DNA of 59,574 nucleotides, the filler included, from Dimargaris cristalligena (Eukaryota): the NCBI GenBank assembly GCA_003614675.1. It is 2 parts of 2 records of this genome, joined end to end, with 100 filler letters (N's around TTAATTAATTAA, not from the genome) between each part and the next. Parts side by side here need not be neighbours in the genome. Positions count along the whole stretch, not along the records: positions 1 to 29,741 come from ML002474.1; 1 more part is not named here. The stretch is one strand, 5' to 3'. The translations under genes and the position numbers were made by a program. The notes under the pieces were generated by a model. The model did no database searches. It was not told the DNA's origin and saw nothing but the letters and a program-made list of their open reading frames with translations. Positions within the stretch are counted from its first letter, which is position 1. Every line of letters starts with the position of its first letter. Positions 1 through 59,574 of this stretch are shown piece by piece.

Positions 1-3000
1 AATCTGTTTTGAAGGATATTATTTAGGCAAGATAAGTTGATCGATACCGATGGTATCCAAGTATTGGGGCGATTCGGGGGACCGGAGATCCCAGCCGGTG
101 GACCGGAACATTTCGATATCCACGGGGTTACCAATTAGACGCTGGTGAAGGTCCGTCACCGCATGGCAGGAGGCTAGAGCAAGCTGCATCAGCCGGGGCA
201 TCTGAGTGTGAACCATCGTGTGGGCTTCGAAAGCCCCTGGCTTGTCCGAAGGCGACGAAGTGACACATTGGCAGCCGTAGAACTCCAGGCCCTCCTTGGT
301 TAACGTGCCAGTCTTGTCGAAACAGAATATTTGCGTCTTGCCCGCCACCATAATCCGGGGGAGATCAACACAGAAAATCTGCATTTTTCGGAGCCGAGTC
401 GAGGCCACGGACTGGCCCACTACTAGGGCGGCAGGTAAAATTGGGCTCACAATCTGGGCCAGGCAAAACATCCCGTTGAACCAGGACATGTTCATATCCT
501 GACGCTGGAGCCAAATGCCCACCCCGAACATGATCAGGCCCTCACAGGCTAGGATGCACATGACCAACTTCAGCTGTTCGTCGAAAATAAACGACACCGG
601 GTTGGGGAACAGAATCTTGCGCACCAGTTGGCCCTTGTCGGTCGCCGTACCAATCCGGCACACCAGGGCGGAGGCCGCCTCGGTATTGGACTGGTCCGGT
701 TCAGCCTGGGAGATGGTGGTACCTGCAAACAGCGCGCTGATTTTACCCGAGCCGCCGAGCTGGAACATTTGGCCTTCGTTACGGAGGGGGAATTTTCGAA
801 TAGGCAGTGGTTCACCCGTGAGCGAACTTTCGTCGGCCACAATATTACCGGACAGCACCACTGCGTCACAGGGTACCACTTGGCCCGGCTTGACTTGGTA
901 GACATCACCAGGGACAAGTTGGGCGGTGGATAATTCCACCCACTTATTGTCACGGAGGACCATACAGGTGTCTTCGTGCTCCGCCATGCGCTTAAGGCGC
1001 TTCTCGGACTGCAAGCGAATCACCACTTTAACCAGGGCGGAAATAATCACGACGCCGGTATCCACGAGACCGATCTTGTAGTAGGAGAGGTAGTAGAACA
1101 GCCACAGGATAGTGAGCTGATACAGGTAAAAGAACCCGGTGAATTCCTCGACCATGGCCATGTAGAAACTGGGCACTTCCACTGAAATGAAATTCGTGCC
1201 TAAAAGCTCCGTACGGAGTTCGGCTTCCTGTTCGGTGAGTCCCTGGGTCTGGGCTAAAATTTCAGCGGCGGTCTCGCCCATTTTTAAATCGAACGGCTCA
1301 AATTCCTGATGGTCGGGGTTGAAAACGTAACGCGTGCATTGGTACACAAAGAAGAGGCGGCCGTGGGTGGAGCGTTGCAAGGGAGCCGTGGTAATGTGGA
1401 CATGCCAACTGTAACCCCGGAGGTGAATCAGATAAAATGGGATGTGATGGAACGATACGATGGATTCGGCGTTTGTTAGATGATCATTGATGTGGTACTA
1501 TGGTTAAATTCGATTGGGTAGAGAGACCGTGGGACTATAAGCTGGTTTGGGGACCCAAAGGAAGGCAGGTAAATATACCAATTCCCTAATCGGGGGTGGT
1601 GGAAGCAATCGGGTGTAGATATGGAAGCAAAAGATAGAAAAAGGCGAACTAAATAAGGAATACTTACCCTAGCATGTGTTTAAGTTGATTCTCCAGTCGG
1701 TGTAATTTCGTTAGAATAGTGCTCTGGTGATCGAGCAGGATAAGGGGGGCGCTGGGCTGTTCAACCTGGATGACACTACTATGGTCTGGGTCGGTTCGCA
1801 GGCGGAAGAAGTTGCGCAGGCGGGCCCGGGTGATATTGAGGGTCAGGAACCAGGCCGTCATAAAGTACCACACGGCTATAAACAACTGAGCACTGAGTAC
1901 CGAATTTTCGTGAGATACGGAGTAAGGTTGGCCGGTCAGTTTACCGTAGTAGTCCGCGGTGATGGAGGAAATTAGCACTACCCAGCCTATACTGACCAGA
2001 ACGATGGAGTAGATCACTAGGGTACCCAAAGCATGGTTCCGGTAGCCCTGGAACCGCAGCAGAGGGCCGTCGTCGCTGGTGGTGGAACAGGCCGTGGGAT
2101 CGGACTTGGTCTCCTCCGCGATGGGGAGTTTTTCCTTGTCGTCGCAGTCGGATAAGGATACCGTTTCGTCGAATCCGGTGGGGATGGTGGTTCGGGGCTC
2201 CACAGCCCGCTTGTACATGTACCAAGCGGCAATCAAGAAGGCCTCGGCGGCCATGGCGGCCCATAACGCGAGCCAGGCGGGTTCATGGAAATTGAAGGAG
2301 GCGTTATTCCCGGGAATGGGGCAGTCCAGCCAAATGGGCGCGGTTGGTGTAGCTCCATAGCTGAGTAAACCCAGCTGGTCAATGGCCTGTCCACAGGCCC
2401 CTTGGACCAAGGCCGTCTTGTTCAAGTAGTCCCAGCTGGGGATATCAATGATAGGCGGGGTACGGCATGGTAACAGTTGGCCCGCGCCCAAGTAGGCGGT
2501 CTCACCGCACAGACAGGGATTGGGAAGGGCGGCAGGGCAAGTGGTGGCACAAGACCCATCGAGACAGAATGACTCGCCGGGCGGGCAATTGGGTTGCAGG
2601 GAGCTGGGGCATTCAGTGAGGTCAGTGACACAAACGAGCGGACAGGGCACATCCCGTTTGGGATAAAGTGGGCATTGGTTACCGTTTAGGTCCCATTTAT
2701 TCGCTAAGTCGGTGAGTAGGAGCGGGGAATAGGGTATAGAAAAGTATGAGCATTAGGAGGGGGTGGGGGAATGAGCGGACGTGCACCCGGTCGGATTCAC
2801 TGTGGCCGTGAGGGCTAGTCCTCCATGGGTTTTCAGGTCAAGGAAACGACGGTAAGTGGAAGTCGATAACGGCGATTCTAGATTTATCAGTAGCCACATT
2901 GCGGCTATGCAGCCTTTCAGTCATGAGGTACAGGTGCCATGCGGTTGCAACATGTTACTTCTACTCACTTTGCTAGCTAAATATTGGCGGACGTGGATAA

Positions 3001-3102
3001 AGGAGGGAGGTGGCACTTACGTTCGTTGAATACAGGAATAGCCCAGGCTACGGTGGCCAATGCGAACAGCACCACCAGTATCTGGCATAGTTGGAACCCC
3101 AT
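1..3102 (-). CDS. P5-type (ATP13A/Ypk9/Spf1-related) P-type ATPase with N-terminal signal peptide and Cys-rich domain; 3' part outside window
   Basis: Hand-spliced exons 3102-3021 (MGFQLCQILVVLFALATVAWAIPVFNE, GTAAGT donor), 2703-1668 and 1408-48 (probable GTATCG donor at 47); phases are compatible. Motifs: LVPGD, PCD, DESSLTGE, FDKTGTLT (phosphorylated Asp), P5-like TM4 SPILPAAL, LASCH, GNPVD. Confidence 0.9.
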
Positions 3103-4654
3103 AGTGGACTAACTGTCAGCGACCCAAGGACGAAACCAAAAAAAAAATTGGAAGAGAATAAAGGCAATATTATTACTAAAAAGAAGGAGGCTGTGAACAG
3201 GCACCAAAGGGGATCGAGTAAAGGCCACTGGGGAGTGATCAAACCTAGGGAGGGGCTGAAGGACGACGCTAAACGAAGGCCAAAGGTCCCGAACAGTCCT
3301 ATTGGAGCGGAGGGAATAAAATAACCCAAATCTGGGCAGGGGTGGCTAACACACAAATATATACACCACCGCACACATAAGTAGGGCGAGAATTATGGAA
3401 GGAAGGGGAACGAGGTGTTTAAAGGGAGCGGGAGTGGTGTGTGAGTGGATTGGTGGGGAAGAGGGAGTGAATGAGTTCAAGAGGGGCTGCCAGGGGCCAG
3501 GTATTTATAGGGCCACTGCATTGTTTTTAAAAAGCCAGCTGGCCGGCGACTGGCCGGGGTTGTACAAAAGCCCGCTAAGCCATTCACATAGATGGCCTTT
3601 GAATATTGCTTAGTGGCTGCTTCCAACAATAAGAGGCTTCAGTGAGTGGGGCGATAGGGTGAGACTAAAGTGCATACATTTGGGAAACCCCCAGCGCATA
3701 TAGACAACTCGGGAAGAAGTTCTTCCGGCCAATGGCAGAGACTGCCTGTCACTGCTTATCATATGTAAAATTGCGTGCATATAACGAATGGCCAACCAGC
3801 TTAGGCTTTTCAGGTCAACGGTACATTAGATTGTTGATTTGGTGTATAAATGCATAAGTTTTCCCATTACCATTCGCGGGCGCGCGTGTCAGCGTGGATG
3901 TGGCCGGCAGCCCGCACAAGCACATGTGGTTAATGTTACGTTTTATCGGCCGTAGTTTAGTTGAAGGAGACCAGACTGGTCCGCTGTCTTTTAACCAGTC
4001 TGCCTCCTCACCTAAGCTAGAAATCTTCTATCTATCGCCGCCCCATTCCCAACGAGTGTGGAACCGCTACTTGTGTCCAACACGGTGGTTTTTCCCACTG
4101 GCTCTCCTTAGGCGTATCACCCTTCCCAGTGCTCCTTCGGGCTCAGACCCCCTGCTTCGAACTTGGGAAAGGAAAGCGGAGGATTCGCCGCAACATCTGA
4201 CCCAGCGGGCCAAAGCGCAGTACGACCGTACACTGAGTTTGGGTTGCACTCCCCCACCGCTCGTCTGTGCCACGACTATGCCTGTAAGGGCTCTGTCCCC
4301 GCAACGGGGGTTTTATCGATGCAGAGACCTCCAAATGAGATAACGGTCGACAGCAGCACTTACCCTAAGATCAAAAAACAACAGGGGGATGCTTTCTTGG
4401 TCAATTTCTGAAACATCCACCAATAGAGTTTCTAGAGTATGGCCCTTATACGCTATACAGGCAGAAATGAGGTCGCACACGCGCCATGGCGTATTTACAA
4501 CAGTCGACATTGCCTCCATGACACCCAACCACCGACCAAATAGGTCCCCACCGACAATTTCCGAGTTGGCGAAACGCTCCCCCCCCCAGGGCCCTCGGCG
4601 GAGGAACCTCTAACTACACCCTAAATGGGCCACATGGGTTGTCACACAGGGTGC

Positions 4655-4676
4655 TGGTGGTGGTGGTGGTGGTGGT
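4655..4676. repeat. (GGT)n microsatellite
   Basis: Run of tggtggtggt in intergenic DNA. Confidence 0.8.
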
Positions 4677-5611
4677 GATAATGGTGATTCGGGCAGCCAA
4701 CAGTCTCCACCGCCATAATTTGTTGGGCGCCCCCACCATTTGGGCGTTTCCCGAGGCTTGCAAGGGCTGAGTTGACTAATCTCGTCTTATTACCCTTGAA
4801 CTACGGGCGATCAATACTGAGGCCTATTAATAATTCTTCCAGCCCCTCACCTGCACTATTGCGCCGGGCCGGGATAGGAAGATTTGCTGTATTCTTGCGG
4901 TTCGTCATCGCCACAGTACCTAATGGCTTCCTTGTTCCTAGCTTTCCCCAGAGAGAAATGGAAAGACCTGTAGTTTAGAGTTCCCCGCACTAAACCGCAA
5001 TCAATTAGGGGTTTTATGACAGGCAAGTTGAGAGACCAGGGGTTTCAATCCAGCAAGGCATAATTTATGCACGACCTTTGAAGTCACCGAAACCCTGCTC
5101 ATGGTGTGCCACCACCACCATGGTTTCCTAATGTCGCCCGACGCTTCGAGAACAAACTTTCGGTTTTAACTAAGAATCTTATTTAATACAAAAATAATCT
5201 TAATTGGACAACCATACTGTTACAATGTCGGCGGTGTGGTTCTACCACAATACTCTCCCATTCAAGCCGTTATTTAAGGCCTACCTATGCATTGGGAGCG
5301 CTCCAAACTGTGTGTTACGAAGTGCCAAAAACCCCCGATGAAATGATAGGGGACCCCCATCCTACTGATTTCAATCATTATTCTTCCGGTTAGGGGAGAA
5401 TAGAAAAGGCTGGCACCATTCAGAGGGTTCCGGGGCTTAACTCCCACCTTCCTATCGGGACTTTCCAAGAGATAGGCGGCAGGTCAATGTGCTTCGCATT
5501 GAACGGGGCGACGGTCGGCCTAGCCAAATGGGGCAGTATTTTTAACCGTTTACTCCATCAGCGGTCATAAATACCGCCCTGGCCGGCAATTTTGTTCAAC
5601 GCCACGATTTC

Positions 5612-5780
5612 ACCGCTGATCCCATGGGCCACCCAAGGATAGATATCTCTTCCAAACCTGACGCCTGACCTCCCGCGGAGTTTCCGAGAGTAGATTCCAT
5701 CCCCATAGCTGATACACGTCGGTATTATGGGCCGAGTGGTTGACCTAGTGCCGGTGGAAAATAAGGGTATAGATCTGCAT
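5612..5780 (-). pseudogene. Possible decayed F-box-like gene fragment
   Basis: Frame from ATG 5780 reads MQIYTLIFHRH*VNHSAHNTDVYQLWGWNLLSETPREVRRQVWKRYLSL, which resembles the F-box pattern L..LP.E+...I...L and contains an in-frame stop. Confidence 0.2.
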
Positions 5781-6957
5781 CCTTCCAGACAGACTTTGCT
5801 TAGGACACTCCTTTGGGGATAGGTTGGGTGGTTAAGAGACACGTAGCTTAATTTTAACGCTTAGAATCCAACTGAACACATCTTGGCCTAGACCGAACCC
5901 CGGCTGTATCAGTTCCCTGTAGCACCCACCCTTATTCGGCATTTATCTTCAATAACATCTAGAGTCTATAGTTCTTTACCTGCTTGATTTTACCACTCTT
6001 CATTGTTAGGTTCGCCAGCTAGGATTAGGGAGTAGTCGAGTATTTTTTATTTTTTCAACTAGACGCTCATTTGAAAATCTGCCGCACTGGTGAGTTCAAT
6101 TCGCCATATACCCCAATGAGGGACTACACTGGTTTATGATGCCACCCCGTTTTTGGAATGGATTAGATAGATCTACCACTTTTCCCACCGTTAAGCTATA
6201 TAATCCACTACCAGGTCTGGAGTGAATGGGAGAAAGGCCATTTAAGCGTGGCTTCGGGTAAAGCCAATAGGTATTGGTTGGTCACAAATACAGTATTATT
6301 TCAGCCAGGACCAACAACTGGTATTCTTCTGGATCACATGGATCATGGTGGAGGCTTTGGGAACTGGAGGCAGTGAATTCTCTTCCAATTCGACAATTCC
6401 CATAACCAAACTAATGTATAAAAGTCTGAATCGTACTCAAAAGGTGAGTAAAACTACCTGGGCTATAGGAATGATCCTCGCCGTTCGCGGCTGCGACGTA
6501 TGCGCCACAAAACCAGGTATCCTATCGGAAGGCCGAAGATTCAAAGTCACTGGTGGCATTATCCCATTTAGTCCTAGCCCGGACCAACATACGAACCCGT
6601 TTAATCATTACCTTTCCTGGGTTAGTGGCGGCTTGGTAGCCCCATCTTCGCATATTCACAGTACCCAGCTTCATTGCGCGGTATTCGGAATTAATAAGAC
6701 CGGGGCCCTGTGTTCATCGCGTTATTGGTCACTACTTTTGTAAAGATTCCAACTGCGATACGCCTTAGACAAGCAAAATGGCAAGGGTCGGGAAACCCCG
6801 CTATATCGGCCATTCAATTGAATTGTCCCGAGGTTCAGTGGTGAATAAAGTCGTTCGTTGAAAAAACTAGACGGGAAGGGGCAGCTGAGTTTAGTCCGAC
6901 CAGCTAATCCCCAGTCAAGTCTATTAAAGTGATGAATACGCGAATGTAATGAACGGG

Positions 6958-7325
6958 CTTTATTTAGAATTGTGCAGCGAGTATGAGAGAATGGAGGAAG
7001 ATAAGAGCGGCAGGAACGCTAATAAACTAAGGGGGTAGCAGTTATCTGGCTGAACACCCTTTATATAGTCGGATTATATTCCATCGCGTGGATACTAGTA
7101 ACACTGGCATATATATGAGGTTCATCCCCGCTGGCCTTGTAAACCGGCGAACTTTGTATGACAGTCTCGCGACCACATCTAGGTGGGCTCGTCATTCATC
7201 GATGGCCGGGGTGTCTGACTGTTTAGGCCCCCAGCCACATCGCCATCTGACGGGGATACTGCCTGGTCATTTTATTGGCAGGACTAGCATCAGCCACCAG
7301 GGTAGAAGTAACGTATATATGAGTC
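6958..7325 (-). repeat. Diverged duplicated TATA-containing block, copy A (paralogous to 14473-14826)
   Basis: Colinear blocks GAACGCTAATAAACTAAGG (7014), ACCCTTTATATAGTC (7056, TATATAAA on minus strand) and GGGTAGAAGTAACGTATATAT (7300) match copy B with similar spacing. Confidence 0.65.
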
Positions 7326-8996
7326 CACCTAGTACAGCGTGTCGGTTGGTCAAAGGCAGCTCCGAAGAACGTTGAGAAGGGAAATTGAATACACAATGAA
7401 GCACTCGCCTATTCTTAGCTTGGCCGATTTTGTTGGTAAATAGGTGATTAATTATAATATACCAACCGGCCCATATTTAGCATATGGGTGAACTTCAACC
7501 CACCCGTATAAGATTTTACACAATATATGTATGGGATAATATGTGGGAGAATAACTTTTGACCAGTAATATTTACCTCATCAAATGGATTATTCGTTATA
7601 CAGCTTGGATGAATATCTGCCATATTTAATTTCCCTTGCCTTTTACTCCCTTTTGTTTGATTCATTGCGGACGTATCAGCCCTTATACCCTTCCATTTCT
7701 ACCTACACCAAGCAGCTTTAATGTGTCAATATTTTCCAGGGTATACTTGTGCTCAGTTGGCCAATATAGTATCGTGGTTATTTATTAGTTTTCTTTTTAC
7801 CTGTTATTCTCAAAAGATATATGCCTTAAACTGGATCGGCTTACTTACCCTAGGTTCCCTCGCTCTCAGCTGTGCCTCCGAACAGAATAATGTAAATGTG
7901 GCAGGTTGGGTAACCTAAAGAACTACCAACGACAAGGCACTGATTAGAAGCATCAGATATTTGTCAGAGTATCCAGGAAAGAGGTGGCCTGCGTTACTCC
8001 TGCTGAAAATTACCCTGAGAAGCAATACCAACTAACCATCCCTCTGCTCGGTGATACCTAATATCACCGAATATTCATGTGGAACATTTTTTATAATGTA
8101 GAAAGAAGGTAGAGGTTGAGTTAATTCAAAAGGGTTAGAGGGGGGCAGCAGCGTAAAAGGGATCGTCGAGCGCTGTGGAGCCTTGAACCCCTTCGATTGG
8201 GCGCCCCTTGGATAGTAAATGGGTGATTGTTGTTAAAACCCCCACTGCTAACTAAGACCACATCTCTTCAACTCCTTCGCCCCCTGTTCTCACCTGCCCA
8301 CACACACTCTCTCTTTGCATGCAATAGCTGTGATTAATGCGTCCATGTACAATATAACAAAGTGAGCTGAGCACTCTAACTTCTATACAAGGTTCCTCTC
8401 TTATGATTCATCTGTAAATTCACTTAACTCGCGAATTTTACGCATATTACTCTCCAAAGGCTACCTCCACAAAAAATGATACTGAATTGAGGATTGGGGA
8501 GCCCAGTATGTACATAAGAGGTCCAGAACTTAGCATACAAAGTAATTAATGTTGAAATAATACAACAAATAAAGGTGATTAGAGAAACAGTGGGCACCCA
8601 ATTTTTAAAAGGGGATATGTGCGACTCATTAACTCTTATTCAGCAATAACCCAAATGTCTGACTCGTTTGACCTACTTTTTTTATTTATATTGCCCGCAG
8701 TTGACATTTTCAAGCATCCCATTAATAAGTCAATCCACGGATGGGCGCCCTCCCCCATTGTCTTCTAAAATGATTAATCAATTTAACACAGTATTGGTAT
8801 TTCTTTAAGACTCAATGCTAATTAACAGTTGGCAATAGAGGTTGAGCCAGTTTCTACTTGAGGAGCGGAAGTGAGGTTGGCCATTTTTAATATAAGAACT
8901 AAATAGGAATTCAAACACATTTTAACGGATAATATTCCAAACTAAAATTTCCATACATATATAAGGATAGGTGCATCGCATCAAACAATAGACTCC

Positions 8997-10808
8997 TTAA
9001 AGTTGGAATCCAGGCGGTGCCTCACCAACTATTTCTCCAGTTGTTAAATCTATAGGAGGCATAAACCCGAATTCAATAGGATCGGTTGAAAGTGTCCCGA
9101 GGTTTCTATACTCGGTGGCTTCCGTATTAAACGGATAGAATCGAACTGAGGCATCACCATCAGTATCCAGGTAAATGGGATACTCGTTGGAGATGAAAAG
9201 GGTACGGCAACGTTGGGGAATCTCATTCTCCGATACCCCCAATTGGTCGACGAGCCGCTCCTTAGTGGGAATGGTCCAATTTTCCGGGAGAAGTGAGCGT
9301 TTGATAAAACCAGCCTCGACAGCACAGTAGCCGAGAATATCGTGAGACTGGCTCTTAAATTCCGGATCCGAAAGATCTTCAACGAGTGCCTGTCTTTGCT
9401 GGACTGCCGCAACCAAAATGGCCGTATTAAGTAATACTGGGACCGGAATCCGCCTGGGGGGCATTTCAGGCATCGGTGGCATATTCGTACCTTGGGGCAT
9501 AGGTGGTGGGACAGGCATACCCGGGACCATTATAGGAAGGGGAGGACCGTCCCCTGCCATGGGGGCTAGCGGAGGCATATCCATGTCAAGTTCCGGTCCG
9601 AAATCCATATCCGCGTTGTCTTCCGCATCCAACAGCATATTGGGGTCGACAATATAATCCATCCCCACCACGTTTGGATCATTTCCTAAATTCGGGAGAT
9701 TGACCGCTCTACCAGTATCCATGACCTGTTGAAGGCTGTTAGTTTGTACCGCCAGATTACAAATCGATCGAGACAAGGTGCTTCTCAGATCACGTTTGAT
9801 AATATCCGGCACATAAAACCTCAACATTTTAGCCATATGATCAACATCAGACAGGGCAATAGTCCTGGGTATGCTGGCAAATAAAAGAGTAGCTAGAAAG
9901 TTGACGTAACTCGGCGGCACCCAACGTTCCAACTGGCGATACATGGCTTCGTTAAAAGTATCACTGTACACGTACTCGATAATGGGAGTCAAGCTTGCGG
10001 AATCCCCGGTTCGGATCTTGCCTAGAATGGGGAAAAACGCGTCGAACACTTCGACGGAGCCTTCGTTGGCCTTCAGAGCATGGGTGTTTTTGTTGAGCCA
10101 TTCCAACTCCGGCTTGAAAGTCTGGATAGCTGATGTAAGGATGGGAAGTGCGGCTCCGGGAGGGGGCTGCCGGTGGGCTCTTGGGACGGGATTGCCCAAC
10201 TTATCAAAACAAAGGGTGGAGAGGCTCAAATGAATGGATTGGATGACAGTCAATCGGACAAGGTTACCAATGAGTGGGCTAAAATCCAGGAACTTTTTAT
10301 CCGCCTCGCTGTCACTGATGCCTGGGCTGTAGTAGCTGAGAGGGTTAGCCAAAAAATGGGTTTCGGCCTAATTGAAATTGATTTTCGTGGTTTGAATGAT
10401 TGGACGGTGATATTGCAATAGTCACAAAGGTTAATATTAGGTGCATGGATTCTGCTGACCCGTATACAATACGCTGGAAGGGTCACAATAATAGTAAGGG
10501 TGATCTACGGCGGGATGATTAGGAGGTTCACTAGCAGAGGGTTCATGAGGCTTGAACAAATATACCGCTATAGAAGGTAAATGTGTACTTACTCCCTCAT
10601 TCAATCGCTTGGGTTTCCCCAAAATTCTGGCCCTCCATGCACGATTGACATTGGCGGTCGTTACCTGATCAGGCAGCGGGAGGTTGTTTACCACATAGTC
10701 GCCGAGTTCCTTGGGTAGTTTTGCCAAGGGATCGATGACAGGCTGGGCCGACACAGGCAGGCTAAGTTGAGCCAGTGGAGCGCTCAATAACATAATGAGG
10801 CTTCTCAT
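8997..10808 (-). CDS. Putative secreted protein with N-terminal F-box-like motif (~528 aa), candidate effector
   Basis: Exon 1 10808-10593: MRSLIMLLSAPLAQLSLPVSA|QP signal-like, then DPLAKLPKELGDYVVNNLPLPDQVTTANVNRAWRARI (F-box consensus), GTAAGT donor. Tentative micro-exon 10504-10473. Exon 3 10335-8997, preceded by a GCTAAC branch site and CAG. Pro/Met-rich segment in the C-terminal half. Confidence 0.75.
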
Positions 10809-10974
10809 AGTAAGTGGAGTAGAGTTTGGGGCGATAATTTAAGGGGCAGATAAATAAAAAATCAATAGGTATAGCAAAAGAGCAAGAATATACTCTAATA
10901 CCACAAAATACAATGAAGCAAAAGGGGTTAAAATTATAAAGCTGGGTGGAAAATAAAAGGGCAAGCTGGTGTCT

Positions 10975-10981
10975 TTTTATA
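10975..10981 (-). promoter_or_regulatory. TATA box of the F-box-like gene
   Basis: GGGGTATAAAAAG on the minus strand about 170 bp upstream of ATG 10808, followed by a pyrimidine-rich leader. Confidence 0.5.
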
Positions 10982-12668
10982 CCCCTGCGCAACTCACCCA
11001 GGGTAAGGTTCAAATAGACCAGTCGTGCACCCTTACGCTACCGAACGAATTAAGCCAACTTCAAGTAATGGGGATACTGTCAAGGCACCACATGCAAGCC
11101 GGGGTTGGGTGAAACTGCTATTTTTCCTAAAAATGAGGACATTCACAATCGACCATGCTGTACTACAAGGAACACGCCTCATTAAGGCCAGGGTAGCAGA
11201 TTTGGACATTGGGTGTGGTCGTTACTCGTGGTGGTTAGGCGAACCAGAATTGGGGCTGCTTCTCATAGCAGCATTCCCTGGCCTACACATTTATAATGTT
11301 TCAGCCACAAGCTGTTTTAAGGTTGTCGCCAATGGCTTAGTCGGCTCTTTAGTAAAATATTAAGACAGGGTAGCCACCAAGAGTGTCCTAAAATAGTAAA
11401 CAGGGTTCGGGTACATGAGGAGTATATATTCCAAAGAAATGTTGGTGTTAAGTTTTACTTTGATAAACCAGCCCACTTTTAGAACCACCTAGTCATAGTC
11501 GGCATAGTGGTCCCCCGATACTTGGCCCAATTTGGTCGTTCACAATATTCCCACCTAGTTGTGTCATCCATTAAGGCTGAGGTGAGTCCCCATGTGATTA
11601 GGTATCCAATCTATCAAAGTTTAGCTACTAAGAAATAATAGAGGCCATTGGCCTTCCAATTCGCTTTGCGTTTTTGCCGATGACTGATACCAGGGGCCTC
11701 ACCTAGTTAATGGAAAAAATGGGCATGTTTTGGCCGGCCAGAGTTTGAGTGTATACTTTTAGAAGTTTTGTCAGCCATTTTACGTCAGGTTGCTGAGCCG
11801 ATGTCTGCTGGCTGAACAACAGCTTTGCCAATACTGGCAGTACAACGGCACCCCCCTGCATCCATATTAGCAGGGTGTAGAACCATAGAGTATAGTTGGT
11901 GCAACGAAGGTTTCACAAACGCAGCAAGTTTTCTATTGAAAAAAAAATGCGTGGCAAGTATATGTGTCTAACTAGATATTAGTTAGTGGAATAGGCAAAA
12001 TAATGGACTTCAAAAAACTAGGGTACCTAGACAGAATGAGGGGATAACACAGTCTACATTGTGATATATTTTACATTCTTTTGTGTCCCCATTGCCATCT
12101 TTCGATAGCACTCTTGGTAACATCCTTTTCCATAAATTCGCCTCTAGACTACATATCAGTCTACTATTACTTCACTGATAAGTATGGCTTATTCAGCGAG
12201 ACATCCATATATGTCCGCAGCCAGTTAGTGCTTCATACTTTGGTACCCATGATATTATTTAATCTACTCCTTGGATAATTTTACATCCTGGTTGGTAGAA
12301 TCTCCAGCCTAGTATCGCGACCTGCCTAGTGAAATTGTAGTGGAGGGACCTGGTGACCCAGTATAGGAAGTGGTGGTGATGTTATTGGACACAGAAGCTG
12401 TAATACCCGCCTGAGGGTTCATCTCCATCATTATATGATTTGCAGCATTAGAGAAAGTAAAGGCTGACTGCAAATTGGAAGGAACTATCAAGGAATATTA
12501 AGACATACTCCAGGGGTGCTACAGTTTTTTTATACATTATAAAGGTAACTACTAATAAAATAACTAATAACTACAAGTGATAATGAGTATAAGAAATAAT
12601 ATATAATGATAGGTAATATTTAACTGGGCTGATTATTTTGGTGATTAATTACCAGTTTCTTTTAACTA

Positions 12669-13255
12669 TGTTGGCCCTTCTAATCCACCTTAATCTGGAC
12701 ACTGGGCTGTCTGCCCTGATTAGGCCTTATAGCACCATGTTAACCTTCCCATGGCCACCCCCAGTACTATGGGATCACCCTATATCACATAACCCTTCCC
12801 CTTCCAGACTCCAGCTCTTTGCACTAATCACTCAGCATGCTGATCTGAGGACTCTTCTGGTTAACCTGAGAGTCTTCCAGATACTAGTAACCATCTGGTT
12901 AGCCTATTCTCACTATATACCTTAGTTACCTATATTCTTCCCTTGGGACCTCCCTCTGGAGTTGTCCCTGTGTATATATAATCAGGCCCCCTTGGGACTG
13001 GTTAGATACCTTAGCTTATTTCTTACCCCCTAGTTTACTCCAATAAACTTCATATATACTCACCCCCTCATACAGACTTGTAACTGTGCCCACTGCACAT
13101 CCCTTGCATAACTAATCACCTAGGCCTTTATTAGTTAGTACTGTTCCCCACACCTAATACTAGTAGCCCACTTGGCTGAGTCTAAAGCCCTACCTACCAT
13201 TAGAAGCCTATCCCTGGGACTCTTGATGGACTAAAAGTGGCAAACCTGGGTGACA
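12669..13255. mobile_element. Solo LTR (587 bp), copy 1, with 5-bp target-site duplication
   Basis: Ends TGTTG...TGACA (inferred ancestral TGTCG...CGACA). Flanked by AACTA (12664-12668) and AACCA (13256-13260). Homologous to 13313-13896 (inverted) and 29281-29572 (direct). No CpG seen. Confidence 0.75.
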
Positions 13256-13312
13256 AACCAGTTTAAATATTATATTGAAATAGTTTATTAATTTATTTTG
13301 GGGGGTTATGGA

Positions 13313-13896
13313 TATTGCATGGGTTAGCCACTCTTAGTCTGCCAAGAGCCCTGAGGATAGGCTTCTAATGGTAAGTAGGGTTTAGGTTTGGCCAAGTAGG
13401 CTACTAGCATCAGGTATAGGGTATGGGTACTAACTAATAAAGGCTAAGTATGATGATATATAAGGGGCATATAGTAGGCACACTTACTAGTCAGTACAAG
13501 GAAAGTAAGTATATATAGGGTTTATTGGGGTAAACTCAGGGGTAGGAATAAGCTAAGGAAACTAACTGGGCCCCATTGGGACTAGTTATATATATATGGA
13601 GATAACTCCAGAAGGAGGTCCCAAGGGGAGGATACTACTAAGACTAAGGTATAGATAAATAGGCCAACTGGATGGCCATTAGTATCTGGAAGACTCTGAT
13701 GGTAACTGGAAGAGTCTTTGGATTAGTACTCAAGTAATTAGTATAAAGGGGTAGAGTCCAGAAGGGGAAGGGTTATATGATATAGGATGATCCCATAGTA
13801 CTAGGGGTGACTATAGGAAGGTTAGTATGATGCTATAAGGCCTAATAGGGATGGATACTAAAGTATCTGGATTAAGGAGGATTAAATAGTCTAATA
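13313..13896. mobile_element. LTR copy 2 (584 bp), inverted relative to copy 1
   Basis: The reverse complement aligns along the length of copy 1 (e.g. ATTAGGCCTTATAGCA, AACCCTTCCCCTTC, CCATTAGAAGCCTATCC). Termini are mutated to TATTG/CTAATA. No matching TSD found. A G-run at 13300-13305 could be a PPT remnant. Confidence 0.75.
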
Positions 13897-14400
13897 AAGA
13901 CTTTACTCATTGTTTTCTTTAACTCCAAAGGGATTAGCCACCAGGAATTCACTCCCCAAGGCCAAATAGTCACTGGTCAGTACTGCCTGGGAGACTTGAC
14001 ATACCTACTGACAAGAATCAACTGTATACAGTTAGAGTATAAGGTGTAAGGATCCTGGGGTCTCCTCTCTGACAATGTACCCACATGTAAGTGCAAAATC
14101 ATCTGGGTATTTTTGGCTAAAAAGGGTGTGGTAATACTTGACCACCTGCTGTATTTACCTAATTTAGCCCCAGCTGACTTCTAGATGTTCCTAAAACCCA
14201 AGCTAGCCATGAAAGGGGAGCATTACAGCCCCATAAAGGACATCTAAGATACTTTAACTGATATCCTGAAGGGTATCCCAAAGGAGGGGTTTCCAAGCTA
14301 CTTTCACTCATTGTTTAGGTGATTCCAATAGTGTATTAATAAAAAAGGATCTTATATTGAATAAACAAAAAATAATATATAGATCTCAAACTGTTTTCAT
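13897..14400 (-). pseudogene. Possible hypermutated pseudogene of a secreted protein, ending at LTR copy 2
   Basis: AAAATG at 14400 lies about 170 bp downstream of the TATATAAA box. Frame reads MKTV*DLYIIFCLFNIRSFFINTLLESPKQ*VKVAWKPLLWDTLQDIS*SIL..., with a hydrophobic N-terminus and many stops in a CpG-free tract. Stop density is not lower than random. Confidence 0.3.
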
Positions 14401-14472
14401 TTTAGAGCACCAGTGACAGAACTTTTGGGTTAGACTATGTATATGCTATTAGTGAGCAAGTGAAGGGAGCGT

Positions 14473-14826
14473 TTTATTTAAAGACAGTGAAATGGAAATA
14501 GGAGAGCATGGTAGCATTTGGAACACTAGTAAACTGAGGAGCTATTCGTAAGATAATCGACATACCCTTTATATAGTCAGTACTATTCCATCTTGTACAG
14601 ACGTTAGTGCCTGGTGGACTTGTCCGGTCGAGATAAGGACCTCAGAGATCAAAGTCGTCATAGTGACGTTTACGACACTTCTTTATCTATTGGCAGGGGT
14701 TCTGGACAGTTGTCCCCCTGGTTATTTTGGTCCTGGGGCATGATATCGTTGGACCAGGGTGATGCCACGTTAGTGTTATCAGAACTGCGGCCGGTTATCG
14801 GGGTGGAAGTAATATATATATAAGCC
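14473..14826 (-). repeat. Diverged duplicated TATA-containing block, copy B
   Basis: GAACACTAGTAAACTGAGG (14521), ACCCTTTATATAGTC (14564) and GGGTGGAAGTAATATATATAT (14801), colinear with 6958-7325. Confidence 0.65.
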
Positions 14827-15267
14827 TTGAGTCAGGAATTTATTTAATAAAAATTTAATAGTAACAAGATTTATTGCTAAAACAGAGGCAGTGAATAATG
14901 CATTTTTTGTAAAACCCAGTCCAATCCAGCAGAGGTCGTTTTGAAACCTACACGAGAATATCCTTTGGAACTGGTAAGAATGGCAATCTTGTTATACCAA
15001 TAGTTGCACTACCTAGTGTTCTATTTTTACTATACACGAACATTGAATAATCTACTAATAATATTATCTACACTGACCACTTAAATTTTCCAATTATTAT
15101 TTTGAAGGAACACCCCATTGGCGGTTCTATACTATAACACGTTATGGTTCTGACTAGACCATGTCTACCGAAAGAATCCACCAGCCTTGCCAATGCTGTT
15201 TGACTGCTTCGGGTTAAGATGTGTTCAAAATTACTGATTTCTATTTCTTTTTTGTCCATTTTTGCCC

Positions 15268-18198
15268 ATGTCGTGCCATCGTTGCATGCTTCTCACTAGC
15301 CGCTGGCCAAAGTACCCCTGGGTCCGATCCGTTTCGAGCCATGCGGGAAAGCGGCCGCCGCCAATTCCACCAACTACCACCAGGTCTGCCCCATTGGGAC
15401 CTTCTTCTCCGCGCCGGACTACCCCTTTGCCCTCACCGAATTCCACCCCCGTCCGCCCACCCCTGGTCTCTAGCAAATCCCCCCAAGCGGAATTGGCTGA
15501 GCTATTGGCCAAGGGCTTGGTACTGGAGGCCCGGGTCTTGTTCTTTAATCTTCTCCGTAGTACACCCCAGGCCCGACTGGAGCCCGCCATCTACGAAAGG
15601 CTATTCGGCTCTTTGCGGTTTCTGACTGACCCGCAGGGACGAATTGACCCGGTGGTATCCCAAGACATCGGTGCGGTTGCGGCCCGGGTCCAGCGGGAGC
15701 CCGAGCGGTGGCTGGCACGGTTTCGTGGACTTAAGTGGGCGTCGTCACTTTCCGTGGTTGCCGAATTCCGAAGCGCGGCGATGGCTCTCATTGCCATTGG
15801 CCAATTGGACCAGGCCATCCGGTTAATCCATAGCGCTATACACCATGGGTACCGGTTGGACGAAGGTACACTACACGCCGCTGCCCGGGCGGCCCTGATC
15901 ACTCCGGAAAGTAAAGGGCACTTGCAGCTTCTCCAGCTGATGCACGCGTTCGATATCAAGCCCCTGACCGCTTACATCGAAAACATGATCAAGGCATATA
16001 CCTCAACATACGACGGCATGGATATGTTTAAGCTATTTTTGTACCAGCTCCGGGCTATGCAATGTCCCCCGATTATCCAATATTACGCGACCATTGCCGC
16101 CCATACGCTCAGCAATGATCCGGACACGGATCTTATTTTATGGCTCTTCCACTCTAATATGCCACCGGATCTTCGTCGGTGGGCCCCTAAAAGGCTTTTT
16201 TGGTGGACTGCTATGCTTTGCCGAATTGGCCGTGTTCACTTGGCCTATCGCCTGTACCGAGCCGCACTGGACTTTGGATATAAGCCCCAAATCGAATCCC
16301 AGTGGCTGTTGGCCCGGGAGGCCCTCATCCACGATCCGAGTTTGGTGCCTGGACTAGTGGCCGAAATGACCGCGACGAATCCGACCCCCACCACCTCCAA
16401 CGCATCCACATCCGCATCCCTGACTCCCCCCCAAAAGGACGATAGGCCACCCAAACTTGATCCGTCACAATGGGAGAGAACTGTCCACAGCCTATTTATT
16501 TCGCATATCCACAAAGTGTCCCACATGACGCTACTTGAGTTCCTCGACAATTTGCGAGTGCACTACCAGTACGACCTACTCCATCAGGCACTTGTGGCCC
16601 TCATTCGGGCCCCTCCCCGTACTAAAGGCTGGCTAGGGACTATGCTTTATGGACTCGAAAGTAAAGGGGCTACCACGATTATCTGGACCGCTTACGACGC
16701 TTGGAAACGGGGCCAACTCCCCCTTCGCATTATGGATAAGACGTTACTTCTTAATTCTTTGGCGGCCATTGGCGAACCGGAGGCGGTGCGTACGCTGTAC
16801 CATGGTGCTCCCCAATCCCACGATGTCCGGAATACCTACCATTACCAGTTCTTGCTATACCCTCTGGTGATGGCCGGATTCCACGATCTGGTCTACGATT
16901 TCTACACCCATTACGCCCAGTGTAGGCCTCCCACGAGCACGACCAAATCCACCCACGTAGTAGTCAACCATGCCTTATCGAGCAGTGCAGCTATTAGAGA
17001 CACCCAGTGGTTCGACCGGATACAGCAAGATATGCAGCAGTGGGGTCTCCCGGCTAACGAGTATACCTATGCCGCCATCCTGCGCGGCCACTTTATAGCC
17101 GGGAACCACGCGGCAGTACAGACTACTCTTACCCGGCTAAGTGGTCGTCCGGAAATTCACACCGGTTTGGTGGTTAAGAAGGCGCTGGGCTTTCTGGCGA
17201 TCAGCCATCGTATCCCCGAAGCATTGCAGTTCGTGGGATGGGCCGTGGCGCAACAGCTGCCCATCGATCTGGGGGCATTTAGCACCCTTTGCTACGCGGT
17301 GGTTGGTTTGGGCCGAGTCGCTCTGTTCCCCTACCTCGTACCATTATGTAAAGACCGGCCCATCACGCCCGGCAGTTTAAATTTTTTGATGTTCAATGCC
17401 CTTTTTTACCGCGAGTACGAGCACTGTATCGAGCTGTTCCAGACCCACTACGAGGCCCCAGAGTTAAGATCGCAGGCCCTGATCGACCCCTTCACCATCG
17501 CCTCCATTTATCTCGAACAATGGGAGCCGTGTCTCGCGGTACTGCGTTCCGGCGAACTCACCCACCACAGTCGTACCCTGATCCTGACCCGCGTCTTGGA
17601 GTTCGGTGGCAGTCACCGGAGCCCGACCATCGTCCGGGGGGTGACGACCCTGTTGGATCAGCTAAATATGTGGGGGCAGCCGCGCAGTTTCGTATTTTAC
17701 ACGGGATTATTCCAAGTCTACTCGCGTTTCGAGGACCACGCCGCCATGGCCACCCTCTGGGCCGATTTGCAACGCAACCCACATAGTATGGGGAACTGCA
17801 CCCTCTCGGTGTTGATTGACTGTGGCCGGATCCACCAATTTCCCCCCCTGGCCGAAGTCTTGGAATCGGCCGCGGCCCGGGGTTTAGAATTCAACGCCGG
17901 TAACTTTACCAGTTTGGTCGAATACTATTGCCATACCAATAACCCCCAGGCGGTTTTGACGGTCCTGACCCACGATATGCCCCAGCGGTGCATTGCCGTG
18001 GATCGGAAGTTAATGCGACACATCGCCTTCATCATCCAGCAGTTCGGCTCCCCTGAATCAATCGGCCAGATCCAACGTTTTGTGGCTGATACCCGGAACC
18101 AGGATTGGTTCGACTGGTGGAATGGGGCCTGTGCGGATTATATTTCCCAATGTCGGGAGGCCGAGGCCGATCGGATCAGAAAGGAAAACGGTCGTTGA
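15268..18198 (+). CDS. Pentatricopeptide-repeat-like protein, probably mitochondrial
   Basis: Intronless ~976-aa ORF (first ATG 15268). Arg/Ser-rich, acid-free N-terminus. PPR-like units such as PANEYTYAAILRGHFIAGN, SFVFYTGLFQVYSRFEDHAAMATLWADLQ and NAGNFTSLVEYYCHTNN. Confidence 0.75.
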   Translation: MSCHRCMLLTSRWPKYPWVRSVSSHAGKRPPPIPPTTTRSAPLGPSSPRRTTPLPSPNSTPVRPPLVSSKSPQAELAELLAKGLVLEARVLFFNLLRSTPQARLEPAIYERLFGSLRFLTDPQGRIDPVVSQDIGAVAARVQREPERWLARFRGLKWASSLSVVAEFRSAAMALIAIGQLDQAIRLIHSAIHHGYRLDEGTLHAAARAALITPESKGHLQLLQLMHAFDIKPLTAYIENMIKAYTSTYDGMDMFKLFLYQLRAMQCPPIIQYYATIAAHTLSNDPDTDLILWLFHSNMPPDLRRWAPKRLFWWTAMLCRIGRVHLAYRLYRAALDFGYKPQIESQWLLAREALIHDPSLVPGLVAEMTATNPTPTTSNASTSASLTPPQKDDRPPKLDPSQWERTVHSLFISHIHKVSHMTLLEFLDNLRVHYQYDLLHQALVALIRAPPRTKGWLGTMLYGLESKGATTIIWTAYDAWKRGQLPLRIMDKTLLLNSLAAIGEPEAVRTLYHGAPQSHDVRNTYHYQFLLYPLVMAGFHDLVYDFYTHYAQCRPPTSTTKSTHVVVNHALSSSAAIRDTQWFDRIQQDMQQWGLPANEYTYAAILRGHFIAGNHAAVQTTLTRLSGRPEIHTGLVVKKALGFLAISHRIPEALQFVGWAVAQQLPIDLGAFSTLCYAVVGLGRVALFPYLVPLCKDRPITPGSLNFLMFNALFYREYEHCIELFQTHYEAPELRSQALIDPFTIASIYLEQWEPCLAVLRSGELTHHSRTLILTRVLEFGGSHRSPTIVRGVTTLLDQLNMWGQPRSFVFYTGLFQVYSRFEDHAAMATLWADLQRNPHSMGNCTLSVLIDCGRIHQFPPLAEVLESAAARGLEFNAGNFTSLVEYYCHTNNPQAVLTVLTHDMPQRCIAVDRKLMRHIAFIIQQFGSPESIGQIQRFVADTRNQDWFDWWNGACADYISQCREAEADRIRKENGR

Positions 18199-19119
18199 AG
18201 AAGGTAACCCGACCCTAACTTTTTTTTTCCTTCGACTATAGAGGCACCTGAATTTGATTAAAGGAATTGGCTATATCATCGATGGAGTATATACCCTCAA
18301 TTACACATTTCAATACTATTTTTTACCGAATATAACTTAAAGGGGACAGGGTAATACAAAGTGCAGATGCATTGAACCGAACAGCTAGGCGAATCCTGGT
18401 AAGTCTCGTAAAGTTCGCATTATGATTATAAATGATTATAAACGATGTGAGGGAAGGAAAGTCACAGGCTGATATTGGTGAAATATGCTCTTAGGCCAAA
18501 CCAGGGCTTTTCTACCCGCGAGGCGGTGCAGACGGTGTGAAATGACTTGAAAAATAGGTTAGCAATCGGCTTACTGAGTCTAGTTTTAACATGGTGCTTT
18601 GATCGAAATTACCCCTCAGTGTAATTTAAATAAGATTGGTAATGACCAGGCCCAACATTCAGTGATACAAAAAAGTGTGCATTGTTCTACCAGGGGGTTG
18701 CAAAACAACAGGACATGTCCAGAAAATGTAATTATGGGTGATCATCAAATATCTTTTAGCTAGCTAAATAAAACGATAGACGGAATCTGCAAATAGCTGT
18801 TCAGCGATTCGTATTCAAGACACAATGTTATTATTTAATTATTTTATTGCTCCCTTACAAGTAAACTGCGGTGCGGAAGTACATGTATATGTGTGTTTTT
18901 TCTGTTCGGTAACGGTGCCAGTGTTGCATAGATAGAGAGGAAAAGGCTGATAATTAGATGTTTTTCAAGTGGGACAATTTTAACTAGCTAATCCGAAAGT
19001 AGTCCAGTAGGCTGGAAGAGGTAAAGATAGTGGGCGACGGTATTATAAAAAAATAAAGAAATGCCGATTAAAGTATGAGGGTTGTCTCGCCCGCCAATAA
19101 AAAAGAAGAGAGTAGAAAA

Positions 19120-21134
19120 TTAGTCCTCATCCCAGTTGCTGTTGTTCTTGGGGGGTTTAGGGCCACCAGCGGGTTTGCTCATAATAATTTGATCCACCTT
19201 GAGAATGGTCAAGGCAGCGGAGGTCGCGTAGCGCAAGGCCCACTGCTTAACGACTAAGACATCAAAGATGTTGTTCTGGACGGCATCAAGGACCCCCGAC
19301 GACGACGCCGACACCTCACCCACAGTACCGGCCAAGGTAGTAGCGGCCACCGTACTGGTAGCGGCTTCCACATCAACGCCAAAGACGCCGCGGTCCGATT
19401 TGTAGTGGGCCGAGTACAGCTTGGCGATGGTTTCGGAGCTATCGAGACCGGCGTTTTCGGCCAAGGTGCGGGGAATGACCTCAAGGGCTTCGGCGTACTT
19501 CTTGATGGCGTGTTGGTTCAGACCGGGGGTCTTTTCACCGTAGTTGGCCAAACGCTTGGACAGGGCCATTTCAGTGGCTCCGGCGCCGGCCAACAGGCGG
19601 GTGTCCTTGGTCAGGGCCTTGATGACGTTGACGCCATCATCGATGGCACGCTCCAGGTCGTCCAAGTGGTTCTGGGTGGCTCCACGAATCACAATGGTGA
19701 CAGTCTTGGTCGCCTCGGCCTCCTGACGGAAGACCGTGACCCGGTCCCCGCCAATTTCCACGGACTCCACCACATCACAGTAACCCATTTCCTCAGGGGT
19801 AGGGGCACCCAAACGGGCCAGAGCGGTAGCACCGGTAACGCGGCACAGACGGCGGAGATCAAATTTGGAGAGCACCTTGAGGGCCATGATGCCGTAGCGG
19901 TTGAGGTAGTGCATGACCAAGTCACCGATACCCGAGCCGGTCACAATCACCTTGACGCCAGCATCCGCCAGTTCCTTGACCTGAGTCTCAATCAGGACCT
20001 CTTCGCCCTTGGAGAAGTCAAGCATCTCCTGGGCGCTCGAGAGCAGCACGGTGCCCTTGGTTTCAGTCTGCGAGATATCCAAGGAACAGGTGAAGATGGC
20101 TACCTTGGCCTGGTTGGCGTTACGGACGATGCCTTCGGGCTGGCGAGCGAACACCATACCCCGCAGGACGCGGCTGTCATAGATGCCGCCACCCATGATC
20201 TTAACCACGCGCACACCGTCGACGCTGAACTGGGCGGGGTTCTTGGGCATGATCTGACCCACGGCCTCGGTGACCAGGTCGGCGAGGAGGTCTTCGTAGC
20301 CGTATTGCTTCGACGCAATGGCGGTACGGACGGCCTTGCGGAGCTCGGCGGGGTCGGCGAGACTGTTGACCTTATCGACCACCAGCTCCTCGAGAATTTC
20401 CTGGGCTTTGGCGGCCGCTAATTCGTAGCCCTGGATAATTTCACTGGGGTGCAGACCCATGCGCAGCAGCATCTCGGCCTTTTGCAATAACTCACCGGCG
20501 AAAATCACCACCAGGTTGGTACCGTCACCGATTTCCTGTTCCTGCTGCTGGCTGCTCATGACCAACAGGCGGGCGGCGGGGTGCACGACCTCCAACTCCC
20601 GGATAATGGTGGCGGCGTCATTGGTGACGAAAAGCTTTTCCAGATGGTTAATCACCATCTTATTGCGACCGTTGGGGCCCAGGGAGGTCCGGGTCATTTC
20701 AGACATTTCCTTAATGGCGCCGATATTCCGAACCACCGCTTCATCGGTTCCTTGAAGATGCTAGGGGGTGGGGAAAATATAAATAGTGTGGGGTGTATCG
20801 AGTACAGTGCCGAGTCGCAAAGGACCGGTGTGGAGAACAGTATATAGTTGTATAACCAGAGTTGTTAGAAAATTAGGTTCGTCACCGAGGATGAAGCAGG
20901 ACTGGACTCGGGCCCGACAAAGTATTCCAAGAATTGCTAGGGTTTCTGTCGGACTCTCGGGAATCAACCCAATAGGTGGTTCGGCCCTAGTATATATATA
21001 GCAACCTGGGAGTAAATGCAGGGTTACGATACGAACCACCGAATGATCAACTCATCTACCGAGAAATGTAGGCGTACCTTGTACCCATCTTTGAAGAGCT
21101 GGGGCATCATGGGTTTGGGAATCCGGAGAGCCAT
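19120..21134 (-). CDS. CCT8: T-complex protein 1 subunit theta (chaperonin CCT8)
   Basis: Exons 21134-21078 (MALRIPKPMMPQLFKDGYK) and 20760-19120. Motifs RTSLGPNGRNKMVINHLEKLFVTNDAATI, GDGTN, SKFDLRRLC and C-terminal VDQIIMSKPAGGPK...WDED. Confidence 0.97.
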
Positions 21135-23118
21135 AGTGAATAATATATATTGAACTCGCTGAGAGGATGGCGGGGTGGAAAATAGGGTGGATCACCAACT
21201 GAACGGGAATTAGCAGATATTTGGAAAAGGAAATCAAGAACCTGGATTTAGTAGCAAGAAAGTAGAAGTAATGATCAAGGTCAGGCAGCGCTGCTGAAGG
21301 GCAAGGCTGTTCTCGCTCAGGCCGGGCCACTCCGCTCACTCGCTCTCTGATGTTCTTTGTCAGTCTAAGGATGACCCAGTCCCAGGCCACTTTTACATGG
21401 GCCTCACCCCTTTAAAGCCCAAGACCGGAGTCGGCTGAATTTTTGTTACTGTAGTGCCCCATTTAATACCATGGGCTTTAGCTTGCAATATACAAGAGTG
21501 GTGGACGTTGATTTAATAACAGTGCTGCCCACACTCTTGGTTGAAATTGGTTTACTAAAGGTCCGCTCAGAGAGAGTCGGTGCACCAGGGCTCATTATAA
21601 ATCTAATAGCTATGGTGTTTAGACCATTCATTTGGTGTATAGTTTACTCTATTCTCACATAGGCCTACCACATCTCTAGTTGGCTATTATTGGCATCTGC
21701 ATGGCTTTGTTTAACTATTGATTCGTCCGAATATTATTATGCCGTCAACTTCCCAAAATAGATCAGGTAGTCTATATTAAATATCTGTAACCAATATACC
21801 CCCCCTTTATTGACCTACTCCCAGCTTATGCTGCATCCTGCTGGATAAACTAACGAATGCGTCCAATTATATAGCCAAAAACCATTACATCTTGATCATT
21901 AGAATCAAAATTATCTGATACAAAATTCAACAGCAGTGACTATCGACCCACACTATATAATGGATAAGCCAACATAACACGCCCTGTGACCAACAGAGAT
22001 CACTCACATTGACTTATTATTTAATTACTTATTTAAAATACTTGTGGCTTACTTTGATAAATGTGTTGAGGTTTTATCTTACTTTTCCCTTCAGGCTCTT
22101 GGCAACACAAGTCTCTAACCCATTGGATAGGATGCTGCCCCTTTGCGCTCCCCATATTGCTCCCCCGCCAAGGCCTAAAACCAATTCCTTTTAAATTCAG
22201 ATGGGCCATCTATGTACCATTACATCTGTCTGGATATGGACAGGCAAGGCCGTGGGGGTTGGATAGCAGGCAGTCGCGTTGGAGGGTGATTCTGTAGAGG
22301 TAGTATCAGGGGAGCAGCCAAGGGGCTATAATGAATTGCTTGCCGTTGACTATTATTGGAGCTGTTACCTCAAAACCCGGCGGATCAATGCAACGGAGTC
22401 CATTTTAGAGTGGCCACCTATGAACCATAAAAGCTATTTTATATATATTTGCGGAGTTTTACGTTTGGATTGGAGTGTTAACGGAATAATTAATGGAAGA
22501 GACAAGCGGATCACTCATTGAGGATTGACGTTGGCACAACTGCGATTGTCCCTGGCCACAAGCGCAGTGTCAGGCCACCTTGGTTATATTCTATACACCG
22601 CCAGCTGGTCACGCTTGCGGGGTTGGTGCCTTTTCAGCTGCTATGTGCGAACCGACCTCCGCCTGGAGTGTGGTACCTCGAAACACTAGCTTTCTATGCA
22701 TGCATTCAATTCTGGTGTTTCGCCCTAGTCTATGCCAAGTATTAGTAAACTTTCCCTCTTTCTTTCCCTTTTCTCTATTAGCATAGCCCTGTTTTCTATA
22801 TAACGACCCTTTTCCACAGAAACATACCAATGTCTCTGTAGTTGTCCTTCCCGCCATTGTTATTCCTCTGTTACGCCCTCCTAATTCATACCTACCTTTA
22901 ATTCCCCCTACCGCGCTGCCTCCCCCAGTGCTCAGTTTAGGGCCCCGAGCCACCTTTTCTAATCTCCACACCAGCTGGAGCCGCCCAGTCCTGCGTCCTA
23001 ACTAGCCGCATACATACTATTATACTTCCAGCCCTTAGTTGTTGACTGCAGTTCGATAGTCGTGAATTCAACGCCGTTCTCCCTTATATTTGGCATCTCT
23101 ATTGCGTTTTCCTTACCC

Positions 23119-26100
23119 ATGTCCGCCATACCGCCCGTTTCATGGTGGCCATGGCTCCATAATCTCCTCTGGCCGATTCTCCGCACCGCCCTCTACATCC
23201 CACCATTAATAGTTACCGTTCTTGTAGTTCTCATTAGCATCAACGTTGTAGTCACCTATTATCTGTACCGGCAAAAAATTCACCAGTCGACTTCTCCCAA
23301 GCGCCGTGTAACCCCGGGTGCGGCACTCTACCCTGACGTTCCGTGTTTGCGCTTCATTCACGACGAGCCTGGTTGGGCGGACGAAGACGAGGCCGTCATT
23401 CCCTTCACCGACGGCGGGATAGTACCTGAGCCCATACCTAATGACAACCCGACCTCCCCCGGCACGGATAAGTTGGCCACCCAGGAATTAAACCTCCAGC
23501 TCAATACCCTCCTGGATTATGCTATTCGGGATTTTGTTCGTAGCTGGTTTCATACCATAAGCACCGACAGCCGTTTTCCCCATAGTGTTCGCCAGGAAAT
23601 TACCGAGATATTACGAAAAGTAGCCAATCGGGCCGACCGGTTTGATTTGCCAACCCTACTGTCCAATCGGATAATACCCATTGTAACGGCCCATTTACAC
23701 CAATTTCGCCTCGCTGAGCGTAAGGCCCGCAAGGTGTGGCAGGCCCGTGGCCTACCTACGACGACAGGTCGGCAACCCGAATCCCTGGCTCCAGCGGTCA
23801 CCGCAGCAACTAACACCAGTGCATCCACCCATACTCCATCTAAACACTCCATGTCGGCCGAGGGCTGGTCGGTGCCAATGGAGGAAAAACAGGCCTGGGA
23901 TCGGTTAGTACTTCAACACTACCTCCCCAGTATGCTCCATCGTGCGATTGATCCCACAGCTATCACTGCACCCGCCCCACCCTTGGAATCGCCTGTTTGG
24001 CCTGCCGCCACAGTGTCTTTAGGTCACTTGCGCCAACTTACCACCCAGGTGTTACCACTGGTGTGTCCGCCAGCCACTCTGCAATCCCCCCTCCAGGCCG
24101 TCTTTATCCGCGAGATTATAACCGGGGCCGTCCTTCGCCCGGTGTGCCTCACCCTGTGTGATCCGGATACCTGGAATACCCAGCTTGACCAGTTTCTGAC
24201 CCGGGCCATCGAGGAGCAAAATATGATCGCCCAGCTTCGGCAAGCCTTGAACGAGCAGTCCCAGCCGGTTGACTTGCTCAGCGGTCGGCCCGTAGAGGGG
24301 CGTCACTCCAACGAGGCCCAGCGGGACCCCCTGGTATCACCAACCCTACCCGCCATCACGGCGGGGAGTGGCATCACCTCCGTTGCAGCCAAACTACAGG
24401 GCGCGGCCTCCCACGCCCTGACCAACGCCGCCCATTCTCTACCATTCGCCCCCCGCGCGTCGTTGGATGGTGCACCTACTTACGACCAATTCATCTACAG
24501 CGTGAAGCACTGTACCGATTTGGGCGAAATCAAGCAAATTCGGAACCAGATAGTCGCCCAAATTCGCACCAAACGCATTCTGGTGGAGGGGAAGAACAAG
24601 CAGGAAGTGGTGCACGGGGAACGAGTCAAAGATATCAACGTATACATCAACCGCCTTCTCATTGCCAAAAAACTCGCCGAGAAACAAATTATGCTCCTGG
24701 GTCGGGAAGTCTACCGTAAGGATCGCTACAGCAGCTATTTCATGCCGAATGGCCCCGGCCCGGCCTGTCTGGATACCGTGAAGGAGGACCTCGCGCCAGT
24801 ACCGGGAGTCCGTCAGCCCGTGGGGGGTCGCAGCCGGGCGGACTCGGCCCCGGAAGTCGCCGTTACTGATGGCACGGCCTACCCATATCCGCACGGACCC
24901 CGCTTCACCTTTCACGAAATCCTGACTAACCACGTCGCCCTGTCCTACTTCACCGAGTACATGGATTTGATCGGTAAGATCATCAATCTCCAATTCTGGC
25001 TAACCGTGGAGGGGCTCAAACGGCACCCCCAGTCGACCAACGCCCAACAGCTAGGGACCGTTCTCCGCGCCATCTACCGCACTTATTTTTCGGCGGATGC
25101 GGTGGATGAGCTAGATATTTCCGACGATATGGCCCAGGACCTGCGCGAGCGATTCGACCAATTTAACCGAAATTACATGGTGGACTCAGCCGACGAACTC
25201 GGACCCGACCGCAGCCAGGAATTGTTCGAGCTGGTCATTGCCGCCCAGTACGATGTGTTCCAGTCCATGAAACAGCAGTACTACCCGTTGTTTTTGCGGA
25301 GTGGACTCTATTACCGGTTTTTAACGGCCAACAGTAATCCAGAGGAGCAAGCCCCGCCTAGTCCATCCCTCGCCCAGTCGCCCGTCACCATCTCTTCTCA
25401 CTTGCTAGAGCCCCGGGGCCCTACCCAACGCACTCGGCGGTCCCCCTCGATCAACAGTTCCCTTTCAGCCCGTTATGGGTTAACCATGGGCTCACAGGCG
25501 AGTCGACCCCCTCGCGACACGGATACCATCCGAACCTCATCCTCGCGCTTGGCCCCCTCGGATATTCTGCTGGGACGTTCCCGCGGTCTACCCCAGCCGT
25601 CTGATAAATCCAGCGCCATTGCGGCGGTATCCACTACCACCGTGAGTATCCACACCAGCAAGTCTGATGTGGGTTCGCTTGGTTTAGCGATCCATCAATC
25701 AAACCCCACTCGCTCCCCATTGGTCGAGTCCCAGCAACTAGGAACCAGCCTTCCCTCTACGTTAGGGAAGCTCCCTCCTATCGGGCCCCGCCCTCCTCCG
25801 GCCTCATCCACAGCCACGGCTACCACTACCATCCACCACCGGGTGATGGTTCCAGTCCCCACCACTGAGGACCCTCTACTCAATCCCAATAGGGATCCGG
25901 CACAGCCTAACCGATGCCCATCAACCCCCACCCAGGGGACTCCTCCGGATACGGATACCGAGTATAATCCCGAGCCCACCGAAATCCCCGAAACTGACCT
26001 ACTGGCTACAGATGCGGTAGAAGCGGTAGAAGCGGCCCTGACCTCGATTGTCCAAGGTCATTCCACGGCCCAGGTCCGACCTCCGCTTTCGCGGCCCAAC

Positions 26101-28716
26101 ACTGAAGTTATCCTGCCTACCGCTAACGGGGGCGACTCGGAAATGGGAGGCGGTGAGTCGTCTCTGCTTAAGCTTACCGGCCTTAATTTCGCCAACTGGT
26201 GGTGGCCTATAAATCCACCAGCTACCACCACAACGTCCGCTATCCTGGCCGCGGATGCCAACCCATCCATTATCTCCACTACCGATACCGATACCAGTAC
26301 CAATGTGCCCAAAGTGACGGCCTCCCCCGATGTCCCTGTCACTACCATCGAAGAAAAGCCAAATATGTTGGCCAATCTTATTCTATCTCGATTACCTTAC
26401 TTCCCCGGTATGGCCAAATTGGTCCCCGAGAAATTATCGGGGTCGACTGATTCCCCGGACGAAGCCCCCACCCTCTCTTCCAAATCTACTCCCACTACGG
26501 AGTCGGAGGTGGCCAGTCCCGGCCCCCCTTCCGAATCATCCAGCGACGGGGACGACGACGTCGAATCCCATCACCTATCCTTCCAGGATAATGTGCACCA
26601 TGCGCCCCCCGGCGATTTACTGCTATCCACTAAAATTGCCCAAATTATCCAGGAACTCGACCGCAAACAACAGCAGAGTACGATTGTCACTACCCTGATG
26701 AGTCGGGCCGAATTGCTGGACAAGCCCAACGAGTTGCGCATTCTCAAGAAATCCCTCTCCGCCCTGCAGCGCGAAATCCAGCTTTTAACATACCAGAAAC
26801 AGCAATACGAACGCCAGGCCGAAGAAAATGTCATCGTGCCAGGCCGGACCCTCATCTATATCCCAGGCTGTACGCGAGGATTCAGCCGGCCTCTCGCTCC
26901 GGCAATATCCGAAGCCGATTGCAACCAGACCAAGGAGGGTTCAAGCTCAGTGACTCATTCCGTTGATCTCTCCTCGTTGCCTACACCTAATCCCAGCCCC
27001 GGCCCCAACCCCCCCACTGCCCATACGCTCTATCTCATTGAAGTTCAGCAAATGGCTCCTGATGGCGCCAACGACTCGGGGTGGGTAGTGTCTCGACGGT
27101 ACCGGGAGTTTTCCGCCCTTCACCAGCAGCTCAAACGTCGGTTCGCGGTCGTACGCAACTACGATTTCCCCCGCAAACACCAGCTACCCATTATTCCCGC
27201 ACTTTGGTCGCTTACTGGTAGTCGTCGCACCCAACCCTGGCCCCCTCACGTCGAAACCCGGCGGATTGCCCTGGAAAAGTATCTGCAGAACATCACTCAG
27301 CATATCGAGGTATGTCTAAGTTACGAGTTGCGGCAGTTCCTGTCCCAACACCAACCCGATTTGGACACCCATTCACCCGAGCCATCTGCTTCCCATTGGT
27401 CAGCCTCATCCCAACCCACTGAACCGGCTAAGCCGCCGCCTGCCATCGCCCGCCGCGGCACTGTCCAGTTTAGCTCGCAAGCCGCCCGGGGCCTCAATTA
27501 TACCCGATCGGGGCATCTGTTACCATCGGGTACGATTACTCCCCGGGGCCAGTCTGCTTCGGCGGAATGTACACGGCAGGCCCCCGGAAAGGATGCACCA
27601 CGGGATTTATCCCCCGCGACCCCACGTACACGTTCGCGGGCCGGCTCCGCTACCCGGTCCGACCGCCGACGCCTTTCCACCGTCAGCTACGGGAAAACGC
27701 GCCTGCGTAGCCACACCAGTCCCACCCAGCGTAGTAAACGCCTTCCTAGTCAATTTGCACCGGGCTGCCAGTCTCCCCCTAGAATGGTACCGGGCGACCC
27801 GAGCCCCTCCGATTCCCGCAGTGCTACTGCAGACCGCTTACAAAACCTGCACGCCATGACGCATCGGTATGCCAAGCCCAAACCACCCCTGCAGGTAGCC
27901 ACTGGAACCTCGGCTATACCAAGGCCGATCAATGCCCAGCGGGACTCCCCCAGTGTGGGATCCAGTCCCTCCCTCCGGCCCCGCTTGCCCGTTCCCCGGG
28001 GGGGTCCCTTGTCCCCCGGCACCAAACGACAATCCATGGGCTTCCTTAACCCCATTCAGCGAACCATCGCGGACGGATTAGACGATATTTTGGGCGGGCC
28101 TCTCATGTTGGACTTTATTAGCCAACAGCTGGGTCTCCAGGTGGCCGATTTGACCGCATCTGAACCCCACACCACCCGCGGCGGGGCCGGGGGCGGTGCT
28201 CTCGATATCCACCAGTACTTACACGAGTCCGGATCCTTCATCGATCCCCTATGTGATCTGGTGATTGAAACATTTGAGCTAAAGGAAAAGAGCAACTGGC
28301 TCCGCAAACAAGCCATCTCGATCCTATTGCGCAATGTACTGGGTGGAACAATTGAACGCCGGATCAAGGATAGCTTAGAGGCCCTCTTATCCCCCGGCCA
28401 ATTAGTGCAGCACCTGAATACGGTTTTACACACCTTCTGGCCCGCCAACCAGCCGTTTACTCCGCCGGCACCACGCTCGGACGCCAGAAAATTCGAAACC
28501 CAACAACAGGCGAGTCAGAAATGGCATTTCTTTGTACCGAACCTGGTGGGTAGTGTCGTGGGTCAGCGCAACGCTAGACGGGGCGCTACCCGACTGTTTA
28601 ACTTGATTCAGAATCCGTACCTTAATGAGAATTTGGTGTGTTTTATACTCGACGAGGTGGTAACCCAAGTCTTTCCTGAAATTCGGGCGGCTACCACCGC
28701 CTCTTATCCAAGCTAA
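23119..28716 (+). CDS. PXA-RGS-PX-PXC sorting nexin (Mdm1/SNX13/14/25 family)
   Basis: ~1865-aa intronless ORF from ATG 23119. N-terminal TM segment, PXA (IRDFVRSWF), RGS (EILTNHVALSYFTEYM...QFWLTVE), PX (WVVSRRYREFSALHQQLK...LEKYLQ) and Nexin_C (FELKEKSNWLRKQAI...GGTIER). Confidence 0.92.
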   Translation: MSAIPPVSWWPWLHNLLWPILRTALYIPPLIVTVLVVLISINVVVTYYLYRQKIHQSTSPKRRVTPGAALYPDVPCLRFIHDEPGWADEDEAVIPFTDGGIVPEPIPNDNPTSPGTDKLATQELNLQLNTLLDYAIRDFVRSWFHTISTDSRFPHSVRQEITEILRKVANRADRFDLPTLLSNRIIPIVTAHLHQFRLAERKARKVWQARGLPTTTGRQPESLAPAVTAATNTSASTHTPSKHSMSAEGWSVPMEEKQAWDRLVLQHYLPSMLHRAIDPTAITAPAPPLESPVWPAATVSLGHLRQLTTQVLPLVCPPATLQSPLQAVFIREIITGAVLRPVCLTLCDPDTWNTQLDQFLTRAIEEQNMIAQLRQALNEQSQPVDLLSGRPVEGRHSNEAQRDPLVSPTLPAITAGSGITSVAAKLQGAASHALTNAAHSLPFAPRASLDGAPTYDQFIYSVKHCTDLGEIKQIRNQIVAQIRTKRILVEGKNKQEVVHGERVKDINVYINRLLIAKKLAEKQIMLLGREVYRKDRYSSYFMPNGPGPACLDTVKEDLAPVPGVRQPVGGRSRADSAPEVAVTDGTAYPYPHGPRFTFHEILTNHVALSYFTEYMDLIGKIINLQFWLTVEGLKRHPQSTNAQQLGTVLRAIYRTYFSADAVDELDISDDMAQDLRERFDQFNRNYMVDSADELGPDRSQELFELVIAAQYDVFQSMKQQYYPLFLRSGLYYRFLTANSNPEEQAPPSPSLAQSPVTISSHLLEPRGPTQRTRRSPSINSSLSARYGLTMGSQASRPPRDTDTIRTSSSRLAPSDILLGRSRGLPQPSDKSSAIAAVSTTTVSIHTSKSDVGSLGLAIHQSNPTRSPLVESQQLGTSLPSTLGKLPPIGPRPPPASSTATATTTIHHRVMVPVPTTEDPLLNPNRDPAQPNRCPSTPTQGTPPDTDTEYNPEPTEIPETDLLATDAVEAVEAALTSIVQGHSTAQVRPPLSRPNTEVILPTANGGDSEMGGGESSLLKLTGLNFANWWWPINPPATTTTSAILAADANPSIISTTDTDTSTNVPKVTASPDVPVTTIEEKPNMLANLILSRLPYFPGMAKLVPEKLSGSTDSPDEAPTLSSKSTPTTESEVASPGPPSESSSDGDDDVESHHLSFQDNVHHAPPGDLLLSTKIAQIIQELDRKQQQSTIVTTLMSRAELLDKPNELRILKKSLSALQREIQLLTYQKQQYERQAEENVIVPGRTLIYIPGCTRGFSRPLAPAISEADCNQTKEGSSSVTHSVDLSSLPTPNPSPGPNPPTAHTLYLIEVQQMAPDGANDSGWVVSRRYREFSALHQQLKRRFAVVRNYDFPRKHQLPIIPALWSLTGSRRTQPWPPHVETRRIALEKYLQNITQHIEVCLSYELRQFLSQHQPDLDTHSPEPSASHWSASSQPTEPAKPPPAIARRGTVQFSSQAARGLNYTRSGHLLPSGTITPRGQSASAECTRQAPGKDAPRDLSPATPRTRSRAGSATRSDRRRLSTVSYGKTRLRSHTSPTQRSKRLPSQFAPGCQSPPRMVPGDPSPSDSRSATADRLQNLHAMTHRYAKPKPPLQVATGTSAIPRPINAQRDSPSVGSSPSLRPRLPVPRGGPLSPGTKRQSMGFLNPIQRTIADGLDDILGGPLMLDFISQQLGLQVADLTASEPHTTRGGAGGGALDIHQYLHESGSFIDPLCDLVIETFELKEKSNWLRKQAISILLRNVLGGTIERRIKDSLEALLSPGQLVQHLNTVLHTFWPANQPFTPPAPRSDARKFETQQQASQKWHFFVPNLVGSVVGQRNARRGATRLFNLIQNPYLNENLVCFILDEVVTQVFPEIRAATTASYPS

Positions 28717-29280
28717 GATTTGCCAATGTTTTACTTTCCGGCATTTTGTAAAAACTACACTTATGCTTACTCGGTTTTGGTTTAGGTATTGTTTTTTTTT
28801 ACACAATGTGGCAACCTAAAGGTTCTATTGGTTTCAAAATAATACCATGTCAGGAAATAAAGCGATCTGTTTATCAGCTTATATTACGCTAAGAATTTAA
28901 TGGGTGGGTTTTAGATACTGGTTTTATTACATACCAATGGGAATCGTTTCACTCTATAGGGGGTAAACAATGGAAGTATCTAGGTCAGGAATTTATTATA
29001 GTAGCAATAATTTGAATATGGAATAGTGTTGGTATTAGATATCCCTAGTGAACTCTATACAGGTAAAATTCATGATAACTGTATAAGGTTTTAAATGGAA
29101 TATGTTTGGTAAACTAGGCAGGTGACTCAATTTTAACCAGTGATTTTTGCCTTACCCAGTGGGTTTTTAGTGATATAGGGCAGCTGAACCTCCTCATATA
29201 TAAGCATTATAGAAGAGATACAAAATAAACATATAATGGATAGAGATATTCCCTGTAATATTTCAATATAATAAGAATAA

Positions 29281-29572
29281 TATTGGCCCTCCCAATCCAA
29301 CCTAAATCTGGACTTAATGATTGTCCACCCTTATTAGGCCTTATAGTACTATATTAACCCCCCATAGTCACACCTGGTGCTATGGGCTTGTCAGTTATCA
29401 TATAACCCTTCCCCTTCTGACCCCAATGCTCTGCACAAAACACTTAACCTACTGATCCAACGACTCTCCTAGTTCCCATAAGAGTCTTCCTAATATGAAG
29501 TTATCTGGTCAGCCTATACCATAGTTTAGTAGTATTTCCCCTTGGGACCTCCCTCTGGAGCTATCCCTATGT
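29281..29572. mobile_element. Partial third copy of the same LTR family (same orientation as copy 1)
   Basis: Starts TATTGGCCCT. Shares ATTAGGCCTTATAG, ATAACCCTTCCCCTTC, AGAGTCTTCC and CCCTTGGGACCTCCCTCTGGAG with 12669-12970. Confidence 0.75.
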
Positions 29573-29741
29573 GGTGAACTTACTACATTTTTTACCTACT
29601 TTTATTTTTTATCTATTTTTCGCACTTATCAGAAGTACACCCCTGATGAGTGAATGAGCCCCTGCCCCTACCCCTGACGAGTATGATCATTTTTCCTTCA
29701 TTTTCATTATTATATTGTTTTTTCTATTATTATATTTTATA

Positions 29742-29841
29742 NNNNNNNNNNNNNNNNNNNNNNNNNNNNNNNNNNNNNNNNNNNNTTAATTAATTAANNN
29801 NNNNNNNNNNNNNNNNNNNNNNNNNNNNNNNNNNNNNNNNN
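29742..29841. other. Assembly gap: 44 N + TTAATTAATTAA + 44 N (100 bp)
   Basis: Directly visible. The 12-mer gives stops in all six frames, typical of an artificial contig-joining spacer. Confidence 0.95.
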
Positions 29842-31540
29842 CACCTTTCCCTTTTATTATCTATCTTTTCAAATAAAGTTCAGTTTTCAAGGATTTAAGT
29901 TTAGTTCTTTACAAGGACTTCAACCAGAAGTCAAGTTTTTTACATTTTACTAGTTACCTTTACTTTACTTTCAGCCATTTGCTAGCCCAGCTCCGTGGCT
30001 CGTCTAATTCCCAACTCCAATAATGGGAGTATAGGCTCCATCAATCTGGAGTTGTTCCCACTGTACCCCAGCACCAGTTCCAAGCACAGTTCCAACCCTA
30101 TCCATATAGTGGAAGGGCCGATGCCCAAATTCTCCATGTTTCACCTAGGTACCTCAAGCCCTTCAAACCCAATGTCTGGTGGCCCATCCAATCCCGGCAA
30201 TGACATGGGGCCCGACCCCAACCTTAACCCCGGGAAGGGGGTTCCTCAAACCACTGGCCCAACAATTGTCAGGATTTAGTCAGATTAGGAGGGCTGACAG
30301 TTAGTAAGGCTTGTAACAGCCTATTACCCATTGGGTGGTGTTTTTTGTTGAAGTGACCAGACAACTCCTTCATTACATGGGCAGTGGGTTTCTTTGAATA
30401 GTTGTAATATGCCATATCAAGGAAGTTACAATCATCCTCAAATAAAAAAAAATGGGGTGGCACTTCATGTAGCAGGCCATCCTGAGCAGCAAGAATAAGA
30501 ATCACTATAATCTTTAAGTGTGGTTTCAAAATAGTTTGTGGGGATGTAAGCCCCAATTGCATATGGTTTCAATATTAAATAGTGGTATAGATTATATGAA
30601 TGGGGTTCCAGCAGCTTTGGGGATGCTGCCAGGCTCACTTCCTTAATGGCAGAAGTCAGGTGTTAAACAGTTGGGAGGTAGTTCTAGATGATAGGCAAGG
30701 TGTAGTGGCATCTGGAGGTTGGCACTTATCCCCAAACTATGGGCAGCCAGTCCTAATCATCAGAGGGCAGAATATACTGTGATATACAATGGTGGTATCA
30801 TTCCCATCATTTTCCCACTAAAATTACTACCTATACTGTGGCATATACTAAGAATACCAAAAATATTATTTATTTTTTATATTCACAGTTTGCATTAAAA
30901 AGTCCACCCTTCTTCCTTGCATTTAAAAGTCTGACCTATTTCTCAGTGGATTCTCTTCCATTCCATCTTATTACATCACTAATTATTTTCTACATCCTTT
31001 TCTTTGTATCCAGAGGCCCTAAGGCCCACAGAATGGTTACATAAGTAACCAGTGAATTCCCACTCATTTTGGGGAGAAGAGTCATCACCACTTGTTTTAT
31101 TTTGAAGTCATCTTTTCTATTCCTTGAACTCGACCATAACTTTCTAGTTGATTATTTATTATTAACACCACCACTTTTATTATCTTTCAATAAACTTTTG
31201 CACCCCTCATTTATATCCCCGTTCTCCATCTGTTTTACTAACCATTTGCCCCTCCGAAATCCCACCATGACGACACCCAACTCTGTCCCTGTCTCTTCCA
31301 ACTCTGTGAACCTCCCATCATTTGCCACCAGGGAGCTGGCCACCGCGACTTTAGGCCACACTGATAAGGAGGCTGCTGCCTCCTTGCAAATTCCAAAGAC
31401 TGTTAGCCATAGGCCGGACCTCCCAGGTAGTACAAAGGCATGGGGTATACAGATACTTTCACAGGCATACCACAGTATTGCTGGCAGTATATACATATTT
31501 CACATTCAACGAAAAGGCACAATGACTATCCAACTAGAAT
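29842..31540. other. CpG-depleted degenerate repeat/transposon-like remnant
   Basis: No CpG seen from about 30233 to 31130. Short broken ORFs with no recognisable domain, adjacent to the gap and LTR copy 3. Confidence 0.3.
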
Positions 31541-33705
31541 AAGAATGGTCACCAAAGGTAGACATGAAGGGATACATCATAAACATTGACATGTGTAAAC
31601 ATAAGAATTTAGTGAGACTATTCCTCGTTTTCTAACTTGAGTTTAGTGGTCACTTTACCTGATATTCTTGCATAGCAATCGTTTAAAATCCGACTAGCCA
31701 AGTACCACGCCTTTCATGTGCAACACAACTCTAATATGCGAGTACCGACTACTGGAAATGCTGTGTGCATTTTTTCCTATCATCTCTTTAGCGAACCCGC
31801 TACAATTTGTAGGGCCAAGCCTAGCGGCCAATATCTCAACTGTTAGTATACCTATATCGGGGCCCAGACCTACACTATTTACAGTACTGGCACATCCAGC
31901 TAGTCGCTTCCCCTAAAAAACGGTTTATGTCTAATGGGAGTGTTTTCGGCAACTTTCCCCAATTTATCTTCTGTACTGGAGGCAGCTGATGGTGTATATT
32001 TCATAAGCCAGGTTGAATACTCAATTTAAATACTTAGTGGCGGATCCTACACCTAAACGAATTTGTTGACACGCACCCTTTTGAACATTATGACCCGGTC
32101 TCTATTTAGTAGTAAAGGGCAATCTTTAATGTCAAAAGTGGACTCGCCAGCATGCACGTATTTATCTATTTTCTATACACCCCCTCATCTAGCTGGGTTC
32201 TATAGAAGATGCAATCCCATCTGACTGAGAAATACGCCTGTTATATACCGCAATTGGCAAGTCGACATGATTGCTCTCCATCCCCGAACTCTTCAAATTG
32301 GTATGACGACTATCCAGTGATGGCCGGTCCCTGAATATATACGCCAACGGTGCACATCTCCAGAAATCCAGTTTTACTGTGGAAGAATCTTGAGCTCTTT
32401 TTCTACCTGTGGAGCAACGGCCAGGTCACTGTGACCTACGTTGCCAACCTAGCAACGCCAATATGGTGCGGTACCGTGCGTTCTTGATCACCTTGGAGTG
32501 GGTGGGGGGGGATATGACTCGGGTCACCTTCCCTCCGCCTCCTTCGGTAAGGACCGTGGCGCGAGTAAGCAATCTAAATTTCCCCGCAGTCCCGCCATGA
32601 TCCACCCGACGAATCCCGCATAAGCAATTTTTGGCATTTGGAGCTGCCACCACGGCATTATATCTGCCGGATTTCTCTAAACCTACCCGCAAATCCCGAC
32701 TTGAAATATATATGCCTACATATATATATATATATATACTCAGATTTGACCAGTATACGGCAATGATGCGACCCTATCCGTCCCATTCCCAAATTGGTGA
32801 CCAAGTAGCCGGAGGGAATCGTTTGAGCTATTATTTTCCATCGGATTTTGATAATCCGTAGGCTGAGAGAAATGGCCCTTGAGCAAAGGACACTGCGTAA
32901 CGGGAGCAAGGGAAGGAAAAGGGAGAGCGCGAGGTTTCATGTGCTAGGGGTACGAAAAAGACATGGTGCCAATGGGAGGAGACGGTACGCTGCTTTTACA
33001 GTGGCTACTGCCATTTGGGAATGATGGCGTGGAACGGGTTACCTTCCTGTATAACCGATAGGAATATACACTTGGGCCACCCCCTTTTTTTTATGCCACT
33101 ACTACTGTAGTTGCCGGCGTGAAGGAGGCACTTATAGAAACGCTTAGAATTGACTCGGCCTCTATGGCACATTCGCACTATAGTAGTACCTTCTTTTCCC
33201 CCTATTTCCCTTATTAAACAATGGCCCTAGAATGAAGCCCACCTGAGGATATTACAGCCCTGTTCCTGTCCCTGCTCCGTGCACTTGGTGCTGTCGCTAA
33301 TCCATTGACAGCCTCCTCCATAGTAATATCCATACACTACTCCCCCCCCCTTCTCCCCAGCTGTTGATTATCACTGCGTTTATTAGCCTACCCTTATATA
33401 TACTGACCATCCGCCCTTGTTCCTTCTAACCTGCTTGACTTTTTATTTTTAAACAACGTATAAAACTTATTAATTTTACGGTCTGTTTAATATTTTACTA
33501 ACTGTACCTAATACGTGGATACCCCTCGGGTGTTCTCGACTACACCTACTTTACTTATTTAGTCATTTCCTACCTTTTATATGTCTCCATATCCTCTATT
33601 TGAACCCTAGTTTTAATCTATTGAAAGGATATTACCGCACCCTGCCCCCATTTTTATCGAAGCAGTACATTTTGGTGTAATTATCAGCATTGAAGCTTTA
33701 CAACT

Positions 33706-36705
33706 ATGCTTCCGTCGTATTTATCTATACTAGCCCTCTGGTGGCTACCACTGTGCAAGGCCTGGCTGTACGTCACCGACCCTCGCACCAGAAGCACCGC
33801 CGAGTATACCTCCGTTGACTTTGAAGGGGACGTGGAATCCCCGTATACCATGACGGGCCTACTTCTCCCTATTAATATGTACGAGGGATGTAAATTCTCC
33901 ATGATGGGCGACGACTGGGTACCGGAGGCGGTTGGGTCGAACCTTGCCAACGGGACCCGAGCCGATAGCGTCCAATCAACGTTCCTCCTTTTTAATCGGC
34001 AAAATGCCTACGATAGTGGATGCGAGGGATATATCAAGGTAAGTAGCACCCTGGGAGGGAGGATTCACCCCCACCTGCCCCCCCCCCGCCGCTAGACATG
34101 TCCTATCGATAGTGGGGCCGCACTACTTGCAACCAGCACCGAATGGTATTATATAAAATATAGTCCAAACTACAGTGGTCCACTCACTCACCTAGTATAA
34201 ATTATTATGTCGTGTGTTTTTCGTCTAAACTATACCCCCCTCCCTTACTGGGGCTGGCTCCCATACGGATGGCTTAATTTTAGGTCATGTCTCAAGTGAA
34301 GTCACTCATTAAGTCGGTTGAGGCAAGAAACTACCCCAGGGTCGAGCTTTTGATCTTCGCCTCCATGATTGACAGTACCAAGTATTTTGGTAGCGCCAAC
34401 GATGAGTATTACACCTCGTACATGTCGGACAAGCCCAACAATGTAGCGGTAGCTTACGTTGGCAATGATGTGGCATTGAAACTCAAAGAGCAAGCCGAGT
34501 CGTTTGGTCCGCTCCTAGCAACAGCCGTCGAAGGTAGGTAGTATATTTAGAAATATTATATGGCCGAGGGCTGAACCATCGGGTATGGAGGGTATTCGCC
34601 TATGTGTTGTAGCTATTAGCCCAATTATCCTAGGAAAACTATACCCTAAATGTGGTGTAGACTGAGGCTGGGGAATTATTTTTGGCGAGTTATCTAGACT
34701 TACTATTGCTCCACAAACCCTAAAATCTAAAACACTCGAAGTTTCAACTAATTGCCAATCCTACTATTTTACACCCGCGCTTCCATGTATCTAGACGAGG
34801 GAGTGTGGAACCAGCTCCGGCAATCCCCGATCGAATCGGTTATGATTGCCTTCCGCTATATTATGGTAAATACCAACATAGTGTTATATTCGTGAGATTA
34901 TCGCTTGGCTCTTCGATCACCCTAAACCGCCAATCGGCTACGCACCTCAGCTCTAATACGAGCTGGCTCTTATTGGGACTGGCCTTTACTTGTTTACACC
35001 CCCAATCGTCATATTTATATGTATATATTCTAATAACAAGTCCACTCTATATATCTCTGTATATCATGGGCGGTGTTATGCTGTGCCGTAGATTATCCCT
35101 GTGATGACCTTCACCCTATTCTTCTTTTGCAAGGATGTCTACAATGAACGTACCCTTTGGACTCGTCGGGTTATGCTACTGGTTGCTATCGAGATTTTTC
35201 TCTTGAGCTGCCTGATTGTCCCGATAGGCTATCCCCAAGACGCCTATCAAATATTCATCCGGTACGTTGGCTGGTTAGCTGGGTTCGGCACGTACAGTTG
35301 GGTCCTGTTGAGTTGGTAAGTAACCACCGTGTCTATAGATAAACCGCCATCTTTGATCAACCCAAATTATGACACGCGGGAGTTGTTAATCGTGGACTGC
35401 TACTCCTAACTGAGACTCCACTGCTAACCCCCCTCCCCTTAAAATGTATTGGACATTCGATTACTCTATCCGGAATACCTAATGAACATAGGGCCAATAT
35501 TATCCAAAAGACGCAAAATCCGCTGTTTTGGTGTATTTTCTACTACCTCATATACACCGGCATATTTACTATGGTGGTTCACGCCATTGTAAATTGCGTT
35601 TATACCGTTGTGGTAACCAACACCACCGACTTTCTCCGAAATGTCGTTAATGCCTATATACTTCCGCCCATTCTGGTACTTCAGGCCATATTCATCCTAA
35701 CTTATGGTAAGTCAATTAGATTGCTGGCTCGCCCCTTTTCTATACTATATGGCAAAAGAAAAAGCACCGTTTTCAGTATAATTCGCTAATCCTGGTCAAT
35801 CCCAACTCATCTGTACCTCGTTTTCTGCTTATCTATCCCGCCTTTCCTCTCGCCATACGTTAGGTACTCGGTTCCTTAGATATATCCGTCATAAAGTGGG
35901 ATTTGGGAGTCTACGCCAGACGTTCCGAAAGGTAAGTCCGACACCATAGTAACAGTCACAAGCACTGCCTGGTCCCAAACAAGGCTAATCATTCCCCCCT
36001 CATATCGCCACCCACCGATCAACGAATAGTAGTTAATCTAATAGATATATGCATTCACCCATCATTATACCCATATGTTCCTTACTTTCCGAAATCCCGA
36101 CTCTCTTTGGAATTCCGACCATCCGGCTCCACCAGCTAACTTATCTTTCGTACGGCACATTTGTCGGTTACATCATCTTAGCCATATGTACCGTCATGGT
36201 CCACAGCTACTTCTCAGGTATGCTCTGGGTGAGCCCGTTCCGTAGCTTTGTGTACAACATGGCCTCAGCGGTTATGGCCGGCATCGTGCTCTGGATTCTC
36301 CGCGTCCACGAGGAACAGCCCCTAGCGGCTCATCCCCAGACCATGGACAGCGACGGAACCCATTCCCTGGTCCGCAACAATTCCATTGGCATTTCGTCCC
36401 GCACCCATTTCAATGAAAAGCCCCGGCATCTCAACGACCAGGCGGGGGCATCGCCGGCTCTCCACCCGATTTCTACCCCCACGACCCCCACGGCGACCAT
36501 GTCCCGGTGCGGGTCTATTAAAATCTCCATGGAGGAATCTATGGAGGAATTCGACCTGGGTACCTACCGCGTGCGACAGGGCGACTTGCCCAACTCGGAC
36601 ATGGACAATTCCATGCCCCATACTATTATGGATACTATGCCGTGTCCCATTTATCCGGACAACCGCGCGTCTTTCAGTAAGCCGTCAAACGTTTGGCACC
36701 CATAA
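33706..36705 (+). CDS. Signal peptide + extracellular (PA-like) domain + seven-TM receptor-like protein (~576 aa)
   Basis: Seven phase-consistent GT-AG exons: 33706-34038, 34284-34533, 34795-34865, 35092-35315, 35492-35706, 35864-35931, 36136-36705. Signal MLPSYLSILALWWLPLCKA, ~190-aa ectodomain, seven hydrophobic segments and a Ser/Thr-rich tail. Confidence 0.8.
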
Positions 36706-37464
36706 ACAAGGGCCTGTTATTCGACTCCTATGAGACGGACTACCATCGTGTAATGAAAAAACTTACCCAACCATGTGACTGGGCTCATCTAGCCCTGACA
36801 GGTTGTAACAGCCTTACAATATTTATACCATATTCAAACTCCTATCGCTGTAAATTTTTATCTATTTTTCTATTATTTCTGGGGACCATCGATTGACCAG
36901 GAGGGTTTTGGTGATCTCTAAACTCAATATTCTATGATAATTTAAAGTAATGTTAGTAGTATTGCAACCTCCCATGTATATATAAATTTCCGTAATATAT
37001 TCTAAACTTCTCGCAATAGTAGCTCTTTAGAATGTCGAAATGGTGGAGCAATTAAAGATTATTTCAAATGTACAGTGGTAACATCGACCCTTAAATAGGA
37101 TTAAGCTAGAACTAATTGCGGGAGCCTTTGGTAACATGGGGCATCTAGCCATTATGATTAGAAGTCCATGGCCAAATACAGTGTTGGATTGTCCGGTGAG
37201 TTGGCCTCAGTGCATGCACGTAGAAGTGAGATGGGCGCAGTGGAGTGAATAGGGGGATATATTATATGACAACGAGTCCCCTGGTATGGCCAGAGTGACG
37301 AAGGTTTGATCATTAAAGTCATTTTCTATCTGATTTATCCCCGTCGTTTTGGGATAGGCGTTCTTTTTATTATTTATTTTTTGGTTGACCTCTACTGGCA
37401 TTTCTTTTTCAATTAATACAGTGGTATTGGGCCCTTCGTCTAGCAGCCCACCCCTTTCGACACC

Positions 37465-39213
37465 ATGTCGCCACCGCCTACCAGAGCAGTCCCTTCGATC
37501 CGCGCCCGGCGGCCAGGCCGAGTAGTGGCTTCTCGATTTAAGTTGGCCAAAAGTACCAAGGCCAAGACCAAAGCCCAAGAAGCCGATACCCTTGCTGAAG
37601 CGGCCCCCCATTCGACGACATCGACCACCACCACCACCACCACCACCATAGCCACCGCCACCACTACGGCCAGTCGAAAACCCACTCTGACCGTGGCCGG
37701 TGCGGCGAGTACATCCACCACCGCCACTACCTCCTCCCAGTCCACCACTGGTAATCGCCCCCTGGCTGGCCCAACGGGCCCTCCCCGCCGGGTCTCGAGC
37801 CGACTTGCATCTCCTTCACTCCCCGTACGTGAAACGGGTCCCTCGCGTCGCCCCATGTCCCAAAGGGGCAAAACCCCAGTTCCTCCTCCCCGTTCCCTCC
37901 ACCGGAAAGTAAGCGCCTCCTCCCTCCGGGGCCGCAAGGTACCCGGTTCTTCCCAAATCATGAGTGGCCGGGGGACTCGGACGGCAACGGCTTCACCCAC
38001 TAATGGCGCACCTAAAAAGCCCCGCATGTCCGACACGGACGACGGTGAATCGGTCCCCCCCAACCCCACTGGCACCAGCACCAGCACTAATACTAATACT
38101 CAAGCTAGCACAACCACCACAGCCACCACCGTTGCTCCTTCCACTAAAAGGGTAACTCGTGCCCGCCAGCCCCCTCCTGAGTCGGCGGCCGGAAACACCA
38201 GGTCCATTGCCAGTCCTATACCTGAAGAGCCTACCCCGCGACGCTTGACTCGACAGTCGTTGCGAGCGTCTACTTTACTAACTCCAACGGGGAAGGTAGT
38301 CGCTCCGACTCGACAGATACGCGGCAACGACACCCCTAGGACGACTACCCCTACTCCTACTGCTACTTCTACCCCCACACCCTCTAAATTACGGCGAACC
38401 AAAAACCGAACCACTCTTAAACCCGGCTCTACGACTAATTCAACTACCGCGTCCATATCAACAACTCCACTGGCTAAGCCAACCCTTTCACCTTCTTCTA
38501 TTCACAACCAACCTTCGCCTAATACCAACAGCTTCCTAAGCACATCGTTTCCACCATCTACCAGCGGACTGGCAAGCGGACTTGGCGGTGAACCGGGCGA
38601 TGAATTAATGGCATTGACTACCCGGTGGTTACAATGGGTGTTCCTCAATCGCAAATCCAACCGGCAATTCTCCCACCGGCGTGACGTCGCTGAAACTCAG
38701 TTAATGAACGCCTGGCAATCGCTGCACGACCTGCAAACCACCATCTTCCACACCGAACGAATGATTCAGCAAGCGGAACAGGGTCAACGGTGGTCGAACG
38801 GCTCGACTGACCCTGTTACCACCACGTCCTCCTCCACGGTTCCTTCATTCACTACCGTCCACCGTTCCACGTTGGAAACCATGCTTCATACCTGTGCCGA
38901 TCTCCAGCCCCAACTCACCCGACTCTCGGAGGCCCTCTTGCACAGTACTAACATCCTGCCCACCACAGACATTGCGGCGGTCAGTCAGCACGAATTTAAT
39001 GAACGCGTTAACCAAAGTTCTACCCTCTTGGTGGGCCTGGAATCCGCCAATGCTTCGAATTTAAAGGCCAGTGTGGATTTAGCGGAGTCCGTTGCGAGGG
39101 TTGCCCAGGTGTTAGAAAAGGAACTTCAGGAAATACAGGAGGTGATTGCCTTGACCCAGAGCATCGATTCTCTGGAAGCGGCCTGTCAGAGCCTAGATCT
39201 AAGCCAAGGCTGA
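37465..39213 (+). CDS. HAUS8/Aug8/QWRF-like microtubule-associated protein (putative augmin subunit)
   Basis: N-terminal GRVVASRFK motif, long basic Thr/Ser/Pro-rich disordered region, C-terminal helical domain with TRWLQWVFLN (cf. QWRF-family RLLQWRF). Confidence 0.55.
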   Translation: MSPPPTRAVPSIRARRPGRVVASRFKLAKSTKAKTKAQEADTLAEAAPHSTTSTTTTTTTTIATATTTASRKPTLTVAGAASTSTTATTSSQSTTGNRPLAGPTGPPRRVSSRLASPSLPVRETGPSRRPMSQRGKTPVPPPRSLHRKVSASSLRGRKVPGSSQIMSGRGTRTATASPTNGAPKKPRMSDTDDGESVPPNPTGTSTSTNTNTQASTTTTATTVAPSTKRVTRARQPPPESAAGNTRSIASPIPEEPTPRRLTRQSLRASTLLTPTGKVVAPTRQIRGNDTPRTTTPTPTATSTPTPSKLRRTKNRTTLKPGSTTNSTTASISTTPLAKPTLSPSSIHNQPSPNTNSFLSTSFPPSTSGLASGLGGEPGDELMALTTRWLQWVFLNRKSNRQFSHRRDVAETQLMNAWQSLHDLQTTIFHTERMIQQAEQGQRWSNGSTDPVTTTSSSTVPSFTTVHRSTLETMLHTCADLQPQLTRLSEALLHSTNILPTTDIAAVSQHEFNERVNQSSTLLVGLESANASNLKASVDLAESVARVAQVLEKELQEIQEVIALTQSIDSLEAACQSLDLSQG

Positions 39214-39862
39214 GATTTAAATCAAAACAGCGCCAGCGTTGCTGATTCCACCAACATGCAAATGACAAGAAATGATAATGATACCATCTACCTCCAGCCA
39301 ACCCAAGCTATTGGTGCTCGCTATTTTTGGCGCATGATTTATTGTAATATATTTAGCGGTACAATATATATTCATATTTATATAAACCCCCGACTTCCCG
39401 ATCTCAATACCAATATCAATTACATGGTAAGGGGCTGACATAGGTTCTACAAGACGTGAACTTCTCAATCCTTTCCATCTAGAAAAATAATTTTTAGTTT
39501 TTATAAAAATGTGTTTGTGTAAGACAACTGGCCAGGATGATTAAATATTGAGTGGACATTAGTATTAGTGAACGGAAATGGTTCGCTATGGAAGGGAACG
39601 TAGAACGGGCGAAAAACTAAGATGGGACAAGACTATATGTAAATATATATAGACATAAAATATACCATGACTGCAGTAAGTTTATGTATAGAAAAATCAA
39701 ACAATGTCAGACTGGAGGAAACTTGAGTCCGCGGCGATGTTAAGTGCAAAAGAAAACTGGCTAGGTGAATGCCCACATACAGTCCAATGAAATCGGAAAA
39801 GAAAGGAGAGCGGAGTTCGCAAAAGGCAGCCGAGGAATTTAAAGACAATCCTTTATATGAAA

Positions 39863-42800
39863 TCAGAAATCCTCAATCGCCGGCATCACAAATTCCTGTT
39901 TACCCTCGGTCATTTTCACGGTTGCACTAGGGCATAAATCCCGAACGGGACACTCACCACAGCGCGGCCCGCTTCCCTTACATAGAATCTGACCAAAGCC
40001 CACGAACAACGGGTTGATTTCGGTCCAGTATTCTGATGGCAACCAGGACTCCAACTGCTGCTAATTGAGAATGTCGGCCAGTGCATCGGTATGTATTCCG
40101 GTATAGAGTATATGAATATAAAGATGTGTTAGTTGTTATTCCCAAATGGAAGGGCATTACAAAGCGGTTGACTATGTAATGTTTTGGTCCGCAGCATAGA
40201 CAATCCAAATACAGCGACATAAACTACAATATGTAAACTTGGTGGTAAGTACCTTCCGGGTATGCTCGGGGGTTTTGGCTTCGGAGTCGACCCATTTTAA
40301 CCGATGGCTTATGCGGTCGACATGAACGTCCACCCCAATCCCAACATTTCTGATCAAAAGTGGTACAATTGAGCAAGTTTTATAGGATTTACAAAACAGA
40401 GGGTTAGAGAGTGGTCGATTAATTCACCAATATTCACCCATGAATGAGCGCATATGGCTAATTATATGCAACATTTGGGCATTATCAATAAGCGTGATAG
40501 CAAAGGCATGATTTCATGATCTAAACGAGCGCAAAGCAGATACTTACTTTTTCCATGCCACTTGTAAGGTCAGATGCGCCTGTAGGATAGCCGCCAAAGC
40601 GAGTAAGTAGAGATGATGAGGTGGTGTAGTACTACATTCGGTTAGATCTACGCAACGAATATCCAAACGGCAGATCATATTTATAGAAGGAAGCAAGAAC
40701 AGTCAAAGTAACAAATACACCAAGCATGCAGCGCTACACAAAAAGAAGGACACTTACCATTTTGGGCCCAACTCCAGGAAGTTTAACCAGCCCTTCTAAC
40801 GTGCTGGGGATATCTCCGTCGTATTCATCTCGGCAAATTTCGGCAACCTTCTTAATGCATCTGTCCATCGAATACCAATTTAAACAGGAAAAGTAGATAA
40901 TCAATAAGATGTACATGATGTGGTGGGATTATTTTACAACCACGGTGTAATATTCGCTATACTATGGCTGAGGCACCGAGCCCGTAGAGGGTACCATAAA
41001 ATCTTAGAAAAGGGAATTCCGGCCGACATGCATTGGGTCAACTTACATGGCTTTTTTGGAGTGAAACCCCACCTTCCTGATACATTCATCAATATCCTCG
41101 ACTGATGTGTCGATCATATTCTCGATGGTTAAGCCAACCTTCTGAAGGTTCCGTACAGCCCCTGCCGTGGTCGCGTCTTTGGTCATGGAAGAGAGCATTA
41201 GGGAAACTAATGTTTGGAAGCGGTATACCTAATGATTCGTCAATTCAAAAAAGTTTCAAAATATAGACCCAACAGAACCCCGATCGTCGTCATCATCATC
41301 ATCAGTATATAATCCGCAAATCAATAAACCCGAATTTGATATGTTCAACAGTACCTGTTATTATGGGATATACCTAAAAAGGAACCTCCGCAGCTTAACT
41401 AACAGTACCCCCAGTGGGAACAGCCCCCCCCTTACCTCTCTGAGGATCACGGGGGCTCGAAAATTGGCAAAGTTAATCATCCATCAAGAGCCTTCCAACA
41501 CGTTTGGGATACAAACCAAGGGTTAAATTAAGCAATAGATTACCTTAGGATCGGCAGTGTCGTCTGCAAGACGTTCACAGCCCATGGTGTCTACTGGAGC
41601 GGAATTTTTCGACCGGTATTCCTTGATACGGGTGTACACCTGCTCCCATTCGGACTCTTCCGTCTGTTTATCCGACTCTGGTGGCATGGCACTATTGGAG
41701 GAGGTGGAAGAGGAAGAAATAGAAGAGGAGGAGGATGGTAGTGGTAGTGGAGGATCGGCAGGGGCTTCGATGTGGGCGGTGGCCACTGACCCTTCGGCCG
41801 GAGCAGTGGTCTCAGTCACTGTTATGGGGGTGGCTGGCGGGGTTGCTGATTTAGTCGGGAGAGGGGCCGGGGAAGATCCATTTTCGGCCGGAGGAGTAGT
41901 TGGAGGAGCCTGCTCAACCACCGGACTATCCACTGACACGGGGGCGACGCGAATTTTCTTGGCTGAAGAACGTGTAACCCGACCTACGGGCTTAGCAGGA
42001 CGAGGGGTAGCGGATGATCCAGACTTGGAGGCGGTCGAGCTGGATAGCAAGACCTCCTTCTGATGATAGGGATGGAAGGAAATTCCAGAATACAGCATAT
42101 AAAGAAAAAATGAGAAAGAGATTAGCACCAATCGGCATCAACTATTCGCTTGCGAAAGTGTGACAGGCCCACCCCTCCTCCAGAACCGAAAAGCGATAGC
42201 CCAATGAACTATGATGCATATGAGCAATATACTTATTAGGCATTGGGCCATGTTGATTCCCCGAAGCAGGCAACTGCCCCAGTTAGGCCCACACCCATTA
42301 ACCCAACCACTCAGAGCCATCCAGGCCTTCTAGACCACCGGCCAGGCCCGGGATAATCATCGGCCAGGGGTGACAGGTGGTGGTTAGTAGGGCCCGGGTA
42401 GCTGAAAGAGAAAACGTGAGAAGGAGGGGAGAGTCAGTGGCACTCCCGTCGGGCGTTGGGGAAGTACTACCGCAGTTATATTCGAAGCAACAAGCGCGGG
42501 TAAGAGTGTTGAATACACTCCTCCCCCCTCCCCAATAAAAAAAAGCGAGAGGAGGGGGAGGGTCTACGAGTTATTATTAGAGGGCAACTAGAGTCACAAG
42601 GGAAGGCTCAAACCGGGCCGAAGTACTCACTGTACCACCCGGATTACTCCGAAAGGGAGGTAGGGGAATAAGACATCAGGACAGGGCCAATTCTGAATCC
42701 CTCGTACATCTCCGCACCTCTCACATTGTGAAGTAAGGGAGGGGGGTAGAGGAGTACCACCCACCCTTGTGACAAACTAGCCAGGTTACTCTAATGAAAG

Positions 42801-42865
42801 TGGAAAGGTAAGGAAAGGCTACATACAGACACTTCGTTACTGGCGCTACGTTTCCGGAGTTTCAT
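39863..42865 (-). CDS. NTH1: Endonuclease III-like DNA glycosylase/AP lyase
   Basis: Exons 42865-42827 (tentative, [13 protein letters not shown]), 42059-41544, 41228-41047, 40860-40758, 40579-40548, 40349-40253, 40060-39863. Motifs [21 protein letters not shown], Hh[15 protein letters not shown] and 4Fe-4S C-x6-C-x2-C-x5-C. Confidence 0.93.
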
Positions 42866-43955
42866 GGGTATGGTCGAACTGGACAAAGAGTGAGTCGATC
42901 GACTGAGGGGAAGAGCAGTCTTCATTGGTCTGGCCCACGACAAAACCGACTGAACAATTCTATGAATGGCGGGGAGAAATGGCGACGAGGGTGCCGGGGA
43001 CGGCGGAGGACGACTGGCGCGAGTACCAAAAAAAAGGCTAATGGAGGATCCGGGAATAGTCCTCGGTCTATTTTACGGGGGGAGTGTCAAACGATGGGAA
43101 TGAGAGAAGATTCGGGGGACGCGCTGTCCAAATGCAGCGCAGGGGAGAGGTGGCGGCAGTTTCGAGAAACGAGAAGAGGACTTCGAGGACCAAACACCCA
43201 GCGACGAAGAATAACGGTCAACGAAGTAGGTTCAGTTTGGGGGTATTTCGGTGGCGACGAGAACGCGTTAGGCGAAATAAAATAACATCAATATGATATA
43301 ATGGAAATATAAAGATAAGTTTCGGGGAGTGGAAGTGGAGCAGGAAAAGGAAGAAGAAACCAGCCAAAGGAAAGGGGAAGGGAATATATATATATAACAT
43401 ATACCGGAGAACAGTTGGTGATATTGATGATGAGTCGACTGAAAAAGACAGTATATGCACATGCGCATAGAGGCTACAGCACCACCACCTCCGCCGGCCA
43501 GGCACGGTCACAAAGGAACTGAGGAGGATGAATATATGGGGGGCTGTTGTCGTATAGTATGTCAAATAGAAAGAGAGAGAGAGAGAGTCAGGTGGGTCCG
43601 GAATTGCCGTATTTGTCCCCAGCCATTTAAAATAATAGTAATTAGTATCCTTTCACTATAGCACCACAACCAGGCCCAGGGAAAGTAACGGCTACTAAGC
43701 AAACCCAGCTTCCCCCCTCTGTAAACCACCACCAGGCCCAGGTTACACGCACCACACCTCTCCCTTGGACTAGCCCAACCAAGGCAACTGCCCGCTTCTC
43801 CTCACACATTCCTGGCCTGGTCTCTTGCAACTCTCCTCATTCCCGTTCCATTGACCAAATACTATTCCTTGTCTAGATCCACCGTTTTGCAGTCCTTACC
43901 GTTCACTTTCTTTTCGTTCCCCGCCCCAGCTGCACTCCCCCTATTTTTGTCCATA

Positions 43956-45024
43956 ATGTCCGCCCTCGAAGAATTCGTCAATAGTAAGTTTTCCTGACCA
44001 GGCAAACCGTGACCCATACCTCTCGCCTTCTTTAACCAGGCAAGGTTTTAGGGGCCGCCTCCCCTTACCCAAGTTCCCTCCATATGCCCGCTTATAAATA
44101 GGCGTGGATTAACCGCTTTCTGACCAGCTTATGCGCCGCCCTTCCCTACCCCCACGCCAATGCGATGACGTCCCATTCGCTTTACCGAATACCACTATAT
44201 CCATAGAGCAAGTGCTTGTGATTACCACTGAAGGCCGGGTTATTCTCGTAAGTAACCTTTAATATTTCCTGTTCGCGAACTTGGTGGTGCTTTTCCTACT
44301 TTGATCTGCAGGCACGAACCACACACATCACATCACAACCTACCCAAAGTTATTGCTTTTCTTGGTAAACCCGCAGATTCAATCTGGGGCACAACCCCCT
44401 CCTTCCTTGCTATATTTTCTGAACTGGGCCTGTGCTTGCCGTTCCGCAATTATACCTTCCGCCCCATGTGCCTTGCCCAATACTGATAAATCCCCCATTT
44501 AATAACAACGCCATTTCTATGATTATCGCGCCTCTATACCCACATTTCCTACACTATTTTTATAGGGCAATCTCAAGGGTTTCGATCAAACCACCAACGT
44601 GGTCCTTACCGACAGCTCCGAGCGGATTTTCTCCGAGGATGAAGGGGTCGAATCCATCGCACTTGGCCTCTACTTTATCCGGGGGGACTCTATGTAAGTT
44701 TCCACGCACACACACACACACACACACATGCCCCCGCAGTTAAAATATTAGCCCGCGGGGACTAATCATGTACCTACTTTTGCACTCTAATTGCATCGAT
44801 CATAAAGGACTCCCCAATAACTCCGCCCCTGAATTTCTACCACCAACCATACGTTATCATCAGTTTTCTAACCTATGAATATCTTCTTAAATCACCATCA
44901 ATCTTCTTTTGGGTCCAAAATTCCGCACCGTAGCGCTACGGTTGGCCTTGTAGATCCTGAAAAGGACGCCTCGATACAACTAGCCGCTATTCACGCCAAA
45001 CCCATTCCTGAAATCGTTCACTGA
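43956..45024 (+). CDS. LSM8: U6 snRNA-associated Sm-like protein LSm8 (95 aa)
   Basis: Exons 43956-43983, 44207-44247, 44566-44693 and 44934-45024 give MSALEEFVNKQVLVITTEGRVILGNLKGFDQTTNVVLTDSSERIFSEDEGVESIALGLYFIRGDSIATVGLVDPEKDASIQLAAIHAKPIPEIVH. Not in the ORF track. Confidence 0.93.
44707..44728. repeat. (CA)n microsatellite in LSM8 intron 3
   Basis: Visible CA run after the GTAAGT donor. Confidence 0.8.
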
Positions 45025-46569
45025 TAACACTAAAATCAAACACGCTGGGCTGCAAAACGAAAACAATCCTCCCCGACTCCACTTTATGTTTTTCTTATTT
45101 TTTTTCCTTTTATACTCCAAAGCAAGTTAATATTTGCCTTGTTCTCACCAACTCTACCCGTCTCTCTCAACTTTCCGTTATTTCACTACCTCGACTTATT
45201 AAGGATTTATACTACCAGCTATCCCCACTGGCTCAACGCACATCTCAGGCCCATCCCAACCCCTCTCGTTCACCGATTCTTTTATACACATTTATATTTA
45301 TCATGGTATGCTCTCTGATTCTATCTAATTTTGTGATTGGATTAAAATAGTATTCTCTGCACTACATATCGCATTTTAATATTCCATCAACCCGGTTGTG
45401 GAAGGAGGATATACTACGGCTGGTACGGCCCAGAAATAACCGGATCTACTAACTCCTGAAGTGCTGCTTAATGGTATGTCGTTAGGCATCACTGTGCTCT
45501 AAATTCAAATAATTGCAGCTGTATTACGTAACAAGAATTAGTAGATTGTAAAACAGGCAATTATTGAATCGCCGCAACCCGCATTAGTATTACTGGATTC
45601 ATTACATGATCCGCCTCCGCCAACAATAGCGAAAAATGGTTTACTCCTTATCTATATTCGATGGTCAGCTATGCCTTTCCAGTGAGGAGTGTTCCCCAAC
45701 TAGCTTGATGTGGAGGAGACCACGATTGGATATAAATGTGCGGTGCCAAGTCCCGGCTGCTTCGTCATTCCGGGGCCCCTCTTGGGGTGAATCAACCCCA
45801 AGATTATTACACCACCAATTAGTTTATTGACCCATTGATTCGATATATCCTCAATTTCTATATTTTGATAAAGAACACTGTCTATTTTTATAGGTTTCAT
45901 CATCCATTTTAAACAGTATTAGCCCCTCTACCTCTCTCACCCCATTGCTACCACCGGCACTAGTGTTTCGGAGGAGTCCATGACGTATGTTTAATTTAGC
46001 GAAATGATAGAACTCGATTTGGTTTTATGAAGAGCTAGTGAGGAAAGGGAGATGGATAGGAGGGGGAGGGGGGCGAGTGGGAAAATATAGTGAAAGGGCA
46101 GAAACAACAAATTGGGGCTAGGACTAACGGCCAAGCAAAGTGGAATTCAAAAATAAACTTAATTGGCATTGCTTCTCATACGGCAAAGGATAGGTAAGTG
46201 AAACACTGCAGGTTAGTGAATATAAATGGAAATGCTATTCTTTTTTTTTCATTTTTTTTTCAAATAAAAATAATCTGAATATATATTTATATAGTAATAG
46301 TGGTTTTGACGGGGGGTGGCAAAATTCCCGAATAACTAAGAAAATTGAAGGCAGGGAAAGTACGCCGGGGAAGAAATGTTTAATGCCTCTGGAATAAGCC
46401 CCTGTTTTCAAAGGGGAATATTACATCCACAGGATCTGCAAAAATATATGATAATTTTATGCGTGTGCAACGGATTATCATCATAACCATTTAGGAGGAG
46501 ATATTGTTACAGTTGCTGGCAATTTTTTGGCTTGGGTTGTTGAGTTTTTTTCCTTCTCAACCATCCACA

Positions 46570-49260
46570 TTAAGCCGAAATGAGCTGGGTAGCATCGAGA
46601 CCCAAAGCGTGCAAAAAGAGGTTCACATTAGCGATCAATTGGGTCGACTGGGCCGCACCGACGCGGTTACTCGTGGCCAAACCGATCAATTCCATGACCT
46701 TTTCGCGCACCTCAGTGACCAGGGCGTGCTGTTGTTCCGGGGTAGCCCCCACCGCCATGGCGGCCAAGAATTGCCAGATGTAAAGGTCGTTGTTGATCGC
46801 CGCGGCCGCAGCCACCGACGATGACGATGCCGACGGGGCACCGTTGGTCGAGTCGGCCGACGCTCCCGCTCCATTGCTGTTCGGAGTGGTCGGGCTGAGG
46901 AGGGAACTGCTCAACGAAGTGGCCGGGAACAGGGTGGCGAAGTACGACCGGAGAGTAGCGAACAACCGGTGGTAAAGCTGCTCGAATTGGGTCAATTCCT
47001 CCGAGGTACCCAAGCCACCCTGTTGTTGTTGTTGCTGCTGTTGCTGGCGCAGAGCCTCGCCCCGGCTTATAAAGACGGTCAAGAGGGACAACCCCGCCTT
47101 ACTCCGCGCGATCCATGGAATATTATTCCGCTCCAACAAGAGGGCGAACAATTGATTCACCGTGGTCAACGGAACCACTTCCGTCAATGTAGCCATCACG
47201 GAGGGCAAGACGGCATTCATGAAGAGTTGGTTTTCTTCGGACAGGGCCGTACTCAACGAACCACCGAAACCGAACCCGAAGTGGGACCGGCAAACATCCA
47301 GGCTCTCGAAATTGGCGACCAGGGTAGTGACGAAGGCCAGAATTTGGTCAGCCGTGAGGTGATGGTAAATGCGGGGCACCAACTTCTTACCCTTGGAGGG
47401 TTCGAGGAAACGGACCAGCGGGTGCGGATAGATATCGCTAATAGTCGGGGTAACTTGGAGGGCCTCCCACAATTGTTGTTTCAGCTCCGCTTCTTGGGCC
47501 GCCAGGTCGGGTTCATTGGGGTTCGTACCGGTGGCCGTCGAGTTAGGGCCACCTTCGGTGGTGTGGGGGGTATTATTCGCCACTGGCGAAGTATGGTCGC
47601 CCCCTCCTTCATGGGAACCGCCCTGTGCAGCGTTGAATGGGAATCCGGGTTGACCGAATCGTGAGTGCAGACGCATAAGCTGTTCGAGTTGCAGGATACA
47701 TTGGAAGGCCCGTTCGATGCGCATCAGCGAACTACGCCGGTCAGCGGCCGGGGTTTTGATGGCGGCATTCGTGGGCTCAGCGGGCGCCGAGCGGATGGTG
47801 GGGTTTTCGGACGGGTTAGTCAGGGCGGAAGCGGAGGTGAACAAGTCAACATTACCCCCTTCCCCGGCACCTTTGTCGGTGGAAATAGTCGGAGTGGTCG
47901 CTTCGCTGGAGGCGGCGGCAGATGTGGCGGTCTTGCCGGCCATACGGATGGCCTGTTTGGGGTTACGCACCGAGTGGATGGCAATCGTACCTAGCGCGCC
48001 CTCCAAGTTCATGGCCGAACCCTTGGGCTTGCGTTTGGCTTCGTTGACCATCCGTTGAATCTGCTGCTGCATACTATGCATGCCATTCGGGCCCCGGTTG
48101 ACTCCGTGCTGGTGGCGACCCCGACTGCCCCGACCACTGTGTATACTGTCATGGGCGTGGGATTCTCCACCTGGTCCAGGCAGGTACAGATGGTTCTGCT
48201 GGGGCTGACTACTATTTCCTCCAACTCCGTGGTTCGAAATAGGGTTACGTACCACCGTATACATTTGGCAATAAAAGTCATCGGCGTAAGGGTCATCGGT
48301 CACCAACTGCGAAATCTGAATACGGGTGATGTGTTCCTTATCGAACCGGGTCATCAAATTGTTGTACTTGGACATGGCCGCCATACGCTTTTCCCGTTCC
48401 TGGCGCCGTTGTTCGCGGACTTGTTGGCGTTGGCGATCGGCCTGGGACAATTTAGCCGACTGCAGCAGTGTCTGTTCCACTTCTTCGAGGCTCATGATTT
48501 TCTTGGGCCGGGTGGCGGAACGTGGGGCCGCAGCACTGGTGGCTGGAGTGCCCTGCGGGGAGGACGAAGCATGCAAGTTCGAGTGCATTGGCGGATGTTG
48601 CGGGTAAAATTGGTGAAGTTGCTGCTGCTGCTGTTGCGGCTGGTCAATCTGGACTCCCGTCGGGTTCGGCATACCGAAATTAGGAGGCATCATACCAGGG
48701 GCTGGCGAGAGGTGATGGTTGAATCCCGGCGGGGGAGCCCGGGCCTGCTGTTGTTGGCCGTATCCCATCGGTTCCGAGCCCACGAAGATGGACTGACCCA
48801 AGCTATCGTTAGACTGGGAATGCGGGGGTTGTCCCAACGCGGCCGGTCCCGTCGGAGGCATATACATACCCGCGGGATTACTCCACGTAGCCGTGGATGG
48901 CAACGCCGACGCTCCGTGGTGGTTACCATTTCCTGTAGCACCCGTGGATGACGACGACGGCGGCGGCGGAAGTGCGGAACCGTGTTCGTCCCCTCCTAGA
49001 AAAGCACCGGCCTTGTTCGTATTCCCGGAAAAGTCGAAATCCTGGTTGATGTCTTCGGCCTCACAGCCAAAAGTCTCATCGTTGAGATCATCGCCGTCAT
49101 CTTCAAGTTGGTCAGCTAGTCCGTACTCGGGTTCAAGTTCCACCCGGGCTAAGCGGGAGTCGATGTCGTCTACACTGGCTTTACGGTTACCAGAGCCGCC
49201 GGGACGACGATCGCTATCCCGGGGCAACGCAGTATCGAAGCCAAAAAAGGAATCGCCCAT
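46570..49260 (-). CDS. PAT1: mRNA decapping activator Pat1
   Basis: 896-aa intronless ORF. N-terminal FFGFDT and DDLNDETFG; middle MSLEEVE, KYNNLMTRFDKEHITRIQISQLVTDDPYADDFY, LEGALG; C-terminal WQFLAAMAVGA...NVNLFLHALGLD. Confidence 0.95.
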   Translation of the reverse strand: MGDSFFGFDTALPRDSDRRPGGSGNRKASVDDIDSRLARVELEPEYGLADQLEDDGDDLNDETFGCEAEDINQDFDFSGNTNKAGAFLGGDEHGSALPPPPSSSSTGATGNGNHHGASALPSTATWSNPAGMYMPPTGPAALGQPPHSQSNDSLGQSIFVGSEPMGYGQQQQARAPPPGFNHHLSPAPGMMPPNFGMPNPTGVQIDQPQQQQQQLHQFYPQHPPMHSNLHASSSPQGTPATSAAAPRSATRPKKIMSLEEVEQTLLQSAKLSQADRQRQQVREQRRQEREKRMAAMSKYNNLMTRFDKEHITRIQISQLVTDDPYADDFYCQMYTVVRNPISNHGVGGNSSQPQQNHLYLPGPGGESHAHDSIHSGRGSRGRHQHGVNRGPNGMHSMQQQIQRMVNEAKRKPKGSAMNLEGALGTIAIHSVRNPKQAIRMAGKTATSAAASSEATTPTISTDKGAGEGGNVDLFTSASALTNPSENPTIRSAPAEPTNAAIKTPAADRRSSLMRIERAFQCILQLEQLMRLHSRFGQPGFPFNAAQGGSHEGGGDHTSPVANNTPHTTEGGPNSTATGTNPNEPDLAAQEAELKQQLWEALQVTPTISDIYPHPLVRFLEPSKGKKLVPRIYHHLTADQILAFVTTLVANFESLDVCRSHFGFGFGGSLSTALSEENQLFMNAVLPSVMATLTEVVPLTTVNQLFALLLERNNIPWIARSKAGLSLLTVFISRGEALRQQQQQQQQQGGLGTSEELTQFEQLYHRLFATLRSYFATLFPATSLSSSLLSPTTPNSNGAGASADSTNGAPSASSSSVAAAAAINNDLYIWQFLAAMAVGATPEQQHALVTEVREKVMELIGLATSNRVGAAQSTQLIANVNLFLHALGLDATQLISA

Positions 49261-51656
49261 GGAAATACTATAGATTACCTCGCCAAAAAGGGGGACAACT
49301 ACACGTAGGAGGGTGCAATGAAGTGAGTTGTTTGAGAAATCGGTAGGAAAGAAGGGATTGGGTTCTTGTTAGCGATGCTCGGGCCAATCGAGACGAGGAA
49401 AGTTCTGGAATCCAAAGGTATAAAGTTGAGGAAAAGAGAAAAGGGAGGGGCCGTAGCTGATGGAAGCGAGTGTATATTACGGAGACAGCGGTGGCGAGGC
49501 TGCTTGGTAAGTAGATTGGGCGTATTTCCGGATGGAGCAAAAGCCCTTCTCACTTGAGCTGTGGGAAAATGTTTTGGGCGCTTAACAGGCTAACCCTTTT
49601 GACGACCAAGCTCTCTGCTACTCTCTCTCTCTCTCTGCTACCGGGCGAGGCTTTAGTGTGGTGGAACAGAGGCTTGGGGCCGTCACGACAAGACCTAATA
49701 AGCCCAGGCTCCTGCGTGTCCCCTCCCATAGTATTTAGAGCGGGCGGCACACCCTTAGTTTAACCGTTGAAGCTGGGCTGGACGGGACCCGCCATCACCC
49801 CCTTACTACCTTAGCACAGTAGTGCTATCTAAAGGCACCTCCAGCCAGCGGACAAGAGTACATTAATCACTAATGTATGGGTGTATAATGAGGGTCATCC
49901 AGCAGCATTGTTCTTTTTAATGTAGCAGTGGTCAGGTGGACTACTGAGCGAATACGGGCGGCGGGATTCCACAATATCCAGGAGACAATCATTGCTGCCA
50001 CGCACACCACCGATTGATAATAGCCGCCATGCCTATTCGTCTCTATGGATATGCAATTAGCCCATTTTGTCTTTCTCTGCGGGGCTCTGCTCATAAATAA
50101 AGCATACCCTGAATGAATCACTATTCGGACAGTTCGGGAAAGGGTCGTAATTACTCCGGAGTTCGGGGAACGCAAACAGGTAGTATCAATTTTCGACAGG
50201 CTATATGTAGTGTAATGAATGGTATTTGACATACTCTTGACCAGCACTAATAGACACTACTGGCTGGGTTCCTAAGACGAACCAGAATCCTACTGCTCCA
50301 TCATTGGCAAGCCCTTCATAATTAAGGCTAGTCGCATATTTCAAAGTAGATCCTAAAGGGATATATATTTACCAGGAGTATTAGACTGGTTTACTTAAGT
50401 AGCCATGAGTGCTATATGAGTAGTAAAGTAGGCTAGTCCAAGAAGTCTTCTGCTCCATATAATTTTCCGTGTTTCCCCCAACCAATTGAGAAGAGTAAAC
50501 CAACGACGCCAGGAGTATTCTTTTAATTGGCCCAATTCGCGAACCAATTCTATGCTATGCCGGGGTTGGTCAAGTCCCCCAAATTAAAGCAATATCACCA
50601 ATCACACCCCTCCTACTTAAAGGAAGGGAAATTATTTCATCCAGGCGAGTGGATTGAGAGGCGGGGGGGGGGGGGTTCCACAGCTATAATGCTTTCCATT
50701 AGGGGGGCCGCTGAATTGATGGGCATTTCACCCCTATATAATACACATATTTATACTACTATTAATAGGTATCCTCCGATAGATAATCCAACACCGCATT
50801 GCCATGTCGGTAGGTAGAGGATAGCGAAGGCCCAACTTGATCTCTTTAGATGCTTATACCGTCAGTCTAAATTACCTATTAATACTCTCAATAAGGGCTC
50901 GACGCTTATAAATTATCCATCCTGGTTATTGGTAACATCATAATTTTTAAATGGATGACACAGATGTACTCCTCTATCGGACCCTCGCTTACCTTATCTT
51001 TATTACCATCCCCTCCACCCCGGCCGTCTAAAGAACGCCCTGTTGGCTGATTTATACGGTGAGCGTTTACTAATCAGCCGGACCCCCATGGACAGTTAAT
51101 ACTGTCGGAGCAGCGAAGCACATGTGATCTTTCTAGGCAATGTTTAGCCAAGTCTACGTGTGACTGGCCTAATTGGGCCACAAAGCCGTGTCGAGAGGAT
51201 GACTCGTCACTGATCCGAGTGTCACATTGTCGGGTTTCGTAGAGCGAGAGATAGTGGAGATTACCAATGGGATCCCCCAAAGATTACATTATTTTGACCC
51301 CCCGTTGCATTGAATGGGGGTGGGGGCAGGAGGAGGAGGAGGAGGAAGAACCCCAGCGACGAGTAAAGGGGCGTAAAATACTTTACTTTAGAGTAACTGT
51401 GGATAAACCACCGTATCGGTGCGAGAGCTGATATAGATAACCGCCTATTCAAATGAAGAGAATACCTAAAAAGGAAAGAGGGTAAATGATTGAATAGGCG
51501 GCAGGCTACTGACCATGGGACACTTGTCCAATCTTTCCATTTGTTCGAAGTAGCTGACGTATCTAATTCGCTAGTCTTACCATTGGTAAGTAGAGAATGT
51601 AAGGTGGGCGGTACTCTCTTTCTCGGCCGCCACGCCCTAGAATTAACGGGCGTGTT

Positions 51657-51693
51657 GCACACACACACACACTCTCTCTCTCTCTTTCTCTCT
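51657..51693. repeat. Compound (CA)n(CT)n microsatellite
   Basis: cacacacacacacac followed by tctctctctc. Confidence 0.75.
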
Positions 51694-52217
51694 ACCTACT
51701 AGCCGGGAGTGCCCGACCCACACTCACTCGCCCCCATAACGAGGCCCTGGGATAGGTTTCACCACTGTGGCAAATCAAAACGAGGCTGGCGAGAAACCTG
51801 GTCACGTCGATCCAAGTCTTTCATGCCCTTCCCTCTCCTCCTGTTCCTATGATCAGGCGCGAAAGATATAAATACACGAAGGTTTCATCCACCCGAATTA
51901 AAATGTGAATAAGTAATCCACTCATCCGGAACACACACAAGCGTATATACATATATATATATTACCTACATTTATGCCACTTCATCCGTTCTTTCACTTG
52001 ACCCTGTCGCACACATCTTCTTACTTTAAGACCTATCGTGTCCATTTTCCATTTCGCTTTTAAAGTGGACTTCTTTTGACTGAGGCCCCCTTCACTCTTC
52101 ATTTGAGTAATATTGCCGTTTGGTATTTTTTAATATCCAGTAATCCTTTCTACCTTTGGGTACATATATATCATCTCTTTTTCTGCCCATCTTTTTTATT
52201 ATCAACCTACCACCACC

Positions 52218-54050
52218 ATGAATATGTCCGTGTTGCTGCAAACCCAGCGCTGTGCTTGGTTTGGTAAGACTTCGACCCTAATGGCAAAGAGTCTAACTTT
52301 CCAACTTAAGGTATGTTCGCAGTCCTCTATTCCCCCTCCCTCAACCACACGCTCCATTTGAAAGTCCCGAAATTAGCAATCCCATGCCAATATGGAAACG
52401 CCTTTATTTCACCCGACAATCTCCCTCCCCCCTAACCCTCTCCTCTATTCTGCCAAGCCATATCCACCCGTTCAATTCCATTAACCCAATCACATCTATG
52501 TTATACTGTATCCTATTTTTTAATTACGGGTTACCCAGGGGCGCGTCGCCACTGCCACCTTTACGACCAGCGTCACCCGTTTCCACAACGCCAACAAGGT
52601 GTTCAAGAGCGCCAAAGAAGCCATCCATGACATCAAGTCCGGCTCCACCGTCCTGGTCGGTGGTTTCGGGGTCAACGGTATCCCCGAGAACCTCATTGAA
52701 GCCATCGTGAAAACCCCCGAAATCAAAGACCTCACGGCCGTGTCCAACAACGCCGGGGTCGACGATTTCGGCCTGGGTCTCCTCATGCAAAGCAAACAAC
52801 TCAAACGGATGGTCTCGTCCTACGTGGGCGAAAACCACGAATTCGCCCGCCAGTATTTGAACGGTGAGCTGGAGGTTGAACTCACTCCCCAGGGTACCCT
52901 AGCGGAACGCCTCCGGGCGGGTGGGGCGGGGATTCCGGCGTTCTACACGCCCACGGGGTACGGTACCATGGTCGAAGAAGGGAAAGTGCCTGTACTGTTC
53001 TCCAAAGACGGCAACGAAGTCTTGGAAACTAGTATTCCCCGCGAGGCGCGGGAATTCAACGGACGGCAGTACATTCTGGAACCCGCCATCACGGGTGATT
53101 TCGCCCTGGTCAAGGCTTGGAAGGGCGATGCGTACGGTAATTTGATCTTCAAGGGATCCGCCAACAATTTCAATGCCATCATGGCCAAGGCCGGGCGTAC
53201 TACCATTGCCGAAGTCGAGGAACTCGTACCCATTGGTGCTATCCCCCCAGAACAAGTCCACCTGCCGGGTATTTTCGTACACCGCATCCTAGAAGGGCCG
53301 TCGTACGAGAAACGCGCGGAAAAAATCATTTATCGCGAAATCGAGAGCGAAGTCAAGGACGTTCTGAAGAAGCCCAAGTCCGAAAGTGCCCAACGGCGCG
53401 AACGGATCATTCACCGGGCCGCGCAGGAATTTAGGGATGGTATGTACGTGAACCTGGGCATCGGTATGCCCGTTCTAGCGGCCAACCACATCCCCAAGGG
53501 AGTCCAGGTGCATCTGCACAGCGAAAACGGTTTACTCAGTTTCGGGCCCTTCCCCCTCCCTGGGCAACACGACCCCGACCTGATTAACGCCGCCAAGGAA
53601 ACCGTTACTCTCCTCCCGGGCGCGTCGCTGTTTGGCAGTGACGAGTCCTTCGCCATGGTCCGCGGTGGTCACCTCGACTTGACCATTTTGGGCGCCATGC
53701 AGGTATCCGCCCACGGCGATTTGGCCAACTGGATCGTGCCCAAGAAAATGGTCAAGGGCATGGGTGGCGCCATGGACCTCGTCGCCGCCGGGTCCGGTGG
53801 TACCAGGGTGATTGTGACCATGGACCATACCTCCAAGGACGGTACCCCCAAGATTGTCGGCGAGTGCTCGCTGCCCCTCACCGGTAAATTGTGCGTCAAT
53901 CGGATTATTACCGATAAGGGCGTGTTCGACGTTGATCCGAAGGAGGGATTGACCCTGGTGGAATTGGCTAAGGGTGTGACCGTTGAGGAGGTGCGCAAGC
54001 TTACGGCGGCTCCCTTCAAGGTGGTTCCCAATATTGCCGAGACTTACTAA
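52218..54050 (+). CDS. OXCT1: Mitochondrial succinyl-CoA:3-ketoacid CoA transferase (SCOT)
   Basis: Exon 1 52218-52310 (presequence-like, GTATGT donor) and exon 2 52539-54050. Motifs [29 protein letters not shown], catalytic [14 protein letters not shown]. Confidence 0.95.
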
Positions 54051-54081
54051 TTTTTTTGGAGCGCCTTTCGAAGCTTCAAAG

Positions 54082-54140
54082 TTTATTTTTATTTTTATTT
54101 TTATTTTTATTTTTATTTTTATTTTTACTTTTACTCTTTA
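54082..54140. repeat. (TTTTTA)n tandem repeat in the SCOT 3' region
   Basis: Hexamer repeat immediately downstream of the stop codon. Confidence 0.85.
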
Positions 54141-55197
54141 TTTTTACCAGTTCATTTATCCGTTACGAGAGGTATTTTATTAGATATATGGTAGGTCGTG
54201 AGGAGGGGGAAAAGTGGGTGCAGTGTGGTTGTGAATAGACTAGACGACCTGCTCCCCTCCGCCATCTACTACTGCCCACGCAAGCGCCCATTCCTGTATA
54301 GGCAATGTGCTTCGGGGGTATTTAAATAATCAATTCGGCGAATAAAAACGTATTCCCCTCACCTATGGTCTGTCATTTTTTCACCCCTTATTGTGCCCTC
54401 TTTGGTTGCTGTGGTGGCAAGAGTATTATGAACCCATCCACTCACCACCAATAAGGGGCATCATATAGATTAGCTCGAGTAGTAGGCCCCTTGCTTATCT
54501 TTTCAGAATGACTGCCATTTGTGGACCCCATTTCATGGACAGAAGAAACAGGAACGAACACAATGTCTTCCTTCCCCCCCCCCCCTAATAGATAACGGGA
54601 CTGTCAAGAGCGGGATAGGTACACCCACTGAACGACAACCCCCACATGGATTTAGGCAACTGAGGTACACACCGCACAGGTTCACTCAAGTTGTGGCGGT
54701 TTATTATAGTAGGCAATGATAAGCTGAAGCAGTCCTATAGGTTATTAGTGATGGGTAGGGTCACGTGAACAAAAACCGCACTTTCTTGTCTTTGCCTGGC
54801 GTAGTGGTGTATCATTGGGCGGGTTACCTTTGGTAATAGAGGTGTCGAATAGAGTAGGTTTGCATAGTAAGCAGCGGCTGTAATGCTTATTCATAACCCC
54901 TCCCTTAATTCTATGCAGCCTTGTGTCACACCAGTTTAGGCAGCGTAAGATCTAAAAGGGAATGTGGTGTTCAACCATGGCCAAATATCCCCGTAACTTA
55001 CCATAGTTGAAGCCAGCATTAGTTAGGATACGTACGAACTTGGCGATTCACCTGAAACTTCTTACCATGTTAGAATCCCCAATCTAAACCTATCCGTTGC
55101 TTCACCTGCATTTCCACCAACTCTCCTCCCGATTCCCTTGGTCGCTCAGTATTATTATTATTATTGTTCAATTTCAGCTTCTATTTGATCCACCAGC

Positions 55198-55533
55198 ATG
55201 TTCGCCGCTCTGAGACGCCTTGTTCAAACCGTTGTGGTCCGCCCAACGACATCCACCACCGCGCCCATTCGGCGGAATGTGGGGACTCTACTGTCTCTCG
55301 CTAGCCGGTCGAAATACGCCTCGCCACTGATCCGGGCGAGTTCGTTGACCCAGGGAAGCGCCTGGAAGTCCGCGGTTCAGCTGCCGGCCTCCGTCAATCA
55401 TCAAGTTCAGCGGGGCATGAAGGTCCGGACGTCCATTAAAAAAATGTGCGACTGCTGCAAATTTGTCCGCCGTCGGGGTCGCTTGTTCGTGGTGTGCACG
55501 CAGAACAAGAAGCACAAGCAGCGTCAGGGTTAA
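55198..55533 (+). CDS. MRPL36: Mitochondrial ribosomal protein bL36m (yeast RTC6 orthologue)
   Basis: Presequence followed by [38 protein letters not shown] (L36 zinc-ribbon motif). Confidence 0.95.
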
Positions 55534-55904
55534 TTGGAGAGAAAAAAATCCACCTCCACCTCCTCTCAACTAACTAGCATCGCCGCTATCATCTGATTGA
55601 CTATCCCTTTACTACGCTCGCCTACTCTCTTATTTTAAATACTCGAATGGTGATGGCTCGGACGAAAGATTATAAATGTGCTTTACTGCCTCGATTGGCG
55701 AATATTGGGGTTGCTCTGATTCTATATAATGTCAATAGTAGAGGGCGGGTTTAGACGAACTAATCGCCCGGGGCATTCTCTTTAAGCTAGAATCACATTG
55801 AATTAACGTCGTATTATTTATAGATTAAACACCATTAGCCTAACCAATCACTAAAATTGGAAATGCCGAAAGTGGCTCGGTGGGGACACACATATAGAAT
55901 ACAT

Positions 55905-57245
55905 TTATAAAGGACGGTGTTGGTGGTGACCCACGGCCACGGGAATGGTGCGCCGCACCGCGAACCCGCGCTCGTTGGGGACAAAACTATCCACTTCGGC
56001 CAGTAAATCCTGCACCACTACCGGGTCTTGGATATCGATTAGATAGCGCGGGACCGTGGGTCCCTCATCCAAGGAGGTGATGATGGAGGATGCTACGGAG
56101 CTGGTGTTGGAATAACGACTTAACTGGGACACCACACTCTGAGTTTCGGATAGAGTATCCGTGGCCATCGCAGTGGAGGGCCCGGAATCATAATAGTCCT
56201 GGCGGCGGGACGGCGTATCAAAGTGCCGGAGTGACTGGGTGGAGAGACGCCGGGGGCGTTTGTTGAGTCGGTCCGCGGCGTAGTCGGTGTAGACGGCGGA
56301 CAACCGGTGGGGATTCGAACCCGAGTGCGAATGCGGGGGTGGGTGAGAAAAGGAGGCCGAGGAGTACCCGCCATGGGGTGGGGGTCGGTAGGGAGTAGTG
56401 GTGGTGGTCCCCGATGCAGAGGAAGAAGGGGAATAGGCCTGTACGAGTTCCGCCACGGACAAGCGGTGTTGCAAGGCGGGGCCGGACCGACCCCCGGCCC
56501 GGTCGGGACTGCGTAAATTATACCCCGACCGTCGGTATGAAGGTGTGCGAAACTCACCGGTAATGTCATAGGCACTCTGGGTACTCCCACTTCGGTTCCG
56601 ACCAGCGGAGTTCCAGGCGTGCGGGACCCGGGAAGTGGCCAGAGCGGGTGATTGAGTATCCCCTGGGCCGTGGGTGGGTGGAGTGCCTGCCGGCAAGGTT
56701 GCTGACGGGGGAGGGGCCTGGGTGGGACTGGGGCCATTATTATTGGTACCTGGAGCAGGAGTGGGTTGCGGCGGGGTACCCAAAGCATACCGACCACGCG
56801 GACTGGCCGTGGCGCCAGTGGGGTCGGGTGACAAGGACAGCGGGTAAAGTTCAGTAGACCCGTCAAAACTGGTGCGGATGGTCGTCCGTGGCGCCGGCCG
56901 GAGGGCAATGGGAGATGGGGCACCCCTTAATGCAGACCGGGGCGATGCCAGACCGACCGGGAGCTGGGAGCCGGGGGACTCTTGGTGGCGGACCAGCACA
57001 AATGGACCCACGGCTTTACGACCCCCGGCCAAATGACACTCGAGAATCCAGGCGGAGCGGTAAAGGACACGGTTACTCTCCTGGAGCTTAATAGTGGCCG
57101 GATCATTGCGGTTGTTGCTGAAGAGGTAGACGGTGGACCGGGTCGGAGTGTCGACTTTGGCGCCCCCTTCGGATAACCAAAGGTCAATGTGGGTGCGGGG
57201 CACGCTCTTCGCGAACCAGGCCGAGCAGGAATGGAAAAGGCGCAT
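55905..57245 (-). CDS. Hypothetical Ser/Pro/Thr-rich protein (446 aa)
   Basis: Long ATG-initiated ORF with GC-rich codon usage. Possibly folded ~85-aa N-terminus and short C-terminal motif. No family recognised. Confidence 0.65.
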   Translation of the reverse strand: MRLFHSCSAWFAKSVPRTHIDLWLSEGGAKVDTPTRSTVYLFSNNRNDPATIKLQESNRVLYRSAWILECHLAGGRKAVGPFVLVRHQESPGSQLPVGLASPRSALRGAPSPIALRPAPRTTIRTSFDGSTELYPLSLSPDPTGATASPRGRYALGTPPQPTPAPGTNNNGPSPTQAPPPSATLPAGTPPTHGPGDTQSPALATSRVPHAWNSAGRNRSGSTQSAYDITGEFRTPSYRRSGYNLRSPDRAGGRSGPALQHRLSVAELVQAYSPSSSASGTTTTTPYRPPPHGGYSSASFSHPPPHSHSGSNPHRLSAVYTDYAADRLNKRPRRLSTQSLRHFDTPSRRQDYYDSGPSTAMATDTLSETQSVVSQLSRYSNTSSVASSIITSLDEGPTVPRYLIDIQDPVVVQDLLAEVDSFVPNERGFAVRRTIPVAVGHHQHRPL

Positions 57246-58298
57246 GGGCGAGTTTACGGGTGTGTGTGTATATACGTGTGTGGATGGGTTCGGAGGAATA
57301 TAAGGAGAGCGGGAATGAAAGGGTCTAGCTAGTCACGGATGAAAGATAAAATAAATTATTTGGCCTGGACTGAGTTTGGATTCCATAAACCCCATTAAGT
57401 GGGAAACGTAGGAGAGAGGGTGTGCTATAAGAAAATGAAAACAAAGGGCGAAGACCCAAACAAGCGAGTTAACCTAATATGGCAGCCCAGCGTGACACAA
57501 CTTACACCTGGCCTTTGGATTTTTGAATGCGTAACGCGCAGATAATGAGGGGGGTATTGCAGTCCGATCCATTATTATGTCCTGGGGAGTAGTAGTGACC
57601 AGGCCCCGCGTTGTGTTGGTTGTCGTCAGTTCAAAGACTTTGGAGAATAGCCCAATATGAAGAAACCAAAAGGAATGTTATAGTAAGTAGTCCAGTCACC
57701 TACTCCTAGTGGATACGAAGCCACGAATGTGGGAGAAGGTGTAGATTGGCTCAAGTGAAACCCGAAAACGGCGGTCTATTCGACCTGAATAGTATAGTAT
57801 CGTATAGTAGTTGAGTTAGTAAGTAAATCGTGGTAGATTATTTAATACTCTTTACTATGGTTCAAGCCACATAAGGGTCAGGGTGGTGGAGCAGCACTCC
57901 CGTGGCCATGTGATGTCCTTCCCACCGTCCACTGGTGTTGACCGTCTATCATTCGACCGACCCCCTGAGCTTCGACCAAAGATACGTGGTCGTTAACCAG
58001 CAATGCCCGCTGGCTGAGCTTCCCCGCGGTTTCATGGCATTGTGCTTAGGCAGAGAGATATACACAAACAAAGTCTTGTCTTTAGGCATTCTATTGCTCC
58101 GCTACTGCCTATATCAACACACACAGTAAGTATAGCCCGCCTTTATACTTCTTTATATTACCTTCCCTTTTTCACTATTGCGAGTCTATTATTTCCTCCT
58201 CTTCTTGCTTTATTATTGCTTATTATTATCACCAATTCCCATTATTCCTTTCCCCACTATTATTGCCCATTCCCCACGGCTCCAGCCGTCCTTTACGC

Positions 58299-59574
58299 AT
58301 GCCCCGGACTCCCGCCCCGCACCCCGACGACGCTGCTGGCTCCACCAGTCATATTCTCCAACAGGTACAGCGTACTCGTCGCTCGCGCCTAGCCCAGGCC
58401 GCCGCCGCCACTGCCCATTCACCCGGCAGTCCTCCGCTCCCCCCAACGGCGCCCACTGACCCGGGGGGCAGCGGCGGTCCCGACACCTTCACCTCTATTC
58501 TCCTGAGTGACCCCGCCAGTCCTGTAGCAGCCACCGCCTACCAGGCCGACACCGCATCCAGTGCGGGCCTGGGGTCGTGGGTGAGTGTGGCGAGTAGCGG
58601 GGTCCTGTCGCTGAATGCGTCCGACATGGAGTCCGAATTGGATAGCGAAGGTGGCCACCTGACTCCCCGTGCCCGGACTAAACTCCAGCGTCGCCGAAGG
58701 GCCGCCATGTCCTCATTACCTCCCCTTCAACTACCTCTGGCCCCGCCGCAGCAGCTGTCACCACCCACTCGGATATCGCAGTCCACGGGGGCCAAGGGTC
58801 CGCACCCTAGTTTAGCCCAGGTGAATGTGAATGCGAATGCCAATACCACCGTCCCTCCACCGCCGCTCCCCACCCGTCCAACGGAGCAGCCAACCGCCAT
58901 GTCCCCTCTTCCAACCACCGGCGTCACAACTGAGGTTGAAGCGGAGCTTAGGGCCAGTCTATCGACCCTTCTCGAACCTCACTCGCGCCGACCATCGCTA
59001 CCTCCGCGTCGACAGGACCTCCGACCACTGGTGCTCGCTGTACCTACCCCTCCTCCCCTGGTCGAATTGGGTGACTTGGAAACGTCCAATGCTCCCTCAC
59101 CGGCGCCTTCCCTCTGCTCCGATATCATGGCGACTCCCGCCCCCGTACCCGCACCTAGCCACCACCACCCCCTACCGGCTACCACCCATTGGGAAGTAAT
59201 GGCCCGCCCCCAGACCCTCCGCCAAGTAGCGAGTTTGGCCTCCCTATCCCAGGGCCCGGATAATCATGCCCGCCGGCCCCACCCCTACCAGCCCCATTTC
59301 CACAGCCATAACTCCGTCGGCCCTAGCCAGTTCCAGATTTCCTCGTGGGCCACCCGGGGCACCCCTCTCCATATGGATACGGCCCTCTTGTTATTCTCCA
59401 ATCGGCCGGAAGCCCTGGTTTACATGGATCGGCCCAAAGCGCTAACTCCCCCTTACGACTACTGGTCCGCCGCATCCGACCGCTCTATGCGGCCCGTTGT
59501 GAATGTCGCACCGCCGTTACCCATCAATATCATCCCCTCCTATACCACGGCTTCCCCAGCCACGCCTCTCCCTC
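58299..59574 (+). CDS. Hypothetical Pro/Ser-rich protein, 3'-truncated by window end
   Basis: ATG 58299 opens a frame (MPRTPAPHPDDAAGSTSHILQQVQRTRRSRL...) with no stop through 59574 (about 425 codons). It is absent from the ORF track, probably because it has no stop. Confidence 0.7.
   Translation, partial: MPRTPAPHPDDAAGSTSHILQQVQRTRRSRLAQAAAATAHSPGSPPLPPTAPTDPGGSGGPDTFTSILLSDPASPVAATAYQADTASSAGLGSWVSVASSGVLSLNASDMESELDSEGGHLTPRARTKLQRRRRAAMSSLPPLQLPLAPPQQLSPPTRISQSTGAKGPHPSLAQVNVNANANTTVPPPPLPTRPTEQPTAMSPLPTTGVTTEVEAELRASLSTLLEPHSRRPSLPPRRQDLRPLVLAVPTPPPLVELGDLETSNAPSPAPSLCSDIMATPAPVPAPSHHHPLPATTHWEVMARPQTLRQVASLASLSQGPDNHARRPHPYQPHFHSHNSVGPSQFQISSWATRGTPLHMDTALLLFSNRPEALVYMDRPKALTPPYDYWSAASDRSMRPVVNVAPPLPINIIPSYTTASPATPLP

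Follow-up and report, generated by a model that had tools for sequence, protein, structure and literature searches.

A gene of the haustorial fungus Dimargaris cristalligena encodes a protein in which a signal-peptide-like leader is followed directly by a predicted F-box and then by a helical domain particular to its family, and this layout recurs in a set of diverged paralogues found only in, and expanded within, this species. F-boxes are modules that plug a protein into the cell's protein-destruction machinery, and mimicking them is a well-established tactic of bacteria, plant viruses, and one insect. We tentatively read the gene as a member of a D. cristalligena-restricted family of secretory F-box proteins that may be delivered to the host and hijack its SCF complex via Skp1, a plausible reading that in our judgment falls somewhat short of probable. 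The preliminary description had considered that the proposed effector system would be little described if the organism is a haustorial mycoparasite, and D. cristalligena indeed belongs to the Dimargaritales, which the accessible portion of the source treats as haustorial mycoparasites (PMC3734964).

The gene lies on the minus strand of the window, by which we mean the whole stretch of DNA analyzed here (59,574 nucleotides, filler included), and its coordinates and orientation agree with those first proposed (Table 1). It consists of two exons, starts with an ATG at 10808 and ends with a TAA stop at 8999-8997, giving a product of 528 aa (528 codons plus stop), and it is present as a single copy, with no further copies detected in the window by tblastn. 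Two introns had initially been suggested, of which the one at 10592-10368 suffices as judged from the sequence. The junction between RLNEG and AETHF is colinear with RLNKL-AETRF in P0002 and RLNMI-AESEF in P0003, and unspliced read-through of this intron leads to a stop at 10436-10434. We prefer the single-intron model because it is consistent with the protein models of the paralogues. The second candidate, an in-frame 117-nt GT..AG stretch at 9520-9404, is removed as an intron in one public annotation (P0001), and it is probably coding sequence, since its splicing would delete an alanine that is invariant in the family, together with a portion of a conserved helix. Among public proteins the locus appears only as this P0001 model, which is partial and spliced differently. 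A partial D. cristalligena protein is identical to ours at 285/289 residues, the 4/289 differences from the other strain's copy involving no disruption. The flanks (4.4-9.0 kb and 10.9-15.2 kb) contained no Pfam match in ORFs of at least 90 aa and no tRNAs. A search with the Pfam Skp1 family (PF01466) of the genome reached through a neighboring TCP-1 gene, and of 14 control genomes, gave no match.

Table 1 Features of the leader and F-box gene, in window positions.
Feature	Position	Strand	Basis
Whole gene, two exons	8997..10808	-	Colinear with D. cristalligena proteins P0002 and P0003
Signal-peptide-like leader, residues 1-21 (MRS / LIMLLSAPLAQLSL / PVSA)	10746..10808	-	Heuristic; putative cleavage after A21
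Predicted F-box, residues 23-72, three helices; LP 31-32, E34, W58	10593..10742	-	Pfam, family profile, AlphaFold model
Intron, 225 nt, GTAAGT...AATTAG, phase 0	10368..10592	-	Junction colinear with paralogue proteins P0002 and P0003
Family-specific all-helical domain, first part, exon-2 residues 1-224	9696..10367	-	P0002 model, conserved structural residues
Low-complexity Pro/Met/Asp-rich linker, exon-2 residues 225-310	9438..9695	-	Composition
Helical domain, second part, with short beta hairpin and tail, exon-2 residues 311-456	9000..9437	-	Alignment, P0002 model
Invariant Cys codon, exon-2 residue 348 (C411, P0002 numbering)	9324..9326	-	12/12 rows covering the column
Invariant Cys codon, exon-2 residue 387 (C450, P0002 numbering)	9207..9209	-	12/12 rows covering the column

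The N-terminus reads MRSLIMLLSAPLAQLSLPVSA followed by QP, with V-S-A at positions -3 to -1. Signal-peptide character was scored with a heuristic of our own, used in place of a trained predictor, which takes n-region charge, Kyte-Doolittle (KD) hydropathy of the core, and the -3/-1 residues into account. By this measure the window protein has the classical Sec61/signal-peptidase layout (positive n-region, h-region of about 7-15 residues, small -3/-1 residues): the n-region carries a charge of +1, the 10-residue hydrophobic core has a mean KD of 2.28, and a single -3/-1 site, VSA before QP, falls at residue 21. The signal-peptide-like N-terminus noticed earlier therefore holds by the heuristic, and its features are kept in 10/10 distinct loci with complete N-termini, whose 10-residue cores reach KD values of 2.06 or more and whose -3/-1 sites fall within residues 16-28, the leader sequences themselves being diverged. 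The n-region is net positive in 10/10 loci when at least one public model per locus is counted; one locus has two models, the shorter of which (P0012) has an n-charge of 0 and the longer (P0020) +1. Six models that are N-terminally truncated or fragmentary (P0023, P0018, P0005, P0004, P0010, and P0013; scores 0.87-1.54) did not satisfy the heuristic. The hydrophobic core of the window protein spans about 14 residues and is broken by Pro, and across the protein no 19-residue window reaches a KD of 1.6, the highest value being 1.52; so short a core without such a window argues against a membrane anchor. The first 20 residues of the P0002 AlphaFold model have a pLDDT of 54-57. Other sorting signals were considered by eye: a mitochondrial presequence was rejected, since instead of forming an amphipathic helix rich in Arg the leader contains only one Arg and its hydrophobic core is continuous, as were a GPI anchor and ER retention, the C-terminus (...APPGFQL) being neither hydrophobic nor KDEL/HDEL-like.

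Directly after the leader starts an F-box-type motif, LAKLPKEL...VNRAWR. The defining residues of F-boxes are an L-P pair, an acidic residue, a hydrophobic ladder, and a Trp in helix 3, and across the family W58 is conserved in 12/12 rows, P32 in 10/11, and E34 in 10/11. Pfam F-box PF00646 matched residues 30-64 of the window protein with an E of 0.0076 and 16.6 bits, short of the curated cut-off of 20.5 bits; the earlier assignment of an F-box behind the leader is supported by the motif, the family profile, and the modelled fold. Pfam F-box or F-box-like matches occur at the same place in 6/14 alignment rows, where at E <= 1 F-box-like (PF12937) matched six and F-box (PF00646) four; P0011 alone exceeds the curated cut-off (23.9 vs 20.5 bits), and the other 13/14 rows are sub-threshold or unmatched. 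When the family profile was searched against 177,635 PDB sequences, the top match was the F-box of FBXW7 (E 0.021), and six of the 14 matches listed were F-box proteins, all aligned around profile positions 24-61, with LP paired to LP and W to W for FBXW7 and FBXO42.

The structural models point the same way. AlphaFold predicted three helices (11-20, 23-32, and 34-42) for window residues 23-72 at a pLDDT of 73.6, a fold of about 40-50 residues that superposes on solved F-boxes. VIA-align of this model against 48,161 chains filled 15 of its best 16 rows with F-box chains taken from Skp1 complexes, led by 5ibk_E (Z 5.8, rmsd 2.1 Å, 46 of 48 residues aligned, 33% identity), values that fall under the tool's warning that a match below Z 8 may be due to a common arrangement. 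Foldseek gave F-box proteins in 6/7 rows (rmsd 1.6-1.9 Å, E 2.5-9) and no match at E <= 1e-3 for the same model, such modest structural scores being due to the small size of the F-box domain. F-box clusters in the ESM Atlas scored 0.85 and 0.83 with a structure TM of 0.20-0.27 and serve as leads only. The modelling thus supports the view that residues 23-72 adopt an F-box fold.

The preliminary description had noted some 450 aa devoid of recognizable domains, and the 456-aa second exon accordingly matched no Pfam family. The P0002 model shows high-confidence helices in the region equivalent to exon-2 residues 1-224, while the linker that follows (23 P, 12 M, and 10 D in 86 residues) varies in length and sequence among paralogues and has a pLDDT below 50 in its P0002 equivalent, residues 299-368. 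Both family-invariant cysteines sit behind the linker, in exon-2 residues 311-456, and no other polar or reactive residue of that region is invariant in this family, whose mean column identity is 24%; two paralogues have no cysteines beyond this pair. The absence of further invariant ligand residues beside the pair speaks rather for a disulfide, which the two cysteines probably form. With the full-length P0002 model, Foldseek found nothing in PDB at E <= 1e-3, and the best VIA-align score (Z 5.0 to PEX15, rmsd 3.9 Å over 134 residues) was not above unrelated rows. The modelled helical domain appears to be without a clear match to a solved structure, a comparison that covers the domain within the full-length P0002 model only and on which we base no claim of newness.

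Counting paralogues, which had been proposed as an early check, yielded about 12-14 diverged clusters across public protein collections, and the named relatives are exclusively from D. cristalligena. A search of 1.84 billion representatives returned 15 matches at E <= 1e-3, 13 of them carrying D. cristalligena names and the other two being a 122-aa fragment without a name and a probably spurious repeat protein; the family-profile search found no relatives outside Dimargaris. On these sequence comparisons the family is a species-restricted expansion. The layout of leader, F-box, and domain is common to nine other loci, and paralogue pairs at 18-34% identity still keep the LP, E, W, and hydrophobic positions of the F-box; exon 1 alone, used as a query for longer proteins with the leader and F-box on other domains, retrieved P0002 only. 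We consider the observation to be more than chance, given that diverged paralogues repeat the layout and that the predicted fold agrees with solved F-boxes. The predicted secretome of D. cristalligena RSA 468 comprises 815 proteins, published as counts that carry no protein identifiers (PMC9391592, Table S2). By our count of the columns in Table S10, the large proteins among those predicted to be secreted include one orthogroup of 17 members, OG0000177, a candidate for the present family.

If the proteins act as effectors, the signal peptide would take them into the ER and be cut after Ala21, so that the mature protein would begin with the F-box. Release at the parasite-host interface, the haustorium, would be followed by entry into the cytoplasm of the host fungus, where the F-box would dock on host Skp1 and join the SCF ubiquitin ligase. 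The helical domain, braced by the probable disulfide, may then recruit host proteins for ubiquitination, or the protein may simply sequester Skp1, and the diverged paralogues could have different targets. We counted the invariant cysteine pair toward this proposal as a sign of an oxidizing compartment. A parasite with access to host cytoplasm, a putative export signal, and a predicted F-box come together here, the combination that marks host-translocated F-box effectors. Taken to its full extent, the proposal would make this the first fungal family of such effectors and the first use of the strategy by a fungus against a fungus, with about a dozen paralogues leaving Dimargaris haustoria, engaging mucoralean host Skp1, and, through a previously unseen disulfide-braced helical domain, having different host proteins destroyed; to that extended version we give doubtful credence.

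The gene could instead encode an endogenous F-box adaptor for Dimargaris's own SCF, with an N-terminus that tethers it to the cytosolic face of an organelle or has no targeting role. The conserved F-box fold and motif would suit such a protein, and the cellular roles of F-boxes known to us are all cytosolic or nuclear. Other zygomycetes also have lineage-specific F-box expansions; orphan expansions, presumably endogenous, are common among them according to the available part of one source, which includes a 31-member family in Choanephora (PMC5238444). Predicted zygomycete secretomes, furthermore, include many plainly intracellular families, F-box-like ones too (PMC9391592, Table S6), so that leader-like N-termini may be mispredictions or anchors, and the F-box-like groups in predicted Mortierellomycotina secretomes suggest that the pairing of leader and F-box is not peculiar to the parasite and may partly be prediction noise. 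However, the short, Pro-interrupted core falls below the usual transmembrane threshold, small -3/-1 residues occur at the expected distance, and the positive charge N-terminal to the core in 10/10 loci favors translocation of the C-terminal side. The invariant cysteines, again, look more like a disulfide than like ligands, and we regard an endogenous adaptor as rather unlikely.

Signal-peptide features and an invariant cysteine pair would also befit a secreted protein that stays outside host cells, with a structural, adhesive, or sequestering role in the extracellular space or at the haustorial interface, whose F-box-like module is an inherited or convergent scaffold no longer binding Skp1. 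Most members score weakly for the F-box, extracellular or interface proteins typically have linkers and tails of this Pro/Met-rich kind, and no uptake motif was recognized by eye downstream of the leader. Yet retention of the F-box positions between such diverged paralogues implies selection on that surface, and the modelled fold specifically matches Skp1-bound F-boxes, so this alternative seems to us distinctly unlikely. Very improbable is an annotation artefact or a decaying gene, in which the locus is silent or its exon 1 is not spliced onto the long ORF: although public proteins show the locus only as P0001, both exons are intact, two full-length proteins of paralogues align colinearly across their junction, the other strain's copy is undisrupted, and nine other loci repeat the arrangement.

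To our knowledge, almost nothing is known about molecular host control by haustorial mycoparasites of early-diverging fungi. The effector reading turns the family into a concrete, cloneable set of about a dozen genes for which host Skp1 binding is the one clear prediction, and its putative new substrate-recognition fold could serve targeted protein degradation in fungi; if the leader were a membrane tether, the family would stand out as endogenous F-box proteins of an unusual, anchored kind. The portions of the literature accessible to our search held no description of a secreted F-box effector from a fungus, and a review of Ascomycota notes, in its available part, a 'lack of supportive material' for eukaryotic pathogens (PMC8146833).

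Among fungi, the Mortierellomycotina orthogroups OG0000176 and OG0000338 are predicted to be secreted, are >300 aa, and carry PF12937 (PMC9391592, Table S6, supplement mmc7). They come from a different subphylum that is not mycoparasitic, were compared as table rows rather than sequences, and share Table S6 with many typically intracellular families; the term 'F-box' has 0 occurrences in the main text of that paper (Chang et al. 2022). The best profile and structural matches for residues 23-72 are FBXW7/Cdc4, FBXO42, FBXL17, and Skp2, with which the LPxE...W motif is held in common. Canonical F-box proteins are cytosolic or nuclear, lack a signal peptide, and have WD40, LRR, or Kelch substrate domains, whereas the F-box of the window protein directly follows a leader and is accompanied by a putatively novel domain.

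Delivered bacterial effectors with an N-terminal F-box, namely Ralstonia GALA/RipG, Agrobacterium VirF, and Legionella AnkB, enter host SCF complexes according to the accessible portions of the sources (PMC4312480, PMC4617103). The window protein resembles them in its N-terminal F-box and in its putative delivery, and in VIA-align the AnkB F-box from its Skp1 complex (5k35_A) reached Z 4.8 against the 23-72 model and Z 3.5 against a full-length paralogue model (rmsd 2.0 Å, 40 residues). In contrast to their type III/IV delivery, bacterial signals, and LRR or ankyrin domains, the window protein has a leader predicted to be of the eukaryotic Sec type, and its target domain differs from theirs. 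Available excerpts on SSGP-71 of the Hessian fly (Mayetiola destructor) describe signal-peptide-bearing F-box effectors that bind host Skp proteins and, as here, an expanded gene family of a eukaryotic parasite (PMC4617103, PMC7330099). SSGP-71 proteins use leucine-rich repeats whereas ours has an unclassified helical fold without a Pfam match, there is no sequence relationship beyond the F-box, and an animal acts on a plant there, with Skp binding demonstrated, whereas here a fungus would act on a fungus, with Skp binding predicted. Since Pfam matched neither LRR nor ANK in any family member, the D. cristalligena proteins are best viewed as an analogue of the host-translocated F-box effector families rather than as members of them.

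The interval named in the preliminary description bounds a genuine minus-strand gene, with start codon, exons and stop codon all present. The exon junction, which reads ...KPKRLNEG|AETHFLANPLSYY..., is colinear residue by residue with RLNKL-AETRFSANPLSYY in P0002 and RLNMI-AESEF in P0003, two full-length paralogues. Two introns had been proposed, of which one suffices: P0001, a partial protein and the sole public model of the same locus, omits the second, an in-frame GT..AG stretch of 117 nt, as an intron; we read that stretch as coding because it encodes an Ala invariant in the family (11/11 rows) and contributes to a conserved helix that is modelled with confidence. Judged from alignment and model, the P0001 annotation that removes this stretch is probably wrong; no full-length protein of the locus was found in the public collections searched.

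Coordinates of the gene, its parts and its surroundings
Feature	Position	Strand	Details
Gene	10808 (ATG) to 8997	minus	single intron, stop TAA
Exon 1	10808-10593	minus	72 codons, ends at GTAAGT donor
Intron	10592-10368	minus	225 nt, terminal AG
Exon 2	10367-9000	minus	456 codons, then TAA
GT..AG stretch read as coding	9520-9404	minus	117 nt, in frame
Pro/Met/Asp-rich linker	9438-9695	minus	23 P and 12 M in 86 residues
Codons of invariant Cys	9326-9324, 9209-9207	minus	12/12 rows
Flanking stretches	4400-9000, 10900-15200		~4 kb each, G+C 0.40-0.46
Housekeeping neighbours	19-1497, 15238-18198, 19120-20760, 23002-28716, 46570-49368, 52524-54050		
ORF with TERB2 match	55905-57332	minus	475 aa, match at residues 33-94

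Of 5,766 candidates that a word-indexed search drew from 5.8 billion proteins, 3 matched, and each of these bears the name Dimargaris cristalligena; P0001, which comes from a second assembly, is identical to the window protein at 285/289 residues, so the window is D. cristalligena or extremely close to it. In 1.84 billion representatives, the full HMMER profile search found 15 proteins at E <= 1e-3, six of them even at E <= 1e-30; 13 of the 15 carry D. cristalligena names. One of the two remaining matches, P0008, is a fragment of 122 aa alignable with the family, and the match to P0015, a 1,043-aa repeat protein aligned across 43 profile positions only, is probably spurious. Counted as clusters at 50% identity, the family comprises ~12-14 paralogous loci in two annotated assemblies, a count that the preliminary description had proposed as a check, with one copy in the window itself and identities to P0002 spanning 64% to 18%. 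For strain RSA 468, 815 secreted proteins have been predicted (PMC9391592, Table S2), and its row DimcrSC1 shows, for predicted secreted proteins longer than 300 aa, one orthogroup of 17 members (Table S10, mmc11.csv), which is OG0000177 by our own column count; its size is near that of the F-box family, and the table gives counts, not identity.

The signal-peptide-like N-terminus recurs at the family loci with complete N-termini, as predicted by a simple rule set (n-region charge, KD of the core, -3/-1 site). The window leader has the n-region MRS (+1) and the h-region LIMLLSAPLAQLSL (10-residue KD 2.28); its c-region, PVSA, holds a single -3/-1 site, VSA|QP. All three features are shared by 10/10 distinct loci with complete N-termini (window, P0002, P0003, P0016, P0017, P0011, P0012/P0020, P0014, P0007 and P0021), with core KD between 2.06 and 2.71 and -3/-1 sites at 16-28, a net positive n-region being counted when seen in at least one public model per locus: of the two models at one locus, the shorter, P0012, has an n-charge of 0 and P0020 has +1. 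At the P0011 locus the alternative model P0019, which is extended N-terminally, lacks the features at its own N-terminus, and six truncated or fragmentary models, an internal negative control for the rules, score 0.87-1.54. The leaders are barely alignable between members, and such divergence with kept features suggests selection on a property rather than on sequence. In every member the F-box starts 1-10 residues past the putative cleavage site, so it would lie at the mature N-terminus.

Taken singly, the window protein's match to PF00646 (E 0.0076, 16.6 bits) is only suggestive of an F-box; the Pfam check thus gave a match at the expected place with a score under the 20.5-bit cut-off. Across the 14 alignment rows, F-box-like matches number six and F-box matches four at E <= 1, always directly after the leader, and P0011 is the only row above the curated cut-off (23.9 bits). 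Run against all PDB sequences, the family profile ranks the FBXW7 F-box first (E 0.021); F-box proteins account for 6/14 matches listed at E <= 10, all on profile positions ~24-61, and the other eight are scattered elsewhere on the profile at E 0.31-1.3. In the full-length AlphaFold model of P0002 (pLDDT 74, pTM 0.72; helices 33-42, 45-54 and 56-79), residues 24-63 superpose on the Skp1-bound AnkB F-box (Z 3.5, rmsd 2.0 A, 40 residues, rank 43 among 48,161 chains). Window residues 23-72, modelled separately (pLDDT 73.6), have the FBXW7 F-box 5ibk_E as best VIA-align match (Z 5.8, rmsd 2.1 A, 46/48 residues, 33% identity), and F-box chains from Skp1 complexes, assigned by entry title and aligned range, occupy 15 of the best 16 rows; with Foldseek, F-box proteins fill 6/7 rows at rmsd 1.6-1.9 A, every E-value being 2.5 or worse. 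Small absolute structure scores are expected at ~45 residues, and the tool cautions on Z under 8; we argue for the fold because the match lists are specific, not from absolute scores. The motif residues P32 (10/11 rows), E34 (10/11) and W58 (12/12) are conserved family-wide. Profile, both models and these residues agree on the F-box that had been proposed to follow the leader, and together they support, with good confidence, a predicted F-box fold.

No Pfam family matched the 456-codon exon 2, in line with the ~450 residues reported earlier as having no recognisable domain. Its product is predicted with high confidence to be nearly all helical, split by the disordered linker, and the full-length P0002 model, helical domain included, gave no clear match to a solved structure. 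Conservation in the family alignment falls on structural residues (L, P, G, F, Y, A), and none of the invariant positions is a His, Asp, Ser or Lys that would hint at an enzyme. Two cysteines are invariant, the only ones present in two paralogues; most simply, they would form a conserved disulfide, in keeping with passage through the secretory pathway. The linker contains repeated MPP/PPxP units (e.g. PPLP, PVPPPMP), and P0017 and P0023 have C-terminal tails that are likewise Pro/Met-rich; the Pro/Met-rich segment may serve as a flexible linker or as a site where SH3/WW-type domains dock.

The gene lies between two stretches of lower G+C, which hold no Pfam-matching ORF of at least 90 aa and no tRNA; the setting is either gene-sparse or occupied by unrecognised intron-rich genes. 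The housekeeping neighbours comprise a P-type ATPase, a PPR protein, a TCP-1/CCT subunit, a PXA-RGS-PX-Nexin_C sorting nexin, PAT1 and a CoA transferase, with no ubiquitin- or secretion-related gene among them. A 278-base contig (L001) of a Vallitalea maricola assembly encodes part of a protein that shares 44% identity with the eukaryotic TCP-1/CCT subunit of the window, probably eukaryotic contamination of a bacterial assembly. A further ORF matches Pfam TERB2, a telomere-associated meiotic protein, just over the 27-bit cut-off (E 1.6e-6, 28.7 bits), a surprise for a fungus that may be due to chance.

Skp1 is cytosolic or nuclear, so a conserved, predicted export leader and a conserved, putative Skp1-docking module contradict each other in a protein that remains in its own cell. 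A four-step reading would reconcile the two: Dimargaris would secrete the protein, which would enter another cell, dock through its modelled F-box on that cell's Skp1 and pick substrates through its helical domain. Because we infer every functional step, we hold this reading tentatively, as a possible one that we rate above its rivals. The preliminary description had called such a system little described should the organism be a haustorial mycoparasite, and Dimargaritales are indeed described as haustorial mycoparasites of Mucorales and Ascomycota in excerpts of PMC3734964 and PMC9866270; this lifestyle, the species-restricted family and its strongly diverged paralogues fit an effector.

The effector reading is tempered by orphan F-box expansions in non-mycoparasitic zygomycetes, such as a 31-member Choanephora family (PMC5238444, in excerpt), and by two F-box-like orthogroups that are indicators of the predicted Mortierellomycotina secretome (Chang et al. 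2022, PMC9391592, Table S6). Hsp70, WD40, kinase and RhoGAP families stand in the same table and are intracellular in type, so leader predictions on such proteins are frequent and not all credible. An endogenous F-box adaptor, possibly membrane-tethered, is rather unlikely; no 19-residue stretch reaches KD 1.6 across the entire window protein, and the leader core is, by its sequence, shorter and more broken up by proline than a typical membrane span would allow. Improbable, too, is export of a protein with an F-box-like module that has ceased to serve an SCF; the low Pfam scores of most members speak for it and the conserved motif residues against it. An annotation artefact is very improbable. 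An in-frame stop sits 10 codons upstream of the ATG, so the leader does not stem from a missed start within exon 1.

Several family members are already labelled 'F-box domain-containing protein' in UniRef, and the domain call as such is not new. Our searches found no literature linking Dimargaris with F-box proteins, and the main text of Chang et al. 2022 (PMC9391592) mentions neither. For 'F-box effector' and 'secreted F-box', the matches listed were nearly all bacterial and none carried the phrase 'secreted F-box'; further searches, judged from their listings, found no fungal secreted F-box effector. The combination of conserved leader and F-box, family structure and mycoparasite context thus appears undescribed, and we class the family, conditional on experiment, as candidate F-box effector mimicry. 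Delivery of F-box proteins is a documented strategy of bacterial GALA/RipG, VirF and AnkB (excerpts of PMC4312480 and PMC4617103), and the same strategy is documented with a eukaryotic signal peptide in the Hessian-fly SSGP-71 family (PMC4617103, in excerpt).

Follow-up and report, generated by a model that had tools for sequence, protein, structure and literature searches.

How does a stretch of intergenic DNA in a zygomycete-grade fungus come to lose every one of its CpGs? Is this the footprint of a mutagenic defence directed at repeats, or of cytosine methylation and the decay that follows it? The locus lies in a window of 59,574 nucleotides from Dimargaris cristalligena (assembly GCA_003614675.1), and a sequence-only reading had taken it for RIP-like hypermutation in the repeats of an apparently non-Dikarya fungus. 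About the host this reading was right, as a CCT8 ORF in the window is 96% identical to Dimargaris cristalligena. It was also right about the absence of CpG in about 2060 bp. No CpG is present in 12410-14469, flanked by CpGs at 12408 and 14470, and the resulting run of 2062 bp would be expected to hold 81.9 from its base composition (P ~6e-31 at the window's usual o/e). No other CpG-free run in the window comes near this length. The next are 900 bp (30231-31131) and 516 bp (28945-29461) long, a run of 316 bp (29678-29994) spans gaps, and all the remaining ones measure at most 181 bp. Only three runs thus exceed 500 bp, the one studied here and the two around a third copy of an LTR-like unit. 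Elsewhere in the window CpG o/e is 0.92 in long ORFs and 0.75 in other non-ORF DNA. CpG is depleted in repeats and their margins and normal in genes, as expected of decay through 5-methylcytosine (5mC).

What is the block made of? It lies between genes of a member of the Kickxellomycotina and is a nest of dead transposons, made up of two inverted LTR-like units (A and B), a Tc1/mariner transposase relic and ~370 bp of single-copy flank (Table 1).

Table 1. Features of the CpG-free nest and of the second CpG-poor block; positions are those of the window.
Feature	Position	Strand	Remarks
Single-copy AT-rich left flank	12410..12663		0 CpG vs 5.5 expected
Putative 5-bp target-site duplication of A, left copy (AACTA)	12664..12668	+	4/5 match to 13256-13260; the mismatch is TA/CA
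LTR-like unit A, 587 bp, TG...CA termini	12669..13255	+	0 CpG vs 28.2 expected; TA o/e 1.41
Putative target-site duplication of A, right copy (AACCA)	13256..13260	+	Pairs with AACTA
52-bp AT-rich spacer between inverted units	13261..13312		Bridged by one contig
LTR-like unit B, 584 bp, in opposite orientation to A	13313..13896	-	75.6% identity to A; both termini TA; 0 CpG vs 20.4 expected; TA o/e 1.72
C-terminal-half relic of Tc1/mariner (Mos1-like) transposase	13897..14355	+	5 in-frame stops; 0 CpG vs 19.4 expected; TA o/e 1.01
Right flank without CpG	14356..14469		0 CpG vs 2.6 expected; alone not significant
Partial third copy (C) of the unit	29281..29572	+	1 CpG vs 12.4 expected; 5' terminus TA
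Second CpG-poor block around copy C and the gaps at 29742-29841	28945..31131		CpG-free runs of 516 and 900 bp

How far does the loss reach beyond the repeats? The sequence-only reading proposed leakage over ~570 bp of flank. A CpG-free single-copy flank does adjoin the repeats, but most of the right side turned out to be the second transposon, the mariner relic, which leaves ~254 bp of truly single-copy CpG-free sequence to the left of the repeats and 114 bp to their right. Depth over 12300-12607, on the left, is that of one contig in three runs. CpG returns gradually outwards: beyond the empty left flank there are 7 against 17 expected in 12000-12409, and on the right 21 against 29 expected in 14470-15260. 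Within the block CC/GG and CT/AG are in excess, which appears to be intrinsic. In the second CpG-poor block, the 12 stop-free segments of 29842-31151 gave no Pfam match.

Units A and B, inverted relative to each other, belong to a very abundant family and are probably two solo LTRs that landed beside the mariner relic or within it. As solo LTRs do, A has TG...CA termini and a putative target-site duplication within the usual 4-6 bp, and the family has many copies with common ends and unlike flanks: 2152-3827 contigs match at 80% likeness or more in the organism-A runs, and many copies end at 13255/13256 with differing continuations (loose-end agreement is only 0.42). In run X1 the family copies have 456 variable places with transitions and 135 with transversions. 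The mutated LTR ends and target-site duplication described by the sequence-only reading are there. Three of the five observable ends read TA, namely both ends of B and the 5' end of C, and the 3' end of A is CA, as are two consensus ends from further family copies. No target-site duplication is recognisable around B. A single contig at single-copy-level depth covers 13211-13614, spacer included, without differences. An inverted-repeat element of the DIRS type in place of two solo LTRs is unlikely, as the sequence next to the inner (CA) ends differs between family copies; one contig has a different 36-letter spacer between inverted ends, an arrangement that recalls DIRS-like elements (cf. a part of PMC3783388). 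The window has no internal gag-pol region and no tRNA genes that could have served as insertion target. A metagenome search for further LTR copies with an 18-letter degenerate motif returned 87 loci, none of them LTR-like (blastn, E 1e-3), so these are chance matches.

The relic, read through with X in place of its 5 stops, retrieves 2725 relatives (best E 1.9e-28) and aligns to residues ~196 to 348 of the full-length ones, which carry HTH_48, Transposase_1 and DDE_3; it is thus homologous to Tc1/mariner elements in the DDE catalytic domain. Its stop-free pieces reach at best 18.1 bits in Pfam, below the cut-off of 24, and one stop-free piece of 44 residues matched nothing in a word-index protein search. 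The relic is moderately repeated in the genome, its depth being mostly a few-fold to ~15-fold over the single-copy level (~3-fold in the lowest bins of run X3). Identity to even the best relatives does not exceed 49%, too little for a codon-level polarisation of its mutations. In the alignment one stop stands opposite arginine and one opposite glutamine/glutamate/lysine, which is suggestive only.

How was CpG lost? Aligned over 593 columns, A and B agree at 438 positions and differ by 107 transitions and 34 transversions, with gaps in 14 columns. Seventeen columns are reciprocal, TG in one unit and CA in the other, and another 17 are conserved TG/TG or CA/CA. Other family copies keep CG at two of the reciprocal sites. 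CpG must therefore once have been present and have been lost independently after the copies diverged, and such separate CpG-to-TpG and CpG-to-CpA outcomes in different copies are what 5mC decay leaves behind. The sequence-only reading had inferred CpG loss through C-to-T change from 60 aligned bp (12765-12824 and the reverse complement of 13741-13800), with 9 mismatches of which 8 are transitions, including reciprocal CA/TG and CA>TA or TG>TA columns. These counts are confirmed, all the column types recur in the full alignment and the conclusion holds; the 8/9 share of transitions is local to that stretch, as ts:tv for the whole pair is 3.1. CpG, not CpA, is the main target. Its decay is essentially complete (none left in A, B or the relic, one in C), compared with about a quarter to a third per copy for CpA and ~3% for CpC and CpT in the LTRs.

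Is there anything beyond CpG decay? Between A and B, 33 of 150 YpA sites are mismatched versus 24 of 217 YpC and YpT sites (14/102 and 10/115, respectively; p=0.005). Unrooted three-copy parsimony places C-to-T changes at 12 of 51 CpA, 3 of 84 CpC and 2 of 66 CpT copy-sites, a ~7-fold preference for CpA (12/51 vs 5/150, p=5e-5), with a T-to-C rate that is flat across contexts (0.06-0.08). None of 200 simulated runs of pure CpG decay reached the observed p. Where CA and TG occur in one column (10 cases), the remaining copy has TA in 5, and all three LTR copies are TA-rich and CA-poor. The CpA/TpA excess suspected by the sequence-only reading is thus upheld: as judged from these comparisons, a secondary, weaker CpA-to-TpA bias in the LTR copies is statistically real. 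Editing of cDNA by a deaminase is rejected as its source, the CA/TA changes being on both strands (17 sense, 15 antisense). The load is unequal. At CA/TA columns the T allele is in B 29 times and in A 4 times, compared with 13 and 11 in other contexts (Fisher p=0.006), and in the three-copy region parsimony assigns 9 CpA-to-TpA changes to the branch of B and none to that of A, at similar numbers of transversions (4 and 6). Set against a near-fixed family majority, 2 of 11 window-private C-to-T changes are at CpA, which is no CpA preference. Outside YR dinucleotides transitions are no commoner than transversions (ts:tv ~1).

Which process could account for all this? We lean, with somewhat better than even confidence, towards repeat-targeted cytosine methylation, with CG far above CA, followed by deamination; the methylation itself, the enzymes behind it and the gradual tempo would have to be assumed. 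What the sequences show directly is their composition, reciprocal TG/CA decay that took place independently, the bias between contexts and the repeated nature of the elements. The repeats would be kept cytosine-methylated, chiefly at CG and more weakly at CA, their 5-methylcytosine would turn into thymine by deamination over evolutionary time, and the methylation would spill a few hundred bases into single-copy flanks. Such decay fits the block better than classical RIP does. The thousands of family copies and the 107:34 ratio of transitions to transversions point to slow decay rather than to an efficient block on duplication, and non-CG methylation, which the sequence-only reading had itself named as an alternative, accounts for the observations no worse than RIP does.

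Are there precedents? Among early-diverging fungi, 5mC is described as almost confined to repeats in Linderina pennispora and Phycomyces, and in Phycomyces CG exceeds CHG/CHH by far (PMC11258239). Repeat-restricted 5mC is the cause proposed here for Dimargaris, and Linderina also belongs to the Kickxellomycotina; for Linderina and Phycomyces blakesleeanus these are methylome measurements, whereas Dimargaris is known here from its mutational footprint. For fungi with DNMT1/Masc2-type enzymes, a section of PMC4352252 reports a CpG-only signature in the transposons of rusts and Microbotryum, and a predominant CpG with a secondary CpA signature in those of Tuber melanosporum. Dimargaris resembles all of them in having C-to-T change concentrated in transposons, CpG as the predominant target and CpG-normal genes, and resembles Tuber in the secondary CpA target in its LTRs. 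Unlike them, it belongs to the Dimargaritales (Kickxellomycotina) and its CpG loss in the block is total, not partial. The literature searched yielded no report of methylation-linked CpG decay of transposons in Dimargaritales or Kickxellomycotina.

Three observations sit uneasily with a simple form of methylation-driven decay. If decay were gradual, the neighbours A and B should be more alike, unless B is older or comes from an already decayed lineage. A greater age of B is compatible with the counts: at a 7-fold CpA bias it predicts an excess of ~6 in other contexts, where 13 vs 11 are seen. The rate of CpG loss, at least ~100 times that of CpC/CpT change, is steep for spontaneous deamination acting alone. 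And the relic and the 29842-31050 block lost CpG without any TpA excess (TA o/e 1.01 and 0.92, respectively).

Could the block instead record a true RIP-like defence? Cytosines would then be deaminated in bursts directed by homology or repeats, CpG first and CpA second, with leakage into single-copy DNA, for example through a RID-type methyltransferase. We regard this as rather unlikely. The copy- and context-specific asymmetry of B (29 of 33 T alleles at CA/TA, 13 of 24 elsewhere) and the 9 to 0 split of CpA-to-TpA changes at similar transversion counts are what it would produce, as are the complete CpG loss, the CpG-free single-copy flank next to the repeats, the TA termini and the CA/TA difference in the target-site duplication. 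But RIP is recognised by near-exclusive C:G to T:A transitions and very high ts:tv, and the A/B ratio is 3.1, falling to ~1 outside YR dinucleotides; the window-private changes show no CpA preference, the family grew to thousands of copies, and CpA sites are almost intact in A, which lies 57 bp from B. Linked duplicates are a classic target of RIP. The claim of hypermutation by a repeat-targeted mutagenic defence is therefore not borne out, given also that CpG is the main target, that polarity rests on an unrooted three-copy comparison and that neither the relic nor the second block has a TpA excess. The composite RIP index is unspecific, being above 0 in 67 of 234 windows with its top value in a coding low-complexity stretch, and index evidence is for this reason worthless in the present window.

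How does the block compare with RIP in known systems? As in Neurospora and other Pezizomycotina, C-to-T change in repeats includes CpA-to-TpA, the LTR copies are enriched in TpA, the load differs from copy to copy and single-copy DNA alongside is affected. The block differs in having CpG as the main target, a ts:tv of ~3 rather than a very high one, thousands of copies and an adjacent inverted copy that is nearly spared at CpA, and Dimargaris is not an ascomycete. RIP with both CpG and CpA targeting has been described in Aspergillus, according to a part of PMC4352252. RIP-index signals have been reported for Entomophthorales, with caveats of the authors' own (PMC11105155); one of these fungi, Zoophthora radicans, belongs like Dimargaris to the Zoopagomycota in the broad sense and poses the same question of RIP outside Dikarya, but the claim there stems from composite dinucleotide indices, and the Dimargaris evidence from an alignment, of three copies only.

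Might the CA/TA excess have been inherited rather than acquired? CpG methylation decay alone would then be real and the excess would reflect subfamily differences between the masters of A and B, unrooted in direction; we find this decidedly doubtful. Three copies form an unrooted tree, so the changes on the branch of B could be TA-to-CA changes in the common ancestor of A and C. TA makes up ~99.7% of family depth at 12739, which makes A the odd copy and not B, 13051 is mostly T in the family in two of three runs, and the relic without TpA excess fits as well. Only 2 of the 29 T-in-B sites (13460 and 13472) are among the best-supported 40 of 785 variable places, although with 40 of 785 places considered the absence of the others is weak evidence. 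Against this, the YpA-specific excess needs explaining in either direction, as the parsimony p and the null simulation indicate. No mechanism is known for T-to-C change confined to TpA, and such change would make dead repeats richer in GC. The TA-rich, CA-poor state of all three copies and the 3' end, CA in A and in the two family consensus ends and TA in B, also argue against inheritance.

That the elements were CpG-poor on arrival, by their own composition or through horizontal transfer, and did not change in the Dimargaris genome is very improbable: transposon families can carry their own composition, and the CC/GG and CT/AG excess appears intrinsic, but the reciprocal TG/CA columns with CG kept at two of them contradict it, and three unrelated sequence types (LTR, mariner relic and single-copy flank) are all CpG-free.

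What does this mean for Dimargaris and its relatives? RIP-like mutagenesis outside Dikarya is disputed, with the index signals in Entomophthorales (PMC11105155) on one side and, on the other, a kingdom-wide screen that found such signatures in ascomycetes only (PMC12543289). To this the locus adds alignment-based evidence from the Kickxellomycotina, total CpG loss together with a significant CpA-to-TpA component in transposon copies, and it warns that dinucleotide RIP indices alone mislead in the Dimargaris genome. It is unlikely that the Dimargaritales have a mutator that directs C-to-T change at repeated or heterochromatic DNA, acting on CpG first and CpA second and leaking into flanks. If they did, this would be a RIP-like defence outside Dikarya, and such systems would either predate Dikarya or have arisen twice.

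The absence of CpG from 12410–14469 (the block) is confirmed, and chance falls far short of explaining it. The count there is 0, and between the bounding CpGs at 12408 and 14470 runs a CpG-free stretch of 2062 bp in which base composition predicts 81.9, as the sequence-only reading had it with about 2060 bp. No CpG-free run in the window is longer; the next two, of 900 bp (30231–31131) and 516 bp (28945–29461), both lie within a second CpG-poor block, a run of 316 bp crosses the N filler, and all remaining runs are at most 181 bp. CpG observed/expected (o/e) is 0.92 in long ORFs and 0.75 in other non-ORF DNA. How far does the depletion reach? Single-copy flank lacks CpG over 254 bp to the left of the repeats, where 5.5 are expected, and over 114 bp to their right, where 2.6 are, 12300–12607 being single-copy in public contigs compared with 12300–14600. 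Farther out the depletion is partial, with 7 of 17 expected CpGs in 12000–12409 and 21 of 29 in 14470–15260. The 570 bp of depleted flank first claimed are thus for the most part a second transposon, the mariner relic. A run from another isolate (X3) has six listed differences from the window (12408, 12429, 13289, 14032, 14033 and 14452), all of them transitions, the boundary CpG at 12408 being TpG in X3 and 12429 a CA/TA difference.

The block is intergenic, between an ORF ending at 10352 and one starting at 15262. Genes in the window are eukaryotic and intron-poor, and include a P-type ATPase, a PPR protein, CCT8, a PXA-RGS-PX sorting nexin, PAT1 and a CoA transferase. The CCT8 ORF is also 82% identical to its counterpart in Tieghemiomyces parasiticus and 78% to those of Dimargaris xerosporica and Dispira simplex; by these identities the window is from a Dimargaris (Dimargaritales, Kickxellomycotina), the non-Dikarya fungus that had been suspected. 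A 446-aa ORF (55905–57245, minus strand) has an N-terminus matching Pfam TERB2, a telomere-associated meiotic protein family not expected in a fungus (E 1.3e-6, 28.9 bits against a cut-off of 27).

Coordinates of the repeat units and landmark features in the window
Feature	Position	Strand	Remarks
LTR-like unit A	12669–13255	plus	TG...CA termini; 5-bp duplication AACTA/AACCA, 4/5 match
LTR-like unit B	13313–13896	minus	TA at both termini; no duplication
Mariner relic	13897–14355		right of B; C-terminal half of Tc1/mariner transposase, five in-frame stops
CCT8 ORF	19120–20736	minus	96% identity to Dimargaris cristalligena protein
Second CpG-poor block	28945–31131		surrounds copy C and N runs 29742–29785, 29798–29841
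Partial copy C	29281–29572		third copy of LTR-like unit; adjoins N stretch

The core of the block is formed by A and B, an inverted pair 57 bp apart. Three of the five observable LTR termini read TA in place of TG or CA, the mismatch in the duplication around A is a CA/TA difference, and the 3' terminus of A is CA, as are two consensus ends of other family copies; re-reading the sequence recovered both the termini and the duplication first described. The family to which the unit belongs is very large: when public contigs were set against 12300–14600, three organism-A sequencing runs gave 1937–3827 contigs at least 80% alike to it, and many copies end at 13255/13256 before unlike continuations. 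In run X6, which carries the label of a different organism, there are 18 short contigs of the family, 2 of them identical to the window across 151 bases, which could reflect a related species, co-culture or carry-over. In one multi-copy contig an A-type end is linked to an inverted B-type end via a different 36-letter spacer (compare 13250–13323), so the tail-to-tail arrangement may occur again at other loci; an element of DIRS-like or foldback type keeps some standing as an alternative for it. Read through with X at stops, the mariner relic has 2725 relatives (best E 1.9e-28), the full-length ones carrying HTH_48, Transposase_1 and DDE_3, and it aligns to about residues 196–348 of these; its depth is mostly few-fold to roughly 15-fold over the single-copy level. 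Within the second block, 29842–31050 holds 6 CpGs against 51.6 expected and is asymmetric between strands (CA o/e 1.38, TG 0.95), and none of the 12 stop-free segments of this part matches Pfam.

Aligned over 593 columns, A and B share 438 identities and differ by 107 transitions, 34 transversions and 14 gap columns; the 60-bp alignment reported earlier (9 mismatches, 8 of them transitions) is reproduced. There are 17 reciprocal columns (TG in one copy, CA in the other) and 17 conserved TG/TG or CA/CA columns. A reciprocal column is what one would expect where a single ancestral CpG decayed on one strand in one copy and, independently, on the other strand in the other, and at 2 of these sites CG is still present in other family copies. 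CpG density in the ancestral unit was therefore roughly normal and its depletion took place in this genome, which rules out a CpG-poor origin of the elements. Thirteen of the 17 reciprocal sites have TG on the plus strand of the genome in each of the two inverted copies (binomial p=0.049), hinting at a deamination strand bias of the locus (replication or transcription) and not of element orientation.

Is CpG the only target? With reciprocal sites removed, mismatches between A and B fall at 33/150 YpA, 14/102 YpC, 10/115 YpT and 0/17 YpG (Fisher p=0.005 for the YpA excess). Parsimony over A, B and C, using 288 shared columns with the 3' neighbour identical in all copies, places C-to-T changes at 12/51 CpA, 3/84 CpC and 2/66 CpT copy-sites (Fisher p=5e-5, from three unrooted copies), and T-to-C is flat at 0.06–0.08. 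Ten columns hold both CA and TG and were therefore ancestral CpG; in 5 of them the third copy is TA, which shows decay in two steps, CG first becoming TG or CA and then TA. When full CpG decay was simulated together with context-free change, none of 200 runs attained the observed p (median rate ratio 1.07). The block is a transposon nest in which cytosine decay is by far strongest at CpG, weaker at CpA and weakest at CpC and CpT.

What produced this order? The most economical mechanism, and the one we modestly favour, has two steps: cytosine methylation would be directed at repeats, and the methylated cytosines would deaminate to give the C-to-T decay, the process spreading slightly into the flanks. 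A homology-directed, RIP-like mutator acting on repeats is an unlikely alternative. It would suit the very unequal CpA load, T being found at CA/TA columns 29 times in B and 4 times in A (other contexts 13 and 11; p=0.006), with similar transversions in the three-copy region (B 4, A 6). Three histories fit this load equally: B, or the line leading to it, underwent a burst; B is the older copy and the clock is biased towards CpA; or B stems from a subfamily that had already decayed. The RIP-like CpG and CpA hypermutation first proposed holds as C-to-T decay in the order described, but the dominant target is CpG, not CpA, and transitions exceed transversions only 3.1-fold overall between A and B (456 to 135 at family-wide variable places in one run), with no excess outside YR dinucleotides. 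The polarity of the three-copy comparison is also unrooted. Among the 25 best-supported differences between family and window in the LTR part, of 785 variable places in all, 17 are transitions, and the 11 that are C-to-T in the window copy show no CpA preference (3' neighbour A 2, C 4, T 5). CpG has moreover been lost without TpA excess (TA o/e 1.01 in the mariner relic, 0.92 in 29842–31050). The RIP-index check proposed with the earlier claim, run as a composite index, was unspecific: 67 of 234 windows of 500 bp are positive, and the maximum, 1.97, falls at 38001–38500, which is coding, has normal CpG o/e and is a false positive of index-based RIP calling, so index evidence means little here. 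That segment is a Thr/Pro/Ser-rich low-complexity part of an ORF (37465–39213) without Pfam family. Somewhat more doubtful still is that the CpA component is a lineage artefact; at 12739 about 99.7% of the family depth is TA, making A the odd copy there. Editing of cDNA is disfavoured by CA/TA changes on both strands (17 and 15).

Published work offers several comparisons. In transposons of Tuber melanosporum a CpG signature predominates over a secondary CpA one; rusts and Microbotryum show a CpG signature only, tied to Masc2-type DNMT1 (PMC4352252). 5mC is nearly restricted to repeats in Linderina pennispora (Kickxellales) and Phycomyces, in the latter with CG far above CHG and CHH (PMC11258239). 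RIP-index signals are reported, with the authors' caveats, in Entomophthorales (PMC11105155), and a kingdom-wide screen gives RIP-like signatures in ascomycetes only (PMC12543289). Searches of the published literature on Dimargaris and Kickxellomycotina gave no account of the phenomenon in the lineage. The footprint is of a kind already known, in a lineage where it was not previously described, and has a bearing on the debate over RIP outside Dikarya.
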